Origin: a virus
IMG/VR virus record: IMGVR_UViG_3300042565_001021
Location: 64,001-128,000 of that record
Length of the DNA stretch: 64,000 nt
Direction: 5' to 3' (one strand)
Numbering within the stretch: the first letter of the stretch is position 1; each line of letters starts with the position of its first letter. Positions 1-64,000 of the stretch are shown here, one piece after another. Both the position numbers and the translations under genes were made by a program. Below the pieces are notes generated by a model, which worked only from the letters and a program-made list of their open reading frames with translations, ran no database searches and had not been told where the DNA came from.

Positions 1-280
1 TTTGCTCTACGAACCCGGCGTAAACGCTTTGCGTGTAACCGCTAAAACGTTCAACCACTTTGCCGCAGTTGTAAACGCTGCCGCTGTCACCGTGAATCTC
101 GTAGTAGTCACCCTTATCGACGATTTGCTTTATGCCGCTGTTCATCTGCCAGGAGTCGCTACCAGCGAACCCGCCATACCAGCCAGCTAAGACACGGTGG
201 TAATGGCCATTGTTAGCAGCCTCTACTTTCTTGCCAGAAAACTCAACGATTACCCAAACGTCTGGATTGTATTCGCTCAT
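1..280 (-). CDS. hypothetical phage protein (3' truncated by window edge)
   Basis: Manually translated open frame from ATG at 280: MSEYNPDVWVIVEF...VLAGWYGGFAGSDSWQMNSG...GDSGSVY; abuts upstream gene. Confidence 0.7.
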   Translation of the reverse strand, partial: MSEYNPDVWVIVEFSGKKVEAANNGHYHRVLAGWYGGFAGSDSWQMNSGIKQIVDKGDYYEIHGDSGSVYNCGKVVERFSGYTQSVYAGFVEQ

Positions 281-281
281 G

Positions 282-620
282 TTAGTGCTTCTTCTTTAAC
301 AGGTAAAATTCTTTCGCTTTAAGCAGCAAGTCTTTCATCCCTTCGTCGGTCGCTGCCATCCGGTTCATTTCTACAAACTGCGTGGGAGTGATCAAGTCTC
401 CGTCATATGGAATGCCCATATTAGAACCTCGTATCATCAATGCCATTTTAGCTTTAGTTAGATCGTCGGTCAAGCATTCTTTAAACCACGTGAAATCTCG
501 CTCTCTCCAGGAAATAGGACTGGAGCCAAATTCCAGAAAGTCATATTTCTTAAATAGCCAGAAGCCACGAGTTCTGCGAACTGCGTATACGCTGTCGATT
601 ACTACCAGCTCAACTTTCAT
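282..620 (-). CDS. hypothetical protein
   Basis: 112 aa ORF, ATGA overlap with neighbour. Confidence 0.6.
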   Translation of the reverse strand: MKVELVVIDSVYAVRRTRGFWLFKKYDFLEFGSSPISWRERDFTWFKECLTDDLTKAKMALMIRGSNMGIPYDGDLITPTQFVEMNRMAATDEGMKDLLLKAKEFYLLKKKH

Positions 621-865
621 TCTTTCACTCCGAAATGCTTACGCAATGCTTCAAGGTAGTTATCGGTGCCCATAACTTTATTACCGTTGTCAATGGCCGA
701 ATAAACGTTAGCGCATTCAATCACAATAAGCTCAGCGAACTGTTCGACCGCTGCGTCAAACTCGATAACGTCGTCGTCGTTAAGTTGATGACAGAACGCC
801 CTGTACCGGTCATACAGCTCGGCTAAGTCAGTTTTTACTGCTAGGTCAATCACTCGTTGGTTCAT
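617..865 (-). CDS. hypothetical protein, 'FAELIV.EC' small phage family
   Basis: VEQFAELIVIEC motif shared with 2848..3075 and 54387..54650. Confidence 0.7.
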   Translation of the reverse strand: MNQRVIDLAVKTDLAELYDRYRAFCHQLNDDDVIEFDAAVEQFAELIVIECANVYSAIDNGNKVMGTDNYLEALRKHFGVKE

Positions 866-1455
866 TCTTCTACTCCTTGTTCAATCCAGTGACAGTTAAA
901 CAGCCAGCGCACTTCATCAACCTTAGTCTGAGTCGAGCACGACTTTGCGATTGCACCCTTTACTAACTCGTAGGTGTTTTCCTTCTGATCAAACATCTTG
1001 TACAGGAAACGCTGATACTTTTCTTCCTGCTTCTGTACAAACTCAACCGCGTAGATCTTACGGTCAACATCGAGCTTTGCTTTTGCAGCAGCAATACGCA
1101 GATCAATTAAGGTCAGCGAAGTATCACGAACACCGTTCCAGAACTTGTTTTCAAATTCCTCAAAACGTGCCAAGTCCTTAGCGTCCAGGAAAGTACGCAC
1201 GTCGTCGGCCTGCTCGTTAGCGATGATCTCGATCACGTTCTTTTCGCGGCCGATCATGTCCTTGGCCTTGTGCTTGATCATATAGTCTTCGCTTTTACAC
1301 TTTACGCGATGGCCAGAATCCCATGCAACAACAAATCCCTCTTCGCCTATTAGGCCACGCACAAAGGAAATGAACTCCTGTGGATCTGCCACAGAGTTAT
1401 GCGATTTAACTGTAGGAATGTTAAACTCGCGAATCTTATCTTGAAGTATTGTCAT
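862..1455 (-). CDS. rnlA: RNA ligase 1 (T4 Rnl1-like), C-terminal half of split gene
   Basis: Motif IV EGFVV and motif V RVKCKS; NIPTVK continues directly from the GEYLPL end of 2260..2847. Confidence 0.85.
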   Translation of the reverse strand: MTILQDKIREFNIPTVKSHNSVADPQEFISFVRGLIGEEGFVVAWDSGHRVKCKSEDYMIKHKAKDMIGREKNVIEIIANEQADDVRTFLDAKDLARFEEFENKFWNGVRDTSLTLIDLRIAAAKAKLDVDRKIYAVEFVQKQEEKYQRFLYKMFDQKENTYELVKGAIAKSCSTQTKVDEVRWLFNCHWIEQGVEE

Positions 1456-1464
1456 AGTGTTACT

Positions 1465-1493
1465 ATTATACTACCAAAAAGAATAAATGTCAA
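1465..1493 (-). promoter_or_regulatory. sigma70 consensus promoter for Rnl1 C-half
   Basis: TTGACA-17 nt-TATAAT, ATG 9 nt downstream of the -10 box. Confidence 0.8.
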
Positions 1494-1507
1494 GAAATAT
1501 TTTATAG

Positions 1508-1596
1508 GATAAATAATAGTGCGGGCCGCGATACTTGTAATATCCGCCCGCTCTAGACGAACCAGGAGGCTCATATGTCCAGCAACGATATTTATC
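1508..1596 (+). promoter_or_regulatory. late promoter plus conserved structured leader of endonuclease gene (copy 1)
   Basis: TAAATA; stem GCGGGC-CGC-GATA/TATC-C-GCCCGC; AGGAGG SD. Confidence 0.75.
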
Positions 1597-2312
1597 AGCT
1601 GTATTACACATACCAACTAATTGATCCACGATCAAACTTACCATTTTACATTGGCTTCGCAAAAGATCCGCTGCGACCATATGATCATTTAGCGCAGTGT
1701 AAGAATTGGTTAGCAGGTAAGAAAGTTCCTCATCCAAACTATATCAAAATGGCCAAAATAAGAGACATTCTTAGTGAGGGTTACGAGTTCAAATTTGAAA
1801 TTATTTACAAAAGTTACGATCCAAATCAAGCATACGACAAAGAAACTGAGTTAATAACAAAGTATGGAAGACAAGACTTAAAGACAGGATTCTTATCTAA
1901 TATGAATGCTGGAGGCCGCGGCTGTCTAAATCCAAGTGACGAAGTAAGAAAGAAAATAAGTGACGGAAACTGCGGCACATTAGTTGAACGATGGGGCAAG
2001 GAACGAGCAGAGAAACAACTGGCGTTTCTTCGCAAACAACCCAAAGAAGTGATGGCAGAGCGCGGAATGAGAGGCGCTAAACACATCATTGACAACGGTT
2101 GGTCCAAAGAAACATTATCTAAAAGAAGTAAGTCAAGATTGCTAAACACGGTTAAACGCATCCAAAACCATTATCACCAGCCATACACCGAAGAGTTACG
2201 CATACAAGCAAGAAAAGACAAGGTTGCCTTTGTTGATAAGACAGCCTTGTCTAATTATGTCACAGAGGAAGATATTCGCCAGTTATCATATGACGGCAAG
2301 CCAACAGAGTAA
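1575..2312 (+). CDS. GIY-YIG family homing endonuclease
   Basis: YYTYQLIDPR...PFYIG, R..DH, AYDKETELI..YGR, LSNMNAGG; antisense insertion inside rnlA. Confidence 0.85.
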   Translation: MSSNDIYQLYYTYQLIDPRSNLPFYIGFAKDPLRPYDHLAQCKNWLAGKKVPHPNYIKMAKIRDILSEGYEFKFEIIYKSYDPNQAYDKETELITKYGRQDLKTGFLSNMNAGGRGCLNPSDEVRKKISDGNCGTLVERWGKERAEKQLAFLRKQPKEVMAERGMRGAKHIIDNGWSKETLSKRSKSRLLNTVKRIQNHYHQPYTEELRIQARKDKVAFVDKTALSNYVTEEDIRQLSYDGKPTE

Positions 2313-2847
2313 GCATGGGCTTATCGTAGTGAATCACAATCCGGTTATCAGGCGCTGTGTATTCAAATACCGGAGTGATTCCGTTTTCAATACACCAAGT
2401 CGAAAACGCCAGATACTCTGGATGAGCAGCAATAAACGGTTCCGCTTGAAGCGCAACATCAGTTAGTCCCATCTTCGTCCCAAAGCGAACCTTACCTTCA
2501 ACCATAAATGGTGACAGAAAAGAACCGTCAAGCTTGGTATAAACAGTATGCGGCTCAGAGAAATCAACATTCGCTAACTGCGTTTCTTCTTTCTCCATCA
2601 AGTTGAAAAATTTATGAAGAGGGCGACGAAGAATCTCACCAGTAGAAGAGCGGAAGATCATGCCGCGCAGTTCGCGCAGGATAGCGTGAGCTTCGTTTTC
2701 AACAGGAGGAAAGGTATCCGCCATCTGTACCACGTAGTTGATGACTGTGTAATCACCGTCCTTTACCGCGACAATGAACTCAGGCTTATCCGCAATCAGC
2801 GGCAATACCTGCGAAATGTTTGTGATCAACGGAAATTCATACTTCAT
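2260..2847 (-). CDS. rnlA: RNA ligase 1 (T4 Rnl1-like), N-terminal half of split gene
   Basis: ELRG, RPLHKFFN, motif I KLDGS, TPVFEY, DNRIVIHY. Confidence 0.88.
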   Translation of the reverse strand: MKYEFPLITNISQVLPLIADKPEFIVAVKDGDYTVINYVVQMADTFPPVENEAHAILRELRGMIFRSSTGEILRRPLHKFFNLMEKEETQLANVDFSEPHTVYTKLDGSFLSPFMVEGKVRFGTKMGLTDVALQAEPFIAAHPEYLAFSTWCIENGITPVFEYTAPDNRIVIHYDKPMLTLLACRHMITGEYLPL

Positions 2848-3075
2848 TTACTTTACTCCAAAGTGGTCTTTTATGTTTTTATCTACCCAGGCCAGCGTTC
2901 GTCCGACCTCGGTTCCTTCGTGCGGTGAAGGATTAGTGTACATCAAACATTCTTTCACAATCAGCTCTGCGAACTTTTCTGCGAACACACCCAATGATCC
3001 TTTACCGGACTCGTCGGCATGCTCGCTTGCGTATTGAAATGCTTCTGCTGCTAATGTGTCGATTCGATCGTTCAT
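2848..3075 (-). CDS. hypothetical protein, 'FAELIV.EC' family
   Basis: FAEKFAELIVKEC...HFGVK. Confidence 0.7.
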   Translation of the reverse strand: MNDRIDTLAAEAFQYASEHADESGKGSLGVFAEKFAELIVKECLMYTNPSPHEGTEVGRTLAWVDKNIKDHFGVK

Positions 3076-3278
3076 TTTAATCCTTTCTTTCTTCGTTCGG
3101 CCTGTAATCTCAGTGTTTCTGCTGTTTGTGCTTGATTAAATTTTTGTTGTGCGTCTGCCCAGGCGTCTATCGCTTTCTCATAATCAGGACCGTCGGACGG
3201 ACTGATTTTCTTTACTGCTTTATAAGCCAAGACAACTTCTTTGTAGGCTGCTGCTACCGCAGGATCTTCGAATTTCAT
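3072..3278 (-). CDS. hypothetical protein
   Basis: 68 aa ORF in operon. Confidence 0.55.
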   Translation of the reverse strand: MKFEDPAVAAAYKEVVLAYKAVKKISPSDGPDYEKAIDAWADAQQKFNQAQTAETLRLQAERRKKGLK

Positions 3279-3282
3279 AACC

Positions 3283-3448
3283 TTAACTCCATTTTAGCGC
3301 GAAAGCCGCAGCGTCTTTGTCATCGTCAAATGCTATCCAGTCTTCAAACCCTTGTCCAAATACAACCTTGCCTTTACAGTTGTCATTTTATCCAGTCGCA
3401 CATCGCATCAAAGTCGACCTTGCTGTAATCGTAATCGATGACGTACAC
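3283..3448 (-). pseudogene. frameshifted member of the 'L(K/R)W' small-protein family
   Basis: VYVIDYDYSKVDFDAMCDWI then +1 shift in A4 run (3386-3389) to NDNCKG...DKDAAAFALKWS*. Confidence 0.7.
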
Positions 3449-3449
3449 G

Positions 3450-3866
3450 TTAGCTCGCCTTACAGCCAAGTGCCTTCAATGCGTTGACGAATTCTCTGCG
3501 GTTAGCCTTGTTCATCACAGGAAGTTTCTCAACGTGTAACGAGGTCGCTCCGGTGACCCACCGGCAACGATCGCAGGCGTCTTTTGCGTCCTTCAGACCG
3601 TAGCCCGTGTATTGACGCACAGTTTTAATCACTTCAACATACATTGGCACATTTGCGTCAATCAGTCGCACATCGCCGAGATGCGTCCCGGTCATCATAG
3701 TAAAGAAAACCGCGCCCTTGAAATCCTGACCGACAGTGGTGGCAATCGTGCCCCACATTTCCATGCCGGCTTCGGGCCCCCAGAGCTCAGTAATTGTCCG
3801 CATGAAGTCTGTTCCGGACACAATCAGATCTTCTTGCTGCTCAGATGTTAGTGTATTGTAGTCCAA
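3450..3866 (-). CDS. protein with ribosomal bL12 (L7/L12) C-terminal-like domain
   Basis: VEVIKTVRQYTGYGLKDAKDACD resembles bL12 CTD VIKxVRxxTGLGLKEAKD. Confidence 0.75.
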   Translation of the reverse strand: MDYNTLTSEQQEDLIVSGTDFMRTITELWGPEAGMEMWGTIATTVGQDFKGAVFFTMMTGTHLGDVRLIDANVPMYVEVIKTVRQYTGYGLKDAKDACDRCRWVTGATSLHVEKLPVMNKANRREFVNALKALGCKAS

Positions 3867-3907
3867 TGTATCACTCCAGAATGCTATTTAATGCGACTAT
3901 TATAGCA

Positions 3908-4168
3908 TCATTTGTAACCAAAGTCAACCGAATATATTTGCCGGTACGGAAACACCCTAACAGTGGTGCCGAGCTTTAACGCTAAAAATGTACCTAATGC
4001 TTCATCTTCGCAGTATAGGTCAATATTGGTTCCGGTGGAGCGAACCTCCCATCCTGCTCCTCCAATGGCAATATTTCTATTAGATGGCAACCAGTATCGT
4101 TGCTCGGAGATGTTGTCGTTACACCAGCTAACTACATTCTGAACCTTGTTACCTATTATTACGCCCAT
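3908..4168 (-). CDS. 'L(K/R)W'-family-like small protein (degenerate)
   Basis: VVSWCNDNI...GW...EDEALGTFLALKL; start uncertain. Confidence 0.55.
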   Translation of the reverse strand: MGVIIGNKVQNVVSWCNDNISEQRYWLPSNRNIAIGGAGWEVRSTGTNIDLYCEDEALGTFLALKLGTTVRVFPYRQIYSVDFGYK

Positions 4169-4467
4169 TTTAGTTTCAATAGCGTCATTACCTCTTCGGA
4201 AACGTCGTACCACACACCTTTCACTTGCCGAACAATGAAGTAATCTTTATCTTCTACAAATGTTGCTCGTATCCATGTTAGCACTTTAGCATCGGCGGTA
4301 ATTGAATACATAGTCACACCGTCGACTACTGCCGATTCTAATACTGAATACATTTTTAATACCCCATACATCGGTTGAACTCCGACAATCTCGGCCGCAA
4401 TTAGATTAGGTACTATTCTTCGTATAAACGGAATCAGTACTTTTTGAAATTCTGTATGGTCTATCAT
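4159..4467 (-). CDS. 'L(K/R)W'-family protein with N-terminal gp23 Gol-like peptide
   Basis: VLIPFIRRIVPNLIAAEIVGVQPM followed by domain ending LLKLKWA. Confidence 0.8.
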   Translation of the reverse strand: MIDHTEFQKVLIPFIRRIVPNLIAAEIVGVQPMYGVLKMYSVLESAVVDGVTMYSITADAKVLTWIRATFVEDKDYFIVRQVKGVWYDVSEEVMTLLKLKWA

Positions 4468-4778
4468 AACCATTTTAATCTGAACATGAGCAGGTCTGCC
4501 TCATTGCGAAGAAAGATTCGGCAGTTTTTCTCACTGTGAGATATTCTCCAACGGTGCCTGCTGTGGTTACCGTCTGTCCCAAAGGCTTCTTTACACCAGG
4601 CTATTGCGTCGTGCCATTGCCTTAAAGGTATGTCAATTGCCCACTCGCCGTGGTAAGCTTTTCTTATCCAAATAGCATCAACAAGATACATCGAATCCAT
4701 CCCGTGGAGTACTTCGACGGTCCAGGTCCCTATAAGTTTTCGTGGACTGGCCTTAATCTGTGTCGTTGTTATTTCCAT
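4464..4778 (-). CDS. 'L(K/R)W'-family protein with N-terminal gp23-like peptide
   Basis: EITTTQIKASPRKLIGTWTVEVLHGMD followed by WCKEAFG...RW...NEADLLMFRLKWL. Confidence 0.8.
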   Translation of the reverse strand: MEITTTQIKASPRKLIGTWTVEVLHGMDSMYLVDAIWIRKAYHGEWAIDIPLRQWHDAIAWCKEAFGTDGNHSRHRWRISHSEKNCRIFLRNEADLLMFRLKWL

Positions 4779-4779
4779 T

Positions 4780-5022
4780 TTACTTCCATCGTAGTGTAAA
4801 GTATGACGCGTCGGTTTCGTTTTCAAAAGCAAAGATCGAGTGCAGATAGAAGCCACGCAGGTTTTTTATCCTTGACTTAACTTTTCCGGTCTTGTGTTTT
4901 TCTACCCAGCGGACTAAGCTGCGATGTCGTAATGATCCTTCTGAGACCGGATCTAAGTTTGTGCGGTGTTCGATGGTAGCCAGGTGCCATCCGTTTCGAA
5001 GCGACTTGCGCAGCGATGCCAT
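4780..5022 (-). CDS. 'L(K/R)W'-family small protein
   Basis: FAFENETDASYFTLRWK. Confidence 0.75.
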   Translation of the reverse strand: MASLRKSLRNGWHLATIEHRTNLDPVSEGSLRHRSLVRWVEKHKTGKVKSRIKNLRGFYLHSIFAFENETDASYFTLRWK

Positions 5023-5023
5023 T

Positions 5024-5323
5024 TTATTCTGCCTTTCTTTCCCTGATCAAGAATTCAAACAGAGTTCCAATGAAAGCTTCTACTGTAGCCGGACCTGTTA
5101 CTTTTACGTGTGAATAGTCGAGGTTGTGACGCCTGAGAACGTGAATGATATAACTTTCAAACGAGATCCAGTGTCGTACCCAATCTTCCATGTCTTTAAA
5201 TGTATCTGTTCCGTCAAAGTCAATGTAGTATCGATCTTCAATACATCGTCCCGTCACCTTTATCTTTAACGGTGAGCAGTATTCAACTAGCGGTTGAATA
5301 ATAGAACTTACAGTATCATCCAT
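5024..5323 (-). CDS. hypothetical protein
   Basis: 99 aa ORF in operon. Confidence 0.55.
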   Translation of the reverse strand: MDDTVSSIIQPLVEYCSPLKIKVTGRCIEDRYYIDFDGTDTFKDMEDWVRHWISFESYIIHVLRRHNLDYSHVKVTGPATVEAFIGTLFEFLIRERKAE

Positions 5324-5522
5324 TATGTTTCCATTTCAATGTAAAGAGCAATGCGTCTTGCTCGTTGCCAAATATGTATTCGTAAATGATGTCGTTAGTT
5401 ACGCTAACGTCGCTTACGTCAACTCCGTCTATAGTAATCAGATCAAGTTTAGAATCGTCAATGAATCTGCTCATTAAGTTAAGTTGTTCGTATGTTGGGT
5501 CTGCTATTAAAACCGTTTTCAT
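5316..5522 (-). CDS. 'L(K/R)W'-family small protein
   Basis: YIFGNEQDALLFTLKWK. Confidence 0.75.
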   Translation of the reverse strand: MKTVLIADPTYEQLNLMSRFIDDSKLDLITIDGVDVSDVSVTNDIIYEYIFGNEQDALLFTLKWKHNG

Positions 5523-5728
5523 TTCCATTTAAGCGAGATCCACGTGTAGGTCTCTTCCTCCATTTCGACCCAATATAGAATAGCCCCTGGACTAATAAAT
5601 ACCGGAATGCCGTATTCATTGATTAGCAGGTCTGTAAAGTCTCGAGAATTCAACGTGCCAAATTTGTGAGAAACCTTCGGAACAATCTCATTCATCAGTT
5701 TAGGAAATTGTCGTAGATCAACTTTCAT
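5519..5728 (-). CDS. 'L(K/R)W'-family small protein
   Basis: EEETYTWISLKWK. Confidence 0.7.
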   Translation of the reverse strand: MKVDLRQFPKLMNEIVPKVSHKFGTLNSRDFTDLLINEYGIPVFISPGAILYWVEMEEETYTWISLKWK

Positions 5729-5940
5729 AACCACTTCAGAGCAAATAGTGTTGCGTCTTTATCGTTTTCAAAAGTAAACTGTAGGTTCCCAAACATGCTG
5801 TACAGTTCCCACTTGAATGGGTTGTCTTCGTCTCGGGCATCTCTATGAAGCCAGCCGCCTTGACCAACGTTTTCTAGACACCATTGGATCATTTCTTCCT
5901 GTTTATGGTAATACTCTTTGTCAAGGTTAACGCTTTTCAT
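5725..5940 (-). CDS. 'L(K/R)W'-family small protein
   Basis: WCLENVG...FTFENDKDATLFALKWL. Confidence 0.8.
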   Translation of the reverse strand: MKSVNLDKEYYHKQEEMIQWCLENVGQGGWLHRDARDEDNPFKWELYSMFGNLQFTFENDKDATLFALKWL

Positions 5941-5941
5941 C

Positions 5942-6151
5942 TTAACTCCACTTCAACGAAAAGAAAGAGGCATCGTCGGCGTATTCAAACAGCACAGATA
6001 ACCCAAATACTACACTTGGTTGGAACTCTACTTCGCCCCTTGAATTTTTCTTACACCACTTAACCATCTCGGTTGTCTCGTCGAGGTACGGATTAGTAAG
6101 GTGTGGCAGTCGAACCACGGAAGAATTTGCGTACAATCGCCCCATGCCCAT
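5942..6151 (-). CDS. 'L(K/R)W'-family small protein
   Basis: WCKKN...FEYADDASFFSLKWS. Confidence 0.75.
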   Translation of the reverse strand: MGMGRLYANSSVVRLPHLTNPYLDETTEMVKWCKKNSRGEVEFQPSVVFGLSVLFEYADDASFFSLKWS

Positions 6152-6390
6152 TATACGCCCACCCTATTAACGATTCCGTAGATGTTAGCTAACATGAAGT
6201 AAGAGTTAACTATTAGCACCGAACGAAGCGATTCAGACGCTTCGGACTTTACGATGAGCCATATAGATGCGCCGCAGCCGACGCAGAAGAAGCAGTAACC
6301 TATCAACTGTATCTCAACCTGCGCAGTAGCCACTAACGCGGCGCCGACAATGTTACCGATCAGCGCCAACGCATCCATTAGCTTTTTCAC
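6151..6390 (-). CDS. small membrane protein
   Basis: About three hydrophobic segments. Confidence 0.65.
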   Translation of the reverse strand: MKKLMDALALIGNIVGAALVATAQVEIQLIGYCFFCVGCGASIWLIVKSEASESLRSVLIVNSYFMLANIYGIVNRVGV

Positions 6391-6629
6391 TCTTTGCCTT
6401 CCCTTGCTACAAACAGAACACAGCCAAAGTTCCAGCGTGTTAGTATCTTGTGTTCTTTGTCGGAGCCATCGACGATGACCTTCGAAATGTACCTGTCGTC
6501 TGACGACGCGGAGCTAGGTCGCTGCTTGCCCGAGATCAGCGTGTGTTTGCAGTAATTGACATTGCCGGCATCATATGGAAAGCCACTGCCGTCGCCGTCA
6601 CCCCAGAACTTACAACGAGAGCATTTCAT
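6387..6629 (-). CDS. Cys-rich small protein
   Basis: CSRCKFW...C...FGC. Confidence 0.65.
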   Translation of the reverse strand: MKCSRCKFWGDGDGSGFPYDAGNVNYCKHTLISGKQRPSSASSDDRYISKVIVDGSDKEHKILTRWNFGCVLFVAREGKE

Positions 6630-6913
6630 GTTTCTTGCCTTCCTTTAAATTTTAAGAAAAGTGCTGTTAAAAGAGGATCGTCTGACGGAAGATGAATCGT
6701 TATATACCGAGACCCAGTTGACTCTTGTACAAAGTCTCTTACGTCTTTATGAAACAATTTTACCAGCGTCTTTTCGTTACAGACCGCGAATACAAAATCT
6801 GCGCCCTGGGACGGATCGTCTAGTGCTGCCATTCTAATCCTTATGTGAGAAAGGTACTCGCTCAATGAGCAGTTTTCCCATGTACGTAGATTTATCTTAC
6901 GCTTCCGCGACAT
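6626..6913 (-). CDS. hypothetical protein
   Basis: 95 aa; ends LTALFLKF, possibly a distant 'LKW' relative. Confidence 0.5.
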   Translation of the reverse strand: MSRKRKINLRTWENCSLSEYLSHIRIRMAALDDPSQGADFVFAVCNEKTLVKLFHKDVRDFVQESTGSRYITIHLPSDDPLLTALFLKFKGRQET

Positions 6914-7355
6914 ATTCTTCGGTAGGTGTTACGATGATAATCTTGCTAAAGCCCTCAAGTCGCGTAGGGCGAACGTATTCCTTGCCGAGGTCCTTAGTAA
7001 CAGCAGCAGGGATCTCGAATGCCACAGCCACTACATCGTAGCCAGCAGCGATTAGCAGATCAATCTTTGGCCTACGAGTCGTTAGCGTTAAGTTAGCCCG
7101 ATCCCATATCAAATGCCGATACATGTCGATCATGCTCTTAACTCGATCGTTGAACCAATGGCTGGCTGCGTCGATGTTTGCCCTGATTACGTCGCCAAAG
7201 GTTTTCTCTTCTGCCTTTATTTCGCTCTCAACAAGAGCGTCGGGCGCAAGGTGTACAAACTTCTTCTGTAAAAGATAAGGAGCAGACCAGCTTAGCTGGG
7301 CTGTACACGGAATGCCTACTAACAGGTAGGCAACTGGTTTAATGGTAGTATCCAT
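6897..7355 (-). CDS. polynucleotide-kinase/AAA_33-like protein with degenerate P-loop
   Basis: YLLVGIPCTAQLSW, IWDRANL..TTR, PTRLEGF. Confidence 0.65.
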   Translation of the reverse strand: MDTTIKPVAYLLVGIPCTAQLSWSAPYLLQKKFVHLAPDALVESEIKAEEKTFGDVIRANIDAASHWFNDRVKSMIDMYRHLIWDRANLTLTTRRPKIDLLIAAGYDVVAVAFEIPAAVTKDLGKEYVRPTRLEGFSKIIIVTPTEEYVAEA

Positions 7356-7399
7356 ACTAACACTATACACTCTTTCGAGGAGTGTGTCAACCAGTATTT

Positions 7400-7801
7400 T
7401 TACGGGTTTTTATCGTTTTCGGGATCGGTACAAAGTGCTTCGAGTAGCTTGTAATGGTTGTAAGACTCTTTGAGCGCAGCAAACTTTTCGAGCTTCTTTG
7501 GGTCTGGTATTAGGATGGCCAACCGCTCTTGCATAACCTTCATAGTCAGCATCATCTCTTTTACGCTCACACCATCTACTTCAACATCATCAGCTTGCAT
7601 TGTTCCGTGCACTACCAGCCCTGGGTTAGTTGCTCCGGTGACGTTTACTGTCGATCCAGCCCAAGTCGGCATAGAACCGGTGGTAGTCAGAGTTGTGTAG
7701 GTATTGTTGTTGGCGCCATACGTTGGAGAAATGGTATAAACGGTTCCGGATGCAGCAGTTATTGAGCCCGTATTAGGCCATTGGATATTGTTAGATGACA
7801 T
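7400..7801 (-). CDS. hypothetical protein (Thr/Gly-rich N-terminus, helical C-terminus)
   Basis: ERLAILIPDPKKLEKFAALKESYNHYKLLEAL. Confidence 0.7.
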   Translation of the reverse strand: MSSNNIQWPNTGSITAASGTVYTISPTYGANNNTYTTLTTTGSMPTWAGSTVNVTGATNPGLVVHGTMQADDVEVDGVSVKEMMLTMKVMQERLAILIPDPKKLEKFAALKESYNHYKLLEALCTDPENDKNP

Positions 7802-7822
7802 AGTAAAATTACTTATGCCAGC

Positions 7823-8440
7823 TTAATGCCGCACCTCGTAAACTACTTCAAAATCTTCGCATTCCAAAAACATCTGGGGTGTTGGTTTTGGATTTTCGGA
7901 TACCATTTTTTCGAAAGATCTAAATCTGGTCTGATAATCATCAAGACCCCGTAAGGCACCGCGAATTAGCTCAACGCAACTGAGTGCCGAATCACTTGTT
8001 AAATCAAACAATGTATCGTATGGACGACCCAGATACCCTTTAGCCTGGTCCATAATCTGCGCCCAATGGTCGAGTGTGAGAGACTTTGGTTTTAGCAGGG
8101 CAACTGATCCACATTGGCCATTAAATACTTGGGCAAAGGTTGAGTAATGAACTCCTGAACGGGTAGCTTCGATCATTCGAAAGTCTGCGTCAGACCGAAC
8201 TTCGTCTTCTGTGTTCATTAGGACGTGACTGTAGTAGCCGCGCCTTCTAGTCTGTATCCAATGCGCTATAGCGATCGCGTAGGTCGAAAGGTGCCCGTTT
8301 TGTCTTGTGAGGACAATGTAGTAGCTATCAACTAACATTCCTCTAACTGTTTCAATTTCTGTTTCAGTAAGAACCTTATCGGTTTTCCACGAAATAGATC
8401 CTACCCAAGTTACGATTTTACTTATTAAAGATGAAAACAT
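7823..8440 (-). CDS. permuted papain-like (YiiX/YebB, NlpC/P60-related) protein
   Basis: YSHV...IEAT..GV...LGRPYD..F....LSCVELI; TAAATA upstream near 8462. Confidence 0.75.
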   Translation of the reverse strand: MFSSLISKIVTWVGSISWKTDKVLTETEIETVRGMLVDSYYIVLTRQNGHLSTYAIAIAHWIQTRRRGYYSHVLMNTEDEVRSDADFRMIEATRSGVHYSTFAQVFNGQCGSVALLKPKSLTLDHWAQIMDQAKGYLGRPYDTLFDLTSDSALSCVELIRGALRGLDDYQTRFRSFEKMVSENPKPTPQMFLECEDFEVVYEVRH

Positions 8441-8483
8441 AGTTACTTCTCCGTCTGTAACTATTTACCGAAAAGCTAGTCAA

Positions 8484-8517
8484 AAAAATAGAGCCACTTA
8501 ATTCGCGGCTCTATTTT
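8484..8517. terminator. rho-independent terminator
   Basis: AAAATAGAGCC...GGCTCTATTTT inverted repeat. Confidence 0.7.
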
Positions 8518-8518
8518 G

Positions 8519-9355
8519 TTACAGGATGAAATGCGCGTCTGGATTCCAGCCAGTCATTTCGGTACCGTAGCTGCTTTGGTAGCCACGTGGGTTACACAGA
8601 ACGCGGGTGTAATCGCCAACCATGTAATCCATAACCGAATGTACGTGCCCGTGGATCCAATACTTGATGCGCGGGTTGTCTAGAATGAAATCATCCAACC
8701 GGCTGTGGTAGCCACCGTTCATCAGGAACTGGTCTCTATACCTGTTATCAACGCTCTGTCCAGTTGGCGCGTGGTGCGTAATCATAACCACCGTCTTGTC
8801 GATGTTGTGCGGGTTGTCCAGAATAATCTTGAAGTACTGGAGCGAGCGAACATGCTCGTTAATCGCATCGTGCGGCGTAAAACGAACATACTCGGTTGGC
8901 GTCCGAATCTTCTTAATCACCTCGAAGTCGTTCATACCGTGCTTAACGGCATGCACGGTAAGCGGATCACCACGGTTCATATCGGTCCAAAGTGTAGCAC
9001 CGACGAACAGCACGTTGTCCAGTTCGAAGCAATCATTTTCCATGATGCGGAAATTGTCCGGCAGCTCCTTGCGCATACGAGCATGGGTCTTTTCAAACGC
9101 CATGCGGTAATGCTCGTGGTTGCCAGCAATCATAAGGACATGCTGATACTTCTTCTCGCACTCCTCAATGAAGAATTGGTTGATCCGGCCCTTGTTGCTG
9201 ATCTTAATTCCGGTGCCGTGCTGATCGGGCTCGTACTTCTTCATCTCCTTTGCTTCGCAAGTATCGCCTGCAAGGATAAGAATGTCGCCGCCAGGCAGCG
9301 TTGGGTTAGTCTTCCCAACGTCCAAATGTAGATCTGAGCAATAATTGATTTTCAT
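8519..9355 (-). CDS. calcineurin-like metallophosphoesterase
   Basis: SDLH, AGD, GNHE, THHAP, HGHVH, NPRGY. Confidence 0.9.
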   Translation of the reverse strand: MKINYCSDLHLDVGKTNPTLPGGDILILAGDTCEAKEMKKYEPDQHGTGIKISNKGRINQFFIEECEKKYQHVLMIAGNHEHYRMAFEKTHARMRKELPDNFRIMENDCFELDNVLFVGATLWTDMNRGDPLTVHAVKHGMNDFEVIKKIRTPTEYVRFTPHDAINEHVRSLQYFKIILDNPHNIDKTVVMITHHAPTGQSVDNRYRDQFLMNGGYHSRLDDFILDNPRIKYWIHGHVHSVMDYMVGDYTRVLCNPRGYQSSYGTEMTGWNPDAHFIL

Positions 9356-9393
9356 AGCCTTAATTATACTATCTTTTTTGGTTTTTGTCAACC

Positions 9394-9422
9394 AAAAATA
9401 AGGGCGTTGCCGCCCTTATTTT
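9394..9422 (-). terminator. rho-independent terminator
   Basis: AAAATAAGGGCG-ttgc-CGCCCTTATTTT. Confidence 0.7.
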
Positions 9423-9448
9423 AAGCTTCGATTGTTTAATCCTAAAGA

Positions 9449-9691
9449 TTATAGATCGTAGTGAGCGCGTGAACCGAGCTGATCGCGAGCAGTCATACGG
9501 AATGCGCCTGCTCCACGATAGTTCTTGCGGCTTAGAACATTGAGACCAACCTGACGTAGCTCATGAATGCGAGCACGTAGGTTCTTAATGCCAAACTGTG
9601 AACGTGCCTGAGCAACGGTTAATTCACGGCCTGTACCACGCAGATACTCTTGTAAAAACTCGTTTTGGGTCATGTTGTTATTTCTTACCAT
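9449..9691 (-). CDS. winged helix-turn-helix DNA-binding protein
   Basis: LTVAQARSQFGIKNLRARIHELRQVG. Confidence 0.7.
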   Translation of the reverse strand: MVRNNNMTQNEFLQEYLRGTGRELTVAQARSQFGIKNLRARIHELRQVGLNVLSRKNYRGAGAFRMTARDQLGSRAHYDL

Positions 9692-9884
9692 CTTTTAGTT
9701 CTCCTATATAGTTGCTGCTTATTCAGCAGCATTTATACATTATGCGCTATTGCCGTTGCATAGTGCAAAACATTTGGTTAAATCAGTTTGGTTAGATCGC
9801 CCAAATCATTTGTTAACTTTTTTCATTATAAGGCGTTATTTGTATGTAGGCCTACAAACTTACACTAACCTTAAGGAAACCAAA

Positions 9885-10157
9885 ATGAACAAGATTATGA
9901 TTGTTTTACTTGCTGCTGTTTCTATGTCCGCTTTTGCTGCTGATGCTGCTAAGGCACCTGCTGCTCCTGCTGTTGCTGCTGCTCCTGCTGTTGCTGCTGC
10001 TCCTGCTGTTGCTGCTGCTCCTGCTGCTAAGGCAGAAGCACCAAAGGCTAAGGCAAAGCCTGCTAAAAGCAAAAAGGCAGCAAAGAAGCCAGCAGCAAAA
10101 ACTCCTGCTCCTGCTCCTGCTCCTGCCGCAGCGCCCGCCGCTGTTCCTGCTAAGTAA
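9885..10157 (+). CDS. secreted Ala/Pro/Lys-rich low-complexity protein
   Basis: Sec signal MNKIMIVLLAAVSMSAFA; AAPAVA repeats; AAGGA SD. Confidence 0.75.
   Translation: MNKIMIVLLAAVSMSAFAADAAKAPAAPAVAAAPAVAAAPAVAAAPAAKAEAPKAKAKPAKSKKAAKKPAAKTPAPAPAPAAAPAAVPAK
9960..10026 (+). repeat. 18-bp coding tandem repeat
   Basis: GCTGCTCCTGCTGTTGCT about 3.7 copies. Confidence 0.9.
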
Positions 10158-10296
10158 TATTGAAGAAGAATTCTACGAAGACGATGACTTACTGCATGTC
10201 AATAACACACATCAAGCCAGAGTCAAGGATGACCTCAGCAACAAGGTTAAACTTAGATTGTTGATGGCACGTAGATTAGCATTACAGGCGTATGAC

Positions 10297-10326
10297 AAAA
10301 CATGGACCTAAGGGTCCATGTTTTTT
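10297..10326. terminator. bidirectional terminator between convergent genes
   Basis: AAAACATGGACC-taag-GGTCCATGTTTT. Confidence 0.75.
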
Positions 10327-10570
10327 ATCTGACGAATTTGCTTTGTAAGACAAGGAAAATAATTTCGGCTTCGGTTGGCTCGGCGTTAAGAAGTTTAATA
10401 AACCTTACCTTTTGCTTACAATTAGAATCTTCTTCAAAAATTAAATTAGAAGAATATTGAAGCATCAGAGGAATTCGATCACGATCTGTAAAACTATAAA
10501 TTCCGGCAGGATAAAAGTTATTGCCAAGAGGACCAGTATAAGTAGCCTGTACGGTTCTAACGTAGATCAT
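10325..10570 (-). CDS. hypothetical protein
   Basis: 81 aa, ATGA overlap. Confidence 0.55.
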   Translation of the reverse strand: MIYVRTVQATYTGPLGNNFYPAGIYSFTDRDRIPLMLQYSSNLIFEEDSNCKQKVRFIKLLNAEPTEAEIIFLVLQSKFVR

Positions 10571-10779
10571 ACCTTCGTTAGCGTAAATGTTCCGTCGCCG
10601 TTATCTGACCAGTTAATGTCGTCGCCTTCTTGCCAACCAACTCGTTCCATCATGTCGAGCGGAAAGATCAGATAGCATTCACCGTCGGCATCTTCTTGAA
10701 CTGTTGCTGTCCAAGTTTTTGGTCCGTCTTCGAGAATGTCCCACACCTTTTGTTGGTCGTTAAGCATTTGGTCGGCCAT
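10567..10779 (-). CDS. AbrB/MazE-like DNA-binding protein
   Basis: YLIFPLDMMERVGWQEGDDINW. Confidence 0.75.
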   Translation of the reverse strand: MADQMLNDQQKVWDILEDGPKTWTATVQEDADGECYLIFPLDMMERVGWQEGDDINWSDNGDGTFTLTKV

Positions 10780-11011
10780 TTTGCTCTTTCTTTAAAGCAT
10801 CCCAGGTTGCGCACTTAGAAATAACTTCTCCTAGTTCTGGTGCCATGTTGAGATTGAATACTTGTTGTTCAAATGGCTGCTTATATACCAGGGCATCTGA
10901 CCCAGGCATAAAGAACTTAACTACGCCAGTTAGATACATTGTGTTCCGTTTGAAGTCCATGCTCAATGATAGAACTTCTACTACAGACTTGAGCTCAAAA
11001 CTAACTTCCAT
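10760..11011 (-). CDS. hypothetical protein
   Basis: 83 aa ORF in operon. Confidence 0.55.
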   Translation of the reverse strand: MEVSFELKSVVEVLSLSMDFKRNTMYLTGVVKFFMPGSDALVYKQPFEQQVFNLNMAPELGEVISKCATWDALKKEQNGRPNA

Positions 11012-11152
11012 GTTATTTGTCCCATTCGATTTGGCAAAAGGTTACGGCAAGGGCCTGTAACATAAGACAAAGCGCAGTCGGAATCCATCCACCGTATGCT
11101 AACACTATCAAAGAAACAATAGCATTACATAGGTACGCATAATACAGAGGCC

Positions 11153-11431
11153 TCATTTCTTTATCTCCCATTCGTATGGTTCGCGTTCTTCTTCGTGGCT
11201 CTCGCTTAGGTCAATCCAGGTCCGTTCTCCTGCCGGATGACCCATCGTAAATTCAAGCAGCTTGTCTTCGCGGTAAGCGCGACGGATATATTCGTGGCCG
11301 CCATCTACGCTTAGGTTACCGCACTTGCATGTTCGGAAATCGTGACCATACAGTGATTCAATGATGTCTCCACACAGCAGACACTGAGCCTTGTTTACAG
11401 TAACGACAGTACGGTAGAACTTATTCTCCAT
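11153..11431 (-). CDS. Zn-binding hypothetical phage protein
   Basis: CLLCGDIIES..HDFRTCKCG..VDGG..Y.RR. Confidence 0.75.
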   Translation of the reverse strand: MENKFYRTVVTVNKAQCLLCGDIIESLYGHDFRTCKCGNLSVDGGHEYIRRAYREDKLLEFTMGHPAGERTWIDLSESHEEEREPYEWEIKK

Positions 11432-11433
11432 TT

Positions 11434-12786
11434 TTACATCCCCCTGAATACTTTACCGGAAATTCCCGTGGTACCGTCGGTTACAACAATACGGAACATT
11501 TCGAGATCTTCAAACTTGAAGGCTGTCGTAGTTACACGATCGCGCCGTTCTTGCCTGCCGTAGATCGAACCACTGTATGATGTAGTATGCTTGATCTTTA
11601 CCTTGTTGTCAACCAGCATATCTTCGATCTCGGCTAGGGTTGCGTCGTAATCATATTGGCAAGTTACGTCGTTATACTTCCCGTTGTCGCCACGCATCGC
11701 AATATACATCTTTCCATCGTGCCTAGCAATGATTGGGTCAGTGCTGTAAGAACCCACCCGTGGCCACATCGGTCCTACAATCTTCTCGCCGAGCGGTTCC
11801 AGCGTTGTGGTTATCTTGCTCATATCGATCTTAGTCGGAGACACAAGGATTACGTTGCCTACGTCGTCAATACCAACGTCCCGGCTAAGCTCAGCAGTTA
11901 CGGTCTTTGCTACCTCCAGCTTAGACAACGGGGTAGGAATCTTGTCAAGGATCGCTACCACCTTAGGTGAAGCGAGCGTAAAATACTGACCACCGTTAGC
12001 AGATTTGAACAAGTACTTGTCTGTCTGCTTGGTGTTGAATCTGTGAACTCCGGTGCCATAGGTGTAATAACGACTGCGACCGTCTTTAATCTCTTCTTCG
12101 TCAACCTCAAGGAAGAAGTACTTGCCCATGTAATAACATGTTTCGTATTTCCCGGCAATCTTGCTTGAGAGGAGCTCAATCTTGTCGCCTGGGTTGATAT
12201 CCTTTAGCGAAATCTTCGTGTTTACCTTCGTTGTCATTGCCGTGGCAGCGATAAACGGTTCAGAGGTCTCCGGTAGAAGGATGTTGTTTGCACCTTGCCG
12301 GCCCCAAACGCACTTGCCCTGGATAACGCCATTCACTATTGTGGAGCAGGAGAGCACACTCGCGAAGTTCTCGCTGCTGATCTCAAGATCGAAACCACGC
12401 GGGTCAGTAATGCGCCATTTCACATTACCGCCGCCGCCCCAGCCATAACGGCGAACTGACTTAGCAATCTGGAAGCCTTCGACTGGCACGTTGTCAAGGA
12501 TGCGCGGGTAGCAGTTAGCGATGAACAGCATACTGGCATCCCAATGCGTCACATTTGCTCCGTATCCACGATCGCCACCGCCTGTCACTGTGACATCATC
12601 GTCTTCGTTGATTTCTACTTTAACGCCGTGGCCATAAGCCCAGCTGTCTTGCGTTGATTTTCGTTTTTCAAACGCAGCGTCTTTCGTGTAAGGCGAAGCA
12701 AAGCCGAGTAGGCCATCTTCGTTGTTTGCGTCACCACGGTATTGAACGGTGGTGTAAAGCTTACGCGGAATAGTAGTTGTAACCAT
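11434..12786 (-). CDS. hypothetical phage protein
   Basis: 450 aa; WRITDPRGFDLEISSENF; GAGGA SD. Confidence 0.8.
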   Translation of the reverse strand: MVTTTIPRKLYTTVQYRGDANNEDGLLGFASPYTKDAAFEKRKSTQDSWAYGHGVKVEINEDDDVTVTGGGDRGYGANVTHWDASMLFIANCYPRILDNVPVEGFQIAKSVRRYGWGGGGNVKWRITDPRGFDLEISSENFASVLSCSTIVNGVIQGKCVWGRQGANNILLPETSEPFIAATAMTTKVNTKISLKDINPGDKIELLSSKIAGKYETCYYMGKYFFLEVDEEEIKDGRSRYYTYGTGVHRFNTKQTDKYLFKSANGGQYFTLASPKVVAILDKIPTPLSKLEVAKTVTAELSRDVGIDDVGNVILVSPTKIDMSKITTTLEPLGEKIVGPMWPRVGSYSTDPIIARHDGKMYIAMRGDNGKYNDVTCQYDYDATLAEIEDMLVDNKVKIKHTTSYSGSIYGRQERRDRVTTTAFKFEDLEMFRIVVTDGTTGISGKVFRGM

Positions 12787-12893
12787 ATTATCCTCTAATT
12801 AAAAGTATATTAAATATTAACACATTAATTTACAATAGTCACTCCCACGCTTGTTCTTTTGTAAGAGCTGGTCTTTCGTATGGTCTGGCCAAT

Positions 12894-13160
12894 TTACCAC
12901 TCTCCTGTTTTACGTGTGATTTTGTTGATCCGTTCTTGAAGGTCGATTACGTGAGCCCGTTGGGCGCGACATTCATCTTCAAGGTCAATGATTCTTTGCC
13001 GCAAGCGTTCAATCGTACCTGCTGCTTCGTCGCACGTATCCGAAATTCGGTCAGGCTTGCCATCCTTAGTGCGGCCGATCTTACGCCGGATCTCTGACCG
13101 CAGTTTTAGTTTTTCGAGGATGTCTTGCTCCTCGAATGGTTTTTCATTCTTTGCCGTCAT
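12894..13160 (-). CDS. hypothetical protein (coiled coil)
   Basis: RSEIRRKI...DRISDTCDEAA..IERL. Confidence 0.65.
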   Translation of the reverse strand: MTAKNEKPFEEQDILEKLKLRSEIRRKIGRTKDGKPDRISDTCDEAAGTIERLRQRIIDLEDECRAQRAHVIDLQERINKITRKTGEW

Positions 13161-13434
13161 ACACTTCCCAGTCGTGCTTCCTACAGTCCCAATGGCGGTG
13201 ATCGTAAATCTTAGCGTTCAACGTGTAGCCAAACAGATTGATTTCAAACGACGGGCCTGCGTGGTCACTGCCTTTCCAGTTGAGATCAACCGCAAGCTCG
13301 AGCACGTTGTAAGCGTAGCGAGAGAACTGAACCTCCCACGACTTGTTTTCGCAGATTGGTCCAGTAGTACAACCGAGATTCTCAAACTCGCCGTGCTTGA
13401 ACGGATTACGGATAGCAAACCAGATATTAATCAT
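13144..13434 (-). CDS. hypothetical protein
   Basis: KSWEVQ...DHAGP...IYDHRHWD. Confidence 0.7.
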   Translation of the reverse strand: MINIWFAIRNPFKHGEFENLGCTTGPICENKSWEVQFSRYAYNVLELAVDLNWKGSDHAGPSFEINLFGYTLNAKIYDHRHWDCRKHDWEVYDGKE

Positions 13435-13625
13435 CCTTGGAACCCCTTAATAATTAATTCGCGCACGTTTTTCTTCCTTTGTTCTGTAGTCGAACCGGTG
13501 GCGTTTGCCGACCAGCCTGTAGAATTTCTTGTCCATTTTCTTGCCCAGCCACAACAGTGACAGGACAGTAACAGCGCCGATAGCAATGTCAGTTAGTGTT
13601 CTTTCAGTTGTTTGCTTTTTAGCCA

Positions 13626-13850
13626 TTACAGCTTTTCTCCTGGAGTTATGTCAGCCCACTTCTTCCCGATGCGCCACGCTGACTCCGGAATAAACATTAT
13701 CGTTGAACCCAATCCTACTGCCATCGGGTTTGCCTTTTGCTCAGCGGCGTTGCTTACCTTTGCCGCTTCTTTTGCCTTTTGAAAAGTAGCAAGGTCCGGA
13801 AACCCAAACTCCTCAAAGTTCGTCCCGTCCAGTTTTCCTAAGTATTTCAC
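13626..13850 (-). CDS. hypothetical protein
   Basis: 74 aa, GTGA overlap with ligase stop. Confidence 0.55.
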   Translation of the reverse strand: MKYLGKLDGTNFEEFGFPDLATFQKAKEAAKVSNAAEQKANPMAVGLGSTIMFIPESAWRIGKKWADITPGEKL

Positions 13851-15256
13851 AGTTTCTCTCCCTTAGCAAAGCCGCGCCACGTCTTGAAGCGCGGGAACCT
13901 CATGCTCCAGTAATCGTTGTCGTCGGACTTAGTCAGCGCGTCTGCGCGGATCTCGCCAATGTCGCCAACGCAGCTCGGGCCGTTCGGCACTTCCGTTATC
14001 GTCTCCCACTTGCCCTTTACCTTCTTCTGCCAGGTAACCGGCTTGCCAGTGAAGTTCGCCCAAATCTGCGCACGTTGTTGAATGCTGTAACCACCACCGC
14101 AGGTGACCTTTACCTTCTTGCTGTCAACCACGCCTTCGAACACGATCGCGCCCATTGTGCCTTTGAACTTGCTGTCGGGCTTGCCTTCTTCGACATCGAC
14201 CGCAGTAAGCGACTCTTCGATGAACGGCTTCATCTTCATCCAGTTCAGCGAACGCTTACACTCGTACAGCGCCTCCGGATCCTTCAGCATAATGCCTTCG
14301 TACTTGCCCAGGAGCGCCAGTGCGTTGATTTCTAGCAACCGCGCCTTGCCTTCCTTAGTGTCCAGATCCACAAGTTCGGTGCCTACAACCGTTACGTTGG
14401 GCAGCTTGTCGCAGAATATGTTGGTGGACCAGTATATCAACGAAGCCGTGCGCGCCGCCTGCTTCTCGGTACTCTTGCCAGCTAAGAACTCGCTGAGTGG
14501 AAGGAAGTCAAACAAGTTGAGCACCGTGTCGTCTGCTTGGACGTCGGTCTTGCGCTTCGCTTGCTTCATCAAGTCCTGGAAGCTAGCGGACATCACTTCG
14601 CCGTCGAACACCATTGGATATCGGAGTTGCGACGCAATTGTCGCAAACTGCGATTTGATCTTTTCGAAGTTGAACAGCTCTTTGCCGTTGCGCGAATACT
14701 GGTTCACCTTGCCGTCGGGATAAACGATTGTGATGCAGCGCATGCCGTCAAGCTTGACGTCGATAATTTTCTTGCCGCACAGCAATTCCTCGGCTACGTT
14801 GCCTTCGTCGTCCACGCAGTCCTTAGCGAGCTGCACTTCGAACACCGGAATTGCGTATTTGGGGAAATCTTTTTCGCACACCTTGTTAACTGTGCTTTCG
14901 CTGAAGCCCGCCTTGAGGTCCTTTATAAGCACCAGGCGGTACCAGCCGTTCCATTCTTCGGTCGTTGCCAGTGCCATTGCTGCGCCAATTGCGTCCTGCG
15001 CAGCGTCACCAGTCAGCTTGCGCTCAGCAAGTTCCTGACACAGGTTGAAAAACATAGCAGGCGCAAGTCCAGGGCCGCTCTTCTTGCTTTCGGGCACCTT
15101 CTTCACTCCCAGTGTCAGCATCGGATCATACGCAATGCGAATGCCCCGGAACAGGTCATCATTGCCTGCTATGGCTTCTTGGAGCAGGAAGGTTTGTTTG
15201 GCCAGCTTTGAGTCGTTTGCTGTAATCTTCGCTAGCACAGTCCAGGGTTTGTTCAT
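13847..15256 (-). CDS. lig: ATP-dependent DNA ligase
   Basis: KLDGMR, FDGEV, EGIMLK, KRSLNWMKMK, SMRFPRF. Confidence 0.93.
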   Translation of the reverse strand: MNKPWTVLAKITANDSKLAKQTFLLQEAIAGNDDLFRGIRIAYDPMLTLGVKKVPESKKSGPGLAPAMFFNLCQELAERKLTGDAAQDAIGAAMALATTEEWNGWYRLVLIKDLKAGFSESTVNKVCEKDFPKYAIPVFEVQLAKDCVDDEGNVAEELLCGKKIIDVKLDGMRCITIVYPDGKVNQYSRNGKELFNFEKIKSQFATIASQLRYPMVFDGEVMSASFQDLMKQAKRKTDVQADDTVLNLFDFLPLSEFLAGKSTEKQAARTASLIYWSTNIFCDKLPNVTVVGTELVDLDTKEGKARLLEINALALLGKYEGIMLKDPEALYECKRSLNWMKMKPFIEESLTAVDVEEGKPDSKFKGTMGAIVFEGVVDSKKVKVTCGGGYSIQQRAQIWANFTGKPVTWQKKVKGKWETITEVPNGPSCVGDIGEIRADALTKSDDNDYWSMRFPRFKTWRGFAKGEKL

Positions 15257-15299
15257 GTCGTAGTCCTTATTTAATAAAGCTATTATACAGCCAAACGGC

Positions 15300-15620
15300 T
15301 CAAATGTCAACCACTGTTTTCTTCATTATTCCGCCATATTTTAGCAAGAATATCGTTTCGTCTGCTGGGTTATTCCAGCAGCCATGGAGGTTGATGTTAG
15401 ACTTTAAAACTTCTGTAACCAAATTGAAGCACGTCATGTGATCGTATACGTCTAGGTGCCTACACTTCCTAACCATAAACTTCTTGCGTATTAAGTTGTA
15501 GGCGATAATCGTATCGGCTCTTCCTATAATGTTTAGGTGGCGTATTACAGGAGTAGGCAGCGGATCACCTCTGGGATAAGAAGCAAAAACAAGATACTCC
15601 TCGTCACGCCAGACTAACAT
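15300..15620 (-). CDS. hypothetical protein
   Basis: 106 aa; ends DETIFLLKYG (distant 'LKW'-like end). Confidence 0.55.
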   Translation of the reverse strand: MLVWRDEEYLVFASYPRGDPLPTPVIRHLNIIGRADTIIAYNLIRKKFMVRKCRHLDVYDHMTCFNLVTEVLKSNINLHGCWNNPADETIFLLKYGGIMKKTVVDI

Positions 15621-15984
15621 GGTTATTCTCTTTCAGCAGGTCGAATACGTGCTGCTTGGCTGCGGTGATTGCAGCTTGCATGAATACTACGTGTAGCAAA
15701 AAGACTGTGCCAATTACAAACCAACCTTGCCAAACAAATATTAAAAGGCAGGCGGTGTCAAAAGTAACGTCGATTATCCGCCAATACTTAGGAGGTAATG
15801 TTTCTGGTTTAGCCGCCAACGCTTTCCACACTGCCGGGACCAACGCCGCGCAGGAGACAATAAACAAAAACCAAACGTAAAACATAACCAAGTTAGCTGC
15901 ACCTTGGACTTGTTCGGCGAACGCAAAATACATCGCAGTTGCGAACAAGCCGTTGGTGCCAGACCAGTAAAAGAATCGTTTCAT
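15604..15984 (-). CDS. membrane protein
   Basis: About four hydrophobic segments. Confidence 0.7.
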   Translation of the reverse strand: MKRFFYWSGTNGLFATAMYFAFAEQVQGAANLVMFYVWFLFIVSCAALVPAVWKALAAKPETLPPKYWRIIDVTFDTACLLIFVWQGWFVIGTVFLLHVVFMQAAITAAKQHVFDLLKENNHVSLA

Positions 15985-16138
15985 TTTGTTACTCCTGTAT
16001 CTTTTCGTCCTTGTTTCCGACCTGCGTCGTATGCTGACTTCACTATGCGTTGAAGCAAAGACAAGTCTGCCGGGTTGCTAAAAAATCTATTAGCGAGCTT
16101 GTGGTAAAGGACACTGCCAACCAACCAATCCGAAAAGT

Positions 16139-16465
16139 TCATATTGCCTCCACATGTTTGCACTTGCTGCGGAACGTAAATCCCTGGCAGGTACAGGTTT
16201 TGTTTACAGGATCAACGTAATACGTTTCGCCCTTGCTGCCTTTAACAGTTACGAGCGTAGGATCCGTCTCGACCACTCTCGCCTCGAAAAGGTTTTGCAC
16301 CTTCTCAAACTTGCGGCCGCGCTTGTCGATTTGCATCGGCTTGGTGAAGTAGGTAACCTCGCCTTTGAAGTTACAAAATGCGAAGCACTTGTCACCTTCA
16401 AGCAGATAAACGCCGGTCGGAGTAGCGTCTTTCCATTGCGTGATTTCGCGGAATGCTTCGGCCAT
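16139..16465 (-). CDS. SWIM zinc-finger protein
   Basis: GSKGETYYV...CTCQGFTFRSKCKH. Confidence 0.8.
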   Translation of the reverse strand: MAEAFREITQWKDATPTGVYLLEGDKCFAFCNFKGEVTYFTKPMQIDKRGRKFEKVQNLFEARVVETDPTLVTVKGSKGETYYVDPVNKTCTCQGFTFRSKCKHVEAI

Positions 16466-16466
16466 T

Positions 16467-16691
16467 TTATTTTGCCTTAAAGGAACTACACTTACCAGTT
16501 AAATTCAAGCAAACAAGATTCTTGCGATTCTTGTCGCACTCCAGATACGTCCAAAACTTCTCTGGATCCGGGACCTTAGGTAACAAACTAACATCACCTT
16601 TGTATGTTCCCGACCAGTCGCGAAAAGCATACCCGTCGGCATATTTCCGAACACCGAACTGGCAATCATCGCAGGATACCAGATTAGCCAT
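16467..16691 (-). CDS. Cys-rich small protein
   Basis: CDDC...C...N..GKC. Confidence 0.55.
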   Translation of the reverse strand: MANLVSCDDCQFGVRKYADGYAFRDWSGTYKGDVSLLPKVPDPEKFWTYLECDKNRKNLVCLNLTGKCSSFKAK

Positions 16692-16890
16692 TTTGGAAAA
16701 CTCCGTACTTGAGAAGCATCATCGCGTATGCTCCTGGGTTGTTAGGTTCTTTGTAGCAGTTGTGACTAATTAGATCGTAGCAGCTCGAGCAAAAGAATCC
16801 AGTAATGCCAAAGTAATCACGGCATGACCACCATTGGCTACCGCGTACATACCGGTTCGGCTTGCCGCAGTGGGTACAGGTCTCAGCCAT
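16684..16890 (-). CDS. Zn-ribbon small protein
   Basis: CTHCG...CSSCY. Confidence 0.6.
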   Translation of the reverse strand: MAETCTHCGKPNRYVRGSQWWSCRDYFGITGFFCSSCYDLISHNCYKEPNNPGAYAMMLLKYGVFQNG

Positions 16891-17070
16891 ATATGCCATA
16901 TCCTAAAAATCCAAACCCAGCAAAGCCGATGACCAAAAGCTTTTGCCGGAAGTATCGTGGCGTGCCGCGTGGCGCCGGAGTAATCTGGTTAACAATTTCG
17001 TCGCCTATTAGGAGCACAATAGAAAGTGTTACAAGGAAAGCGCCGAAGATAATAAGACCGGTTTTCATTT

Positions 17071-17310
17071 TTACACCTTTACTGGAGCAGTGGTTGTAGG
17101 AGTAAGCTCGACTTCGCCAACGAAGTAATCGCTCTGACTTCTCTTTTCGAGCCTCTTCAGTTCCTTTGCTTTCTTCTCTGCAAACGAAAACGTGGCCCAT
17201 GTCATGGCAAGTTCGGGCGCCGGATACCAACACCCGGTAGATTCGCGATATTCAGTAACTCCGGTTGGCCGCACGACGCGGTAAATGTAAAAACGGCGAT
17301 GTGTGTTCAT
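17071..17310 (-). CDS. hypothetical protein
   Basis: 79 aa, ATGA overlap. Confidence 0.5.
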   Translation of the reverse strand: MNTHRRFYIYRVVRPTGVTEYRESTGCWYPAPELAMTWATFSFAEKKAKELKRLEKRSQSDYFVGEVELTPTTTAPVKV

Positions 17311-17495
17311 TTTTTGCTCAATTGCCCTTCGCGGTAAGAAACCAGGATTACCAATGCGGTGAACACTGGGCTATATCCTATCCACAGTAAGCTCATTCTC
17401 TCAACTGCATCGGGTTGATCGACATACTGCGCAAAGATAGCGACAGCAAGTAACACCCACGGCATAAAAATTGCTGCTAGTGCAGGGGCTCTCAT
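17307..17495 (-). CDS. small membrane protein
   Basis: Two hydrophobic segments. Confidence 0.55.
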   Translation of the reverse strand: MRAPALAAIFMPWVLLAVAIFAQYVDQPDAVERMSLLWIGYSPVFTALVILVSYREGQLSKK

Positions 17496-17938
17496 GTTAA
17501 ATACGATGCAGCAAGGACCACTTTTCCGTGGGTGTTAGCGAACCAAATGAAGTTTGACATGTAGCTCGGGTTTATAGGAAACTGGTCAAATTTCAGTGCC
17601 ATCCTCAGTAGCGACACAGTGAACAGTTCTTCTGCTATGACGGGCGGCAACTTAGTTGCTTTCAACATCAGTTCCTCGCCCGGCATATTAAGCAATGCCC
17701 AGACAGCGGCGTTATTTTCTTCAGTGACCTCCGGAACGCGGAAGTTCTCTTTCAGATGCGCTAGGACGAGGTCAAACTTTTTTGTGGCCTCAGCCTTATC
17801 GGTTATCCCGCGGCAGTCCTCGTACAGTTCCAGGGCGCGGGCATACTTATCAACCTGCCCGATGTTTGCGAATGCTGCCGGAGTTGCCGCAGCAGCCGCG
17901 AGCGCAGCAAGTGATTTTAGAAATCCACGACGGTCCAT
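17492..17938 (-). CDS. Tat-signal (twin-arginine) exported protein
   Basis: MDRRGFLKSLAALAAAAATPAAFA. Confidence 0.75.
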   Translation of the reverse strand: MDRRGFLKSLAALAAAAATPAAFANIGQVDKYARALELYEDCRGITDKAEATKKFDLVLAHLKENFRVPEVTEENNAAVWALLNMPGEELMLKATKLPPVIAEELFTVSLLRMALKFDQFPINPSYMSNFIWFANTHGKVVLAASYLT

Positions 17939-17965
17939 GTTTGGCTCCTGTTGTGTTTTGGTAGC

Positions 17966-18376
17966 TTAGGCAACAGCGCCAGCAGCAACAGCCGACTTGG
18001 TCGACACTGTGGAAAGCTTGTATTTCTTTTTGGCGCCCCAGGTCTGCTCCACGATGAACGGATACTTGTGTGCCTTGGCATTGTAGCCAACCACCTTCAC
18101 GCGGCCCAGCGACGGCACCACGTAAATCTTGTTCTCGTCGAACGCATTGCCCAGGATGTACTTGTAACGGCCCAGCGCCGCTTCCTTGGGACTCACCGGA
18201 GCAGACGCGCCAGTGGCGCCGCGCGCCACCCCTTCGATCTTGCAGCGGGCGGTCGTAGCGTCGTAGCGGATAATGCCAACTGTGAAATCCACGCCAGTTT
18301 TGGCAGCAACAAGGGCCAGCGCAGCTTCCAGTTCTTTGCGCAGGTTAGCAACAGCAGGCTTGGAAAGTGTGGTCAT
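17966..18376 (-). CDS. early hypothetical protein
   Basis: Directly downstream of repeated early promoter, GGAG SD. Confidence 0.75.
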   Translation of the reverse strand: MTTLSKPAVANLRKELEAALALVAAKTGVDFTVGIIRYDATTARCKIEGVARGATGASAPVSPKEAALGRYKYILGNAFDENKIYVVPSLGRVKVVGYNAKAHKYPFIVEQTWGAKKKYKLSTVSTKSAVAAGAVA

Positions 18377-18393
18377 TTGCTTTACTCCGTGTT

Positions 18394-18442
18394 GTTATTC
18401 AATAAAGCTATTATACGCTCTTTTACCAAAAAGTCAACCAAA
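18394..18442 (-). promoter_or_regulatory. repeated early promoter cassette (class A)
   Basis: GGTTGACT-N16-TATAATAGCTTTATTGAATAAC, near-identical to 34860..34906, 53577..53624 and 53792..53837. Confidence 0.8.
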
Positions 18443-18478
18443 ATCTGCGAATTTTAGCCAAAAAATTAGGCCCAACTA

Positions 18479-18491
18479 AATCAATGACTTA
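18479..18491 (+). promoter_or_regulatory. IHF-like site
   Basis: AATCAATGACTTA matches WATCAANNNNTTR. Confidence 0.6.
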
Positions 18492-18520
18492 GCGGACCTA
18501 ATTCTGCGTGTGAAGCGAGG

Positions 18521-18979
18521 TTACTTTGCTGATTCTGCGGCGCGAGCTTGAAGTTCAGCCATAATGTCTTCGGCGCTCTTGGTTGTGGAAGCGGACTTGG
18601 AAGCCGGCTTCTTTGCTGCGGCCTTCGCAGTAGGCTTTGCTGTAACTTTGGCCTTTGCTGCTTTTGCTTTTGGTGCTACGGCCTTCTTCTCAGTTCCGGT
18701 CTTGAGGACCTTGGTCTTTGCGGCCTTTACAACTTTTGTGCCGCTGTACTTCTCATCTGCCTCATCCAGGGCAGCTTTGTATTCCGGGCTTTGGGCCAGG
18801 TCAGTAGTAAGCAAATACTTGACTACTTCGGGCTTGTCCATCTCTGACGGTAGCTCGACTAGGTTGATGTCCGTATGCCCGTTCTTGTCCAAAATCTTAA
18901 CACGGGTCATATCATTCGCAAAACGAACTTTCACTTCACCCTTGTGCTTCGAAACACCTGCTACTTTAAATCCTGCCAT
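18521..18979 (-). CDS. hypothetical protein with Lys/Ala-rich (histone-H1-like) tail
   Basis: KVRFANDMTRVKIL.K.GHTDI domain plus AK-rich region. Confidence 0.75.
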   Translation of the reverse strand: MAGFKVAGVSKHKGEVKVRFANDMTRVKILDKNGHTDINLVELPSEMDKPEVVKYLLTTDLAQSPEYKAALDEADEKYSGTKVVKAAKTKVLKTGTEKKAVAPKAKAAKAKVTAKPTAKAAAKKPASKSASTTKSAEDIMAELQARAAESAK

Positions 18980-19097
18980 TTGTGATTCTCCTTCTGTTGG
19001 TGGTTAGATACTGCTGTTTTCAAAACTTATAAAACTACTATACACGGTTTTGGATCGGATAGCAACCGAATTTTGGGGTCAATTTAACCAAAAACTT

Positions 19098-19667
19098 TCA
19101 ATTGAATCCGCCGAATGCTTTAACCGTTAGCACGACTATGATTGCTCCGAGCACCCACTTGTTAATCACAAGCATCGTTAAGAACTCGATGAAATTAACA
19201 CGCTCACCAACATGCAATTCTCTTCGACTAACTTCACTTCTCGAGTTCTTGCGTAGCGTGGTTCCTAACGACGAGTTTGGATTATCCCAAACATCTGCCA
19301 TGTGTCGGGCATCGTCGCCCCTGCTAACTAACTCCAGAGCAGCTTCAAACTTGATACCGTTTTGCTTTGCCAGATCAATTGCGCGAACTGCTTTGTTCAG
19401 GCTTGTTAGGAACAGAACCTCCTCTGCGACTTCAACCGGAAGACCTGCTCGAGTACCGTCACGCGAATCCATTACTAATGTGTTGAGGAAAGAATCGAGT
19501 TCTTGTGTTCCCCAGGTACCGCAGATCTTTGCTTGAAGGATTGGCATGCGCTCAAGCTCGGCAGTGACCAAAATCAATTCTGGGACCGTAGCTGGAACCT
19601 CGTCGAGATCAATCAGCTTGAACTCCGCAAAAGAAACTTTCTCTGGTGGAGTGTCTTTAAGACTCAT
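19098..19667 (-). CDS. hypothetical membrane-anchored protein, bacterial-like
   Basis: WGTQELDSFLNTLVMDSRDGTRAGLP.EVAEE..FL; C-terminal TM. Confidence 0.7.
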   Translation of the reverse strand: MSLKDTPPEKVSFAEFKLIDLDEVPATVPELILVTAELERMPILQAKICGTWGTQELDSFLNTLVMDSRDGTRAGLPVEVAEEVLFLTSLNKAVRAIDLAKQNGIKFEAALELVSRGDDARHMADVWDNPNSSLGTTLRKNSRSEVSRRELHVGERVNFIEFLTMLVINKWVLGAIIVVLTVKAFGGFN

Positions 19668-19963
19668 TCTTTTCCGCCGAGGGATTTCCACACTTGCGAC
19701 TTTTCATACGCGATCCTGCGCTTGCGGCGTTCCCACATGTCGTACAGAGTAACTACGCCTAAGAACCCGCCGGCGCCAACTGCTGCAAAAGCAATGATAC
19801 CGAGAAAGATAACTAAGCCGACGTAGAAAGGTAGCAACACTAGCCACCAAGACCACGTCGCAATTGTCCCAATCTCAAAAATTTTACATAAGACGAAGAT
19901 AATGCCGAGCAAGCCAAGCCAGCTGCCGATTCCTACGTTAACAGTTGCTTTTTCTTCGCTCAT
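19664..19963 (-). CDS. membrane protein
   Basis: IFVLCK...I.TWSWWLVLLP. Confidence 0.7.
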   Translation of the reverse strand: MSEEKATVNVGIGSWLGLLGIIFVLCKIFEIGTIATWSWWLVLLPFYVGLVIFLGIIAFAAVGAGGFLGVVTLYDMWERRKRRIAYEKSQVWKSLGGKE

Positions 19964-20335
19964 TTAATAAATGCACCCATGATATTCGTCTTCGATGACA
20001 GCACCAGTCTTCTTACACCATGCCATCATTTGCTTGATGCTGACAAAATCTTTTCCGCAAGCAAATAGTGCTCGGTCATTGTCCCAGCTACCACAGGTGA
20101 CATGACAAACTCGGCCACCTTCGCTATATTGATCGTCAGGATCAAACCAATCGCCTGCTTGCTGTTCAGCAAACGCCTCGTCGGTCAATCTCTCAGCAGC
20201 TAGCCCATTACCATCGGTAAAGTCTGGCGGATCACTGTTGATCCATTCCCATAGCGCAGGCCCAACGAGTTTGGTATAAGTGTCTCCTTGACCTTCAAGG
20301 ACAATAAGGTAGACCGGCTTCTCTTTTTTAGCCAT
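19964..20335 (-). CDS. hypothetical protein
   Basis: GQGDT..KLV...W.WI...GSWDNDRA. Confidence 0.65.
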   Translation of the reverse strand: MAKKEKPVYLIVLEGQGDTYTKLVGPALWEWINSDPPDFTDGNGLAAERLTDEAFAEQQAGDWFDPDDQYSEGGRVCHVTCGSWDNDRALFACGKDFVSIKQMMAWCKKTGAVIEDEYHGCIY

Positions 20336-20621
20336 TTTGTTTATCCTTTGCAAGAATACAAGTGCCACGAATATAAACGCCGCCTGCCCCGCTGCGAGTA
20401 TTAGCTGTAACACCTTGCGACCAGAGGATGAACTCTATTGCCTCAATCTCGCTTTGTGTCGGTTTGCTGCGCAAAGTGACGTACCTCTTCCCAACATCTT
20501 TGCCACCACGTTGCCCCACCGGACAGTCAGTATACGAATGCGAACCTACGCGAGACATGACGCGCTTAACTGCGGCACGAAACTGCTTGGTCGTTGCGTA
20601 TGGGCGATTAAGGATATCCAT
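20328..20621 (-). CDS. hypothetical protein
   Basis: ORF in operon. Confidence 0.55.
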   Translation of the reverse strand: MDILNRPYATTKQFRAAVKRVMSRVGSHSYTDCPVGQRGGKDVGKRYVTLRSKPTQSEIEAIEFILWSQGVTANTRSGAGGVYIRGTCILAKDKQNG

Positions 20622-20625
20622 TGTT

Positions 20626-20925
20626 TTACCTTGGAGGTTGACTGATGGAGTCTTTCTTCGTCTCAACTACAGAACAGTTAACGTAGGTGTCGCCAACTTT
20701 CGCAATGCCCACTCGAGAACAATCCTGGACGATGGTGCTGGCGCTAAAGTGCGAGCCAATGGTTGCGCCAATGACGCCGACGATGGCGATCTCCGCCGCA
20801 ATCGTAACGACGGAGATACACATGCGCTGGATTTTGTCAATGACGATTTTTGTTTTTGGCTCAGGCGGGTTTGGTAGCGCCGCGCTGGCCATTGTTGGTA
20901 GGGTGTCGCCGTCTTTATCACCCAT
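20626..20925 (-). CDS. hypothetical membrane protein
   Basis: Central TM segment. Confidence 0.55.
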   Translation of the reverse strand: MGDKDGDTLPTMASAALPNPPEPKTKIVIDKIQRMCISVVTIAAEIAIVGVIGATIGSHFSASTIVQDCSRVGIAKVGDTYVNCSVVETKKDSISQPPR

Positions 20926-21067
20926 TCTCAGTCACCCGCACTTTGAAGCCCAGGTCCTGCATTTCGTCAGCGAACGCTTGGCCAACAGCCTCGTCGTCGA
21001 AGTCTTGTTCGTCGATGATCACAGTGCCGGAATATACGAGTACAGTCATTTGTGTTTCTCCTTTTAG

Positions 21068-21265
21068 TTAACGTCCGTTTGCTTTTTTGAAAGCGTCAAT
21101 CCAATCTTGCGGGACGACCCATACTTGAAACTCGCTGCGCGGTACGCCCAGCACATCCATTAACCGCATCTTAAACGAACCCCAACCATGGCGATCCCAT
21201 CCTGGAATGTGCTTGACTGCGGCTACGGTTGCTCGAATGTGTTTCATGTCCGTCCTACGATTCAA
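21068..21265 (-). CDS. hypothetical early protein
   Basis: Follows class A promoter at about 21262..21302. Confidence 0.55.
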   Translation of the reverse strand: MNRRTDMKHIRATVAAVKHIPGWDRHGWGSFKMRLMDVLGVPRSEFQVWVVPQDWIDAFKKANGR

Positions 21266-21332
21266 TAAAGCAATTATACAGCCTTTTAAAGAAAAGTCAA
21301 CCGGAATCTTAGGTTAAACCTAAGTCATTGAT

Positions 21333-22559
21333 TTAATAGCGTAATCCAGCCATTTCTTCTATGTATTCGCGGAGTTCTTTGTCGATGGCTGGCTTGGCAA
21401 TGATGTTCCAAATGCGATCTTGCACTTCGTATCTCAAATCCATCGAGTCATACAGCGTATCTTTTTCTGCTATGTCTTCGAAGTCCATGTTCATGCTGCC
21501 CAACCAATCGCCTATTATAAACTGTACGTCGGTATCATCTAAGTCCTCGCCTGCTAAGAACATGTCAGAATCTAGGCCGGCTATAATCGCATCGGTTAGT
21601 CCTTGCCCGTCTCGAAGAAGTGCGTTATGTACTAGCGTAGATAACTTTCGAGGAATATGACCGTTGGATTGTTTTGCTAACGTGCGATAAATCGCATCGC
21701 TTACTTTCAACACTAAGTTCCTGTTACTAACTGACCGTAAAATTGTCTCAGCCATACTATGTTTAAGGTTCTCGAAGTCTTCGGCGAATTCTTCGGCACC
21801 AACTACAAACTCAACTACGTTGTTTGCTAATGCCTCGTTCATAAACAGATCAACCACTTGCGGGAACCTTCGTAGTAACGGGTCTAACTTAATAGGTATG
21901 TCCTGTATGTCCATAAACTGTCTGGCGCGGAAATGGAACTGGTACTTTTCTCCAGGACTAACAGGTGCCTTAGGTAAAAGGATGTATAAGTTTCCTTCCT
22001 TGTTGTAACGCTCAAACATGTTATTATTCTTTGCTGCCGTACACCAAGTTGTACCTTGCCCGTAATACTTCGCTGCTTCTACGTTCAGTATATGCAGGAT
22101 CCGTAAAGTGTCGTCGTCGAGCACTACGTTTACTTGTCCTTTATCTACTACGACATCTTGCGGTTCAGGATAAGTAGCAACGGTTTGCTCAAAGTCTTGC
22201 ATTGACCTGAACCGGTTGATATCTCTGTGCTCTGGCTTGAGTTGCTGCTTAGTCTTTAGCTTGTGGAACCGCTCTAACGCAGATGCGCCGCGTGATTCAA
22301 AGTCTTCGTACTTAGTAACGACGCCAAGTTGAGCAGCATAGGTTTTACATAACCACTGGGTGTATTCTTTGTGCGGGGTTGGATCCATTTCCTCGAAACC
22401 CCCAAGCAACCAGTTTATGTCGATTTCCGTTTTATTTAATTCGTCTTGTTGATCGTAAATTGATCGATCCTTTTTAGCAACCGCGAGAAGCTTTTCACCA
22501 AAGTTTTGTGCTGTGGTTTGACGATTGTACTCTACCAGGAATTCTACTGCTCTTACCAT
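21333..22559 (-). CDS. putative capsid-internal protein, PcfJ-like region
   Basis: Leader MVRAVEFLVE; DPT..KEYTQW, RDIN, AAKYYGQGTTWCTAA, EKYQFH. Confidence 0.75.
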   Translation of the reverse strand: MVRAVEFLVEYNRQTTAQNFGEKLLAVAKKDRSIYDQQDELNKTEIDINWLLGGFEEMDPTPHKEYTQWLCKTYAAQLGVVTKYEDFESRGASALERFHKLKTKQQLKPEHRDINRFRSMQDFEQTVATYPEPQDVVVDKGQVNVVLDDDTLRILHILNVEAAKYYGQGTTWCTAAKNNNMFERYNKEGNLYILLPKAPVSPGEKYQFHFRARQFMDIQDIPIKLDPLLRRFPQVVDLFMNEALANNVVEFVVGAEEFAEDFENLKHSMAETILRSVSNRNLVLKVSDAIYRTLAKQSNGHIPRKLSTLVHNALLRDGQGLTDAIIAGLDSDMFLAGEDLDDTDVQFIIGDWLGSMNMDFEDIAEKDTLYDSMDLRYEVQDRIWNIIAKPAIDKELREYIEEMAGLRY

Positions 22560-22978
22560 CGCGCCGCTGCCTTTACAAGTTCTATACTTAGTGGTTCTAC
22601 GCTTACTATTTGATCGGGAGTTACCCAGCCTTTCTTCTTTAGCCATTTGCCTTCGTTGCTTGCTTGTGACAACGGATCTGAATCATCTACTTCCCACGTA
22701 TTTATATCGTCGTTAAACGATACGATAGAGACAATGCCCGAGCCCATCTTCTTAGCTAATTCCCATTCCCACTTTGCTGCCCAGCGTGTTGCGTCCTTCT
22801 TGGATGTCATAGCAAAGATCTCGCCAATGTTGCCATACTGGCCGCCTGCTGCTTTAACAAAATTAGTAGGGTTAGCACCAGTAATCCCTTTAGCTTGGAT
22901 TTTTGAAACTGTTACAGTTCTAGTAACGTGATACAAAGTTGCCCCGGTTGATTCAGTTATAAACTCTTTAGCTTTCAT
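22553..22978 (-). CDS. putative capsid-internal protein, ART/Tpt1-like
   Basis: Leader MKAKEFITE; TLYHVT....I...GI. Confidence 0.65.
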   Translation of the reverse strand: MKAKEFITESTGATLYHVTRTVTVSKIQAKGITGANPTNFVKAAGGQYGNIGEIFAMTSKKDATRWAAKWEWELAKKMGSGIVSIVSFNDDINTWEVDDSDPLSQASNEGKWLKKKGWVTPDQIVSVEPLSIELVKAAARW

Positions 22979-23829
22979 TACCATCCTCCCGGCGGCTCTG
23001 CAGGCAACCCTGCCCCTTTAAGGTCAGAAGCAGAAACTTTTGCTCCACCAGGTGGTGAAACCGGTTTTGGTTCTTTAACTCCGTTCTTCGAATCTACAAA
23101 TCGTTTCCATAAGCTCTTCTCTATTGCTATACACTTCCCACTAAACCATACCTCGTTTTTCATAGGGTGGTTTAAAGCAAAAGACTTGATAGTTTTAATT
23201 TGCATGCCTGTCCTGTCAGGAGCCATGCCTCTGTTTAAGACATCAATGAAATCCTCTGACCCAACTTTTCCGTTTGACAGATACCGTAACTCTTTTTCTA
23301 CTCTTGGCATCTTTACTGCTTTGACAAACTCAGCGTATGAAGTGTCGGGTAAGTACAGATAGTTTCTACACATGTCAGCGATGCCTTCAAACGTGGTGTG
23401 AATGTTAGGTTCAAACTCTGGCAAATGCGCCTTCACTTCCCATATGTCTTTCTCTGGACAAATGCCTATCCTTGTTCCGTTGAACGGAAATAAAGCATAT
23501 AAAGATCCACCAAATGCGTTAGCATACGTCCGATCACTTGTAGCAATTAAGCTCTTGCTACGCTTTGGCCAAAGTGCGTAATTAGGACTATTGTCCATCA
23601 ATAGCGTATAGTGATTAGAAGTGTTCTGTGACTTGCGCTCGCTGTTTGTTGTATCAATGAACACTAACGGTTCTTGGTGGTCTTTCATTGAACGCCAGAT
23701 CGGATTCTCTAACATAGGCAGAGCTTCTGTACAGTGAGCGTTCAGCAGCTCCATAGCCTTCTCTAGCTGAAGGTTCTCAGCCTGGTATGGGGTAACCGCG
23801 GCTTCAACAGTAAATTCTTTTGCTCTCAT
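22978..23829 (-). CDS. putative capsid-internal protein, possible ART fold
   Basis: Leader MRAKEFTVE; IWRS, RSKSLIATS, NEVW; paralogue of 29280..29972. Confidence 0.65.
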   Translation of the reverse strand: MRAKEFTVEAAVTPYQAENLQLEKAMELLNAHCTEALPMLENPIWRSMKDHQEPLVFIDTTNSERKSQNTSNHYTLLMDNSPNYALWPKRSKSLIATSDRTYANAFGGSLYALFPFNGTRIGICPEKDIWEVKAHLPEFEPNIHTTFEGIADMCRNYLYLPDTSYAEFVKAVKMPRVEKELRYLSNGKVGSEDFIDVLNRGMAPDRTGMQIKTIKSFALNHPMKNEVWFSGKCIAIEKSLWKRFVDSKNGVKEPKPVSPPGGAKVSASDLKGAGLPAEPPGGW

Positions 23830-23831
23830 GA

Positions 23832-24461
23832 TTACTCGAATGTCACCCAAGGATCGGCAGCTATTATAGTCCCGTCTGCTCTCATTAACCAATTCTCAGA
23901 ATGTAGGTCAAGAATGATTTCTGTTAGGTTATGCGCATCAGCATACACTTGCGCAGCTTTATAAAGAAATGTTGTTGCTTCTAATATTCCGCTTACGGTG
24001 TTTGCACCAGTAAGCTTACTGTCAAGTAATACCTGTTCTAATCTATTAGATTCGTAACCTAAACCGTGTCCTTCGCACTTGACTGAGTTGGCGACATCCC
24101 ATAATACATTTGCGAGATAGTCGTTGTTAAGAGGATACAATCGTTCAATTCTGATTTGTAACACTTCCTCTGCGTCTACGTCTATACCATGTATAACCGG
24201 AAAATGTTTACTTTTGTACCCGTGGTCTACACAGAAGTGCACAAATGCCAAAGATGCTTTATGAACTCCTTTATCGGAGCCACCGAACCCGCCGCCTACG
24301 ACTTTAACGACAGTATCAGGGTCAGAAAAATGATTCCACACTGTGGCTGTGTATCCTTTGCCAACTTGGTTCCATCCAGACTGCTTACGAATTTCATCGT
24401 TAACGAATCCTGGGTCAAGCTCGTTTAGCTGTTCGTTCTCGAATAGTTCAGTTAGAAACAT
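23832..24461 (-). CDS. putative capsid-internal protein kinase-like enzyme
   Basis: Leader MFLTELFE; GKGYTATVW, VVKV, DLHSENWL, ADP. Confidence 0.78.
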   Translation of the reverse strand: MFLTELFENEQLNELDPGFVNDEIRKQSGWNQVGKGYTATVWNHFSDPDTVVKVVGGGFGGSDKGVHKASLAFVHFCVDHGYKSKHFPVIHGIDVDAEEVLQIRIERLYPLNNDYLANVLWDVANSVKCEGHGLGYESNRLEQVLLDSKLTGANTVSGILEATTFLYKAAQVYADAHNLTEIILDLHSENWLMRADGTIIAADPWVTFE

Positions 24462-24468
24462 AATATTC

Positions 24469-25017
24469 TCATAATGTGAACAGTGGACCTTGGATAAACC
24501 AGGTCTCTGTCCTTTCTTTAATCATTCCGTTGCGTAAAGCTTCGATGACGTCGGGTGTAAAGTCTCGATTCCGCCAACCTGATATTATCAGATGTGTTTC
24601 GACCGGAGCGTTACCTTCGAGCTCTAACTGGGCATTCATTCGGTGTCTACCTTCGTGCCCAGTTACCCAAGCCGGGAGAATAAACTTTCCGTTCTCCCAT
24701 TCTTCGTCTACGCTTATGTATAGTGTTGGTGCGCCGAAGCTTCCTCCGGTTCGAGCATGATTTTTCATTTTTTCAATGCTGCTTCTTGCTGAGTCGTCAA
24801 CGGTCAAGTTGCTTGCTAAATTTAAGAACTTGCTTGGCTTCATCATCACCCGCAGGCCCATGTAATCGATTTCTTGGTTGTTAGGCGTCTGGCCCCAACC
24901 TGATTGGTTATCAATGTTTAGCTCAGTAATTCTTGTCAACTCTTCAGACAACACCTTATCGACTTCTTTCTGAAGAATATCAAATACCGTTTCGTTAATG
25001 AATTCTTGTGCTCTCAT
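24469..25017 (-). CDS. putative capsid-internal ParB/Srx-like protein
   Basis: Leader MRAQEFINE; MKPSKFL, P.L, GHEGRHR. Confidence 0.7.
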   Translation of the reverse strand: MRAQEFINETVFDILQKEVDKVLSEELTRITELNIDNQSGWGQTPNNQEIDYMGLRVMMKPSKFLNLASNLTVDDSARSSIEKMKNHARTGGSFGAPTLYISVDEEWENGKFILPAWVTGHEGRHRMNAQLELEGNAPVETHLIISGWRNRDFTPDVIEALRNGMIKERTETWFIQGPLFTL

Positions 25018-25868
25018 TAGTCGTTCGCTCCTGGCGCCCACATATCTCCGTTAGGCTTAAAGCTAGTGCTGTTGCTGTTCGATCCGCTCTTATCAATTCC
25101 TGGGCGGGCTCCCCTCTCGTCGCTAGAGACGACCTTGTCACCGCTAACATCGCTGCTCCGTTCGTCTCGTTCGTCTGAGTAAAAATATCCTTGCTCGTCA
25201 CTGAATACCTGATCTGCTTCGGAATACCACGGGTCAGCAGCTATGATAGTTCCGTTTGGCCTCATTAACCAGTTGCCGCCGTGCAAATCTATCCAGCCTT
25301 CGTTTATATTGTGAGCTTCCAAATAAACTGGTAAGGCCTTGCTCAAATACTTAATAGCTTCGACTATCTCGTCGACGTTATTGTTCTCTTTCATGCCCTG
25401 TATTCCTGAATACTTCATTGCTGACAGCAATTCGATTTTCGATTTAGTTAATGCTGCGCCGCCGGTAACAGCATTAGCTAATCTGCTTAGACCGCTCCTT
25501 ACGTCACCGCTACTAATAGGAAGCAACTTCTCCATTCTGATCTGTAATACTTCGGCGTCGTCTATGTTTATTCCGTGAACGATAGGATAGTGCTTACTCG
25601 TGTGTCCGTGATCAACTAGAAAGTGAATAAACGCTAAAGTAATATTTCGATAGCCACCTTGCGCTTCGTAGTCTCCACCACCGACTACTTTAACTACGGT
25701 GTCTGGTTCTTGATAGTGTTGCCAAACTGACGCAGTAGCACCTTGTCCTAGCTTATCCCAGGCTCGTAAGTTTTTAAACTTACCTTGTGATTGCTGCTTG
25801 ATAACCTGGTTAACATAATCCGGGGCAAGTTCGGTTAGTTCAGTGTCAAATAATTCAGTTAGGAACAT
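25017..25868 (-). CDS. putative capsid-internal protein kinase-like enzyme
   Basis: Leader MFLTELFD; LGQGATASVW, VVKV, DLHGGNWL, ADP; TAAATA just upstream. Confidence 0.78.
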   Translation of the reverse strand: MFLTELFDTELTELAPDYVNQVIKQQSQGKFKNLRAWDKLGQGATASVWQHYQEPDTVVKVVGGGDYEAQGGYRNITLAFIHFLVDHGHTSKHYPIVHGINIDDAEVLQIRMEKLLPISSGDVRSGLSRLANAVTGGAALTKSKIELLSAMKYSGIQGMKENNNVDEIVEAIKYLSKALPVYLEAHNINEGWIDLHGGNWLMRPNGTIIAADPWYSEADQVFSDEQGYFYSDERDERSSDVSGDKVVSSDERGARPGIDKSGSNSNSTSFKPNGDMWAPGAND

Positions 25869-25877
25869 AGTTAGTAT

Positions 25878-26822
25878 TTACCTGTCGAACAATGCTGCGA
25901 TTTCTGCGGATTTCTTAGCTAACATCTCTTTAGTGTACTTTGCCTTCTCTATTGCCGCAGGGGTTTCTGCTTTGGCGAACTTACTGCTATTTATCGCTGT
26001 GTTGATTTTACCTAAGTAGATTTCTTTTACTCTCGGAATAAGTTCTTCTTTGCCTACGCTCTGTAAGATGCCTTTAATACTGTCGATCATATCGGCTACG
26101 CGGACTTCTCCGCCTACTAACCCGGGATACTGCTTAACTAACGGAGATGGTGTTCCTCCGAAAAACTTAACTATGTCAAGTGCCCAGGTCTTTGGGTTGT
26201 TAGTGACTGTCTTTAGGTCAACATCCTTAACTGTGCGGAACGGGACGAATGTGCCATTTTGGAATTTTGCTTGAACTCCGTGGCCGCCGCCGATGCTCAG
26301 ATTGAGGACTTCACCGAGCGACGAGTAAAGTGAGTTTGCTAACACACCTTTCATGTTCCACTCTGGCCGTAGTGCGTTAGTCCAGTCTTTATTCTCGTAG
26401 TAAGATGTGATTAGGTCGATCTGAACATAATCGTTTCCTATCTTTAGGATAACATTAACGCCGTTGTCTGAAGAAAAAGCAGAGGTTGAATCGCAAAACT
26501 CTTTAATAGCGTCGTTGTAGATCTTAAGGTTTGCGTTATTTGTGGTTCCTTCAATGCGTGGGATATGGAACTGGACATCAACGTCGCCATACTCTTTGTC
26601 TGGCTGTTGAACTAAGTCCCGTTCGTAGTATGTTGCGCTGCCACCCGGTGCCGATATCTCTGTTGGTCCTAATCCTTTTGTCTTTAGGAAGTTGTTCAAG
26701 GCGGGAATAAACTGAGTAGTTAATACCTTCATACATTGCTGAACGAGCCGTGGGGTAATAACTGTGTTTTGTGTTAGTGTCGATGCCCATCCACCTTCTA
26801 AAATAATTTCGTTAATTTTCAT
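25878..26822 (-). CDS. putative capsid-internal pol-beta-type nucleotidyltransferase
   Basis: Leader MKINEIILE; GGS...YGDVDV...VQIDLI. Confidence 0.7.
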   Translation of the reverse strand: MKINEIILEGGWASTLTQNTVITPRLVQQCMKVLTTQFIPALNNFLKTKGLGPTEISAPGGSATYYERDLVQQPDKEYGDVDVQFHIPRIEGTTNNANLKIYNDAIKEFCDSTSAFSSDNGVNVILKIGNDYVQIDLITSYYENKDWTNALRPEWNMKGVLANSLYSSLGEVLNLSIGGGHGVQAKFQNGTFVPFRTVKDVDLKTVTNNPKTWALDIVKFFGGTPSPLVKQYPGLVGGEVRVADMIDSIKGILQSVGKEELIPRVKEIYLGKINTAINSSKFAKAETPAAIEKAKYTKEMLAKKSAEIAALFDR

Positions 26823-27604
26823 AATATGTTCTTATCCCCAATAAACCAGGTTGTATTCATAAGATTTTCACTCATTTCCTTATTAGTTTTTAGATGTCGA
26901 GTCATCTTACTTTCAATGAATATTTCGCTTGGTCCTGCTTTTTCATATGCTGCTTCATTCCATTCTTTTTCTAAAGAGTTGATATCCGGGAAATCACCGG
27001 TTTGATCAGTTAATGTTAATCCTCTACCTTTAGCTAAGATAAGTTTCTTAAGCCATGTAAATCCTTCAGGAGTTAACCCTTCATTTTTTGAGATTTGTAT
27101 TTTTACTACAGCTTTAAGACGATGTGTTACGCAGCCAATTAATGCAGTAACATAACCGGGACCATTAACAAAGTTCCTAATTCCTTTTAACTCATTTCCT
27201 TTTAGTATTACTAGTGCATCAATACTGTCATCACCAATGAACGAGTAGACATCTTGATCATTTATATTACAGTGATATACATCTTTACCATCTAAACTAT
27301 TTACAATTTGAGATTTAGTAATTATTTGATTTTTCATATCTTGAGTTATATCTAATGCAGAATGGGCGTAGTCAATTTCAGTTAACCCTTCTTCGTTTGT
27401 CATCAACTTTTTAACACGCGGCTTGAATAGCTGGACATCTCCCTTATCGGTCTTTAACACTGGCTGATTGTGCTTATCCTTCTTAAAGCCTTTGATCTCG
27501 GCAGGGCTGTTCTTAAATTTACCCTTCATTACAACATCCCCGGTTTCCAATTCCGGAGGTTGGTAGGTTTCTGCACCTTCTACAATAAACTCGTTTGCTC
27601 TCAT
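26819..27604 (-). CDS. putative capsid-internal two-domain protein
   Basis: Leader MRANEFIVE; GKFKN small domain, internal LTE, GNAT-like remainder. Confidence 0.65.
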   Translation of the reverse strand: MRANEFIVEGAETYQPPELETGDVVMKGKFKNSPAEIKGFKKDKHNQPVLKTDKGDVQLFKPRVKKLMTNEEGLTEIDYAHSALDITQDMKNQIITKSQIVNSLDGKDVYHCNINDQDVYSFIGDDSIDALVILKGNELKGIRNFVNGPGYVTALIGCVTHRLKAVVKIQISKNEGLTPEGFTWLKKLILAKGRGLTLTDQTGDFPDINSLEKEWNEAAYEKAGPSEIFIESKMTRHLKTNKEMSENLMNTTWFIGDKNIL

Positions 27605-28011
27605 TCTTTGTTGCCACCTTTATATAGATCAGCAATACCTTTGCCAAAGTCATTTCCGTTGTATATACGCATAGACGATGGGATAATATCGTTGCCTAAC
27701 TCTTTAGCAAAGACATACATCTCTTTCGCAATACCTTGTCGGCGATACTCTGGCTTTACTTCGACGAATACTGCTTCTAAGTTGTTGTCTGTCACTTTGT
27801 ATGTTACGTTGCCTACTTTGTTGCCTTTAGCAGTGAAGGCGTCAATGTGAAAGTTTTCGCTTGTATTAATCTTCTTAGTTGGCGAATACGGTAGCGGGCC
27901 GTGGTATGCTTTAAGCATATACTTGCCGCCGAGTATCTCTTTCGTCTTTTCAAACCCGCGGCGGAATACTTGCGGGTTGATGCTGTCAGTTATGAACTCA
28001 GATGATTTCAT
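27601..28011 (-). CDS. putative capsid-internal GNAT acetyltransferase
   Basis: Leader MKSSEFITD; VEVKPEYRRQGIAKEMY. Confidence 0.78.
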   Translation of the reverse strand: MKSSEFITDSINPQVFRRGFEKTKEILGGKYMLKAYHGPLPYSPTKKINTSENFHIDAFTAKGNKVGNVTYKVTDNNLEAVFVEVKPEYRRQGIAKEMYVFAKELGNDIIPSSMRIYNGNDFGKGIADLYKGGNKE

Positions 28012-28448
28012 TGCACTCCTTTAATTACTAATCGCCAATCACTAAATTTTAATCGCAACACAGTTAAGAACTGATCTTTATCTGACTCAGTCTGAAATAG
28101 TAAAGTGTTACTAAGCTTATCCCCACTAACTCGCTCACCGTCCGGAAATCGATATATCTGTCCTAAGTATTCAAAATAAAACATGTCAGTTTGATGATCT
28201 TGTAATACTACTGGACCAGAAAAGTGTTTCACTGATAATAATTTACCAAGAGGAATAACAAGAAAACTAACTGGAGAAACCTTTGCCCCGATCTGCGGTG
28301 TAACTTGTTGCTGTTGAGCCAAGAAACTTTGAAGAATCTTAAAATCATCATTATCCTCAAATAACTCAGGACGATCTAATAGCATAATACGGACATCCTC
28401 GTATTGCTCATCTAACACATCAATATAAGAGAACTCAGAGGATTTCAT
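28008..28448 (-). CDS. putative capsid-internal protein
   Basis: Leader MKSSEF. Confidence 0.6.
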   Translation of the reverse strand: MKSSEFSYIDVLDEQYEDVRIMLLDRPELFEDNDDFKILQSFLAQQQQVTPQIGAKVSPVSFLVIPLGKLLSVKHFSGPVVLQDHQTDMFYFEYLGQIYRFPDGERVSGDKLSNTLLFQTESDKDQFLTVLRLKFSDWRLVIKGVQ

Positions 28449-28870
28449 ATTTGCTGTAACACCGGAATTGATGTTAACCCTAATTCAATAGCTCGTTGCA
28501 CACGGTGATTTCCGTCTATTATAAAACCATCTTTAGCTAATACCGGTGGAGTTTGAGTTAAACTTTGATAAGTAACATTTCTGGCGCGAGCCTGGTCCAT
28601 TTTAAATGGATCAGAGTTAATAATATCCGTCCCTGCTTCTTGATCGCTAAACGTTCTATATCGAGATGCTTCGTCAGAACTAATATTTGTTAATTTATAT
28701 TTGTGCTTAGAGATATACGTCCTATCACCTGCACCCAAATACATGTGCTCATCTAAATAATCTGCTACTACACTTCCGCGCACTATGTCACCAGGTTTGC
28801 CCCAAGCAAAGCCAACAACTCGCTTAATAAAGTCGATCAACCCCTCAGTTATGAATTCTGTCGACTTCAT
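28445..28870 (-). CDS. putative capsid-internal ParB/Srx-like protein
   Basis: Leader MKSTEFITE; PPVL....IIDGNHRV..A..LG...IPV. Confidence 0.75.
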   Translation of the reverse strand: MKSTEFITEGLIDFIKRVVGFAWGKPGDIVRGSVVADYLDEHMYLGAGDRTYISKHKYKLTNISSDEASRYRTFSDQEAGTDIINSDPFKMDQARARNVTYQSLTQTPPVLAKDGFIIDGNHRVQRAIELGLTSIPVLQQI

Positions 28871-29280
28871 TATCTCTTCCGTGTGCAAGCAGGGTGTGAA
28901 CCGTCACTCAATGATTTGCGGATTGCTTCGGAGTAGCGTGTCCATTTCGTTAGCTCTGCGTCGCTCAGTTCCATAAAGCGATTGTCCATCTCTACCCAGG
29001 CTTTTTCAATATCCGTTAATGGTTTGTTATACTGGTATTCGTGCTCGCGGATCTTATCTTCAGCGTTGATTGCTGCTGCGCGATGCTGTACAATACACTT
29101 CTTCGCTGCTTCGCTTGCTGCACCAGAATCAAAACGGTTCTTACCTTCAAAGCGTCCAATCTCTTTGCCATCAGCAGTAGCTACGAAGGTGTTCGTTAAA
29201 TCACCATCCTCGTCTTGGAGGCGGGTAATCTCATACTTTACCTTGCGAGCATCTTCTTTTAGGAATTCTTTGCTTAACAT
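28870..29280 (-). CDS. putative capsid-internal protein
   Basis: Leader MLSKEFLKE. Confidence 0.6.
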   Translation of the reverse strand: MLSKEFLKEDARKVKYEITRLQDEDGDLTNTFVATADGKEIGRFEGKNRFDSGAASEAAKKCIVQHRAAAINAEDKIREHEYQYNKPLTDIEKAWVEMDNRFMELSDAELTKWTRYSEAIRKSLSDGSHPACTRKR

Positions 29281-29972
29281 TAAACGGTTTCTCCCCAGGC
29301 AGTCATTAAGTTAACCACCATGCTGTCATTGTTTGGTCCATACAAAGGGAGTAAATAAAAAGACTCAGCGTGTAGCATAACTTCGTTTTTACTTCTGACT
29401 GCTTCTTTAACTGCGCCGACTTGATAGTCCCCGTCATCAAGCATCCATTTAATGGCCCCTATTAGGTTACGGTTGTTAGTATCTCCAACCCAATAACTCT
29501 TGCTAAATCCCGCTGCGGCAACTACCTCGCTAGGATAATGGTTAAACAAGAACATGTCGAGATGCTCAGTAAGGTCAGATATCTCGGGCGACCAACAAGC
29601 AGTAAATTCTCCTCTTGGAATGACTAATAAAGGATTGCCGTAGTCTCTAGCCATACCTTGAGATCCGGTCGCAAACAAAGCATTACTTCTGAACTTTATG
29701 CCAGTCGTTTCCTCGAAATATGCGTCGGCAATCTGATGAATAGCAAGGGGAGTATCTTTTGGCTTTCTGTTGACCGGGCACATGAGCACAGTGACTTGGT
29801 CAACACCCCTTCTTCCGTGATATAAGTCGTGCCTGTATAAGTCAAAGTCGATGGACTTTAGGTAAGGTTGACACTCGCTTTTTAGTACCTCAGCAAAACG
29901 GCGGAATTCCGGGGAGATAACAATTTCTTTCCCGGCTACAGTTACTTCAGTTATAAATTCAGAGCTTTTCAC
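29280..29972 (-). CDS. putative capsid-internal protein, possible ART fold
   Basis: Leader MKSSEFITE; LYHG, RSNALFATG, NEVM. Confidence 0.65.
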   Translation of the reverse strand: MKSSEFITEVTVAGKEIVISPEFRRFAEVLKSECQPYLKSIDFDLYRHDLYHGRRGVDQVTVLMCPVNRKPKDTPLAIHQIADAYFEETTGIKFRSNALFATGSQGMARDYGNPLLVIPRGEFTACWSPEISDLTEHLDMFLFNHYPSEVVAAAGFSKSYWVGDTNNRNLIGAIKWMLDDGDYQVGAVKEAVRSKNEVMLHAESFYLLPLYGPNNDSMVVNLMTAWGETV

Positions 29973-30004
29973 TACTCGACATCCTTGGACATCGAGTATT
30001 TATC
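29973..30004 (-). promoter_or_regulatory. late promoter overlapping an RBS-enclosing hairpin
   Basis: TAAATA; TACTCGA...TCGAGTA inverted repeat around AAGGA, just before GTG. Confidence 0.6.
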
Positions 30005-30007
30005 TGT

Positions 30008-30595
30008 TTAGCGTCGAGTAATGATTTCGTCCACTAAGCCAAAGTCCAGGGCTTCTTGTGCGGACATGAAATTATCACGCTCCATGGCAGCAGCAAATTC
30101 GTCAAACGTCTTGCCTTTGCTATTGTGATCAACGTAGATCTGCGTAAGAACCTTCTTCATTTTGAGGATTTCTTCGACCTGAATAAGCATGTCCGTTGCT
30201 TGACCACGTGCACCACCGCTAGGTTGGTGAATCATGTGTCGTGCATACGGGAGGATCATGCGCTTACCTTTCGCGCCTGCTTGAGCAAGCAACGAACCCA
30301 TGCTACAGGCCTGACCCATTACGATAGTGCGAACGTCACACTTTACGAATTGCATGGTATCGTAGATGGCCATACCTGCCGTTACGATGCCGCCCGGGGA
30401 GTTGATGTAAAAGATAATCTCTTTGTCTGCATCTTCTGCTTCAAGGAACAACATTTGCGCTACGACTACGCTAGACGACACCTCGTTTACGTCATCGTGA
30501 AGCATAACGATACGGTCTTTAAGCAAGCGACTGTAGATATCGTAGCTACGTTCGCCTTTAGCGGTTTGCTCGACTACCATTGGAATAAGGGACAC
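30008..30595 (-). CDS. clpP: ATP-dependent Clp protease proteolytic subunit
   Basis: [35 protein letters not shown]. Confidence 0.95.
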
Positions 30596-30662
30596 GGGTT
30601 ACCTTTCAAATTGTTAAGTTATATACTAACATAACTGAATAGCAAAGGTCAATCTGTTTGGC

Positions 30663-30748
30663 ATAAATAAAAGTGCAGTTCGCGATGTTGAAGCATCCAA
30701 CTGCCCTAGACTAACCAGGAGGCTATATGTCCAGCAATAATACTTATT
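30663..30748 (+). promoter_or_regulatory. late promoter plus conserved structured leader (copy 2)
   Basis: TAAATA; GCAGTT-CGC-GATG/CATC-C-AACTGC; AGGAGG. Confidence 0.75.
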
Positions 30749-31275
30749 ACGTTTACGCATATCTGCGCAATAAAGACTCAAAAACTGCTAAAGCAGGAAC
30801 ACCTTATTATATTGGCAAAGGATCAGGACGACGCGCCTGGGTAACCCATAAACATAAGACCCCGGTGCCGAAAGATAAAACGTTTATTGTTCTACTTGAA
30901 CAGAATTTAACTGAAGTCGGAGCATTAGCCTTAGAGAGGAGAATGATTGCTTGGCATGGAAGAAAAGATTTAGGAACAGGCATTCTATTAAATAGAACAG
31001 ACGGAGGAGACGGTTGTAGCGGAGTTATTATGTCTGAATTAACTAAAGAAAAACGTAATGCTGCGCAAAGAGGAAAGAAGTTGTCAGAAGAACATAAGAG
31101 AAAAATATCTGTCGGTTCAAAATCAAGACCGCCTATATCCGAAGAAACGAGAGAAAAATTTAGGCTACGAAACAAAAACCGGGCGCCGATGACAGCTGAA
31201 GAGAGGGTAAAATTATCAATTGCAGTAACGCAGTCATGGGCAAGAAGAAAATTACTTAAATCTTCTGCCGCTTAA
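30727..31275 (+). CDS. GIY-YIG homing endonuclease with NUMOD3-like repeats
   Basis: YYVYAYLR...PYYIGKG, LLNRTDGGDG, LSEEHKRKIS. Confidence 0.85.
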   Translation: MSSNNTYYVYAYLRNKDSKTAKAGTPYYIGKGSGRRAWVTHKHKTPVPKDKTFIVLLEQNLTEVGALALERRMIAWHGRKDLGTGILLNRTDGGDGCSGVIMSELTKEKRNAAQRGKKLSEEHKRKISVGSKSRPPISEETREKFRLRNKNRAPMTAEERVKLSIAVTQSWARRKLLKSSAA

Positions 31276-31720
31276 TCCATTTGATTTCATCATATGTTGT
31301 TTTCAACGGAATACCAAAGCTTGCTAATTTCTTTCGAAATATGAAAAACGAAGGACCATGACTTAAGAGCGGAGCCCTACCTGAAGTTATTCTATCGGCG
31401 CCAAGGACCGACCATTGGTATTGATGGCACATTTCATGCGCTAGGATCATTATCATCCATTGAATACAGAAGAACCTGTAATTTAGCTTTATCTTCGTGT
31501 AATGCTTCGGCTCAGAAAAGCCTATACACATTCCCCACACGTTTAGGTTGCGTAGGTTGATGCTTGGGTGTTTTAACTTACCGTCGAATATATGGGTATT
31601 TAATAGATCGTATGCTTGGTGCACATCTTCTATTTTAGGCTGATACTTCTTCTTCCGCTGATAACGCTTACTAGGCAACGGAATCTTCATTAGTTCGATA
31701 AGGGAAGTAGAAGGAAGCAC
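31256..31720 (-). CDS. SprT-like zinc metalloprotease
   Basis: LNTHIFDGKL..P, LAHEMCHQYQ, SHGPSF. Confidence 0.8.
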   Translation of the reverse strand: MLPSTSLIELMKIPLPSKRYQRKKKYQPKIEDVHQAYDLLNTHIFDGKLKHPSINLRNLNVWGMCIGFSEPKHYTKIKLNYRFFCIQWMIMILAHEMCHQYQWSVLGADRITSGRAPLLSHGPSFFIFRKKLASFGIPLKTTYDEIKWIKRQKI

Positions 31721-31758
31721 ATGTTATTTAGTGCTTCGCTTCTACTATTTTGGAGTGG

Positions 31759-32211
31759 TTAATTCCAGATTTTTACTTGGTGCTTACACAGCAGACCGGT
31801 TGTGTCCGGAGTAACGTCAATCAATAACCCGGCCTCTTGGATTACATACGTTCCGTTGGACAGCTCAAGAAACTTGTACTTATCCAGCATATACCAGCCT
31901 GCGTCGTACCGCCCTTCGACAGGCGTATGCGCTGCAATATTGACGAAGTAGTTATTGGTCTTCTTGTCGTGGCAGGCGTCGGTAATTTCCCAGGTCCGAA
32001 GGAGAGCGTCGATGCATCGTCCGGTAACATCTTCGTAACTTGCGGCTGGTGCTGTGGCTACTTGTTCAACGGTTGCGACCTTTGGATCTTCTTTCTGAAG
32101 TTCAGACGCAAGCCAAAACCCTCCAGCAGTCACTGCGGCCGATACTGCAAAGACCGCAACTATTGTCAGTCCAATTCGGATTTTTCGGAAGTGTTCAGGG
32201 GGTATCATCAT
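31759..32211 (-). CDS. membrane-anchored hypothetical protein
   Basis: N-terminal TM. Confidence 0.6.
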   Translation of the reverse strand: MMIPPEHFRKIRIGLTIVAVFAVSAAVTAGGFWLASELQKEDPKVATVEQVATAPAASYEDVTGRCIDALLRTWEITDACHDKKTNNYFVNIAAHTPVEGRYDAGWYMLDKYKFLELSNGTYVIQEAGLLIDVTPDTTGLLCKHQVKIWN

Positions 32212-32318
32212 TTGGTGGTTTCCTTTTGACAGCTTCTGCTACAAGAGAGACAACCGTCGGCGCCATAAGAAGCACACCGATCAGTATCCCGAGAAGCATA
32301 GCATTTTGTTCAGTGAGT

Positions 32319-32537
32319 TCACACATCGTCGTCACTTCTTTCCACAATGAAGTTTGCGGTGGTTTGGACGATGTAATCAACTTCTTCGAACTCCACGTCT
32401 GGACGCTTGGAAAGCACGAATGCCTTCCTGGCATCACGAGTGGCGCGATCAAGGAAGACTTCGCACGGAGTGTAAAACACGCTCCAGCCCTCCCTGCTAC
32501 CGTCGTCCTCGTCGTAATACAACAGGAAGACGTCCAT
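32319..32537 (-). CDS. hypothetical protein
   Basis: ORF in operon. Confidence 0.55.
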   Translation of the reverse strand: MDVFLLYYDEDDGSREGWSVFYTPCEVFLDRATRDARKAFVLSKRPDVEFEEVDYIVQTTANFIVERSDDDV

Positions 32538-32540
32538 TGA

Positions 32541-32738
32541 TTACCCCTTTACCTTGTAAGGCACGGAGGTCTTCACGACCTGCTTGATGGCTTCAAGCGC
32601 CATCTCGTACGAGGCAGCGGGCACCTCGGCAATCACATACGACGCAGCTTTCTGCGTGTTGTATTGCAGTTCATAAACGGCCTTGGTAGCGGCCACCGTT
32701 ACTGCTTCGTTCAAAACTACTGCTTGGGCTTTTGCCAT
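32541..32738 (-). CDS. hypothetical protein
   Basis: AAGGAG SD. Confidence 0.6.
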   Translation of the reverse strand: MAKAQAVVLNEAVTVAATKAVYELQYNTQKAASYVIAEVPAASYEMALEAIKQVVKTSVPYKVKG

Positions 32739-32775
32739 TTTTACTACTCCTTATTGTGCTACGGTTGAAAAACTT

Positions 32776-33036
32776 TTAGCCTTGATCCTTTTGTGCGTTA
32801 GGTTTAAGTTGCGGCTCCATTTTGATGTCGAGCTCGCGGATAGTTTCGCTTGGAAGCCAAATGCCACTCGGCACTTTTACCTGACACCCTTGCATCGGTC
32901 CCCAGCGCACAGGCAGTCCGCTGTCTTCCCACTTGCTTTGGCATTCCCACTTGGCCATTCCGTACACAAACAGGATCATAGCAGGCAGTAGAAGAATTAA
33001 AAGAATGAGCCACACGTCGCCTTTTTGCTTTTTCAT
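32776..33036 (-). CDS. hypothetical membrane protein
   Basis: TM then C...W...GC.V. Confidence 0.6.
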   Translation of the reverse strand: MKKQKGDVWLILLILLLPAMILFVYGMAKWECQSKWEDSGLPVRWGPMQGCQVKVPSGIWLPSETIRELDIKMEPQLKPNAQKDQG

Positions 33037-33353
33037 TTGTCCTCCACTGTGGTTAAAACTGCTCTGTCGTCTTCGACAGTTATTTCGTAGGTGTAGTCAC
33101 CTTCGTCGCTCGGATGGCACAGGTAAATGTCGCCAGCGCCTTCTTTGAAGTTAGCAATCACTTGCGCGGCCAAGCAGTCCAGACCGTTAGCAAACTCGCC
33201 ATCGGGCATCGTCATAGGAATTCCTTGGCCGATTGTGAAATACTTGAGATAATTTTCTAGTGTTTCTTTGAAGTCGGCTCCGTCGCAATGCTTGTAGAAA
33301 GCATACAGCGGTTTTCCTGCTTCGACAAAGCGGACCACGCAGCAGGTGCTCAT
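33033..33353 (-). CDS. hypothetical protein
   Basis: YKHCDG...ANGLDCLAAQVIA.FK. Confidence 0.65.
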   Translation of the reverse strand: MSTCCVVRFVEAGKPLYAFYKHCDGADFKETLENYLKYFTIGQGIPMTMPDGEFANGLDCLAAQVIANFKEGAGDIYLCHPSDEGDYTYEITVEDDRAVLTTVEDK

Positions 33354-33697
33354 GCTATTCGATCCCTCGTTGTGCGTTGTGCTTCTGACGTGCGCGAGTC
33401 GCAAACTTGCCGCGCTTGACTTTGTGCTGGCCAGCGCCGCAGGTCTTTGCGTTCTTTGCGACGAAATTGCGTTGCTTAATCATTTTTGTCTTCTTCACTT
33501 TAGTCTTTGTCGGGGACGGTTTCCGCCATAACTCTTGCCTACTGCCCAGGTGCGTATACTGTACGCTGAGGTCCTGCGTCGCTGTCGATCCCGTACAGGA
33601 TGTTAAGAACCCCGTAATCAGTGTTGATGTCGTCAACGTTCTCAATGACGTCGTAGCGAGCATCGTGCGGCTTTGAGATTCTAACTGTGGTCGCCAA

Positions 33698-33907
33698 TTA
33701 CTTCACCTTTACCACGTAACCGTTTTCGATAGTGGCCTCGGCGTACCAGCTGTGGGCCTGCGGATAGTGCGGCCCTTCCAGGCATACTGTGCCTTGCTTG
33801 GGTTCGTTGCCGCCGAATGGCCCTGGTTGATAGATGCGGACCTTCTCGCCTGCGGCAACAGCTTCCTTCAGCGCCTTCTTCGTTTTGAAATTCGTTGTCG
33901 TGTACAT
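33698..33907 (-). CDS. hypothetical protein
   Basis: NFKTKKALKEAV...EGPHYP..HSWYA. Confidence 0.7.
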   Translation of the reverse strand: MYTTTNFKTKKALKEAVAAGEKVRIYQPGPFGGNEPKQGTVCLEGPHYPQAHSWYAEATIENGYVVKVK

Positions 33908-33909
33908 AT

Positions 33910-34200
33910 TTACATGCTCCAGTAAAGGTTGGTCGAAGGATCGCAAGGACCGCCTTGATCAGACCTGCGGATGAGCACCGGCTTGCCGCTCATCATGTTT
34001 GTCACTGTGACCAGCGGATCGTGTTTCATCGAAAAGTCTTCGTAGGTCATCACAACCCACTGCGCGGTGTTGCCGTATTCCTTGTTCAAACGTGCCGCTA
34101 CGCCTTTCGCGCCGCGTTCGGTGTCGTAGGAGGCCGAACCGTATTTGCCGGGCTTGCGGTAAAGTCGCTCAGTTCCGACATTCATTATCACGTAACTCAT
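33910..34200 (-). CDS. early hypothetical protein
   Basis: NMMSGK...CDPSTNLYWSM; follows class B promoter. Confidence 0.7.
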   Translation of the reverse strand: MSYVIMNVGTERLYRKPGKYGSASYDTERGAKGVAARLNKEYGNTAQWVVMTYEDFSMKHDPLVTVTNMMSGKPVLIRRSDQGGPCDPSTNLYWSM

Positions 34201-34215
34201 TTGTTGCTCCGTTTT

Positions 34216-34262
34216 GTTAGCGTATGAGCGTATTATACAGCCATTTCGCTCAAAGGTCAACC
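34216..34262 (-). promoter_or_regulatory. repeated early promoter cassette (class B)
   Basis: GGTTGACC...TGTATAATACGCTCATACGCTAAC, also at 53108..53153. Confidence 0.75.
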
Positions 34263-34263
34263 A

Positions 34264-34452
34264 TTATTTGCAAGTAGCAACCTTGCCGTCGGGCATGTAT
34301 TTTACAGTGACACCAGACGTGAATTGGAGATACAGAACGCCATCCACGCATGTCTGCGTTCCGCCGCCAGTTATAGCGGAGATATTGCGATCAACGACGC
34401 CGCAGGCAGACAGTGACAGGACAGCAGCAAGGATAAGGAGTGTGGTTTTCAT
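34264..34452 (-). CDS. small lipoprotein
   Basis: Lipobox LSAC. Confidence 0.7.
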   Translation of the reverse strand: MKTTLLILAAVLSLSACGVVDRNISAITGGGTQTCVDGVLYLQFTSGVTVKYMPDGKVATCK

Positions 34453-34464
34453 TTTGTTTCCTTT

Positions 34465-34842
34465 TTAGAGGTACATCATTTCTTCGGAGTTGCGCTTGGC
34501 AGTGGCCGCAGCGTCAAAGTCCCAGTTCCTCCAGCAAAACGCATTCAGGTCCAGCCTGTGCGTCCGTGCCATCCTGGAGCCCGGGTACGCAACAATGGTC
34601 ACGCACTTCTCAGTGATTTTGGTGATCGTCCCGGTGTAGGACAAGTTGTAGGAATCGTATTCGGCTTCGTCGCCGACGCGCAGGGTGACGCCTTGCTTGA
34701 TGCTGCCGTCTTTTTGCGCTTTGTGGATTGTGATGCTGTCGTAACCGCCTTTGACGAACTTGCCAAAGTAAGCCTGGTATTCGGTGGGGGAAGCAGGATA
34801 AATCGTGCCGTGGAATTTGCGGGCTTTGGACATGACGATCAT
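34465..34842 (-). CDS. early hypothetical protein
   Basis: VGDEAEYDSYNLSYTGTITKITEK; follows class A promoter. Confidence 0.7.
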   Translation of the reverse strand: MIVMSKARKFHGTIYPASPTEYQAYFGKFVKGGYDSITIHKAQKDGSIKQGVTLRVGDEAEYDSYNLSYTGTITKITEKCVTIVAYPGSRMARTHRLDLNAFCWRNWDFDAAATAKRNSEEMMYL

Positions 34843-34859
34843 TTGCTTTTCTCCGTTAC

Positions 34860-34934
34860 GTTATTCAATAAAGCTATTATACGCTCTTTTTAGGAAAAGT
34901 CAACCGAAATCTTAGGCGTTGTAAGTCATTGATT
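34860..34934 (-). promoter_or_regulatory. class A early promoter with upstream IHF-like site
   Basis: TTGACT...TATAATAGCTTTATTGAATAAC; TAAGTCATTGATT at 34922-34934. Confidence 0.75.
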
Positions 34935-35123
34935 ACCTTCGGGTTTTATGTCTTTAAGATTGACCCATTTGTCACCTATTAGTATCTCAATGTCTCCGTT
35001 TTGGTACAAACGGAACACTCCGAGGTCAGTGACGCGCTCAGTATATGGCGGCGGAGTAGTCTGGTCTGGCATTGAAATATTTACGCCAGATTGCTGTAGA
35101 AAAAAGCTGAGCGTTAACTCAAA

Positions 35124-35149
35124 AGAAAAGCCCGTCAACCGGGCTTTCC
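35124..35149 (-). terminator. rho-independent terminator
   Basis: AAAGCCCG...CGGGCTTT. Confidence 0.65.
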
Positions 35150-35171
35150 TGTATTACTGCCTGTTAAAGCA

Positions 35172-35657
35172 TTAGGCTCCGCTGTAATCGATCGGAGGAG
35201 TAGCTGGTCCAGGAACCATAACAACAGTCTTAACGACCTTTGTTCCAGTTGAGTTAAACTTCTTGCCTGGTGGCACAAGAGCTTCGTCGAACGGGTAGAA
35301 CGTCGAAGTTGCGTTATCTGTTGCTGCGCCTTCTTGTGTTCCGTTGTTGTAAGTCTTGCCGTCTTCCTTAAACATAACCTTTAGGTCATAAGCAGGATCG
35401 GTATTTGCGATGTCTCCGGTGTCGCCAACGCGGGACGGTGCTGCTGCCGCTGAGTCTAAAGCTACAACCTTAACGATTGTGGAATCGCCCAAATCTACAG
35501 TTGCACCTGCTGCAACAGTTACTTCGTCGAATGGGTAAAAAGTTGATGTCGCGTTATCGACTGCTGTCCCTTCTTGAGTACCGTTGTTGTAGGTCTTGCC
35601 TTCGATCTTGAACATTACCTTTTCTGGTCCTGCGCTTCCATTTGTGTATGAGCTCAT
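35172..35657 (-). CDS. late protein with internal duplication
   Basis: KVMFK..GKTYNNGTQEG.A.DNATSTFYPFDE twice; TAAATA near 35698; AGGAG SD. Confidence 0.75.
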   Translation of the reverse strand: MSSYTNGSAGPEKVMFKIEGKTYNNGTQEGTAVDNATSTFYPFDEVTVAAGATVDLGDSTIVKVVALDSAAAAPSRVGDTGDIANTDPAYDLKVMFKEDGKTYNNGTQEGAATDNATSTFYPFDEALVPPGKKFNSTGTKVVKTVVMVPGPATPPIDYSGA

Positions 35658-35766
35658 TTCTTAATTCTCCTATAGTTGTCTATTACGACATACAATTATT
35701 TAGTCTAAGTTAACAACAACTATTATTTTTCTACCTTTTTTGAGGAGAAATATGCGTATATTTTGA

Positions 35767-35961
35767 TTACAGCCATTTTAGCTTAAACATTAGGAATTCT
35801 GCTTCGGTTTTGAACGCAAAGTTTCGCATACCAACTCGCTTCCCAGATTGAGTAGCCGTACACCATTGTTCCATGTCATTCAATGTTGGCATTTGTGTAT
35901 CGGAAGTGTCTATTTTAACCATGATGTAGTTTTCGGTGTATGCTACTTCTTTAATTTTCAT
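35767..35961 (-). CDS. 'L(K/R)W'-family small protein
   Basis: WC...GKR...FAFKTEAEFLMFKLKWL. Confidence 0.75.
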   Translation of the reverse strand: MKIKEVAYTENYIMVKIDTSDTQMPTLNDMEQWCTATQSGKRVGMRNFAFKTEAEFLMFKLKWL

Positions 35962-36337
35962 TTTTGCCCGACCAAATTAAAGCAAACCATACAGCATCTT
36001 TTTCTTGCGTGAAGCTAAACGTAACAGGTGCCCATCCTACAGCCTTCCATGAGCGTTTGCTTTTGATGTTATGATAACACCAGTCAACCCGTGGGTCCAC
36101 ATCAGTTACATACTTTACCATTTTTGGCACTGTAATATGGTACTTCATTTTCTGCTCGGCCCAGGTCAGAGCAAACAAAACCGCGTCTGCTTCTTTATAG
36201 AACCAGAATCGCACTGGTTGATAACACGAGTAATCCCACTCGGCATAGTTCATTCGTTCAAGACACCAATGGATGCGCGGGTCCTGAGCTTCTAATCGAG
36301 TATCTGGCAAATCTATCATGTGGGAACACCTCTTCAT
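35951..36337 (-). CDS. 'L(K/R)W'-family tandem two-domain protein
   Basis: DPR..WC...EADAVLFALTW then DPR..WC...EKDAVWFALIW. Confidence 0.75.
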   Translation of the reverse strand: MKRCSHMIDLPDTRLEAQDPRIHWCLERMNYAEWDYSCYQPVRFWFYKEADAVLFALTWAEQKMKYHITVPKMVKYVTDVDPRVDWCYHNIKSKRSWKAVGWAPVTFSFTQEKDAVWFALIWSGKNEN

Positions 36338-36759
36338 GATCCACCCCACCGCAGCGCGAACCACATGAAATCTTTTTCGTCTTTGAACGCGAAGAACACG
36401 TAATCGAGGCCGCCGATATCGTTGAGGCAGTAACCGTTATATTCTGTTTTAATCACCCGGTGGACGTCATAGCGGTACTTGTGCTTTATATTTTCTTTAC
36501 ACCAGTTATCCATTTCATCTAATGCTTGTAACCAGTCGCCGTACTTTGTCCAAATGTCTCCGAGCGGATCTTCAAACGTGCGAACGTAAGGATACCCCTC
36601 ATACCAATTTGTAATTTGGGTTGCTCGGTAAATGACATCGGGGTCAAACCTACGTGCGTATTCCTCTTCGGACTCGCACCCGTTCTTTTTTAGAAACCTT
36701 TTTCGTTTCTTCTCGTGATATTTTTTCGAGAGAGTTTCAAAGTAACCTTTTAAGACCAT
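36334..36759 (-). CDS. 'L(K/R)W'-family protein with N-terminal extension
   Basis: WCKENI...FAFKDEKDFMWFALRW. Confidence 0.75.
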   Translation of the reverse strand: MVLKGYFETLSKKYHEKKRKRFLKKNGCESEEEYARRFDPDVIYRATQITNWYEGYPYVRTFEDPLGDIWTKYGDWLQALDEMDNWCKENIKHKYRYDVHRVIKTEYNGYCLNDIGGLDYVFFAFKDEKDFMWFALRWGGS

Positions 36760-36998
36760 TTTAGAGAAAACATGATTAGTTGCTGCTCGTCAACGAAACG
36801 AATCATAGCCTTTTTATTCAACTTAACGATTTCTGCTCCGCCGTATTCTTCAAATAGCCAATCTCGAAAAGCTTTTCCTTCACCGTAATTAGAAGGAATA
36901 TAGTACCTACCTATACCTAATCCGTGCGGCGGATCTATGTTGCGACTCTCGTACCAATGGAGCAGCACCTTTGCGCCGATAGGGTTATACGGTATCAT
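36750..36998 (-). CDS. 'L(K/R)W'-family small protein
   Basis: FVDEQQLIMFSLKWS. Confidence 0.7.
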   Translation of the reverse strand: MIPYNPIGAKVLLHWYESRNIDPPHGLGIGRYYIPSNYGEGKAFRDWLFEEYGGAEIVKLNKKAMIRFVDEQQLIMFSLKWS

Positions 36999-37006
36999 TG
37001 AATATT

Positions 37007-37222
37007 TTACGACCATCGCAGTAGAAACAGCATACGTTCTTTGTCATCACGAAATCTAAATGCGTTAAACGAGAGTCTTACTCCGCAGTCGTTTTCTTTA
37101 CACCAAATTTCAAGCTCGTCAAGCATAGTGCTCATTCGCACAGCTCTATCGCCTGCTACAGCAAACACAGAGATCTCAGAAACTCCGAGAGTGACAAACT
37201 CTAATTTTTTGCCGAACGACAT
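37007..37222 (-). CDS. 'L(K/R)W'-family small protein
   Basis: WCKENDCGVR...FRFRDDKERMLFLLRWS. Confidence 0.75.
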   Translation of the reverse strand: MSFGKKLEFVTLGVSEISVFAVAGDRAVRMSTMLDELEIWCKENDCGVRLSFNAFRFRDDKERMLFLLRWS

Positions 37223-37223
37223 T

Positions 37224-37511
37224 TTAGTGTAGCGTGTGAGTTTTATACCCTTGAATCAGCACCTGGAGTCTCAGAAGCTCAGCTGTTACCTCGGGCGCAA
37301 GAGAAGCAATGGTTGCCTCGTGGATCCGAATCGCTTTCATGTTCTCGTCAAACTCGAGAAATGCCCCGCAGTAAAAGCACAGCGAAACATCGCCTGGTGC
37401 TGGGCCGCCCTGGCCTTCTTGCGAAGGAGAAGCAGCATCCAGCATTGATTCACAGCAAGGGCAAGTGACCTCTGGCAATAATGTTACTTCTGGTTCAAAA
37501 GACGAAGTCAT
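37224..37511 (-). CDS. Zn-ribbon hypothetical protein
   Basis: CPCC...P.PGD.SLCFYCG. Confidence 0.65.
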   Translation of the reverse strand: MTSSFEPEVTLLPEVTCPCCESMLDAASPSQEGQGGPAPGDVSLCFYCGAFLEFDENMKAIRIHEATIASLAPEVTAELLRLQVLIQGYKTHTLH

Positions 37512-38616
37512 GGTATTTGCTCTTTTGCTTGGTAAAGGTAACAGTTGCGCCTTTGTCGTTGGAGTAAGTAAACGCTCCGGTTGCTGCGTCGATCTTCTTC
37601 AGATTCAGGTAAGTGAATTGGAAGTTTGCGCCTTCTGCGGGCAGCTTCGGATCTGTTGTAGATTTAGCAACAGCGGTGGCACCTTGAACCGATGGAGCAT
37701 CTTCGTCGTCATCAGTACCGTAGTAGTTGATGTGGAAGCGATCCTTGGATAGCGGGTTGCTTTCCATAGTCTTCGGGTGGTAAATCCCTTCCGGTACATC
37801 GATACCGTTGATCTTCATTGTGATGTCGTAAACGCCGCCGTCGTCGGACTGTGGCTTTGCGTTCAGCATCTTCATTGCTTCTTGTGCTGTTTCACCGTAG
37901 CGGTTCATTTCTTCAACAAGCGACTTCAGCATGTCGAAGTTGAATGCGCTGAACATAGAGCTAATGCGGCAGATGTTTTCGATCTGCTCTTTGTTCTTGA
38001 GGTTCTCTTCGCAGTATTCGGTAATGAATTCAGTTTCGAGTCCGTGGAAATCAAGCATGTAAAAGATTCGACCTGGACGGTTGCGCATGTGGGAATCAAT
38101 GCGCCACTTGTCGTTACAGGTGAGCACGAACAGTTTTTTACTTGGGAATACGCCGTCGAGCAGTGTCAGGATAGCGGATTGTTCGTCGGCGTCGTAGACC
38201 TTTTCGAACTCGTCGAACAGGATCATACAAGGCTGTTGAATGCTTTGGATTAGTGTGTTGAACTTTTCGCCGTTCCATGCGGTGTTGATGATAATAGTTG
38301 GCATGTCTTGCGCAGCACAAGCGATAGAAAGAGACTTTGCGAGCAGCGTCTTGCCGGAACCTTTTTCGCCTGTTAGCAGAACACCGGTCGTCGCTGGCCG
38401 GTCGTTGAATGTGTTCATGATGCGTTCTGTGTGACGCAGGGTGTCGCCGTACACTTTGTGCTTCAGTTCGAAGTCGTCAATGGACTCGAAGTAGAAGTTT
38501 TCGTACTGGTCCATTTTAATTGTGTAGTTGCCGGGAGGCAGGGCCGGAGTTAGGTTTAGAACCTCGTCGTCATAAGGAACAAAAGTGTTTCCGGATTTCC
38601 TAAATTGGGTAGCCAT
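37495..38616 (-). CDS. AAA family ATPase
   Basis: GEKGSGKT, LFDEFEK, LLDG, NRPGR. Confidence 0.9.
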   Translation of the reverse strand: MATQFRKSGNTFVPYDDEVLNLTPALPPGNYTIKMDQYENFYFESIDDFELKHKVYGDTLRHTERIMNTFNDRPATTGVLLTGEKGSGKTLLAKSLSIACAAQDMPTIIINTAWNGEKFNTLIQSIQQPCMILFDEFEKVYDADEQSAILTLLDGVFPSKKLFVLTCNDKWRIDSHMRNRPGRIFYMLDFHGLETEFITEYCEENLKNKEQIENICRISSMFSAFNFDMLKSLVEEMNRYGETAQEAMKMLNAKPQSDDGGVYDITMKINGIDVPEGIYHPKTMESNPLSKDRFHINYYGTDDDEDAPSVQGATAVAKSTTDPKLPAEGANFQFTYLNLKKIDAATGAFTYSNDKGATVTFTKQKSKYHDFVF

Positions 38617-38680
38617 TTGTCGCTTTCTTTAAATGATAAAACATTATATGCTACTTTGTGTTTTTGAGCAAGTATTTTGG

Positions 38681-38938
38681 TTATCGCGGTCCGGTGCTTC
38701 CCGTTCCTGTATCAAATGGCCATCTGGCTCGGGGAGCTTTATCTAACAAGTGCCCAGCAAGTAACAGGAACCAAGCTAAATCTTTTTCATTCGCAAAATA
38801 AAACTCGTCGTTGTTTGTCCTTGACCAACGGACATATTCTAAGCCAAAATGATCCTGGCAGATTTTAGTCACTTCGAAAAAGTGCGCCCCGTAAGTGTTT
38901 GGCGCTTTGAACCAGTGTTCGAAAATTACTTCTTTCAT
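38681..38938 (-). CDS. 'L(K/R)W'-family small protein
   Basis: CQDHFG...RW...FYFANEKDLAWFLL. Confidence 0.7.
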   Translation of the reverse strand: MKEVIFEHWFKAPNTYGAHFFEVTKICQDHFGLEYVRWSRTNNDEFYFANEKDLAWFLLLAGHLLDKAPRARWPFDTGTGSTGPR

Positions 38939-39252
38939 TTCTTTAGCGGAATGTAAGGAGCGTAGAATGCTGCTCCCTCATAACCAACCATTAAAGAAGA
39001 CGTGTTGGACAGATGGCTACCTGTCAGGGCAAACCAGGTTATGTCCTTCTTGTAGCGAAACTGGAGAACACCACCAAATGTTAGCCTCCAGTTGCCGTGG
39101 TTGTCTCTTGTCTTTTTAGTAGCGTGGTTGTAGGATGTGCTGTGCTCTGGTCCAAAATGCTGAGTACATAACTGCCGTACTTCCTCACGCTTGTACGAGT
39201 ACCTGCCTTCAGCTTCGTACCATGATACTTTAGTTTTAGTTTTCTTGCTCAT
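38935..39252 (-). CDS. 'L(K/R)W'-family protein with C-terminal gp23-like peptide
   Basis: CTQHFG...W...FRYKKDITWFAL then LMVGYEGAAFYAPYIPL. Confidence 0.78.
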   Translation of the reverse strand: MSKKTKTKVSWYEAEGRYSYKREEVRQLCTQHFGPEHSTSYNHATKKTRDNHGNWRLTFGGVLQFRYKKDITWFALTGSHLSNTSSLMVGYEGAAFYAPYIPLKK

Positions 39253-39473
39253 TATGACCACCTCAGCAAAAACATTTCACGATCCTCGTCGCGCTCAAAG
39301 TATATCTGACCAAAAATGTTGTCAAAGAAATAACTTCCTATGCCTTCATATTCTTCTAACCAGTCCAACTGCCGCAAGACATTCTCGTCTTTTCTCGGAT
39401 CCCATAATGCTGCCCCGCTGTTAATAACAGGTTGCCAGTCGGTGCCTATCATTCCGTTTAGTTCTCGTCTCAT
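39252..39473 (-). CDS. 'L(K/R)W'-family small protein
   Basis: YFERDEDREMFLLRWS. Confidence 0.75.
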   Translation of the reverse strand: MRRELNGMIGTDWQPVINSGAALWDPRKDENVLRQLDWLEEYEGIGSYFFDNIFGQIYFERDEDREMFLLRWS

Positions 39474-39715
39474 GACCATTTCAGTAAAAACATTTCACGA
39501 TCTTCGTCGCGTTCAAAGTAATACAGCTTGAAATGCGGATCGGAATAGTATTTTCCTAACCCTTCATACTCAGCTAGCCATATTTCAATCTGAATACCTT
39601 CAAACGAAATTCCGCTAAGATAGTCAAAGTCAATTAGCTCTCTTTCGAGATTCACGCACTGCCACTCGGTGCCAATCATCCCGTTAGTTTCGCGTTCCAC
39701 TGCTACTCCAACCAT
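39470..39715 (-). CDS. 'L(K/R)W'-family small protein
   Basis: YFERDEDREMFLLKWS; close paralogue of the adjacent gene. Confidence 0.75.
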   Translation of the reverse strand: MVGVAVERETNGMIGTEWQCVNLERELIDFDYLSGISFEGIQIEIWLAEYEGLGKYYSDPHFKLYYFERDEDREMFLLKWS

Positions 39716-39927
39716 AGTAATGAAAACATCATAGCATCCTTTTCGTCAGCAAAGTAATAAGTGGTTATCCAGTCCTCTTTGTTGCGTGACGCCGATTCAT
39801 TGACGACAAACTTACCCCTGCCCACTACGTTACAAGCCCAGGCATATCTATCTTTAGGAGCACCTGGACCAGATCGTTTGCCAGAGTTCCCTTGAAGTTT
39901 TACCGGGTAAGGAAATTCAACTTTCAT
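39703..39927 (-). CDS. 'L(K/R)W'-family small protein
   Basis: YYFADEKDAMMFSLLW. Confidence 0.75.
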   Translation of the reverse strand: MKVEFPYPVKLQGNSGKRSGPGAPKDRYAWACNVVGRGKFVVNESASRNKEDWITTYYFADEKDAMMFSLLWLE

Positions 39928-40136
39928 GTATTTCCCCATTTAAGAGCAAACATAACAGCGTCTTTCTCTTGTTGGAACAAGTATTCGCTGCGACAAAACC
40001 CTCCGGAAACACAGTCCCACTCTACTTCTTTTTTACCTAAGTGTTTCCTAGCCCAGGCAATCCGCTCCGATCCAATCCGCCCGTTTTTAACTATAATAGA
40101 GAACGGATAATAAGTTTTTTGTTTAAGAGTTGTCAT
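39924..40136 (-). CDS. 'L(K/R)W'-family small protein
   Basis: YLFQQEKDAVMFALKW. Confidence 0.75.
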   Translation of the reverse strand: MTTLKQKTYYPFSIIVKNGRIGSERIAWARKHLGKKEVEWDCVSGGFCRSEYLFQQEKDAVMFALKWGNT

Positions 40137-40327
40137 TATGCCCACCTCAACGCAAACAGCACGGCATCTTGTTCGTTGTAGAATACAAATGTTTTGTTAG
40201 CATCAAAATACCACGTAGACGGCGACGGCCGTCCAAACTGATCAAACGCCCAAGCCCAGCATTCTAAAATACCGTCTCTCTCGCGATACATGCGGCGTTT
40301 CTCATCGCTTATAGTAAATTTATTCAT
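40136..40327 (-). CDS. 'L(K/R)W'-family small protein
   Basis: FVFYNEQDAVLFALRW. Confidence 0.75.
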   Translation of the reverse strand: MNKFTISDEKRRMYRERDGILECWAWAFDQFGRPSPSTWYFDANKTFVFYNEQDAVLFALRWA

Positions 40328-40533
40328 TTTACCCACCTTAACGCAAACAGCATGGCGTCTTTCTCATCTCTAAACGCATAAAGTCCAGAATAACAACACT
40401 TCCATCGTTCGGGCACGTCGCCGAACATTTCCATCGTCCACTTTATTCTTTCTTGGTCTGGATTCGTATCGCAGTGAACAGCGTAAGGAAACTTAAAACT
40501 GTCTGGAAGAAGGTCGAGTTCGTCAGTTTTCAT
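40324..40533 (-). CDS. 'L(K/R)W'-family small protein
   Basis: YAFRDEKDAMLFALRW. Confidence 0.75.
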   Translation of the reverse strand: MKTDELDLLPDSFKFPYAVHCDTNPDQERIKWTMEMFGDVPERWKCCYSGLYAFRDEKDAMLFALRWVK

Positions 40534-40754
40534 TTAACCCACCTCAGAGCGAACAGAACAGCGTCTGATTCTTTTTCAAAGGAAAACGTAAGTGGCCCGT
40601 ATCCTGTGTCTTCGTCTTCATGGGTGCTAGTCATTCGTCCGGTTATGTTCTTTGCTACCCAGCAAGCAGACCCTTGCATAACGCATTCGGTCCAGTTGTC
40701 AACAATGACGTTATACGGATACGGTGCCCATGGCAATTTTCTGTTCACAGCCAT
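40530..40754 (-). CDS. 'L(K/R)W'-family small protein
   Basis: FSFEKESDAVLFALRW. Confidence 0.75.
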   Translation of the reverse strand: MAVNRKLPWAPYPYNVIVDNWTECVMQGSACWVAKNITGRMTSTHEDEDTGYGPLTFSFEKESDAVLFALRWVK

Positions 40755-41281
40755 TTTGCGAACAGCTCCTTAAATTCTTCTTCGGTTAGGTCACCTACGT
40801 CCTTGCCTTCCGGCAGGAACACGCATTCAGCACCGTACTTAGCAAGCTTCTTACCTGCTGCGTCGCCCTGAACACAAGCTACCTTCCGCTGCGGCATCCC
40901 CATCAGCCAACCAGTTAGATGCTTTGGGTTGTTGCCCATTACAGCAACAGCAGGCAGACCGTGCCAGTGTAGCCGAGCAGCGTCAAACACGCCTTCGGTC
41001 AGGAACAGAAACTTGTCCGTCCAGCGTACAGTTTCGAGACCCCACACAGCCAGGTGAGCGTCTTTGCTTGCGCAAGGCTTGGTTACCCAGCTAAAGTATT
41101 TCTGTAGCTTTGGGTCGCCTACTTCCTTCTTAGGCTGTGACGGAGAATACGTCTGAAACCCAACTGCCTGCCCAGATAAATTCCATAACATCACAGTCAT
41201 CATTTTATCTGTCACCGTAAGGCTACTATACCGCTGCGGGTCAAAATAACGACTACGTAGATGAGTTAGCATTTTATCCAT
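40745..41281 (-). CDS. small Toprim-domain (primase-like) protein
   Basis: LWNLSGQAVGFQ, LTEGVFDA, GDAAG, KDVGD. Confidence 0.75.
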   Translation of the reverse strand: MDKMLTHLRSRYFDPQRYSSLTVTDKMMTVMLWNLSGQAVGFQTYSPSQPKKEVGDPKLQKYFSWVTKPCASKDAHLAVWGLETVRWTDKFLFLTEGVFDAARLHWHGLPAVAVMGNNPKHLTGWLMGMPQRKVACVQGDAAGKKLAKYGAECVFLPEGKDVGDLTEEEFKELFAKWL

Positions 41282-41325
41282 GTTTGTATTATACATGAAA
41301 ATTTACTAAATGTCAACCAAAAAAG

Positions 41326-41403
41326 ATAAATAAGTGTGGACCACGGAGTTCGCCGCTCCCGCCCACTCTAACGCTATAAGGAGCAATCAGCATGTATATT
41401 TAT
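41326..41403 (+). promoter_or_regulatory. late promoter plus conserved structured leader (copy 3)
   Basis: TAAATA; GTGGAC-CAC-GGAG/CTCC-C-GCCCAC; AAGGAG. Confidence 0.7.
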
Positions 41404-42009
41404 ACTTCAGAACAAGTAAGACCATATGTTTATATGGGAATTCATAAAGTAACCGGTGAGATTTACATAGGTTATCGTGAAGCAAACTCAACTCCGTCAC
41501 ACCTTGATATCTTCGAATATCGGACTTCGTCTAAGATAGTTAAACCGAAGTTTGATGATTATACCTGGTATATAGTAGCAGAGTTCATAACAGGTGATGC
41601 GGCTTATGACTTTGAACAACAATTGATATTTGAAAATTGGGATAGTCCTCTTCTGTTAAACAGAAGCTGTCAATTTGGTCATCAGAAAAGATTTAAGTGT
41701 TCAAATAAAGGAAGAAAACAATCAGACAGTCATATCGCAAAGCTGACTGAGATTCGTAAAAATAGGACACTTCCGGCTGATTTCGGCGCAAAGGTCTCGG
41801 CTGGTCTCAAAGGAAAACCGAAATCCGAAGAGCATAAGATAAAAACAGGTAATGCCTTTCGAGGGATCCCTCGAACTGAAGAAACTAAGCAAAAAATTAA
41901 AGAGAAAAGAGCTCTTCAGGTAATAACACATGAATCAAGAATTAAAGCCGCAGCGACCCGAGCAAGAAACTTAGCATTGAAAAGTCAACCAAAAGAAATG
42001 GGCCCATAA
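41392..42009 (+). CDS. GIY-YIG (Seg-like) homing endonuclease with NUMOD3-like repeats
   Basis: PYVY...TGEIYIGYR, Y.TSS, AYDFEQ, LLN, KSEEHK. Confidence 0.82.
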   Translation: MYIYTSEQVRPYVYMGIHKVTGEIYIGYREANSTPSHLDIFEYRTSSKIVKPKFDDYTWYIVAEFITGDAAYDFEQQLIFENWDSPLLLNRSCQFGHQKRFKCSNKGRKQSDSHIAKLTEIRKNRTLPADFGAKVSAGLKGKPKSEEHKIKTGNAFRGIPRTEETKQKIKEKRALQVITHESRIKAAATRARNLALKSQPKEMGP

Positions 42010-42043
42010 AGAGCCCATTGCTTGGGAGGTGCGTTGTTGCTTA

Positions 42044-42262
42044 TTAGGCTGCGATTTTCCAGTTCTTCTGAACTTCGGCTGTGATCTTATCAAAGCCCGA
42101 AGCGTAAATGTCAGCTAGGTTACACTGAAGGTTGATTGCTTGCGCAAGTGCGTCCTTCACTTCAACGTTAGGAACATAGCTAAGGCCTAGCGTTGCGACA
42201 CGGCGGGATTGCTCGATCATTTCTGCTGCGGTCATAGTTGCGATTTTTGTAATATCAAACAT
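42044..42262 (-). CDS. small helical protein, possibly phasin-like
   Basis: Amphipathic Ala/Gln-rich 72 aa; AAGGAG SD. Confidence 0.55.
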   Translation of the reverse strand: MFDITKIATMTAAEMIEQSRRVATLGLSYVPNVEVKDALAQAINLQCNLADIYASGFDKITAEVQKNWKIAA

Positions 42263-42280
42263 TTGTAAATCTCCTTTTAG

Positions 42281-42370
42281 TTAGATGTAGTAGCATTCTG
42301 CGAACCTACGGGTGGATCGACTATCAAACTTTGACAGCCAAACCAAAAGCTTCTCAATACGGTTATACAT
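42281..42370 (-). CDS. 29-aa small ORF
   Basis: MYNRIEKLLVWLSKFDSRSTRRFAECYYI with AGGAG SD. Confidence 0.5.
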   Translation of the reverse strand: MYNRIEKLLVWLSKFDSRSTRRFAECYYI

Positions 42371-42382
42371 TTTGTAACTCCT

Positions 42383-42428
42383 ATGCTGTGGTGCACAATA
42401 TTATTTAGCTTTTTGTGCACCACAGCAT
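42383..42428. promoter_or_regulatory. 16-bp perfect inverted repeat enclosing a late promoter
   Basis: ATGCTGTGGTGCACAA...TTGTGCACCACAGCAT with TAAATA (minus strand) in the spacer. Confidence 0.7.
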
Positions 42429-42458
42429 ATTTTTGCTACCGTTTTTGAAGGATTTTGA

Positions 42459-43472
42459 TTAGCTAACCAGCGGGCCGTCGACCCACCTTGCCCCCCCGAG
42501 CGAAACCCAAAAGATCGGGTGCCCAATTTGCGGGTTGCTGTTGAACAGGATTAGCCCAGGTTTTTCGTTATGTGTTGGGCGGGTTGCTGTGCTACCGATT
42601 TGAGTGTCCCCTACATTGAGGCGATCCACGGTTACTGAGCCATCTATTTCTAAGGTCAAGTTTTCTTTGTTATTTGCGCTTAAAACTACTCGTTGCTCGC
42701 GTAAAGAGCCTACAACCGAGACGTCTTTTCGCAGTTTTCGCACCGTAACTTCACAGCCGTCGTCCCAGACTGATAGAGCACAAGACGGTTCTTCTGTGTT
42801 AATTCCAACTCGTCCATTCTGGACATAAAGAGAGTTATTTGCTAAAGACGTTGCTCCGCGCACAATTAATTCGCGTAGCTCTCCTAAACGTTGTAAGTTT
42901 GAATCGGTAATAGAACGGCCGATCCTGTTTCCAACTATAACTTCTTTACCGTTTAATGTAAGTTTAGAAGTGTCGATTCCTTCTTTTTGGACCTGATCAA
43001 ATAACAGGTTAGCATACTGTAAGAAGAACTCTTTATCCATCGATAACTTTAGCAAGCCCGCGGCGTGTTGGACTAGGTCTTTGTAAAACGGTGAGTCAGA
43101 TGGGATTTCGCCAGTTAGGATTAAGTCTCCATCGACTGTTAGGTTGCCCTTAACTTCGACACTAGATACTACCAGGTTATTTTCTACTACTGTGTTATCG
43201 TCGAGAATAGTTATACGGCAGTCAGTGGCATCGTCTTGAATTCCTGTACTACCAAAGTTCTTAATAATCCCGCCAATGATACGATCGCCGGATAGCATCA
43301 CTGAGTCTAGTTTAACGAGCCTTGAAACTTCTTTTACAACAGTTTCGTTCAGATCAATTTGACCAAGCTTACGCATCACGTCAGCTTGTACTTGTTTTGC
43401 TATTTGTTCTTGTAGCTTAGTTACAAACGATCCGGTTAGTTCGGCGGCGATTTCGTCTATTTTAGAACTCAC
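42459..43472 (-). CDS. putative structural (tail/baseplate-associated) protein
   Basis: beta-rich VKGNLTVDGDL, GRVGINTEEP, N..P..G.P..WV. Confidence 0.6.
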   Translation of the reverse strand: MSSKIDEIAAELTGSFVTKLQEQIAKQVQADVMRKLGQIDLNETVVKEVSRLVKLDSVMLSGDRIIGGIIKNFGSTGIQDDATDCRITILDDNTVVENNLVVSSVEVKGNLTVDGDLILTGEIPSDSPFYKDLVQHAAGLLKLSMDKEFFLQYANLLFDQVQKEGIDTSKLTLNGKEVIVGNRIGRSITDSNLQRLGELRELIVRGATSLANNSLYVQNGRVGINTEEPSCALSVWDDGCEVTVRKLRKDVSVVGSLREQRVVLSANNKENLTLEIDGSVTVDRLNVGDTQIGSTATRPTHNEKPGLILFNSNPQIGHPIFWVSLGGARWVDGPLVS

Positions 43473-43786
43473 TGCGCTGTATCCTTGATTCTACTTTCTA
43501 TAATTTCGTAAAAGGAATCTAGCTCGCCACCAAACTTTCCTTTAAGGTGCGCAATGCCTTCTGCGACAGTAACGTAATCTTGTCTATTCCAAGCGTCAAC
43601 TAGTGCCTGATGAATGCGAGAATAACGCTCTATGTCAGGCATCTCTCCTAACGCAATAGCTTCTGCTGGTACTACGCAGAATGCTGTTACTGGATCTCTA
43701 TCCTCGACTTGGAAGGTTTCAAGTTCTAAAACACTGTGTCGGTTTCTTAGCTCTTCAGCTACATCTCTACCAAATATAATATGCAT
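43469..43786 (-). CDS. hypothetical phage protein
   Basis: IIFG...VLELETF...LKGKFGGELDSFY. Confidence 0.75.
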   Translation of the reverse strand: MHIIFGRDVAEELRNRHSVLELETFQVEDRDPVTAFCVVPAEAIALGEMPDIERYSRIHQALVDAWNRQDYVTVAEGIAHLKGKFGGELDSFYEIIESRIKDTAQ

Positions 43787-43798
43787 ACAACTATTTAT

Positions 43799-44386
43799 TC
43801 ACTGTTTCAGCTGCTGAAATTTTTCCATAAACAGTTTGTAAGAGGTAAGGGAATCGAGCGGAGCATTAAAGCTCTGTAGTCGCTCTAAGGAAACTTCGGG
43901 CATGTCTGGCCAATGCTTGCCACGACTTGGCATGAACGCATGGGCTTCAATCTTTTGTGCTATCTTGTCGGCTTTCTTAATAAGAGCCTCTTCTTCGGGC
44001 GTTGGAGGTTCTAAGGTCATAGCCTTGTAAACGGCAGTCATCAGCCCGGCTTCAATCTGCTTAATAATAGGTCGAAGCTTAGGAATGCGTTTCACTGGGC
44101 TTGGCCAGTCCCCAGTGTAAATCTCTGCTGCGTCGTGTAACAATGCCAGCAATATAACTCGGGCTGAATCTTTAGTCAATCCGTAATACCGGTCATGCTC
44201 AAGTAACGCGGCAACCTCGTCGGCAACAAACATTGAGTGTTGGGCAACATTATACGCGACTACAGTGATTGTATGACCACAGAACCGAGGCATGCGCGAT
44301 AGTCCCCAGGCGATATCCTCGATATTAATTGTGCTTGGGTCAGGGTTCTCTAAGTCGACGAGTTGCCCCGTTACTGTTTCAAGCAT
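43799..44386 (-). CDS. HD-domain phosphohydrolase (YfbR-like 5'-deoxynucleotidase)
   Basis: IEDIA..LS...RF.GH, VAQHS, LLHDAAE.Y.GD..SP.K. Confidence 0.85.
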   Translation of the reverse strand: MLETVTGQLVDLENPDPSTINIEDIAWGLSRMPRFCGHTITVVAYNVAQHSMFVADEVAALLEHDRYYGLTKDSARVILLALLHDAAEIYTGDWPSPVKRIPKLRPIIKQIEAGLMTAVYKAMTLEPPTPEEEALIKKADKIAQKIEAHAFMPSRGKHWPDMPEVSLERLQSFNAPLDSLTSYKLFMEKFQQLKQ

Positions 44387-44387
44387 A

Positions 44388-44876
44388 TCATCTAGCCAAG
44401 CCGCAAGATTTTATCATAGTGATTAGCTGATGTGTCGGAGTGTCTGCTCCATACGTAATAACTTCGTATTTGCCTTCTTCGTTATAGTAGAAGGCATCCT
44501 CAGGACTAAAGCCTGCCTCGGCTAAATCTGTTTTAACCGCAGTTTTGTAATCCATTGCTCCCCAAATGCGCTCCGGCAGGACGATCCCGCAACAAGTGAC
44601 CAACCCATTTAACGAGTCGGCGTCTTCAGCAAACGACCCTGTTGGGAATTCTCTCTCGAGGGTTAGCCTGGCAAGTTTCTCTAGGATGTCTACGCTTGCG
44701 CCACCGTTTAAGATGATAAGTGTCTTGTCTTTAGTTGCCCATTCGTGTAACATAGTTTTCTGCGTATCAGTCTGCCAATTGTCAGTAAACATGTTAGCGA
44801 CTAAGTGAGCAGTCTGTACGCCTTGTTGAATAGACGACAGGTAAAAGTTTACGAACGAGTATAGTCGGTAGTTCAT
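44388..44876 (-). CDS. PTH2-like (peptidyl-tRNA hydrolase fold) phage protein
   Basis: YLSSIQQGVQTAH, W....KTLIILNGG, F.ED..LNG. Confidence 0.55.
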   Translation of the reverse strand: MNYRLYSFVNFYLSSIQQGVQTAHLVANMFTDNWQTDTQKTMLHEWATKDKTLIILNGGASVDILEKLARLTLEREFPTGSFAEDADSLNGLVTCCGIVLPERIWGAMDYKTAVKTDLAEAGFSPEDAFYYNEEGKYEVITYGADTPTHQLITMIKSCGLAR

Positions 44877-45406
44877 TTCTTCTTTACCCCGCATTGTTTG
44901 TAGATTGCCTGAACGCCTTTTGCTTGCGAATAGGCATCAGCTAACGCATTGTGCGCTTGAGAGTTGCTTGTCTTGAAGGAATAGTCGCCCATGTCGCCTA
45001 CTGTGCGGCTGTCACGGATTCTCCAGTATTCCCACGGACACGGCTTGCCAAGCTGCTTATACATGTGCTGAAGAATAAGGATGTCGAACAAAGGTCCTTG
45101 TGCCCAAATCTTGTCAGCACCTACAATGTAGCGGCTAATCTGATTAGTGAACTCATCCATACTGATCCGGCCGTCCTCCCCCATGGCTTCATCTTGTGCG
45201 GCTTGTGGCTGTCGCATCCACCAGTCCATTGTGCTCGGATCAACGACCCGGCCGCGTTCAGTTTGCTCTTCTACGTCGACGCGGATATATAACGGCATGT
45301 TCGGTTCCGCATCGCTGTACGGATCAAACTTTACCGCACCGAAGGTGAGAACTACTGCGTCCTCACCTGTTGCGCAGGTTTCAAGGTCTAACATGAGTTG
45401 AGCCAT
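44873..45406 (-). CDS. DEDDh 3'-5' exonuclease
   Basis: MLDLET, W.QG..FD..IL, RDSRT, HNALADA. Confidence 0.85.
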   Translation of the reverse strand: MAQLMLDLETCATGEDAVVLTFGAVKFDPYSDAEPNMPLYIRVDVEEQTERGRVVDPSTMDWWMRQPQAAQDEAMGEDGRISMDEFTNQISRYIVGADKIWAQGPLFDILILQHMYKQLGKPCPWEYWRIRDSRTVGDMGDYSFKTSNSQAHNALADAYSQAKGVQAIYKQCGVKKK

Positions 45407-45407
45407 C

Positions 45408-45719
45408 TTAGATTACCGGCTCCAATCTCACCAAAAGTGGAAATCCATTGTTGCGAGCAAGCATCGTTACTTCAACGCCTTTTTGCTCTGCTAGCTCATA
45501 CGGCAGAACAGCAACTACAGCAGATCCGTCAACGTGGATCTTTTCGCAAATATCAGCGGCTGACTCTGGAGAATGATCGAATACCTCGACCAGGCTCATA
45601 ACTACGAATTCCATTGTCGTAGTTTCGTCGTTGATGTAGATGACGTTAAACAAGGGAGGCGGCTTTAAATCTAGCTTCGGCTTAATTTTTTCTTTAATTC
45701 CAATGTCGGCGTGTGCCAT
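45408..45719 (-). CDS. clpS: ClpS adaptor
   Basis: VIYINDETTTMEFVV..L..VF, IH.DGSAVV, AEQK, FPL. Confidence 0.9.
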   Translation of the reverse strand: MAHADIGIKEKIKPKLDLKPPPLFNVIYINDETTTMEFVVMSLVEVFDHSPESAADICEKIHVDGSAVVAVLPYELAEQKGVEVTMLARNNGFPLLVRLEPVI

Positions 45720-45750
45720 TTTGTGTTACCTGTTTTGTGAGGTGAAGGTA

Positions 45751-45990
45751 TTACAGTATGCTACAGATAAGGCGTAAAGCTTTGACTGCGGTTTCAAGGA
45801 GCCGCTTCTGCGCGTCTGTCTCGGCTGCGTCTTGGAGCTTTTTTAAGTCTAGCAGTTGATCGCTTAGGTTCTTGAATTCTTCTTCGTTAATCTGATTAGA
45901 GTTCAGTAGCGTCTTGTATCTGCTAACTCGAGCAGCGAGCTCTGCCACTTGTCTGTCTTCGTGGTTTAGAAGTTCGTTAAGGTTCATCAT
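45751..45990 (-). CDS. hypothetical helical protein
   Basis: Coupled downstream of lipoprotein gene. Confidence 0.6.
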   Translation of the reverse strand: MMNLNELLNHEDRQVAELAARVSRYKTLLNSNQINEEEFKNLSDQLLDLKKLQDAAETDAQKRLLETAVKALRLICSIL

Positions 45991-45991
45991 T

Positions 45992-46378
45992 TTAATTGTG
46001 ACTCCTTGCTCCGAGAGCATATAGAATAGTGCTGGCTGCGGTTCTCATGTTCTCAGCTGACTCTTTACAATAAACTACGCTGCCGCCTACCTTAAATCGC
46101 AACACCAAGCCTGCCATAGTCGAAGCGAACTCTTTTGATACTTCGTCTGGACGATGACCTGCGTAGATAACCGCAGTGTTCGACAGTTGCCGCATTACTT
46201 CGTGCTCTGCTCGTTCCTTGTTAGTATCTCCGCAAGCACCGTTGAGCTTAACTGCGCGATCAGACATAGACACATAGGTCATGTATTCTTGGTTGTCGAA
46301 CCTAGCAGTAAATGCTCCACACCCTGCCAGGGCAGTAACTACGGCCATAGCCGTAAGTAACTTGATATATGGTTTCAC
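45992..46378 (-). CDS. lipoprotein
   Basis: Lipobox LAGC. Confidence 0.7.
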   Translation of the reverse strand: MKPYIKLLTAMAVVTALAGCGAFTARFDNQEYMTYVSMSDRAVKLNGACGDTNKERAEHEVMRQLSNTAVIYAGHRPDEVSKEFASTMAGLVLRFKVGGSVVYCKESAENMRTAASTILYALGARSHN

Positions 46379-46453
46379 CTAATTCTCCTTATATAACATA
46401 CTACGGGATTTGCCGTAGTAAGTCAATCTTTTTGGTTAATATTTCTGTTTTGG

Positions 46454-47041
46454 TTATATCTCTTCAAACAAGGTCTCAGCATACCAAACCCACCCTTGGC
46501 CACGATTATTTACATCTTCTGAAAAGTAATTCTTACCTGGACCCAACTTAGTTGATTCGAACATGTAACATAAGTCTGGATCATTGATCGGCTCTACTAG
46601 CTTGGTCTTTTCTCCAGTTATCTTATTCAATACAGACGGAGTAGCCATTCCATATTTTCCTAACGAATTGATTAACTCTTGCCCTCCGGCGAAAATAGCT
46701 CCATCTGCTATAACTGGATCCTTAGCAAATTCTTTAACTGCGTAGAGTAACCATTTAATCGCTGAAGTTTTTCTAAAGGTTGGAACTATGTAAATTAGAT
46801 CAATATGAGAATAAATGTTGCCTAGTAGCCTGTCTCGACTAATCTTAACAAACCCTATTAACAATGCCTGATCTTTTTTAAGAATCAAGTATTTGTCTTT
46901 TTCCCAAAGCGATAATGTTTCTGAGACCTCAGTTATTTTTACAGCATCGTCTATCTCGGCATTGATGAACTGATGATCTACTTTATCATCTGGAAATTCC
47001 CCGAACTGCGTTGCTTCGGGCGTAAACTCATTCGACTTCAT
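46454..47041 (-). CDS. putative capsid-internal GNAT-like protein
   Basis: Leader MKSNEFTPE; IDLIYIVPTFRK. Confidence 0.65.
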   Translation of the reverse strand: MKSNEFTPEATQFGEFPDDKVDHQFINAEIDDAVKITEVSETLSLWEKDKYLILKKDQALLIGFVKISRDRLLGNIYSHIDLIYIVPTFRKTSAIKWLLYAVKEFAKDPVIADGAIFAGGQELINSLGKYGMATPSVLNKITGEKTKLVEPINDPDLCYMFESTKLGPGKNYFSEDVNNRGQGWVWYAETLFEEI

Positions 47042-47286
47042 TAATATTTCTGTTTTGGTAAAGAATCGCCTGCCAACTTACGTTCCCAACGCTTCTTAGC
47101 TTGGCTAGCAGCCCGCTTTCTTTTGGTCGTCGGTTTTTCGTAAGACTCGCGCTCGCGCAGTTCAATCATTAAACCGCTGTCTTGTATCTTGTTTCTAAAC
47201 TTGCGCATTGCTGCTTCAAACTTGCCTTCAGCGACATACACCTTCGATCCTGGCGCCATCGGCGGCACATAGTTATTTTGAGACAT
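47041..47286 (-). CDS. rpsU: ribosomal protein bS21
   Basis: FEAAMRKFR.K....G...ELRERESYEKPTTKRKR. Confidence 0.9.
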   Translation of the reverse strand: MSQNNYVPPMAPGSKVYVAEGKFEAAMRKFRNKIQDSGLMIELRERESYEKPTTKRKRAASQAKKRWERKLAGDSLPKQKY

Positions 47287-47656
47287 TCTTATCCTTTAAG
47301 GTAAATTGCGCGAAAAAATCTATCGGCTTTTCAATTTTGTTATTATTCATTATAAACTTCTTTTGACCATAATAAAAGTTTTTTGGGTTAACTACTAGCC
47401 GGTCTTTTATCTCGCTGCAAACAGTATTTACGGTGTTCACTATAACCGTGTTAGATTTCTCAACCACTTTGTTTAGCCATTCTTCGTCGTTCATCTCTGC
47501 CCGATAAAGATACACGTTGAACTGGCGTTCCGAATACTGTAAGAAAAGTGCTAAGTCGTCAACTTCTTCCAATGTAGGGTCGATGACGACTACACTATAC
47601 GCTCGTCCTTTTACAACATCAGGTGGAGTAACTAATTTACTTAGGCGTTTGTTCAT
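47273..47656 (-). CDS. hypothetical protein
   Basis: LVTPPD...FNVYLY....DEEWL. Confidence 0.65.
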   Translation of the reverse strand: MNKRLSKLVTPPDVVKGRAYSVVVIDPTLEEVDDLALFLQYSERQFNVYLYRAEMNDEEWLNKVVEKSNTVIVNTVNTVCSEIKDRLVVNPKNFYYGQKKFIMNNNKIEKPIDFFAQFTLKDKNVSK

Positions 47657-49229
47657 TTAAATACGCTGCGATCTGATCTTGTTCAGTTTGACTAAGATCG
47701 TCAATGTCGTACTCTCCGCTTTCGACTTTAGAAAGCAAAAGCTTGATATACTCTTTATCGTAAGCATAAGTGTCAGTAACGTTTTTATCAACCTGGAACC
47801 AGTTTTCACCGCTCCATTTAAATAATGTGCTAGGAACCATATCAACACGCAAGAACAAGTCTCCGGCCTCAGGATCTTTCGGGAATGTTACTCCAAAGTG
47901 GGCATTACCTCCCTTAGGGAAATTTTCAGGTAATCCTTCTAACGGTGGAAGAACTATTTTATGCTTTGCTGGAAACTGCGGCAGTGGCTGAGGATCCGCA
48001 CTTACAGTAAGGCTGGTCACCTCGGGCGTTTGTTCGTCTGTCGGGAGCGTTTCCAGCAAATTCGCTGCGTTGTTTTGAATAATAGCCGAAATCTCTTTAC
48101 TTTCTCCAGGTTGTTCAAGGATAAGCTCTACTGCTTTTTCTAAATCTCCGTTAAGACGCGCAATTTCTGCGTCACGAGCTGCTATTGCTTCCTCGGCCTT
48201 TTGCTGCTCTACTGCCTGTTCAGCAGCAATCTGAATAATCTCTGCTTGCCGGGCCTGCTCTGCCTCTGCGGCACACTCGGCTCGGGTTGCTGCGATTGCT
48301 TCTTCAACAAGCTTTAGCATCTCATCTTCGGATGGGGAAGGAATAGGTTCCGGTGGTAGCATGAGAGCAACAGGAACAGAATCCGCCTGAGCCTGTAATG
48401 CTGCTAGCTCTGCTGCCTCTTTTGTTTCTTCGATCTGCTCAATTATTTCGTCGTGCTTCTTTTTACGCCTATCAAGCTTAGACCAGTCAATAGACGAGGT
48501 TGCTGCTAGGATTAGAACAATGGCAAGTGGATCAAACACAAACACAATGATTATGATTACCCACCGAACGGCCGATTCTAATAGATTATGATCAGGGTTG
48601 TCGCCGTAAATTAGCGCAGCCACGTACCTAATAGGCCCGACCTCCGCTTCTACTTTACGGAACTGACTTGCGACTGGCGCTCGTTCTTCTTGTAGTTTCG
48701 TGATTGTCTTTTGCGCGGCATCAATGTCTTTCTGTAATGCTGCGCGTTCTTTAGCTTGCGACCTGCGCAAGTTAGCTGACCTAGTAGCACCGGTGTCATC
48801 GGTCGTTCTGGCCATTGTTTGATCAACTGCGCTGTCAAGCTGAACTAGTGCCTTACGCGCCGAGGCGATGTTGTCTTTTTGTGTTAGTATCTTCTCATCG
48901 TATAACGCAACTTGGGCCTGTATGTCACCAGACGGCACAGCTTGTTCTAAGTGGGCTTTTGAAAGGAATCCGAAGATACCCATTGAGGTAATGAACATCA
49001 ACACGCCAACAGCAACCGTTAGATAGGATTTGATTTTCCAATCGGCACGTGACCAGTTGTAGTGTAACCAAACTGTAGAAACAACTTTGCCGAGTTCTAA
49101 TGCTATTCCCATAACGATAATAGGAATAACAGCCGCGGCAAAGATTGCTGTGAGACCGACTACTGAATACCAAGCGGCAATGAAAGATATCGAAAGAGCC
49201 GTTAAAAGAGTTATAAGACCTAGAATCAA
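47637..49229 (-). CDS. multi-pass membrane coiled-coil protein
   Basis: AAWYSVVGL, LELGK, ITSMGIFGFLSKAH, EAEVGPI.Y, FDPLA; probable TTG start after GGAG. Confidence 0.8.
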   Translation of the reverse strand: MILGLITLLTALSISFIAAWYSVVGLTAIFAAAVIPIIVMGIALELGKVVSTVWLHYNWSRADWKIKSYLTVAVGVLMFITSMGIFGFLSKAHLEQAVPSGDIQAQVALYDEKILTQKDNIASARKALVQLDSAVDQTMARTTDDTGATRSANLRRSQAKERAALQKDIDAAQKTITKLQEERAPVASQFRKVEAEVGPIRYVAALIYGDNPDHNLLESAVRWVIIIIVFVFDPLAIVLILAATSSIDWSKLDRRKKKHDEIIEQIEETKEAAELAALQAQADSVPVALMLPPEPIPSPSEDEMLKLVEEAIAATRAECAAEAEQARQAEIIQIAAEQAVEQQKAEEAIAARDAEIARLNGDLEKAVELILEQPGESKEISAIIQNNAANLLETLPTDEQTPEVTSLTVSADPQPLPQFPAKHKIVLPPLEGLPENFPKGGNAHFGVTFPKDPEAGDLFLRVDMVPSTLFKWSGENWFQVDKNVTDTYAYDKEYIKLLLSKVESGEYDIDDLSQTEQDQIAAYLNEQTPK

Positions 49230-49248
49230 AAGTAATGCTCCAAAAAAG

Positions 49249-49334
49249 ATAAATAATAGTGCAGTTCGCGATACGCAAATATCCAACTGCCTTAGTCATC
49301 CTTGGGAGGATATATGACCAACACTACTATTTAT
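49249..49334 (+). promoter_or_regulatory. late promoter plus conserved structured leader (copy 4)
   Basis: TAAATA; GCAGTT-CGC-GATA/TATC-C-AACTGC; GGAGG. Confidence 0.75.
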
Positions 49335-49880
49335 GATAACACTACTGCCACAAAAACACAAGAGTTTAAGCCAACTTACCTATACATAAAACAGCATAAT
49401 GTTACCGGATTGAAGTATTTCGGTAAAACCATTAGTAGCGATCCTGTTAAATATAAAGGTTCTGGGTTAATGTGGAAAAGACACCTTAAGAAACACGGAA
49501 ATAACGTTACAACTACTTGGTTGAGGTTGTTTACTGATCAAAAAGAGTTAACTGAATTTGCTCTCGACTTTTCAAAAGAAAATAACATTATCGAATCCAA
49601 GGAATGGGCAAACTTATTATTTGAAGATGGAGTTGCCGGCGGGTTTGGTGGTCATACTATTAAAGGTAGAAAGTTAGGTCCTATGTCTGAAGAACATAAA
49701 AGAGCACTATCTATTGCTAATCGTGGAAAAGGTCGCCCACCTATTTCAGAAGAAACCAGAGTTAAAATGTCAGCAGCAAGAAAAGGGAAGCCGGCTGCAA
49801 ATGCCGGAAAGAAGCACTCCGAAGAAGCCAGGCGCAAAATATCTGAGGCCAGAAAAAGATACCTTAGTAAGGTCTTATAA
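49314..49880 (+). CDS. GIY-YIG (Seg-like) homing endonuclease with NUMOD3-like repeats
   Basis: YLYIKQH..TGLKYFGKT, YKGSG, WANL..E.G, HSEEARRKIS. Confidence 0.85.
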   Translation: MTNTTIYDNTTATKTQEFKPTYLYIKQHNVTGLKYFGKTISSDPVKYKGSGLMWKRHLKKHGNNVTTTWLRLFTDQKELTEFALDFSKENNIIESKEWANLLFEDGVAGGFGGHTIKGRKLGPMSEEHKRALSIANRGKGRPPISEETRVKMSAARKGKPAANAGKKHSEEARRKISEARKRYLSKVL

Positions 49881-49916
49881 TTTCCGGGGGCGACCGTAAC
49901 TCAAATATTACGGCGA

Positions 49917-50270
49917 TTATACCTGCCAAGGTCTACCAAGAGTAGGAGCAACCAAACCGGTGTTTAGCACGTTGAGTGGGCGGTGGTCGTAGTTGGTTGG
50001 CCAAACTGGTTCGGCCGCAGCAGTTGTTCCGGCGACCGTGCACTTGTAGTAATGACCGTTTGATGGTACTCGGACATACTCGTTTAACAGGTATGCTGTA
50101 GAGACTTTCCAATCTCTAAAAGTAGTAGGGACGAATACTTGAAACTGCCAGGTTGTGCCTCCGCTAACTACCATAGGTAGGGCTGCTGATCGTGCGGCAT
50201 CAGCCAAAGCCAACTTAGCTGTCCTGCGGTCTGCTTTGTCGACGAGATGAGAAATTCCGTTGCTTGACAT
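49917..50270 (-). CDS. late small protein with CBM5/12-like module
   Basis: WKVSTAY...V....GHYYKCTVAGTT...EP.WP; TAAATA near 50290. Confidence 0.6.
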   Translation of the reverse strand: MSSNGISHLVDKADRRTAKLALADAARSAALPMVVSGGTTWQFQVFVPTTFRDWKVSTAYLLNEYVRVPSNGHYYKCTVAGTTAAAEPVWPTNYDHRPLNVLNTGLVAPTLGRPWQV

Positions 50271-50592
50271 ACTGTAAGTCTCCTTACAGTATTTATCCTG
50301 ACGGAAGAGTTACTGCTTAGTTCGCGCGGAGTTGTTCGATTTCGACATAGGCGCACTTGCGCACGTTAACCGCTTCGATTACAGCGTCGTCGAACGGATT
50401 GTCGTATATGGAGATCAAGTCCTGATACAGTTCCATGATCTCAGCCTCATCAACGTTGGCGTCAGTGATCTGGTGTATGAGTTTGTGTGCCATTTTGGAT
50501 CTCCGGTTGTTTTCTTACTATGAATACATTATACTACCATTTGCCAAAAAGGTCAACTGGTATTTTACGCTAGTATTTAGCTGAAAATCCCT

Positions 50593-50898
50593 TTATTTGC
50601 GCTGAGTTAGCACGATCATCATCTGTAACTTGCTGGCTTTATCGAGCATTCCATTAATGTAGTCGCCCCATTCTCTTTCTAGGCGCTTACGCTTTTCCTT
50701 TACAGCAGGAGGTCCAGGACGATGTAACATGTTACAATACCTTGTCCAATGATGTAGGTGCTCGACGTCAATGCGAAACAGAATGGCTTGAACCTTTCTG
50801 TAATCTTCGTATGCGTCTTGATCGTAAATTGGACCAGCAAGTGAGAACATTGTTTTCACGTGCGGCCATTCTCGAGGATGATTGATGTAACGTTCCAC
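50593..50898 (-). CDS. hypothetical protein
   Basis: ORF in operon. Confidence 0.5.
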   Translation of the reverse strand: MERYINHPREWPHVKTMFSLAGPIYDQDAYEDYRKVQAILFRIDVEHLHHWTRYCNMLHRPGPPAVKEKRKRLEREWGDYINGMLDKASKLQMMIVLTQRK

Positions 50899-50900
50899 GT

Positions 50901-51227
50901 TTACTTGATCTTGTTAGCCAGGATACCGAACGTCAAGTACTTCTCAACGTCATCTTTGAAATACGGAAATATCGAGAACAGCTGGAATGCGTCGACCTCG
51001 GTATACTTGCCACGATTCGCAGCATCCTTCGACCGCATTACCTTGTCTTGCTCGTTTTGTCCGGCCCACCCTTTGCCGTACCGCTTGAACTGGAGCGTCT
51101 TACCGCGAGCACCCCAACCTGCGTAATAAACGCCGTCGACCTCGAACGCAGTCCACACCTTGTCGTGCTTGCTGCCGTCGCGATCAGTCTTGTTACACCA
51201 GCCAATGAATCGATAGTTGATTTCCAT
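50901..51227 (-). CDS. WGR-domain-like protein
   Basis: HDKVW...YAGWGARGKTLQ. Confidence 0.65.
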   Translation of the reverse strand: MEINYRFIGWCNKTDRDGSKHDKVWTAFEVDGVYYAGWGARGKTLQFKRYGKGWAGQNEQDKVMRSKDAANRGKYTEVDAFQLFSIFPYFKDDVEKYLTFGILANKIK

Positions 51228-51430
51228 GTTACTTTCTTTTAAAAGTTATTGTTGACGAGGTCCTGGATATTCCGCAATGCTAGCGAAGCGTCGCTGCTGT
51301 TGCGTGACATCCTGCCCCATTCGCACCAAGCGTTAATTCGAACGTTGATGTTCTCTTCGGTGTCCTCGGCTATTTCACGCAGCCCAAGGAAAATCGCTTT
51401 TTGTTCGGTCATTCCCATGTTAGTTCATCC

Positions 51431-51643
51431 TCACTTCGGGGCCTTATACGGAGTAAAGTCCCCGAATTCTTTATCGAGCGCACCATTAACGTAGCCGCGC
51501 AGTCCGTAGGTCATGTTAAGTGACTTGTACCACTTCTCCTCTTTACACCGAGCCGCCCACCACTTGTCATAGGCTGCTTGACTGTCGTAGAGCTTGTGTT
51601 TGCTCTTTGAGCCGTAAAAGTAAATTTCGATCTTGTAGCTCAT
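51431..51643 (-). CDS. hypothetical protein
   Basis: ORF in operon. Confidence 0.5.
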   Translation of the reverse strand: MSYKIEIYFYGSKSKHKLYDSQAAYDKWWAARCKEEKWYKSLNMTYGLRGYVNGALDKEFGDFTPYKAPK

Positions 51644-51797
51644 TCTGGGACGCACCTAGCAGTAGGAACAGCAAGGAGGCGTTTTGCTTCTTCACACGCT
51701 GCCGGCGAGCTAAACTCTCCAACGTTTACCCATCCTGTGTGAACAGAATACCGCTCAGCAGCAAGAACCTGCCAAATAAACAGAATCGTAATCGTTG

Positions 51798-52133
51798 TCA
51801 TAGTTTCACTCCGAGTGCCTTGATTTCATCCGGGTCAAGCTTGGAAAGTGCCCGCGCCTTTAATTCTTCCTTGCGACGTTTGGCTTCTTCTCGTTGTGCG
51901 TGTCGTTCTGCGCGGGCTTGGGCCTCGGCCGCAGCTTTCGCATCGGCTTCTTTATGCTTCTTCCACCAGTTGCGCACTTCCTCGTCGCCGAGCAGAATAA
52001 AGTCTTCAACTCCTTGGCGTTCGAGCTCTTGCATTGCTTTACAGGCAATACGAGCAAGGCGATCGATTTGTTCTTGGTCAGCAGCCGATCGTTGGCTACT
52101 AGGAAAGTCATCTTCGTAACTTCTGCAAGGCAT
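51798..52133 (-). CDS. hypothetical protein
   Basis: MPC...WWKKHKEAD...ALSKL..DE..ALG. Confidence 0.7.
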   Translation of the reverse strand: MPCRSYEDDFPSSQRSAADQEQIDRLARIACKAMQELERQGVEDFILLGDEEVRNWWKKHKEADAKAAAEAQARAERHAQREEAKRRKEELKARALSKLDPDEIKALGVKL

Positions 52134-52381
52134 GATGTTTTTCGATTCTGTTTTGTTAGCGTGTTTTACATTATACGCTGAAGTTGGTTAAAGGTCAACC
52201 AAATTCATTTCATCAACCCACACGGGTCAGAAATCTTTGCGTTGGAAGCCGCAGTCTTCGCCCAGTTCTGCACAAACGCCTGGGCGTCGGCGAGCTCTTT
52301 GGTTTCTTGCGCAGTAAGCTTCCAGACTTTCTTGCGTTCGGTAAGCTTCAGGCAGGTTGCAGCAGCGGTCATAATGTCCAT

Positions 52382-52579
52382 TTAATGGCCTTTCCTTTCG
52401 GCTAGCACTTTCTTGAATGCCTTATTCGTCAGGTTAAACACTTTCTGGGAATCTGTTTCGTAAATGAACGCAACTAGGTCAAAGTCCATCCCGTAGAACG
52501 GGCTATTCATCGAACCGGACATGTGGTTATGGTAGGCGTCTTCCGCCATCCGTTCAATTACGTGGCTTATGAGTTTCAT
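52382..52579 (-). CDS. hypothetical protein
   Basis: ORF in operon. Confidence 0.5.
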   Translation of the reverse strand: MKLISHVIERMAEDAYHNHMSGSMNSPFYGMDFDLVAFIYETDSQKVFNLTNKAFKKVLAERKGH

Positions 52580-52580
52580 T

Positions 52581-53090
52581 TTATCCCTCGTTCTGCATTG
52601 CGTTGATCATGTGCTGACGCGCAGGATTCTCCATCGCGCAGCGGGCCACGAACTTGTTCAGCTCGTCGGTGCGCGTCTGTTCGGCGTCGCCCTCGGCTTC
52701 CATGCGCTGCATTTCGCGCTCCGCGTTCATCGCCTCCGCGGCGTTGCCGACATCAACCGCAGGAGCAGCGACCGGAGCAGCCTTAGCTTTCGCTTCAGCA
52801 GCCAGGGCCAGTTGCTTCCAGTACACGCCGATGCGCATGTTACCGCACTTCATCGGCTTGCGCCAGTAAGCGATCTGCTTGGCAGTCAAGTAGCCTTTGC
52901 GCAGGTAGAACTGCGCCATCGAAGTGCCCATCCGCGCATGGCACGGGCGGAAACCTTCGCCGTTCAAGTATTTGGTGTTTTCTTGCGCCTGCTCGTCACG
53001 CGTCTGATGCTCGTTCAGGACGACCAGCGCCCTTGCTACGGCCTTGTCGTTCTCGCGCAGTAGCTTGCACAAGGTGTCTTTGTTAAGCAT
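52581..53090 (-). CDS. early hypothetical protein
   Basis: RALV...QT.DEQ....T...NG.GF...LT.KQ...Y..QL; follows class B promoter. Confidence 0.75.
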   Translation of the reverse strand: MLNKDTLCKLLRENDKAVARALVVLNEHQTRDEQAQENTKYLNGEGFRPCHARMGTSMAQFYLRKGYLTAKQIAYWRKPMKCGNMRIGVYWKQLALAAEAKAKAAPVAAPAVDVGNAAEAMNAEREMQRMEAEGDAEQTRTDELNKFVARCAMENPARQHMINAMQNEG

Positions 53091-53576
53091 TTTGTTGCTC
53101 CGTATCGTTAGCGTATGAGCGTATTATACAGCCATTTTGCCAAAAGGTCAACCTTTTTCTTCCTCGAACATTTCGACTGGAAACAGGTATCCGTGCACCG
53201 GTACATGGCGGACACGCTTGGCGCTAAAGTAGCAAACCTCCGGGAAGTACGAGCGAAAGACGGACTGCATGATGTAGGTCGCTTCGACGCCGTAGCGCCG
53301 CAGAATCTCGGCGCGTTTGAAATATTCTTTGTCCCACCATGCGCCCGTGCGTGGCACTTGCATGTCACGCAGGATTTGCGGCTTCGGAGTGTACTTGAAC
53401 ATTCTTAGCAGCGGGCAGTGAGTTGCTTGGGCGCTGCGAAAGTGGTGTTGCAAACGGTAACCTTCACGCCTTCAGCGTTGAAGTAGGAAGTGTATTTCGG
53501 GGCCTTTGCGGCTTTGGTAGCGCCCGGCTTTGTTAACTTCACTTCGCGCATCTTGGGCATTTTGTTGCTCCGTTGT

Positions 53577-53837
53577 GTTATTCAATAAAGCTATTATACA
53601 GCCTTTTACCAAAAAGTCAACCAAAACTTGCGCAGTGTCAGAAGTGAATTCTCTTTAAAATCAACAACTTGTAAGTCATTGATTCTACACAGGGTAGCGA
53701 GTGCGGCGGAATAGGCGACGTAAGTCATTGATTTATATAGGCCAGATTTTTGTAAGTCATTGATTTATAAAGGCCATTTATCTCACGTTTTGGTTGACTT
53801 TTTGGCAAAAGAGCGTATAATAGCTTTATTGAATAAC
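53577..53837. promoter_or_regulatory. divergent pair of class A early promoters flanking four IHF-like sites
   Basis: Inverted promoter copies at 53577-53624 (-) and 53792-53837 (+); TAAGTCATTGATT at 53672, 53721, 53753 and AATCAACAACTTG at 53659. Confidence 0.8.
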
Positions 53838-53855
53838 GCAACGGAGTAAAAGCAA

Positions 53856-54170
53856 ATGGCAAGAGCACGTAAAGCCCGCAGCGACAGAAACCACATGCTG
53901 TATGTCTTGACTAACGTGGTTACTGGCGAGCAGTATGTGGGCCTCACAGTAGGCGACACGCAAAAGGCGCTTAAGGTTCGCGTTCAAAAACACATCCGCC
54001 GCGCACTGACAGAAGGCCGTAACTGGACACTGTGCAAAGCGATCCGCGAACACGGTGCTAAAAACTTTGAAATGGGCATCCTGCAAGTCGTGCGTGGTAA
54101 ATTACTAGCGCATCGTACAGAGCTCGAGATGATCCGCGTTAACAACCCTGCGCTGAACACCGCCAAGTAA
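53856..54170 (+). CDS. stand-alone small GIY-YIG nuclease
   Basis: LYVLTNVVTGEQYVGLT...R..KH...E......P.LN. Confidence 0.8.
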   Translation: MARARKARSDRNHMLYVLTNVVTGEQYVGLTVGDTQKALKVRVQKHIRRALTEGRNWTLCKAIREHGAKNFEMGILQVVRGKLLAHRTELEMIRVNNPALNTAK

Positions 54171-54181
54171 GGAGCAGCAAA

Positions 54182-54376
54182 ATGACAGACGTTACCAAAA
54201 TCGACTACCGCAGCTTGAGAATGCTGGGTACGGCACACCTGCGCAGCAACCTCGAAAACCTCGAAGCTGTGCTGGCCGAGGGCGAAAAGGTTGACATGCA
54301 ACTGGTACGCGAAACGCGCCTCGAGCTGCAACGGCGCAGAGACTACCCGCAGTTCAGAGCCCCGACACGTTTTTAA
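54182..54376 (+). CDS. hypothetical protein
   Basis: AAGGAG SD. Confidence 0.6.
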   Translation: MTDVTKIDYRSLRMLGTAHLRSNLENLEAVLAEGEKVDMQLVRETRLELQRRRDYPQFRAPTRF

Positions 54377-54386
54377 GGAGTTATCA

Positions 54387-54650
54387 ATGAATACTGCTAT
54401 ACGAGAGCTGGTTGTCAAGGCATTGCAAGAAGTTCCGTACGAAAAAATTCAACCGCCGCTTTCATCCTCGGTTGAATACGACGAAATTTACATACCGCTC
54501 GTATTCGCAGAAAAGTTCGCTGAGCTTATTGCCAGAGAATGTTTAGCTGTATGCGACAGCGTTGAAGCTGACGAAGAACTGCCCGGGTTGGGCAACGGTG
54601 CATTAGTTTGTGGCATCGAAATTCGAGCAAAGTTTGGGATTAAAGAATGA
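54387..54650 (+). CDS. hypothetical protein, 'FAELIV.EC' family
   Basis: FAEKFAELIAREC...KFGIKE. Confidence 0.7.
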   Translation: MNTAIRELVVKALQEVPYEKIQPPLSSSVEYDEIYIPLVFAEKFAELIARECLAVCDSVEADEELPGLGNGALVCGIEIRAKFGIKE

Positions 54651-54996
54651 ACGACACCAACAAGCCTCAAAAGGCAGAGAACGGCAAAAAGGTCGCAGTC
54701 CAAAAGTATGCGACTGATACCTGTAACCATTCGTTCAAGCTTGTTTATACAGCTCCGCACGGACGCTGGTCCGCTTACAAGTGCGAAGTGTGCGGTTTGC
54801 AAAAAATATTCGATACAGTGAGTTAAGAAAAATGACCACGTTGCGTGAAATCATCGAAGGGTTTGAATACGACTTGTCGGAATATGAAAGCCCGGGTGGT
54901 TACCAGGACGCGGAATACTATGTGCGTTGCCGGGCAAAGGCAGACCTGCTCGAAGACGTTATCCGCACGTTGAAGGATTTCGAAAAGGAACAGAAA

Positions 54997-55355
54997 TGAC
55001 AGTTCAAGACACAACCAGCCCGGCATATATGTATGCTCGGCGCAAAGAAAAGGAAGCAAAAATGACAACCAAGAGATACACAAACGACGCAAGCCACAGC
55101 CGGTTCTACGTGTTTCGGCACAAGACGGTCGACGGGGTGCAAACGATGGAACACGCTCACAACGACGGCGATCCCGAACATGACTTTGTTTGGAAGAACG
55201 GCTTCTTCACCGCAGAATTGTTTGACGAAGTTACTGCTGATCAAGTTGCTTTCAATGCTGCCCGCGTTGGCCGGGAATTGAAGGACGGCTTCACTTACTG
55301 TATAGGTAAGGTGTTCGTTGAAGTAGACGGGCATTTCCAGATCCAGGTGTTCTAA
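54997..55355 (+). CDS. hypothetical protein
   Basis: ORF in + strand operon; start uncertain. Confidence 0.5.
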
Positions 55356-55517
55356 CATGAATATCTGGATCGTAGTAGCCGGCGTATGCATATTTATCAT
55401 CTCTGTCTTTATCTTTGGCTTCATTGTTGGGCGCGAGTACGAAAAAGATAAGCAGCCACCAGTAGCAAGCAAAAACGACAGAGATGACTTTAGTCAGTTT
55501 CCACCGAGGAGAAACCA

Positions 55518-55934
55518 TTGAAAAAGCCAATCGGCGGATGCCGTACTGATGGACACAGCGGCTTGTGGTCAAACGTGGCTGCTAACGTAACTATTACACG
55601 ACTCGAAATACCGTACCTAGACGGAGAGTCGCTGTTAGATTCCCGTTTTGGCGAGCTGCGGGTGTATTTTGACGAGTCCTGGGATACGCACAACGACGGC
55701 CTGATCTACACTGACAAAACCTGGATAGCTGACTTCCGTGCTCTGCTCGTTAAGAAAGGCTTCTCAGCACGGGCCGCAGAGGCAATCGAATACAGCGAAG
55801 CAGGAATGCAAGGAGACGAATACGTTAGCTTAGACATTGGTGATCCGTTCATTATCGAATGCGATACATTTATCAACTTTACTAACGGCAACAAACCCAA
55901 AGGTGTTACTGTTGAGGTAACGGCGTTCGACTAA
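55518..55934 (+). CDS. hypothetical protein
   Basis: G.WS...FGELRVYFD..W.....GLIYTD...YSEAGMQGD.YVSLD. Confidence 0.7.
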   Translation: MKKPIGGCRTDGHSGLWSNVAANVTITRLEIPYLDGESLLDSRFGELRVYFDESWDTHNDGLIYTDKTWIADFRALLVKKGFSARAAEAIEYSEAGMQGDEYVSLDIGDPFIIECDTFINFTNGNKPKGVTVEVTAFD

Positions 55935-55955
55935 GCATCCAGAGATAAATAATGA

Positions 55956-56729
55956 ATGCGAGCAAACGAATTCATCATTGAAGGTCCTGTAGCACCAGTT
56001 TCCCAGGACAAAGAACAAATATTTAAACAGGTCTGGAATCACGAATTTGAAGAGCCAGGCAACCTGTGGGACGATCACGGCTACGATCGCCCTGAGGATA
56101 TAGAAAACCCATTTACGATAGACAATAAGCTTAGGCACGTCGGTACTGGTGCCGAAGCGGCAGTAGTTCGCTACGACGACGCAAACTCAGTATTTAAAAT
56201 CATTGGTACTTATCAACAGCTTGGGCAAAATGCTCATCTCCAGTACCTGTTAGCAACTAAAAAGTATGCTGGGTCAAATCCTTACCTCCCAAGAATCCTA
56301 AGCTTTAACGAAGTCCCGCAGATTTCAGGTAAGAACAAAAGCGTAAAAGGGTATGCTGTCAGGATGGAACGTTTATTTCCTTTTGACACCTCTTACAAAG
56401 GTGCGGCTACTCCAGAAATGGAGATTATGCTACAGAAAATATTCGGACCCGACTTTGTATCATACATGGAAAACACTAACCATTTTACCCGATACATCAA
56501 ATACGCCATTAACGGAAAATTAGCTTACTTAGTAATTGATCCGCAGTTCAAACAAGCAGCAGAACTTATTATCGCAGTAGCAAAGCAGATGGATTCGCAA
56601 TACGATGTTGATACTCTAATAGACTTACACATCGGAAACATAATGATTCGCCCGACTAAGTTTGGACCACAGCTTGTATTGTCTGATCCGTTATATAACG
56701 GCGGCGAACACCTAAGAACATCATCATGA
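55956..56729 (+). CDS. putative capsid-internal protein kinase-like enzyme
   Basis: TAAATA upstream; leader MRANEFIIE; VGTGAEAAV, VFK, NPYLPRI, DLHIGNIM, SDP. Confidence 0.78.
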   Translation: MRANEFIIEGPVAPVSQDKEQIFKQVWNHEFEEPGNLWDDHGYDRPEDIENPFTIDNKLRHVGTGAEAAVVRYDDANSVFKIIGTYQQLGQNAHLQYLLATKKYAGSNPYLPRILSFNEVPQISGKNKSVKGYAVRMERLFPFDTSYKGAATPEMEIMLQKIFGPDFVSYMENTNHFTRYIKYAINGKLAYLVIDPQFKQAAELIIAVAKQMDSQYDVDTLIDLHIGNIMIRPTKFGPQLVLSDPLYNGGEHLRTSS

Positions 56730-57907
56730 ATCTAAATCAAATCAGACCACAATTTGTTATCGTGATAGGAGGCGCGGGATCAGGCAAAAATTACTTTATT
56801 TCAAATGATCCTACCTACTCAAAGTTTTTACTCGTTGATGTAGATGCTATAAAAGGCGAGCTCGGTGTTGGCCCAGCTATTTCCGCAATTAAGCCAATGC
56901 TCGAAAAAGCCTTTGCCGAAAAGAAGAACGTAGCTCACCCAACAACTGGCACGAACCTAAAGGCACAGCAGAACAAGTTAGCTCTCGCACAAAGGAACGG
57001 ATACTCAACGACCATAGTATTAGTTGATACTCCAATTGACCAAGCAATAGCGCAAGTGCGGAAACGCTACAGAGAAGGCGGACACGACGTCGCGCTTGAC
57101 AAGATTGTTAGTTCAAACAAGTTAGCCCGAGAGAACTTCGAAGCTCTTAAAGGGTTAGCTGATAACGCAATTGTAACAGGTAACGAGACTAACGAAGCTG
57201 CTCTTCCGTATGCTGACCCGGCAGAGCAGGCCAAATACCAACGGGTGTGGCATGCCGACCGAATTTCGGACCCAGCTGATTTTTCATCCTCTTACTACAA
57301 TAAATCTAATCCGTTTCTGACTCCGGCGCACAGAAAGATTCACGACGACGGATACGAGCTACTAGGGTCGGGGGTAGAAGCAGTAGTTGTTCGCAAACCA
57401 GGTGACAACTCGGTTGTTAAGATATTCGGAACGGAGAAAGCAATTAGAGACTGCGCAGCTATGCAATACCTTTTACTGAGCCGAAAATACTCTAACGTTA
57501 ATCCTTACTTCCCTAAGATAACTTCAGTTCAACAAGTCAAAGCACCTGCAGCAGGTAACATAATGTTCGCTATTCATATGGAACATCTGACAGAGTCAAT
57601 GAGTGCAAACGGGTTTGATATAGAGGTAATTTTTAAAACAATCTTTACAGACCAATACTTAGAGCGATTTACAGGCGTTGCTTCTAAGGGTATCGCAACT
57701 CAATTAGCGTATGCTGTTAGTTCAGCTGTAGACGGGACCATACATCCTACTAAAATAAAAGACCGGAATTTCCTTAATGCTGCTGCGCTAATCAACAAAG
57801 TTTATAGAAAGAGTGACGCCGGAATCGACTTACACAGTGGTAACATTATGATTCGTTACTCTGACGTTGGTCCGCAGTTGGTAATTACCGATCCAGTAAT
57901 TGATTAG
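56726..57907 (+). CDS. zeta-toxin-like P-loop kinase fused to protein kinase-like domain
   Basis: GGAGSGKN, R...GGH.V; then LGSGVEAVV, VVK, NPYFPKI, DLHSGNIM, TDP. Confidence 0.75.
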   Translation: MNLNQIRPQFVIVIGGAGSGKNYFISNDPTYSKFLLVDVDAIKGELGVGPAISAIKPMLEKAFAEKKNVAHPTTGTNLKAQQNKLALAQRNGYSTTIVLVDTPIDQAIAQVRKRYREGGHDVALDKIVSSNKLARENFEALKGLADNAIVTGNETNEAALPYADPAEQAKYQRVWHADRISDPADFSSSYYNKSNPFLTPAHRKIHDDGYELLGSGVEAVVVRKPGDNSVVKIFGTEKAIRDCAAMQYLLLSRKYSNVNPYFPKITSVQQVKAPAAGNIMFAIHMEHLTESMSANGFDIEVIFKTIFTDQYLERFTGVASKGIATQLAYAVSSAVDGTIHPTKIKDRNFLNAAALINKVYRKSDAGIDLHSGNIMIRYSDVGPQLVITDPVID

Positions 57908-58131
57908 TGAATGGTGTGTTCGTAGATTTGGTTTGGGTGTTCGATACCAAACACCTTACAAATCTCTTTTACGGATTCCGGAAGTTCCATACAATGTTCA
58001 GGCATAAAGACGGACTTTAAGTTTCCGTCTGCGTCAAGAATGAACCCGTAGTCCTCAGAAGTAATCTCATCATCGTCTATTAGGTCTGCGTCGACTTCTT
58101 CAAACTCTACTGTTGCTGATTTGTTGGACAT
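57904..58131 (-). CDS. acidic hypothetical protein
   Basis: EDYGFILDADGNLKSVFMP. Confidence 0.65.
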   Translation of the reverse strand: MSNKSATVEFEEVDADLIDDDEITSEDYGFILDADGNLKSVFMPEHCMELPESVKEICKVFGIEHPNQIYEHTIH

Positions 58132-58774
58132 TGACTACTCCTTCGATAGTGATGAACCGCTTATAGTACTTTAGGACGTTCTCAAGAAGGTGCCTAACTA
58201 CTATGTGATTTGCTCCGAACGCTTCTACGTAAGACTTGTATAAAGCGGTCTTTACTACATTCTTTCCGGATATCTTCTCCGGACATTCCTTTAAGAAAAT
58301 CTCTGCTGCGATGCTGTATCCGTATGCTTCTATTTCGTCTGTGCTACCTAAATACTCTTGATTCTCGCGCAAGGCTTTGTCTTCTTTAGCACTAACAAAA
58401 AAGGTAGGTCCAAGATCAAAGTCTCTTGCCCTGTACTGCTCTTGGTGTACTAGTTCGTGTCCGATACATTCAACTACGCAAAGAGAAATAGACGGCCAGT
58501 CAATATCTTGGAATCGAATAGTTTTTTGTTTAGGTGAATATGTTACATAGATGCTAACTGATGGCAAACCTGCTTGATCCTCAAACGGATCATACAATCC
58601 GCCTATTACAATATCGTTCTTATCTACTTTGCTATCTCGTTTAGTAAACAAACGAATCTCGTCGGTGCCTACTACTTTGCGCATCTTTTTTGTTAACTCA
58701 GTGACAGCCATCCTGCTCGTCGTTAACGAACCTAATTCCAACATCTTAGCGTAGCTGTCACGAATTGGTATCAC
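58100..58774 (-). CDS. HExxH metalloprotease-like protein
   Basis: GHELVHQEQ...YL...DEIEAY. Confidence 0.7.
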   Translation of the reverse strand: MIPIRDSYAKMLELGSLTTSRMAVTELTKKMRKVVGTDEIRLFTKRDSKVDKNDIVIGGLYDPFEDQAGLPSVSIYVTYSPKQKTIRFQDIDWPSISLCVVECIGHELVHQEQYRARDFDLGPTFFVSAKEDKALRENQEYLGSTDEIEAYGYSIAAEIFLKECPEKISGKNVVKTALYKSYVEAFGANHIVVRHLLENVLKYYKRFITIEGVVNVQQISNSRV

Positions 58775-58782
58775 ATAATTAC

Positions 58783-59418
58783 TTATCTCTTTCTGTAAAA
58801 GATGTGGTCGTCAATTTGCGTAACGAAATGAAGTTGCTTACCCCAGGACGGAGAGACGTACGATGCGTGATAATTAGTAGCACCTTCAGTGATATCTACT
58901 ATCATTTCTTTCTTAGAAAGAAGTTCGGTTGCTGCTTTCACGCTTTGCGTCCAGGTAACGCTGTTCTTGTCAATACCTTTTCTGTTATCTTCGCAGAGCC
59001 ACGAGAACTGGCACACAGTCGTCTTCAGACTGTTTACCCCTTCATAAATAACACCACAGACGGTATTTGGGTAACCAGGTGCTTTCGCCCGGTTTAAGAC
59101 TACTTGGCCTACTGCCAGTTTCCCGACATAGCTTTGATTACCTGCCTCGTAGTAAATGTTCTCAGACATACACTTCAAGTCATCTTTCGGAACTTCGATT
59201 ACTTTCGGCTTGTTATCTGAAAACTGCTTTGTTACTGAGTCAATTTTGCTCTGTAACGATACTGATTCTAATAGTCGATTAAACGAGTAGCTAGTGCTTT
59301 GCGTAGTAGTCTCGATATAAGTTTTAATAGTGGCCTGCTTAGCCGACATCGAGAAAAATACAACTAACCAAACGAGTATTGCAAACGACAACTTTCCTTG
59401 GAATATACTTCGTTCCAT
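58783..59418 (-). CDS. cell wall hydrolase (SleB/Hydrolase_2)
   Basis: CMSENIYYEA, AVGQVVLNR, CQFSW, TEGATNYHA.YV.P.W, HIFY. Confidence 0.9.
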   Translation of the reverse strand: MERSIFQGKLSFAILVWLVVFFSMSAKQATIKTYIETTTQSTSYSFNRLLESVSLQSKIDSVTKQFSDNKPKVIEVPKDDLKCMSENIYYEAGNQSYVGKLAVGQVVLNRAKAPGYPNTVCGVIYEGVNSLKTTVCQFSWLCEDNRKGIDKNSVTWTQSVKAATELLSKKEMIVDITEGATNYHASYVSPSWGKQLHFVTQIDDHIFYRKR

Positions 59419-59537
59419 GTTGGGTCTCCTTTTTGCGCTTCGTTTCAGGTATTTTAACCTGTTTGTTATTTACTTCATACAATCATATATTATAGTAGCA
59501 CATAACTACTAAATTACCTAGTATTTTGGCTAGGTAA

Positions 59538-60485
59538 CTACGACAACAACGGTGGTAAATTCTCTCCGTTTGCACCTCCGTGGCTATAAGGCGGGCCACC
59601 TGTGTAGGTCCACATTGTTTTCGCCCCACCTCTTGGCGCAGTTTTGTAAGATACGTGTACCCAGCCTACTCCGGATGATCCTGACCGTTCGTAAATTACT
59701 TGCGTAAATGGCAATCCGGAATCTACTATCCATTTGAACATTTCGATTGTTCCGTTTACGCTTCCTGCTACTTGTATATCGGCAGCAAGCCCAAGTCCGT
59801 GGTCGGTATTGCCTTTTCCTCCAGACACTGGTCGCCAGCCACTTGTGATCGAAAACTTATGTGCGGTGTATATCGGGTCTAATATCGCTGTGCACAACGA
59901 TGCCCAATTACAACAAATCTGCTTGGCTGTTAAACCGCGTTGAGCTACTGGAATACCTTTACAGTCAGCTAGTTTAAAATACTTACTAACCGGTATCCTT
60001 GTTTCCTGAGCAGTAATAACATCTGGAAACTGTTCGCACCCTACAGGGTCAGGAACAGGAGCAACTGGTGCGCCTGCTTGCGGTTCGGTACTCATCGCCG
60101 GTGATGCTACTTCTTCAGCGGCCGAAGCTTTAACTTGCGCTTCTGGCGTGTTATCGTACACGGTGGCCCCTCCTACTAGGTAAACTCCTGGTTCTACTAC
60201 TGCGAATACTGGAAATGGACTGTCTCCAACAAACACATTAGGTGAACCAGTAGTTGGGTGACCACAAGTTGCTACGTCACCCAATCGACTAGTTGGAATG
60301 CCATTTGTTATGACCACCGGAGATCCAGTAGCCATAACTGGAGATTGATGTTTTCCTTTTCCGTGCGGAGCAACTGGGTCTCCGATGCGAGCCTGCTGGG
60401 CTCCATTAGTGGTAACGTTCGACGATCCAACTAGGATTACACCACCAGCAACATCTATTCCTCTACGCGCAGCTCCTCTTGACAT
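59538..60485 (-). CDS. PAAR domain fused to peptidase M15 domain
   Basis: ARIGD..H...H...GS..V..NG...RLGD..CGH..GS.NVF; then SKYF.L, ITSGWR, H..G.AADI, WVHVS. Confidence 0.8.
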   Translation of the reverse strand: MSRGAARRGIDVAGGVILVGSSNVTTNGAQQARIGDPVAPHGKGKHQSPVMATGSPVVITNGIPTSRLGDVATCGHPTTGSPNVFVGDSPFPVFAVVEPGVYLVGGATVYDNTPEAQVKASAAEEVASPAMSTEPQAGAPVAPVPDPVGCEQFPDVITAQETRIPVSKYFKLADCKGIPVAQRGLTAKQICCNWASLCTAILDPIYTAHKFSITSGWRPVSGGKGNTDHGLGLAADIQVAGSVNGTIEMFKWIVDSGLPFTQVIYERSGSSGVGWVHVSYKTAPRGGAKTMWTYTGGPPYSHGGANGENLPPLLS

Positions 60486-60487
60486 GA

Positions 60488-61111
60488 TCAAGAGTAATCG
60501 TCGTAACTACTAACAGTCCCGCCGCTACTTACAATGTTTCCAATGTTACTATAATGTGAAGAGTCATATGGGAGAGGAGTAGGATCTGTCATTTCTGCCT
60601 CTACATCTGCTAGCTCTCCGGACTTTCGTAGTGCGTTTATCGTAGCAGCACGATCAAGAGCATAGATGTCACTGTTACTGCTTACTGTAACAATTCCATA
60701 ATCTTCGTTTGACGCTCTGTCTCGTATATCTTGTATATCTTTGCTTATCACTATTTGAGTACCGTGGATCAATGCTACGTTACTATTAAGCGACACAAAA
60801 TCACTGTGGATCAATGCTACGTTACTATTGAGTTGGGCGTCGGATAGTTCTTTAATTTTAGCAGACACTGACGCCGCAGCATTTTGATACGAAATAGCAT
60901 ATTCAAACTCACTACTAATAGAAGAACTAACTTCGCCAACATTGCCAATGTTAGCAAGGTTCCCTGTTACGTTAGCTAAAAACTGAAATTCGGATGAAAA
61001 CGTGTCCGGACCTATAACTGAGAAGGACGACGGGTTTCTGGCTATAGTGAATGTGCCAAACTCTGAAGTTATCGTTGCTATGTTTCCAAACTCGATATTT
61101 ACTAACGGCAT
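60488..61111 (-). CDS. hypothetical late protein
   Basis: TAAATA upstream; LNSNVALIH repeated (24-bp direct repeat at 60764 and 60806). Confidence 0.6.
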   Translation of the reverse strand: MPLVNIEFGNIATITSEFGTFTIARNPSSFSVIGPDTFSSEFQFLANVTGNLANIGNVGEVSSSISSEFEYAISYQNAAASVSAKIKELSDAQLNSNVALIHSDFVSLNSNVALIHGTQIVISKDIQDIRDRASNEDYGIVTVSSNSDIYALDRAATINALRKSGELADVEAEMTDPTPLPYDSSHYSNIGNIVSSGGTVSSYDDYS

Positions 61112-61136
61112 TAATAGATTCCTCTAGACACTATAT

Positions 61137-61451
61137 TTATACGATAATGCCTGGCTTACGAACCGTTTGAATACCAGTTGTCTTCTCACGGTAATGGTCA
61201 GCTAACTGATCAACTGTTTCGCCGTGGAGCATAACATGCTTCTTGTCAAGACGAATGTTTTTTCCTGCCTCAACTGAGAACAAGGCCGGCATTAAAACTA
61301 TTCCGTTCTGTGACGGAACAATAGCTAACGGTGTAGTGATGGTAAAGCTATCCTCGTCGTCGCTAACCACCCTGGCTACAATCTCGTCTCCGTTTAAAAT
61401 TTTAAATGAGACTATCTTCTCTGCTTCATACTTTTGTTTTTCTACTAACAT
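61137..61451 (-). CDS. Sm-like-fold phage protein
   Basis: SFKILNGDEIVARV...P...Y...TTGI. Confidence 0.7.
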   Translation of the reverse strand: MLVEKQKYEAEKIVSFKILNGDEIVARVVSDDEDSFTITTPLAIVPSQNGIVLMPALFSVEAGKNIRLDKKHVMLHGETVDQLADHYREKTTGIQTVRKPGIIV

Positions 61452-62047
61452 GGTTTTCCTTTATTTGGGTTATACCATAAGCCGGTATATGGCATTAAAA
61501 GTGAATCTTCATTCATTAAGTTCTGCGACGGATAATGATCATGTCTTTCTAGTATCCACATATATCTGTACAAGCTCGGGTCAGATTCATCTTCAGGGTA
61601 CATATCGACCCGAGTGACTGCTGGGTCAATGATACGTTCTGTCTTAGTATCAAACACCATTGGTTTCATGCCTAAGGCGGGCAACGTCTTAGTCCATAAT
61701 ACTCGACCTGCCCAAGATTGTTCGTTGTCACTTTGAATTGATTTAACGAATTTTTCCTTTACGTGCTTGTACAATTTTCCTGCCAGTTGCAATCCTTTAT
61801 ACGGGGAATAAGAAGCTACGTTCTTTGCCTGCCATACTTTACCGTTAATATGGGTAACAAAGGTCGCAATCGCAGCAATCTTCTTTTCGTCGTCAACTAA
61901 GATCAACGTTCTAACATTACCTTGTTCAGCATAGTACAAGATAAACTGTTCAAAGGATCCACGAGGAGAAGAGACAGCAAGACGCTTTTCAGCTTCGCTG
62001 TACGGAAATTCTAGATCTCCTACCATCTCTATCTCGTCGATCTTCAT
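61445..62047 (-). CDS. putative capsid-internal GNAT-like protein
   Basis: Leader MKIDEIE; PYKGLQLAGKLY, IQSDNEQSWAGRVLW. Confidence 0.65.
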   Translation of the reverse strand: MKIDEIEMVGDLEFPYSEAEKRLAVSSPRGSFEQFILYYAEQGNVRTLILVDDEKKIAAIATFVTHINGKVWQAKNVASYSPYKGLQLAGKLYKHVKEKFVKSIQSDNEQSWAGRVLWTKTLPALGMKPMVFDTKTERIIDPAVTRVDMYPEDESDPSLYRYMWILERHDHYPSQNLMNEDSLLMPYTGLWYNPNKGKPC

Positions 62048-62049
62048 TG

Positions 62050-63933
62050 TTAACCTATCTCGCAGATCCCAGACGTACATGCGAGCATCTGAGCACCTTC
62101 GACGTTATCTGTTGCTTCGAGAAATGCGTCCCAAACAATGTTTGGCATCTTAGCAGCCATTTCGTTGTATTGTTCTTCGTTGATCTCTTGGTACGGTGCT
62201 TGACGGTAGCTGTGATCAGAATGTGGTAGGAAGCTAACTCCGCCGATATCGTTAAAATTCTCGTAAACCCAGCTACCAACTTCTAACCATTCTGTTTCAC
62301 GCACATATACAGTGATAGACGGGTTATGCTCGCACCAGTGTTTCTTGAAGACCAAATAGTGCTCTAACTGCTCGATTGCGGTCATATCATTGCGGAAAAC
62401 GGCGTGATCTGGAGCCTTTTGTGGGAAAGAAAAGACCCAAGTAGAATCTGGCTTGGTCACATCATCTTCACACGGAACACCTGCGTCTTTTAGAAATTGT
62501 CCAAGCGGATCCTTCTTGTCTTGACGAACTGTGCGAACATAGTATTGTGAATAGCGGGTGTGGATTCCTGACGACGAATCAACTAATTGCGAGACTGTGC
62601 CGCTTGGTTTGATAGTTGTGATTGCTGCTGATTGATTAATGCTTAGCTTTTCTGCCCATTCTTTATTTGTGTCGATTGCTGTTTGACGTAAAATATCACA
62701 CCATTCAGCTAATAGCTCAGAACCTTTGCGCCCAGACATAATCTGGTGATCCATAATACCAGTAAGCGACACGCCCAACAATCTTTCTTCTTCGCAATTT
62801 TTTTTCCAGATGTTGCGTATATATTTGAAATCTACTAGAGTAGCTTGGAATGTGCCAAGGATTGTAGCATAGCGGACTTTGTCAATTAGACGCTCTAATG
62901 TATCGCCGTCGCGAATGATAACTTCGCTTAGATTACAGAACTCGTTTGGCCGAAGTAAGATCTCACCACAAGGATTAGTACCAAACTCAATGCCGTCTGT
63001 TTCGCGCCGGCCTGTTGCTTTTGCTTGCTTGTTAGCAGACACACGATTAAAGATACCGCGTTCGCCGGACTTGCTGTCGTAAAGTGACAGCCATTCCTTC
63101 ATAAACACGCCGATCTCTGGTTTCTCTGTATAGGCTACGCTGTTGTTCGCAAGAGCGCGGTGTTGGTAATCAACCCACCACTGTCCGTTCTTAGCGTTCT
63201 GCATACGTGTGTCGGAGAGATTTGAGAGGGAGATGAGAGCAGAACGACGGACGCCGCCTACGACAACTATCTCTCCGACTTTACACATTAGGTCGTGACA
63301 CTCTAACGAGTTTAGCTTACGACCTGCTGCATTCTTAAATGTTGCTACTGTAAATTCTAATAGCTCGTTAAGCGGTGCTGGGCCTGAACTACGACCACCA
63401 AATGTCTTCAAACGTGCGCCAGCTGGACGAAGCTTAGTAAGATCCCACTTAGGAACCTTGCCTTGATACAGCAAAGTAATCAGTTCGTGTAAGCACGTTG
63501 CCCAACCGAGCTTGCTGTCTTTGACGAAGATTGTTGTGTCTGTGTCGTAGAACTCGTCACTAATAACAGGTAGCTGATTAACATACTGTCGCTCAACGCT
63601 GAACCCCAACCCTGTGCCGTTCATGAGAATGTATAGTGCTTCACTGAACGACTTGATGTTATCTACTGCGATGTATGAGCAGTTATATCCTGAGATGTTA
63701 TCGCGCTCTAACGCTGGACCTGCTGTCATCAATGATCGCATTGATGGCATTACTTCCATGTCTAAAATGTGTGATCTAATTCCGTTGTTTAAAACTGCTG
63801 CGTATTCTGGAAACTTGCCTGTGTAAAAATCTATTAACCTCTGTACTGTTTCGTCCCAATTTTCTCTGCGACTCTTGTCATCTATAAATCGTGCGTACCT
63901 ACTCTTGTGAATGTAAAGCCGATAGTTATCCAT
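62050..63933 (-). CDS. nrdJ: class II (B12-dependent) ribonucleotide reductase
   Basis: SRYAR, MPSMR, YNC, GGVRRSALISL, TNPCGEI, TIKPSGT, C-terminal AC.SG.CE. Confidence 0.93.
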   Translation of the reverse strand: MDNYRLYIHKSRYARFIDDKSRRENWDETVQRLIDFYTGKFPEYAAVLNNGIRSHILDMEVMPSMRSLMTAGPALERDNISGYNCSYIAVDNIKSFSEALYILMNGTGLGFSVERQYVNQLPVISDEFYDTDTTIFVKDSKLGWATCLHELITLLYQGKVPKWDLTKLRPAGARLKTFGGRSSGPAPLNELLEFTVATFKNAAGRKLNSLECHDLMCKVGEIVVVGGVRRSALISLSNLSDTRMQNAKNGQWWVDYQHRALANNSVAYTEKPEIGVFMKEWLSLYDSKSGERGIFNRVSANKQAKATGRRETDGIEFGTNPCGEILLRPNEFCNLSEVIIRDGDTLERLIDKVRYATILGTFQATLVDFKYIRNIWKKNCEEERLLGVSLTGIMDHQIMSGRKGSELLAEWCDILRQTAIDTNKEWAEKLSINQSAAITTIKPSGTVSQLVDSSSGIHTRYSQYYVRTVRQDKKDPLGQFLKDAGVPCEDDVTKPDSTWVFSFPQKAPDHAVFRNDMTAIEQLEHYLVFKKHWCEHNPSITVYVRETEWLEVGSWVYENFNDIGGVSFLPHSDHSYRQAPYQEINEEQYNEMAAKMPNIVWDAFLEATDNVEGAQMLACTSGICEIG

Positions 63934-64000
63934 TTTTCTCTCTTATAAAAACGTTGTTTAGTATTTACTGCTGGTACGGATCCGACAACGAATTCTCCGC

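Follow-up and report, generated by a model that had tools for sequence, protein, structure and literature searches.

A capsid segment homologous to the Gol region on a small accessory protein of an uncultured giant freshwater phage

The window, a stretch of 64,000 nucleotides, corresponds to bases 64001-128000 of a 155-kb IMG/VR virus record. Given that the record is estimated to be 44% complete, it is probably a fragment of a phage of ~350 kb, and the full capsid gene is absent from it. DNA of the window recurs across lake and freshwater metagenomes from many studies (2020-2025), and the source is an uncultured giant freshwater phage with a T4-type capsid. Of particular interest here are three small genes on the minus strand, referred to below as genes A, B and C, each of which carries a short segment related to the capsid protein (Table 1).

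The open reading frame of gene B spans 4159-4473, and its likely start is the second ATG, at 4467, where the sequence reads ATGA and the start overlaps the stop of the upstream gene A. Translation from this point gives a product identical to a database protein (P0001), as recorded by gene callers. Its N-terminus, MIDHTEFQKVLIP, runs directly into the capsid-like segment, capsid block 1. A sequence-only reading of this DNA had placed a look-alike of the Gol peptide of T4 at 4363-4443, at the N-terminus of a small non-structural protein. These positions translate exactly to the 27 residues that it gave (KVLIPFIRRIVPNLIAAEIVGVQPMYG), and the protein is indeed small and not a capsid protein, with 102 amino acids and matches to only 30 of the 376 positions of the Pfam Gp23 profile. 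P0001 lacks the HK97-fold body of a full capsid protein (P and A domains; ~400-520 amino acids), and the genuine capsid proteins in related genomes have 392-462 amino acids and are encoded elsewhere.

Table 1. Coordinates of the features discussed, counted from the first base of the window
Feature	Position	Strand	Basis
138-aa protein, C-terminal half bL12-CTD-like	3450..3866	-	PF00542, E 2.5e-6, 28.1 bits
Sigma-70-like promoter, 11/12, extended -10, ahead of the bL12-like gene	3899-3927	-	Consensus match only
Gene B, 102-aa P0001, capsid block 1 and LRW-type domain	4159..4467	-	ORF list, sequence, identical database protein
Array of about nine overlapping small LRW genes, C-termini F.L[KR]W	4159..6913	-	ORF list, motif, profile comparison
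Folded C-terminal domain of gene B, strand-strand-helix-strand-strand-helix, ending LLKLKWA	4162..4353	-	pLDDT, profile-profile match
Capsid block 1 (Gol look-alike), residues 6-35 of P0001	4363..4452	-	Pfam Gp23, T4 gp23 alignment, AlphaFold2
Gene A, 104-aa P0065, N-terminal capsid block 2 and LRW-type domain	4464..4778	-	Pfam Gp23, hhalign, motif search
Capsid block 2, EITTTQIKASPRKLIGTWTVE..HGMD	4695..4775	-	hhalign, motif, Pfam, pLDDT
Sigma-70-like promoter, TTGACA-17-TATAGT, 11/12, head of the LRW array	7362..7390	-	Consensus match only
Sigma-70-like promoter, 12/12	9363-9391	- (coding strand)	Consensus match only
Gene run with M[KR]xxEF[IT]xE-like leaders (MRAKEFTVEA, MRAQEFINET, MRANEFIVEG, MFLTELFENE)	21333-29972	-	Resembles T4 capsid-targeting sequence
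Two further LRW arrays	35767-37255; 39252-40769	-	C-terminal motif
Gene C, 105-aa LRW-type protein, C-terminal capsid block 3	38935..39252	-	Capsid HMM, regex, tblastn
Capsid block 3, SLMVGYEGAAFYAPYIPL	38944..38997	-	Capsid HMM, regex

Block 1 matches Pfam Gp23 (PF07068) with an E-value of 8.3e-8 and 32.5 bits, over profile positions 3-32 of 376, where the curated cut-off is 24.4 bits; it also matches PHROG 138, 'major head protein', with an E-value of 1.8e-7. In a search of solved structures, residues 10-35 of P0001 align with residues 94-119 of T4 gp23, AVMGMVRRAIPNLIAFDICGVQPMNS, with 13 of 26 identical, and the T4 sequence with which the peptide had first been compared proved to be correct. 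The resemblance to Gol that was first seen by eye is true homology, well beyond chance. The core of the block, [MI]IR[RK]..P..IA..I.GVQPM, covers 20 residues and is conserved in 34 small proteins at the same positions as in capsid proteins, with conservation usually ending at GVQPM. Block 1 copies the most conserved stretch of the T4-type capsid protein and, judged from these profile and structure-based alignments, is homologous to the Gol region. When gene B was compared with cultured phages by tblastn, capsid genes were the only matches, those labelled 'hypothetical' being unannotated or fragmented capsid genes.

The Lit protease cuts EF-Tu at Gly59-Ile60. It is enabled to do so by Gol; a 29-residue peptide of T4 gp23, with a 20-residue core, is sufficient for this function and binds domains II-III of EF-Tu (PMC3014915), which agrees with the background that the sequence-only reading had supplied. 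The Gol region is also the most conserved part of gp23, for which Kleanthous and colleagues suggested binding to EF-Tu in every host (PMC3014915).

An exhaustive profile search returned 62 clusters at 50% identity, six of which are N-terminal pieces of real capsid proteins. Among 57 non-capsid clusters (50% identity, metagenomes), 33 have block 1, which lies within the first 50 residues in all but one (32 of 33), and 24 of these 33 end in L[KR][WF]. The other 24 of the 57 have the same C-terminal domain behind a different N-terminus, without block 1. That the domain occurs both with and without the block shows block 1 to be a modular graft. A scan of metagenome contigs with the family alignment found nothing, and the 'longer' protein search gave nothing at E <= 0.01. 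In each of the three complete genomes G001, G002 and G003, a normal capsid gene is present and the small gene lies at a great distance from it (at 364 kb and 160 kb, respectively, in G001), and a T4-type capsid protein is present in every complete genome with the small gene.

Between orthologues of gene B, dN/dS is 0.1-0.3, and within block 1 the loci L007 and L010 differ with a pN of 0 and a pS of 0.30; by these measures the combination of block and domain is under purifying selection. Between block 1 and the phage's own capsid gene, no more than 2 of 13 and 4 of 17 codons agree, and recent gene conversion from the capsid gene is ruled out by this difference. A start at the downstream methionine, which would leave the peptide out of the product and which had been named in advance as fatal to the idea, is likewise excluded, since dozens of divergent homologues retain the block, which shows the above pN and pS values and is preceded by an ATGA coupling to the upstream stop. 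Based on the conservation of the block, the selection figures and the codons unlike those of the capsid gene, the tail of gene B is translated, selected at the protein level, and old.

Some loci depart from the common arrangement. Block 1 is also found on other tails, for instance on a zinc-ribbon protein (L005), and two Gol-like blocks stand in tandem in P0050. In one locus (L012:5683-6150) the block is placed after an LRW-type domain. On a 27-kb contig, a Gol-like ORF of ~60 amino acids (L029:5857-6192) lies between a gene resembling that for uracil-DNA glycosylase and a gene for a family B DNA polymerase.

The AlphaFold2 model of gene B, built with 41 homologues, has a flexible N-terminal region of 38 residues (pLDDT 52-58) followed by a 64-residue domain (residues 39-102, pLDDT about 95). 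A flexible tail on a well-folded rest is what would be expected for a displayed linear motif. Compared with 71 paralogues from the arrays by hhalign, the domain gives a probability of 86% and an E-value of 4.9e-6. Based on this profile match, the C-terminal domain of gene B is a member of an undescribed family of small proteins from uncultured giant T4-related phages, which we name "LRW" after its C-terminal motif. The hallmarks of the family are a C-terminal helix/hairpin/helix core with W..xF ... F.L[KR]W and an arrangement in overlapping arrays, and gene B shares them. Its eight neighbours at 4464-6913 end in F.L[KR]W. The 155-kb record holds ~20 LRW paralogues, which end in F.L[KR]W[SA], and arrays of 8-22 members occur in other loci (L006, L007, L014). 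Neighbouring LRW genes overlap start to stop, with the next ATG often lying within the codons for K-W (AAATGG), which points to coupled translation.

The LRW array members have no match in Pfam or PHROG, and one typical paralogue has no tblastn match in cultured phages. A Foldseek search of the PDB with the domain of gene B gave no match at E <= 0.001. With VIA-align, the best Z score was 5.4 (T4 UvsW N-domain 4.9, eIF1 4.8, Mbp1 4.4), which is not above background, and a search of BFVD returned uncharacterised proteins of uncultured phages only. The Atlas structure search pointed to an AntA domain at a TM score of 0.72, which we regard as a lead only. Between gene B and the bL12-like gene, the ORF at 3908-4168 (minus strand) has the look of a degenerate LRW member (SWCNDNI ... 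EDEALGTFLALKLG), and its start ATG falls inside the K-W-A codons of gene B.

Gene A lies directly upstream and, as the overlap of start and stop indicates, is translationally coupled to gene B. Its own start, EITTTQIKASPRKLIGTWTVE..HGMD, matches a different capsid segment, ILKQVVEAKTRKLSARWTFEAAQD..HGLD, which comprises the return strand of the E-loop/I-domain linker and the start of the spine helix. An orthologue of gene A (P0066, 76% identical) matches Pfam Gp23 at positions 135-176 with an E-value of 2.9e-6 and 27.4 bits, above the cut-off. Aligned with the capsid family by hhalign, the block 2 N-termini give a P-value of 5.5e-5, and none of 500 shuffles reached the real score. In a six-frame translation of 395 kb, the block 2 motif occurs in capsid proteins and in the ORF of gene A only. 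As in gene B, the block is modelled as a disordered tail (pLDDT below 55) on an LRW-type domain. Four members of the C-terminal domain family of gene B (P0009, P0019, P0023, P0040) are without block 1 and have an N-terminal block 2 instead, in variants such as PTRQIQANWSID and PRKLNVKWSVE; in P0009, block 2 is followed by a partial block 1, giving two Pfam Gp23 stretches.

In gene C, the capsid segment is C-terminal. Block 3 matches the capsid sequence VGYKG..FYCPYIPL with an internal deletion and corresponds to positions 327-354 of the capsid HMM in a scan of the whole record. Apart from capsid proteins and the ORF of gene C, the regular expression for block 3 hits nothing but a single small ORF, which lies in the complete genome G003, and tblastn of gene C against cultured phages returns only cyanophage gp23/gp24. 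A possible fourth carrier is a frame of 113 amino acids that is not of the LRW type and lies 12998-13339 bases before the start of the window (G000:C1:50661-51002, minus strand); its C-terminal half is similar to the part of the capsid protein around the spine helix (HMM positions 170-223, i-Evalue 1.8e-4 among 1556 frames). Judging from the profile matches, gene B is one of at least three genes that display different capsid blocks. These comparisons suggest that gene B and its sisters constitute a previously undescribed set of capsid mimics.

Based on matches to the promoter consensus, the genes of the array would be expressed early. The late-promoter motif of T4, TATAAATA, is not enriched in comparison with expectation (3 found versus 2.5 expected), and none of its occurrences is near the array. 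In RNA-library contigs from two freshwater metatranscriptomes, the bL12-like gene is represented along with a portion of gene A and further genes of the array; no such contig covers 3936-4471, which includes gene B, in data where coverage is very thin and carry-over of DNA is possible. It had been pointed out that a gene for the factor-binding domain of bL12 lies about 300 bp downstream of gene B, and the distance is in fact 293 bp, with one small ORF between. The bL12-like protein keeps the stretch VIKTVR..GLKDAKD (VIK.VR, GLK[DE]AKD). In the other loci read, the bL12-like gene is not adjacent to the Gol-like gene, and in G001 and G003 the two lie tens to hundreds of kilobases apart. A functional link argued from conserved adjacency is ruled out on this ground. 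We regard the proximity as a coincidence worth noting, and any link between the two genes as uncertain.

It is interesting to consider what a separate copy of a capsid segment could do. A tentative reading, which we put somewhat short of probable, is that gene B presents itself to host factors as nascent or unassembled capsid protein and binds EF-Tu. In this scenario, the LRW carriers would display short flexible copies of conserved linear blocks of the phage's own capsid protein. The exposed tail of gene B would bind the partner that block 1 has in the capsid protein (domains II-III of EF-Tu in the case of the T4 peptide), and the attached folded domain would alter the outcome, for instance by making the complex non-productive. 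A complex of this kind could compete with Lit-type responses, in which the capsid is the trigger and EF-Tu the target; alternatively, EF-Tu itself might be tuned. Both the partnership with EF-Tu and the decoy effect are what we infer for gene B.

We favour a host-directed mimic because EF-Tu is the only documented binder of isolated block 1, as demonstrated for T4, because it is broadly conserved, and because capsid proteins are frequent triggers of bacterial immunity, with EF-Tu involved in several of these systems (bioRxiv 10.64898/2026.01.04.697583). The conservation of EF-Tu across bacteria is high enough to account for a peptide that hardly varies among phages whose hosts are very different. 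The overlapping array, the sigma-70-like promoters and the distance from the capsid gene also count for this reading. Several points count against it. No link to EF-Tu is known for blocks 2 and 3, which the sister genes carry, and a pure EF-Tu/Gol reading leaves them unexplained. In the folded capsid protein the blocks are structural, and their conservation there may be purely structural. From a Gol-like peptide made early, one would expect activation of a Lit-type protease rather than its inhibition, unless the attached domain stands in the way. In addition, a small accessory protein could not titrate EF-Tu, whose abundance is far too high.

A serious rival to this reading is a role in head assembly. 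The blocks could bind the phage's unassembled capsid protein, the scaffolding core or the chaperonin, and so delay, chaperone or size-tune capsid assembly, or they could poison the assembly of a competing T4-type phage; binding to the capsid protein is envisaged as pairing with the strands that the blocks normally contact. Blocks 1, 2 and 3 either lie beside the E-loop/I-domain or form part of the conserved core, and several proteins with such neighbouring structural elements would suit a capsid-directed role, as would the T4-type capsid protein encoded by every complete genome with the small gene. In the unexpanded T4 head, residues 66-105 of gp23 are disordered and L106 points inward (PMC9546572); the T4 structures put these residues inside the unexpanded shell and probably on the scaffold. 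The N-terminal region of gp23 is inferred to contact the scaffolding core, and the head-length mutants A94V and G97S fall inside the Gol block (PMC9546572). However, the genes are part of accessory arrays headed by sigma-70-like promoters and a long way from the head module. Scaffolding proteins are also poorly conserved, whereas the block hardly varies even between very distant phages, and a match between the blocks and the capsid protein of the same phage would disturb its own assembly. On balance, we think that a role directed at assembly is the less likely of the two.

Less likely again, and in our opinion improbable, is that the capsid-like tail serves as a tag by which the small protein is packed into the prohead for delivery with the DNA. 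The N-terminal regions of capsid proteins commonly contact scaffolds, and the block is almost always N-terminal. However, it is C-terminal in gene C and in L012, and the phage already has a T4-type capsid-targeting leader on other genes (Table 1), which gene B is without. The 'TEFQK' of gene B is part of the capsid block itself (cf. the capsid fragment P0059). We give very little credence to the block being a relic of a capsid gene, moved for instance with a homing endonuclease, with only the LRW domain of importance, because, although 24 clusters do have the domain without the block, it is intact in 33 clusters and on several C-terminal subfamilies, has a pN of 0 against a pS of 0.30, differs from the capsid gene in most codons, and is accompanied by two further blocks grafted onto sister genes.

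Returning to the host-directed mimic, this reading could be extended to the sister genes. Giant T4-related phages of lakes might encode a multi-part decoy set, in which small proteins made early, each with one capsid block on a common carrier, pre-empt or jam the surveillance of nascent capsid protein by EF-Tu/Lit-type and other sensors. We regard this wider proposal as possible but rather doubtful. If true, it would represent the first virus to shield its own molecular pattern with self-derived peptide decoys.

Regardless of the true partner, the genes define an abundant, unannotated protein family, and in environmental phages they reveal a modular way of building proteins, the "peptide on a carrier". 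The family of gene B provides an experimental handle on why the Gol region, which may bind EF-Tu in all hosts, is the most conserved in T4-type capsid proteins, and on whether phages use self-derived mimics against the sensing of capsids. Should the head-assembly machinery prove to be the partner instead, the proteins would represent assembly regulators of a new class, encoded by phages whose capsids are very large. The literature searched contains no description of stand-alone Gol-like or capsid-block proteins, and we know of no precedent for a phage displaying parts of its own capsid.

Several known systems share part of this design. Like the internal proteins of T4, the small proteins described here have a short N-terminal tag on otherwise unrelated sequences; the sequence of the tag is different, and the classical tag is found in this phage on genes other than gene B. 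With T4-type gp23/gp24 (PF07068, HK97 fold), blocks 1, 2 and 3 share homology to three conserved capsid segments, whereas only 20-40 residues are common per protein, the HK97 fold is missing, and the real capsid gene lies elsewhere (G001, G002, G003). Among phage anti-defence proteins that work through mimicry or competition, a parallel is offered by DSAD1, which acts against DSR2 (PMC11087589): it and gene B are both small accessory phage proteins, and gene B could likewise take the place of a structural phage protein on a host factor, although the anti-defence role of gene B is a proposed one.

The closest comparison is with Gol, Lit and EF-Tu, the oldest example of immunity set off by the capsid protein, which is the commonest trigger of anti-phage defence in bacteria. 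The system, in which the Lit protease is encoded by e14, was described by Yu and Snyder (1994) and Bingham et al. (2000) and is summarised in PMC3014915. In contrast to T4, where the peptide belongs to the capsid protein, the peptide of gene B is the tail of a separate protein of 102 amino acids, with an unrelated folded domain and a place in an accessory array, and its binding to EF-Tu and any effect on Lit are putative. The two are nevertheless homologous: gene B keeps RR..PNLIA....GVQPM, and the corresponding region of T4 works as an isolated short peptide.

Follow-up and report, generated by a model that had tools for sequence, protein, structure and literature searches.

A tandem gene array in an uncultured T4-related jumbo phage whose products share an N-terminal leader resembling T4 capsid-targeting propeptides

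The 64,000-nucleotide stretch analysed here (the window) belongs to a 155-kb contig representing about 44% of the approximately 350-kb genome of an uncultured T4-related jumbo phage. On its minus strand, positions 21333-29972 hold 13 adjoining genes whose products begin with a common leader, M[KR]xxE[FI][ILT]xE or MFLTELF[DE]. The first-pass annotation had described thirteen consecutive open reading frames there, and all 13 are present with the N-termini it gave. Six leader starts are 2-29 codons downstream of the start of the longest ORF and are preferred because they abut or overlap the stop codon of the upstream gene. At least 22 leader genes occur on the contig: the 13 of the array, two more in the window and seven beyond it. 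Among recurrences proposed earlier outside the array, those at 47041 and 55956 hold, and the one at 62047 (MKIDEIE) is marginal only. The features are as follows.

29997..30003, minus: ATAAATA late-promoter-like motif, 25 nt 5' of the array gene 1 start
29280..29972, minus: array gene 1, 230 aa, GTG start, leader MKSSEFITE; ADP-ribosyltransferase-like predicted fold, PHROG 11975 family
28870..29280, minus: array gene 2, 136 aa, leader MLSKEFLKE
28445..28870, minus: array gene 3, 141 aa, leader MKSTEFITE; weak ParB/Srx-like signal (DGNHR)
28008..28448, minus: array gene 4, 146 aa, leader MKSSEFSYID, degenerate at the cleavage position
27601..28011, minus: array gene 5, 136 aa, leader MKSSEFITD, with Asp replacing the expected Glu; weak GNAT acetyltransferase signal
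26819..27604, minus: array gene 6, 261 aa, leader MRANEFIVE
25878..26822, minus: array gene 7, 314 aa, leader MKINEIILE; DUF6267-like / Pol-beta nucleotidyltransferase-like
25017..25868, minus: array gene 8, 283 aa, leader MFLTELFD (Alt-like subtype); protein-kinase-like
24469..25017, minus: array gene 9, 182 aa, leader MRAQEFINE; GHEGRHR motif in the cargo
23832..24461, minus: array gene 10, 209 aa, leader MFLTELFE; protein-kinase-like
22978..23829, minus: array gene 11, 283 aa, leader MRAKEFTVE; PHROG 12810, weak signal of PHROG 11975 (gene-1 family)
22553..22978, minus: array gene 12, 141 aa, leader MKAKEFITE
21333..22559, minus: array gene 13, 408 aa from MVRAVEFLVE; longest ORF extends to 22646
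21273..21324, minus: end of the array unit, a 7-bp hairpin (21308-21324) and then the promoter listed next
21300-21273, minus: strong sigma-70-like promoter TTGACT-16-TATAAT, beginning the next unit
46454..47041, minus: solitary leader gene, 195 aa, MKSNEFTPE; weak GNAT signal
55956..56729, plus: solitary leader gene, 257 aa, MRANEFIIE, ATAAATA ahead; kinase-like, related to array genes 8 and 10

A TAAATA late promoter had been reported at the head of the block, and the ATAAATA motif is indeed found ahead of the first GTG start. On the coding strand this heptamer occurs 39 times against about 14 expected, mostly 6-37 nt 5' of starts, and in relatives TAAATA-type motifs precede the head operons. 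In silico evidence of this kind points to the array being made late, at head-assembly time. Late-only expression is not a rule of the wider family, since a late-promoter box was not found within 60 nt in the regions upstream of T4 ipII, ipIII and ipI.

The leader is far more frequent at N-termini than chance would give. The motif [ED][FIL][ILVFT]x[EDN] starts at residue 5 in 12 of the contig's 255 longest ORFs and in none of them at residues 1-4 or 7-10 (background rate 0.0017 per residue). A strict DNA pattern for the leader, expected by our estimate about once in 11 Mb per strand, has 10 matches on the 155-kb contig, and the reversed control pattern has none. A leader position matrix gives 19 matches at start codons vs four among some 198,000 other six-frame positions, a test with some circularity, as the leaders themselves served to train the matrix. 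In 20 of the 22 leaders a hydrophobic-x-E/D/N triplet occupies residues 7-9 or 8-10, the exceptions being genes 4 and 8 (MKSSEFSYID and MFLTELFDT, respectively); in genes 8 and 10 an Alt-like L-T-E is present at residues 3-5 instead, and in the leaders of genes 4 and 5 the expected cut site has no Glu. Leader codons differ at synonymous sites and DNA similarity ends at the start codon, which indicates selection on the peptide and not on a DNA cassette.

Behind the leader the genes are, as first described, for the most part unrelated: BLASTP without the first 12 residues finds only one matching pair within the array (25017-25868 and 23832-24461). The cargoes, in the array (products of 136-408 aa) and elsewhere, are mostly acidic. 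Tandem arrangement, together with three paralogue pairs among the 22 leader genes, could be taken to mean that a single ancestral gene was duplicated serially and that the common N-terminus is a functionless leftover. This is barely credible, because a neutral remnant would not remain the best-conserved part of proteins that have otherwise diverged beyond recognition. Gene 1 is matched by about 3,060 database representatives, and a leader-like N-terminus is kept across some 3,000 of its family, although identity in the domain itself is 25-40% only; of 143 non-redundant homologues, 83% have K/R at residue 2, 58% have E at residue 5 and 87% have I/F/L/V/Y at residue 6. The leader of gene 7 is likewise kept in five distant IMG/VR homologues, with M1, K2, I3, I6 and E9 invariant.

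In T4, the propeptides of IPII/IPIII, Alt and gp24 are cut off by the gp21 prohead protease, and Alt, an ADP-ribosyltransferase, is packaged into the head by means of its N-terminal propeptide and injected with the DNA. The three leader subtypes MKxxEFIxE, MFLTELF[DE] and MKINEIILE mirror, respectively, the N-termini of IPII/IPIII (MKTYQEFIAE, as the first-pass annotation had quoted for IPIII), Alt (MELITELFDE) and gp24 (MAKINELLRE) in the T4 genome (NC_000866). In the T4 tag, residues 4 and 7 serve targeting and residues 8 and 10 processing (PMC9026906), and F-I-x-E of the leaders aligns with F7-I8-x-E10 of T4 IPIII. The targeting residues of such tags are aromatic or hydrophobic, and processing calls for I/L at P3 and Glu at P1. 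Both phages place a tag of about 10 residues (Met, a basic residue and E/Q-F-I-x-E) on unrelated small proteins, the tag ending in the hydrophobic-x-Glu motif at which, in T4, the gp21-family protease cuts; that of the contig phage is one residue shorter. Reviews have suggested that such a tag serves evolution as a means of bringing varied proteins into the head. The scale differs, with three internal proteins plus Alt in T4 vs at least 22 tagged genes on 155 kb here, 13 of them in one operon-like array. So does the cargo: the T4 internal proteins are small and described as basic (PMC9026906), whereas the predicted cargoes of the contig are mostly acidic and several look enzymatic. Two array genes share the Alt-type start, and gene 1 shares with Alt an ADP-ribosyltransferase-like predicted fold, but the MFLTELF cargoes are kinase-like and the ADP-ribosyltransferase-like cargo bears an internal-protein-type leader; no sequence homology between the array and Alt was found outside the leader. 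In SPN3US and other phiKZ-like giants, N-terminal propeptides also target head-internal proteins, among them ejection proteins, and are cut after x-x-Glu by a gp21-related protease, but these phages form another jumbo-phage group, their propeptides mostly exceed 100 residues and the cleavage motif is S/A-x-E (PMC5694885).

Prohead protease, scaffold and capsid genes were not found on the 44%-complete contig. In its relatives, a gp21-family protease (Peptidase_S77) and the capsid protein gp23 stand in T4 gene order in four of five large genomes, and those at 63-75% DNA polymerase identity have the head gene order portal-67-68-21-22-23; set and order of the head genes in the lineage are those of T4. 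Agrobacterium phage Atu_ph07 also encodes a Peptidase S77 prohead protease. The scaffolding-core positional equivalents themselves bear leader-like N-termini in the relatives G001 and G005 and in Atu_ph07: MFVTELLTE and MRANKFEQLVE open the proteins at the gp67 and gp68 positions, respectively, of the closest relative, and MKLTELF opens the one at the gp67 position of Atu_ph07.

Atu_ph07, itself a T4-related jumbo phage, also provides a parallel at the level of the virion. Its genes gp53-gp63 form a tandem array of 11 whose products start with M[RK]WxQL[TN]E or MRLFQLLE, a common N-terminus ending L-x-E, and array gene 1 of the contig matches seven places in its genome, including virion proteins. 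The published ESI-MS/MS table of the virion lists 11 of the 11 array proteins with 12-47% coverage (Attai et al. 2018, PMC6102473), and masses calculated for them agree with that table within 0.01 kDa. As the list comprises 131 of 714 proteins and includes likely contaminants such as SSB, a RecA-like protein and RNR, detection is not proof of specific packaging. The leader is worded differently, so its equivalence to that of the contig is presumed, and the Atu_ph07 array is largely paralogous, whereas the contig cargoes are mostly unrelated. In the sections and supplement of the paper drawn on here, no leader is noted and no tag-based packaging is proposed; the array proteins are read there as novel structural proteins (PMC6102473).

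The earlier description of the cargoes as mostly modifying enzymes draws on weak signals in about 7 of the 13 genes, none over a curated cut-off; six give no enzyme-like signal whatever. For gene 1, the AF2 model (pLDDT 89.8) weakly suggests an ADP-ribosyltransferase-like fold: in the top 20 of the fold search, full-domain matches are mostly to this superfamily (Arr, diphtheria toxin, PARPs, DarT, cholix) and weak (Z 3-5.8), and Foldseek E-values are 0.03 or worse. A Pfam search returned no match; R69, R95 and E197 are invariant, and the consensus of the family keeps Y-R-G. The superfamily is defined by its fold together with a triad of Arg/His, Ser/Thr and a catalytic Glu. Gene 8 and gene 10 are 46% identical paralogues, and together with the product of 55956-56729 they keep K60, D194-L-H-x-x-N199 and D212 invariant (n=3), which in gene 8 form the invariant Lys, DLHxxN and DP motif. 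PHROG 15752 (T7 gp0.7-type kinase) matches these proteins at E 2e-5 to 4e-4 (gene 10: 4e-4), and a PDB sequence search with them gave no match. Hallmarks of the protein-kinase-like superfamily are a Gly-rich loop, a conserved Lys, D-x-H-x-x-N in the catalytic loop and, further on, an Asp that binds metal. In an Atlas structure search gene 7 reached TM 0.83 to DUF6267 clusters and 0.45-0.56 to the Pol X palm, and G61-S62 and D80xD82 are invariant in it and its five homologues. Gene 5 matches GNAT families of Pfam (E 7e-5 to 4e-3), each time under the cut-off of the family, and has weak acetyltransferase matches in PDB; for this gene and 46454-47041 the GNAT scores remain below gathering level (best 23.4 bits vs a cut-off of 30; Acetyltransf_1, 19.8 and 19.3 vs 20.7), making the predicted assignment of both a lead only. 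Gene 3 matches PHROG 620 at E 6.5e-4, a ParB/Srx-like signal to which solved structures lend no support, and the single-sequence AF2 model of gene 11 failed (pLDDT 38). Several cargoes look like enzymes (ADP-ribosyltransferase-, kinase-, nucleotidyltransferase- and GNAT-like); an anti-defence role for them is pure conjecture.

We regard it as likely that the common N-terminus is a T4-type capsid-targeting propeptide and that the tagged genes encode a modular set of cargoes that are packaged, cleaved and leave with the DNA. The array would be transcribed late from the ATAAATA promoter; the leader (8-10 residues, basic at 2, Glu at 5, hydrophobic at 6-7, Glu at 9) would bind the prohead scaffolding core, so that the tagged protein becomes enclosed; the gp21-family (Peptidase S77) protease would cut after hydrophobic-x-Glu, freeing the mature cargo in the head; and the cargo would exit with the DNA at the next infection. 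Capsid targeting, already favoured in the first-pass annotation, is well supported, albeit indirectly, by the likeness to propeptides, the S77 protease and head genes of the lineage, the leader-like core proteins of relatives, conservation of the leader in cargo families, the late-promoter-like motif and the Atu_ph07 virion proteins; for its companion claim of an enzyme majority the signals are weak. Core binding, cleavage, ejection and the roles of the cargoes in the host are what we infer from it.

The tagged proteins might be targeted to the prohead as structural or assembly parts (additional core, inner-body or DNA-organising components of a very large head) and not as effectors. The N-terminal words shared with prohead-core proteins of relatives fit this, as do the reading given in the Atu_ph07 paper and the six cargoes devoid of enzyme-like signal. 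It is nevertheless unlikely: even relatives with 63-75% polymerase identity do not preserve the set of cargoes, which fits accessory genes better than structural ones, several cargoes carry catalytic-looking invariant motifs, and elsewhere in metagenomic proteins the domain of gene 1 occurs in fusions with NUDIX and Zeta-toxin-type kinase domains.

Under the capsid-targeting interpretation, a large set of enzymes is probably labelled by the tag for packing into the virion and may be delivered along with the DNA. The mechanism itself, known from T4, is not new; it is greatly expanded here. A wider generalisation, tentative though quite possible, is that throughout T4-related jumbo phages everything packaged and injected is specified by a short, readable N-terminal tag, and that the contig phage has expanded this proteome to at least two dozen interchangeable enzyme cargoes. 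Such a set would be a phage counterpart of the effector repertoire of secretion systems and, for uncultured phages, could be compiled from sequence alone. Were the tag to mark packaged proteins, the genomes of uncultured giant phages would directly reveal which proteins they inject, and the search for host-takeover and anti-defence enzymes would be narrowed to a short set of candidates. The capsid-targeting principle, confined in T4 to a few small basic proteins, would then take in large and rapidly changing enzyme arrays and would reach a widespread environmental phage lineage; the function-unknown virion cluster gp53-gp63 of Atu_ph07 would be explained; and natural tag variants would become available for loading foreign proteins into large phage heads.

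The immediate neighbourhood of the array invites a different interpretation. Immediately upstream of it stands a genuine ClpP gene (30008-30595), the contig also encodes a ClpA-like ATPase, and many array genes are translationally coupled and have no obvious Shine-Dalgarno sequence, as might be expected if the leader were a non-packaging signal, either a recognition tag for a phage ClpAP or a translation-initiation or regulatory element of co-regulated genes. Either is improbable. The variation at synonymous sites speaks against an element acting at the RNA level; the tag resembles known gp21 substrates and no degron that we can name; and leader-bearing homologues are present in virions. In the complete relative G005, moreover, the leader genes (54-74 kb and 263 kb) are remote from the closest ClpP homologue, which is 77% identical and is found at 0.2-0.8 kb. 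A second ClpP match, 28% identical, is located at 349 kb in the same genome.

Thirteen successive minus-strand genes fill positions 21333-29972, with stop and start codons that overlap or abut, and their N-termini are exactly those listed in the first-pass annotation, so that the shared-leader array is confirmed as an observation. The leaders of 10 of the 13 genes follow the pattern M-[KR]-x-x-E-[FI]-[ILT]-x-[ED]; that of gene 4 is degenerate past Phe, and two genes read MFLTELF[DE]. The contig as a whole carries 22 firm leader genes (the 13 of the array, 2 elsewhere in the window and 7 outside it, the latter mostly paired) and 2 marginal ones. The genes had been described as unrelated apart from the leader, and this is correct: with the first 12 residues removed, three related pairs are found among the 22 proteins. 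Outside the array, the leader genes in the window are:

46454-47041, solitary leader gene
55956-56729, solitary leader gene

The proposed check for motif enrichment bears out the leader. The core motif starts at residue 5 in 12 of the 255 longest ORFs of the contig and at none of the neighbouring offsets, its background rate being 0.0017 per residue. A strict degenerate DNA pattern for the leader gives 10 matches on the contig and its reversed control none, while a position matrix, in a test that is partly circular, matches 19 start codons vs. 4 of about 198,000 other six-frame positions. The leader codons vary at synonymous sites among genes, and the DNA likeness among leader genes (62-81% over 27-39 nt) stops at the start codon, with none conserved upstream; selection therefore acts on the peptide. 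That the leader serves as an RNA-level element is unlikely, as the synonymous variation speaks against it. This variation and the lack of shared upstream DNA also led to rejection of a conserved cassette or upstream element at the DNA level.

The contig is a single IMG/VR viral sequence of 155,045 bp (the window being its bases 64001-128000), and its completeness is judged to be about 44%, which implies a genome of about 350 kb. In its family-B DNA polymerase it shares 48% identity with Sinorhizobium phage Phosso, 45% with Agrobacterium phage Atu_ph07 and 42% with the Rak2/121Q group. Identity reaches 63-75% with many uncultured IMG/VR contigs, among them the closest relative (G001, 75%) and a complete genome of 352,754 bp with terminal repeats (G005). 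These identities indicate an uncultured T4-related jumbo phage. Against isolated phages, neither megablast of the array nor tblastn of gene 7 gave a match.

The leaders recall several T4 propeptides. In the T4 record, IPII and IPIII start MKTYQEFIAE, IPI starts MKTFKEFTS (residues 17-19 being ITE), both Alt and alt.-1, its duplicate, start MELITELFD, gp24 starts MAKINELLRE, gp22 MLKEQLIAE and gp67 MEGLIEAI. The IPII/IPIII propeptide is mirrored by the MKxxEFIxE leaders of this phage, that of Alt by the MFLTELF[DE] leaders and that of gp24 by MKINEIILE, and the F-I-x-E of the window leaders aligns with T4 F7-I8-x-E10. The first 10 residues of IPIII are enough for head targeting; residues 4 and 7 of this tag are important to targeting, and residues 8 and 10 to its processing (PMC9026906). 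Asp at position 10 prevents cleavage and leaves targeting intact. By analogy, the gene 5 product (ITD) and the gene 4 product (SYID) may enter the head without being cleaved.

The prohead protease Peptidase_S77 (gp21) was not found on this contig, which covers about 44% of the genome. A single S77 protease and a single capsid gene of gp23 type are present in each of four of the five large relatives, the exception being G004, which is 76% complete. Both G005 and G001 keep the T4 gene order of portal, small protein, acidic protein, protease, scaffold and capsid. In G001, MFVTELLTE opens the small protein at the gp67 position and MRANKFEQLVE the acidic protein at the gp68 position, and LLE motifs occur close to the N-terminus of the capsid protein; the gp67-position protein of Atu_ph07 starts MKLTELF. 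The array leaders therefore share N-terminal words with bona fide prohead-core components of the lineage. The G001 head-gene cluster (57,500-66,700; L108) also contains several inserted homing-endonuclease-like genes, located in the interval between the portal and small core genes, ahead of the portal and next to the capsid gene. On the contig studied here, the Gp23 Pfam model matches solely a stand-alone 104-aa gene (4159-4473, minus strand), residues 8-37 of which match the start of the model at 32.5 bits, above the cut-off; none of the array genes matches it at E <= 1. This gene is a free-standing capsid-protein fragment, distant from any head genes on the contig.

The T4 late promoter is TATAAATA, which the TAAATA-type motifs of this lineage resemble. 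The main coding strand has 39 copies of ATAAATA vs. about 14 expected, usually 6-37 nt ahead of a start codon. The late promoter that the first-pass annotation had placed at the head of the array corresponds to an ATAAATA motif (29997-30003) that follows closely on the ClpP stop codon, 25 nt upstream of gene 1. In G005, TAAATA-type motifs, several of them full ATAAATA, lie ahead of the start of the head operon, of the portal gene and of the core genes; in G001, ATAAATA lies ahead of the head-operon start. The array ends in a small hairpin, followed by a near-consensus promoter:

21273-21300, minus strand, sigma-70 promoter TTGACT-16 nt-TATAAT, directly after the last array gene

With these elements at its head and end, the array looks like a discrete late unit. 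With the promoter at 21273-21300, a late-type transcription unit gives way to one of host-RNA-polymerase type.

The ClpP gene (30008-30595, minus strand) is genuine (PF00574 at 251 bits), and the phage also encodes, at 32124-34418 in coordinates of the whole contig (G000, minus strand; L002:12124-14418), a double-AAA ATPase that resembles ClpA/ClpB and has a Clp_N domain; the two could form a complete phage-borne ClpAP-type protease. A functional link between the leader and these proteins is suggested by the adjacency of ClpP and the array, but it is unlikely because that adjacency is not conserved in G005, which encodes both proteins and whose ClpP does not adjoin leader genes. Two further genes were recognized by eye from motifs in their ORF translations. 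A GIY-YIG-type homing-endonuclease-like gene (30727-31275, plus strand) lies in antisense orientation after ClpP and before the following gene of the minus strand (31256-31720), which contains HExxH, a motif characteristic of metallopeptidases of the SprT-like kind.

For gene 1, an exhaustive HMMER search retrieved 3,060 cluster representatives at E <= 0.001; it was needed since a word-index search returned only 3 relatives. Among 143 representatives shorter than 330 aa, taken from the 149 best-scoring of the 3,060, 83% have K or R at residue 2, 58% have E at residue 5 and 87% have I, F, L, V or Y at residue 6, at domain identities of only 25-40%. Some representatives show the exact T4 wording (e.g., xFKQFLxE). 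That the leader is kept in thousands of diverged proteins contradicts the idea that it is a functionless remnant of duplication. In Atu_ph07, tblastn located seven copies of gene 1 within a tandem array:

MF403008.1 39484-50592 (L146), gp53-gp63 array of Atu_ph07, 11 genes with starts M[RK]WxQL[TN]E or MRLFQLLE

These CDSs correspond to gp53-gp63 of Supplementary Table S5 (Attai et al., 2018), as calculated masses agree within 0.01 kDa. All 11 were detected in purified virions (3-31 unique peptides, 12-47% coverage), in a list of 131 of 714 proteins that includes some probable contaminants. The authors remarked on unexplained virion proteins clustered at CDS 31-76; the parts of the text and supplement consulted make no mention of the shared leader (PMC6102473). 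This proteome, from a relative, is the only evidence from experiment. Capsid targeting by the tag is the best-supported explanation of the leader, and we consider it probable. The packaged proteins may be structural rather than effectors; the injected anti-defence arsenal of the first-pass annotation is a reasonable candidate extension of the capsid-targeting reading.

The tag is also found among the relatives. Five further IMG/VR contigs carry homologues of gene 7 (34-48% identical, both in tblastn and in the alignment), with M1, K2, I3, I6 and E9 invariant and with neighbours that are also leader-bearing. The strict pattern, with 10 matches in the 155 kb of this contig, has 2 in G001 (178 kb), 8 in G002 (300 kb), 3 in G003, 1 in G004 and 7 in the complete G005, and a looser scan gives 7-8 leader genes in G005 vs. 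at least 22 here. The tag is therefore lineage-wide and the set in this phage unusually large. The array cargoes are hardly common to G001 or G005, as expected for fast-turnover accessory genes. Atu_ph07, phAPEC6 and Phosso show no expansion of the strict pattern (1-2 matches each), and the genes matched in Atu_ph07 and Phosso are annotated as hypothetical proteins; the Atu_ph07 array was found solely via gene 1 homology because its leader wording differs. The underlying principle is already known from T4. Literature searches returned no description of such arrays. Three features appear to be undescribed: their extent (13 genes in one array, with 22 or more tagged genes on under half of a genome), a cargo that is for the most part non-paralogous and enzyme-like, and the connection with the proteomically detected array of Atu_ph07.

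A predominance of modifying enzymes among the cargoes is plausible without being established. Weak signals in genes 1, 3, 5, 7, 8, 10 and 11 are set against none in the other six (2, 4, 6, 9, 12 and 13). The confident AF2 model of gene 1 (pLDDT 89.8) has best full-domain fold matches nearly all in the ADP-ribosyltransferase superfamily, at Z of only 3-5.8, and Arg and Glu residues are invariant in the family; gene 11, whose single-sequence AF2 model failed at pLDDT 38, matches this family weakly. Gene 7 combines a fold like DUF6267 (TM 0.83), a family not found in T4, Atu_ph07 or phAPEC6, with Pol-beta-type nucleotidyltransferase motifs. Kinase-like motifs are present in genes 8 and 10 and in the 55956 gene, together with matches to the T7 gp0.7 kinase PHROG that stay below threshold, gene 5 and the gene at 46454 have GNAT matches under the Pfam cut-offs, and gene 3 has a faint ParB/Srx-like match. 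PDB sequence searches with genes 3 and 5, and with profiles of the kinase-like and nucleotidyltransferase-like cargoes, returned nothing usable. Directly downstream of the 55956 leader gene, a 393-aa protein without leader (56726-57907, plus strand) joins an N-terminal AAA_33/Zeta-toxin-like P-loop kinase to a C-terminal match to the T7 gp0.7-type protein-kinase PHROG. The ART-like domain of gene 1 is also a C-terminal module in other metagenomic proteins (P0009, P0108 and P0125), its settings including a 2,645-aa giant protein and fusions to a Zeta-toxin-like kinase and to a NUDIX hydrolase.
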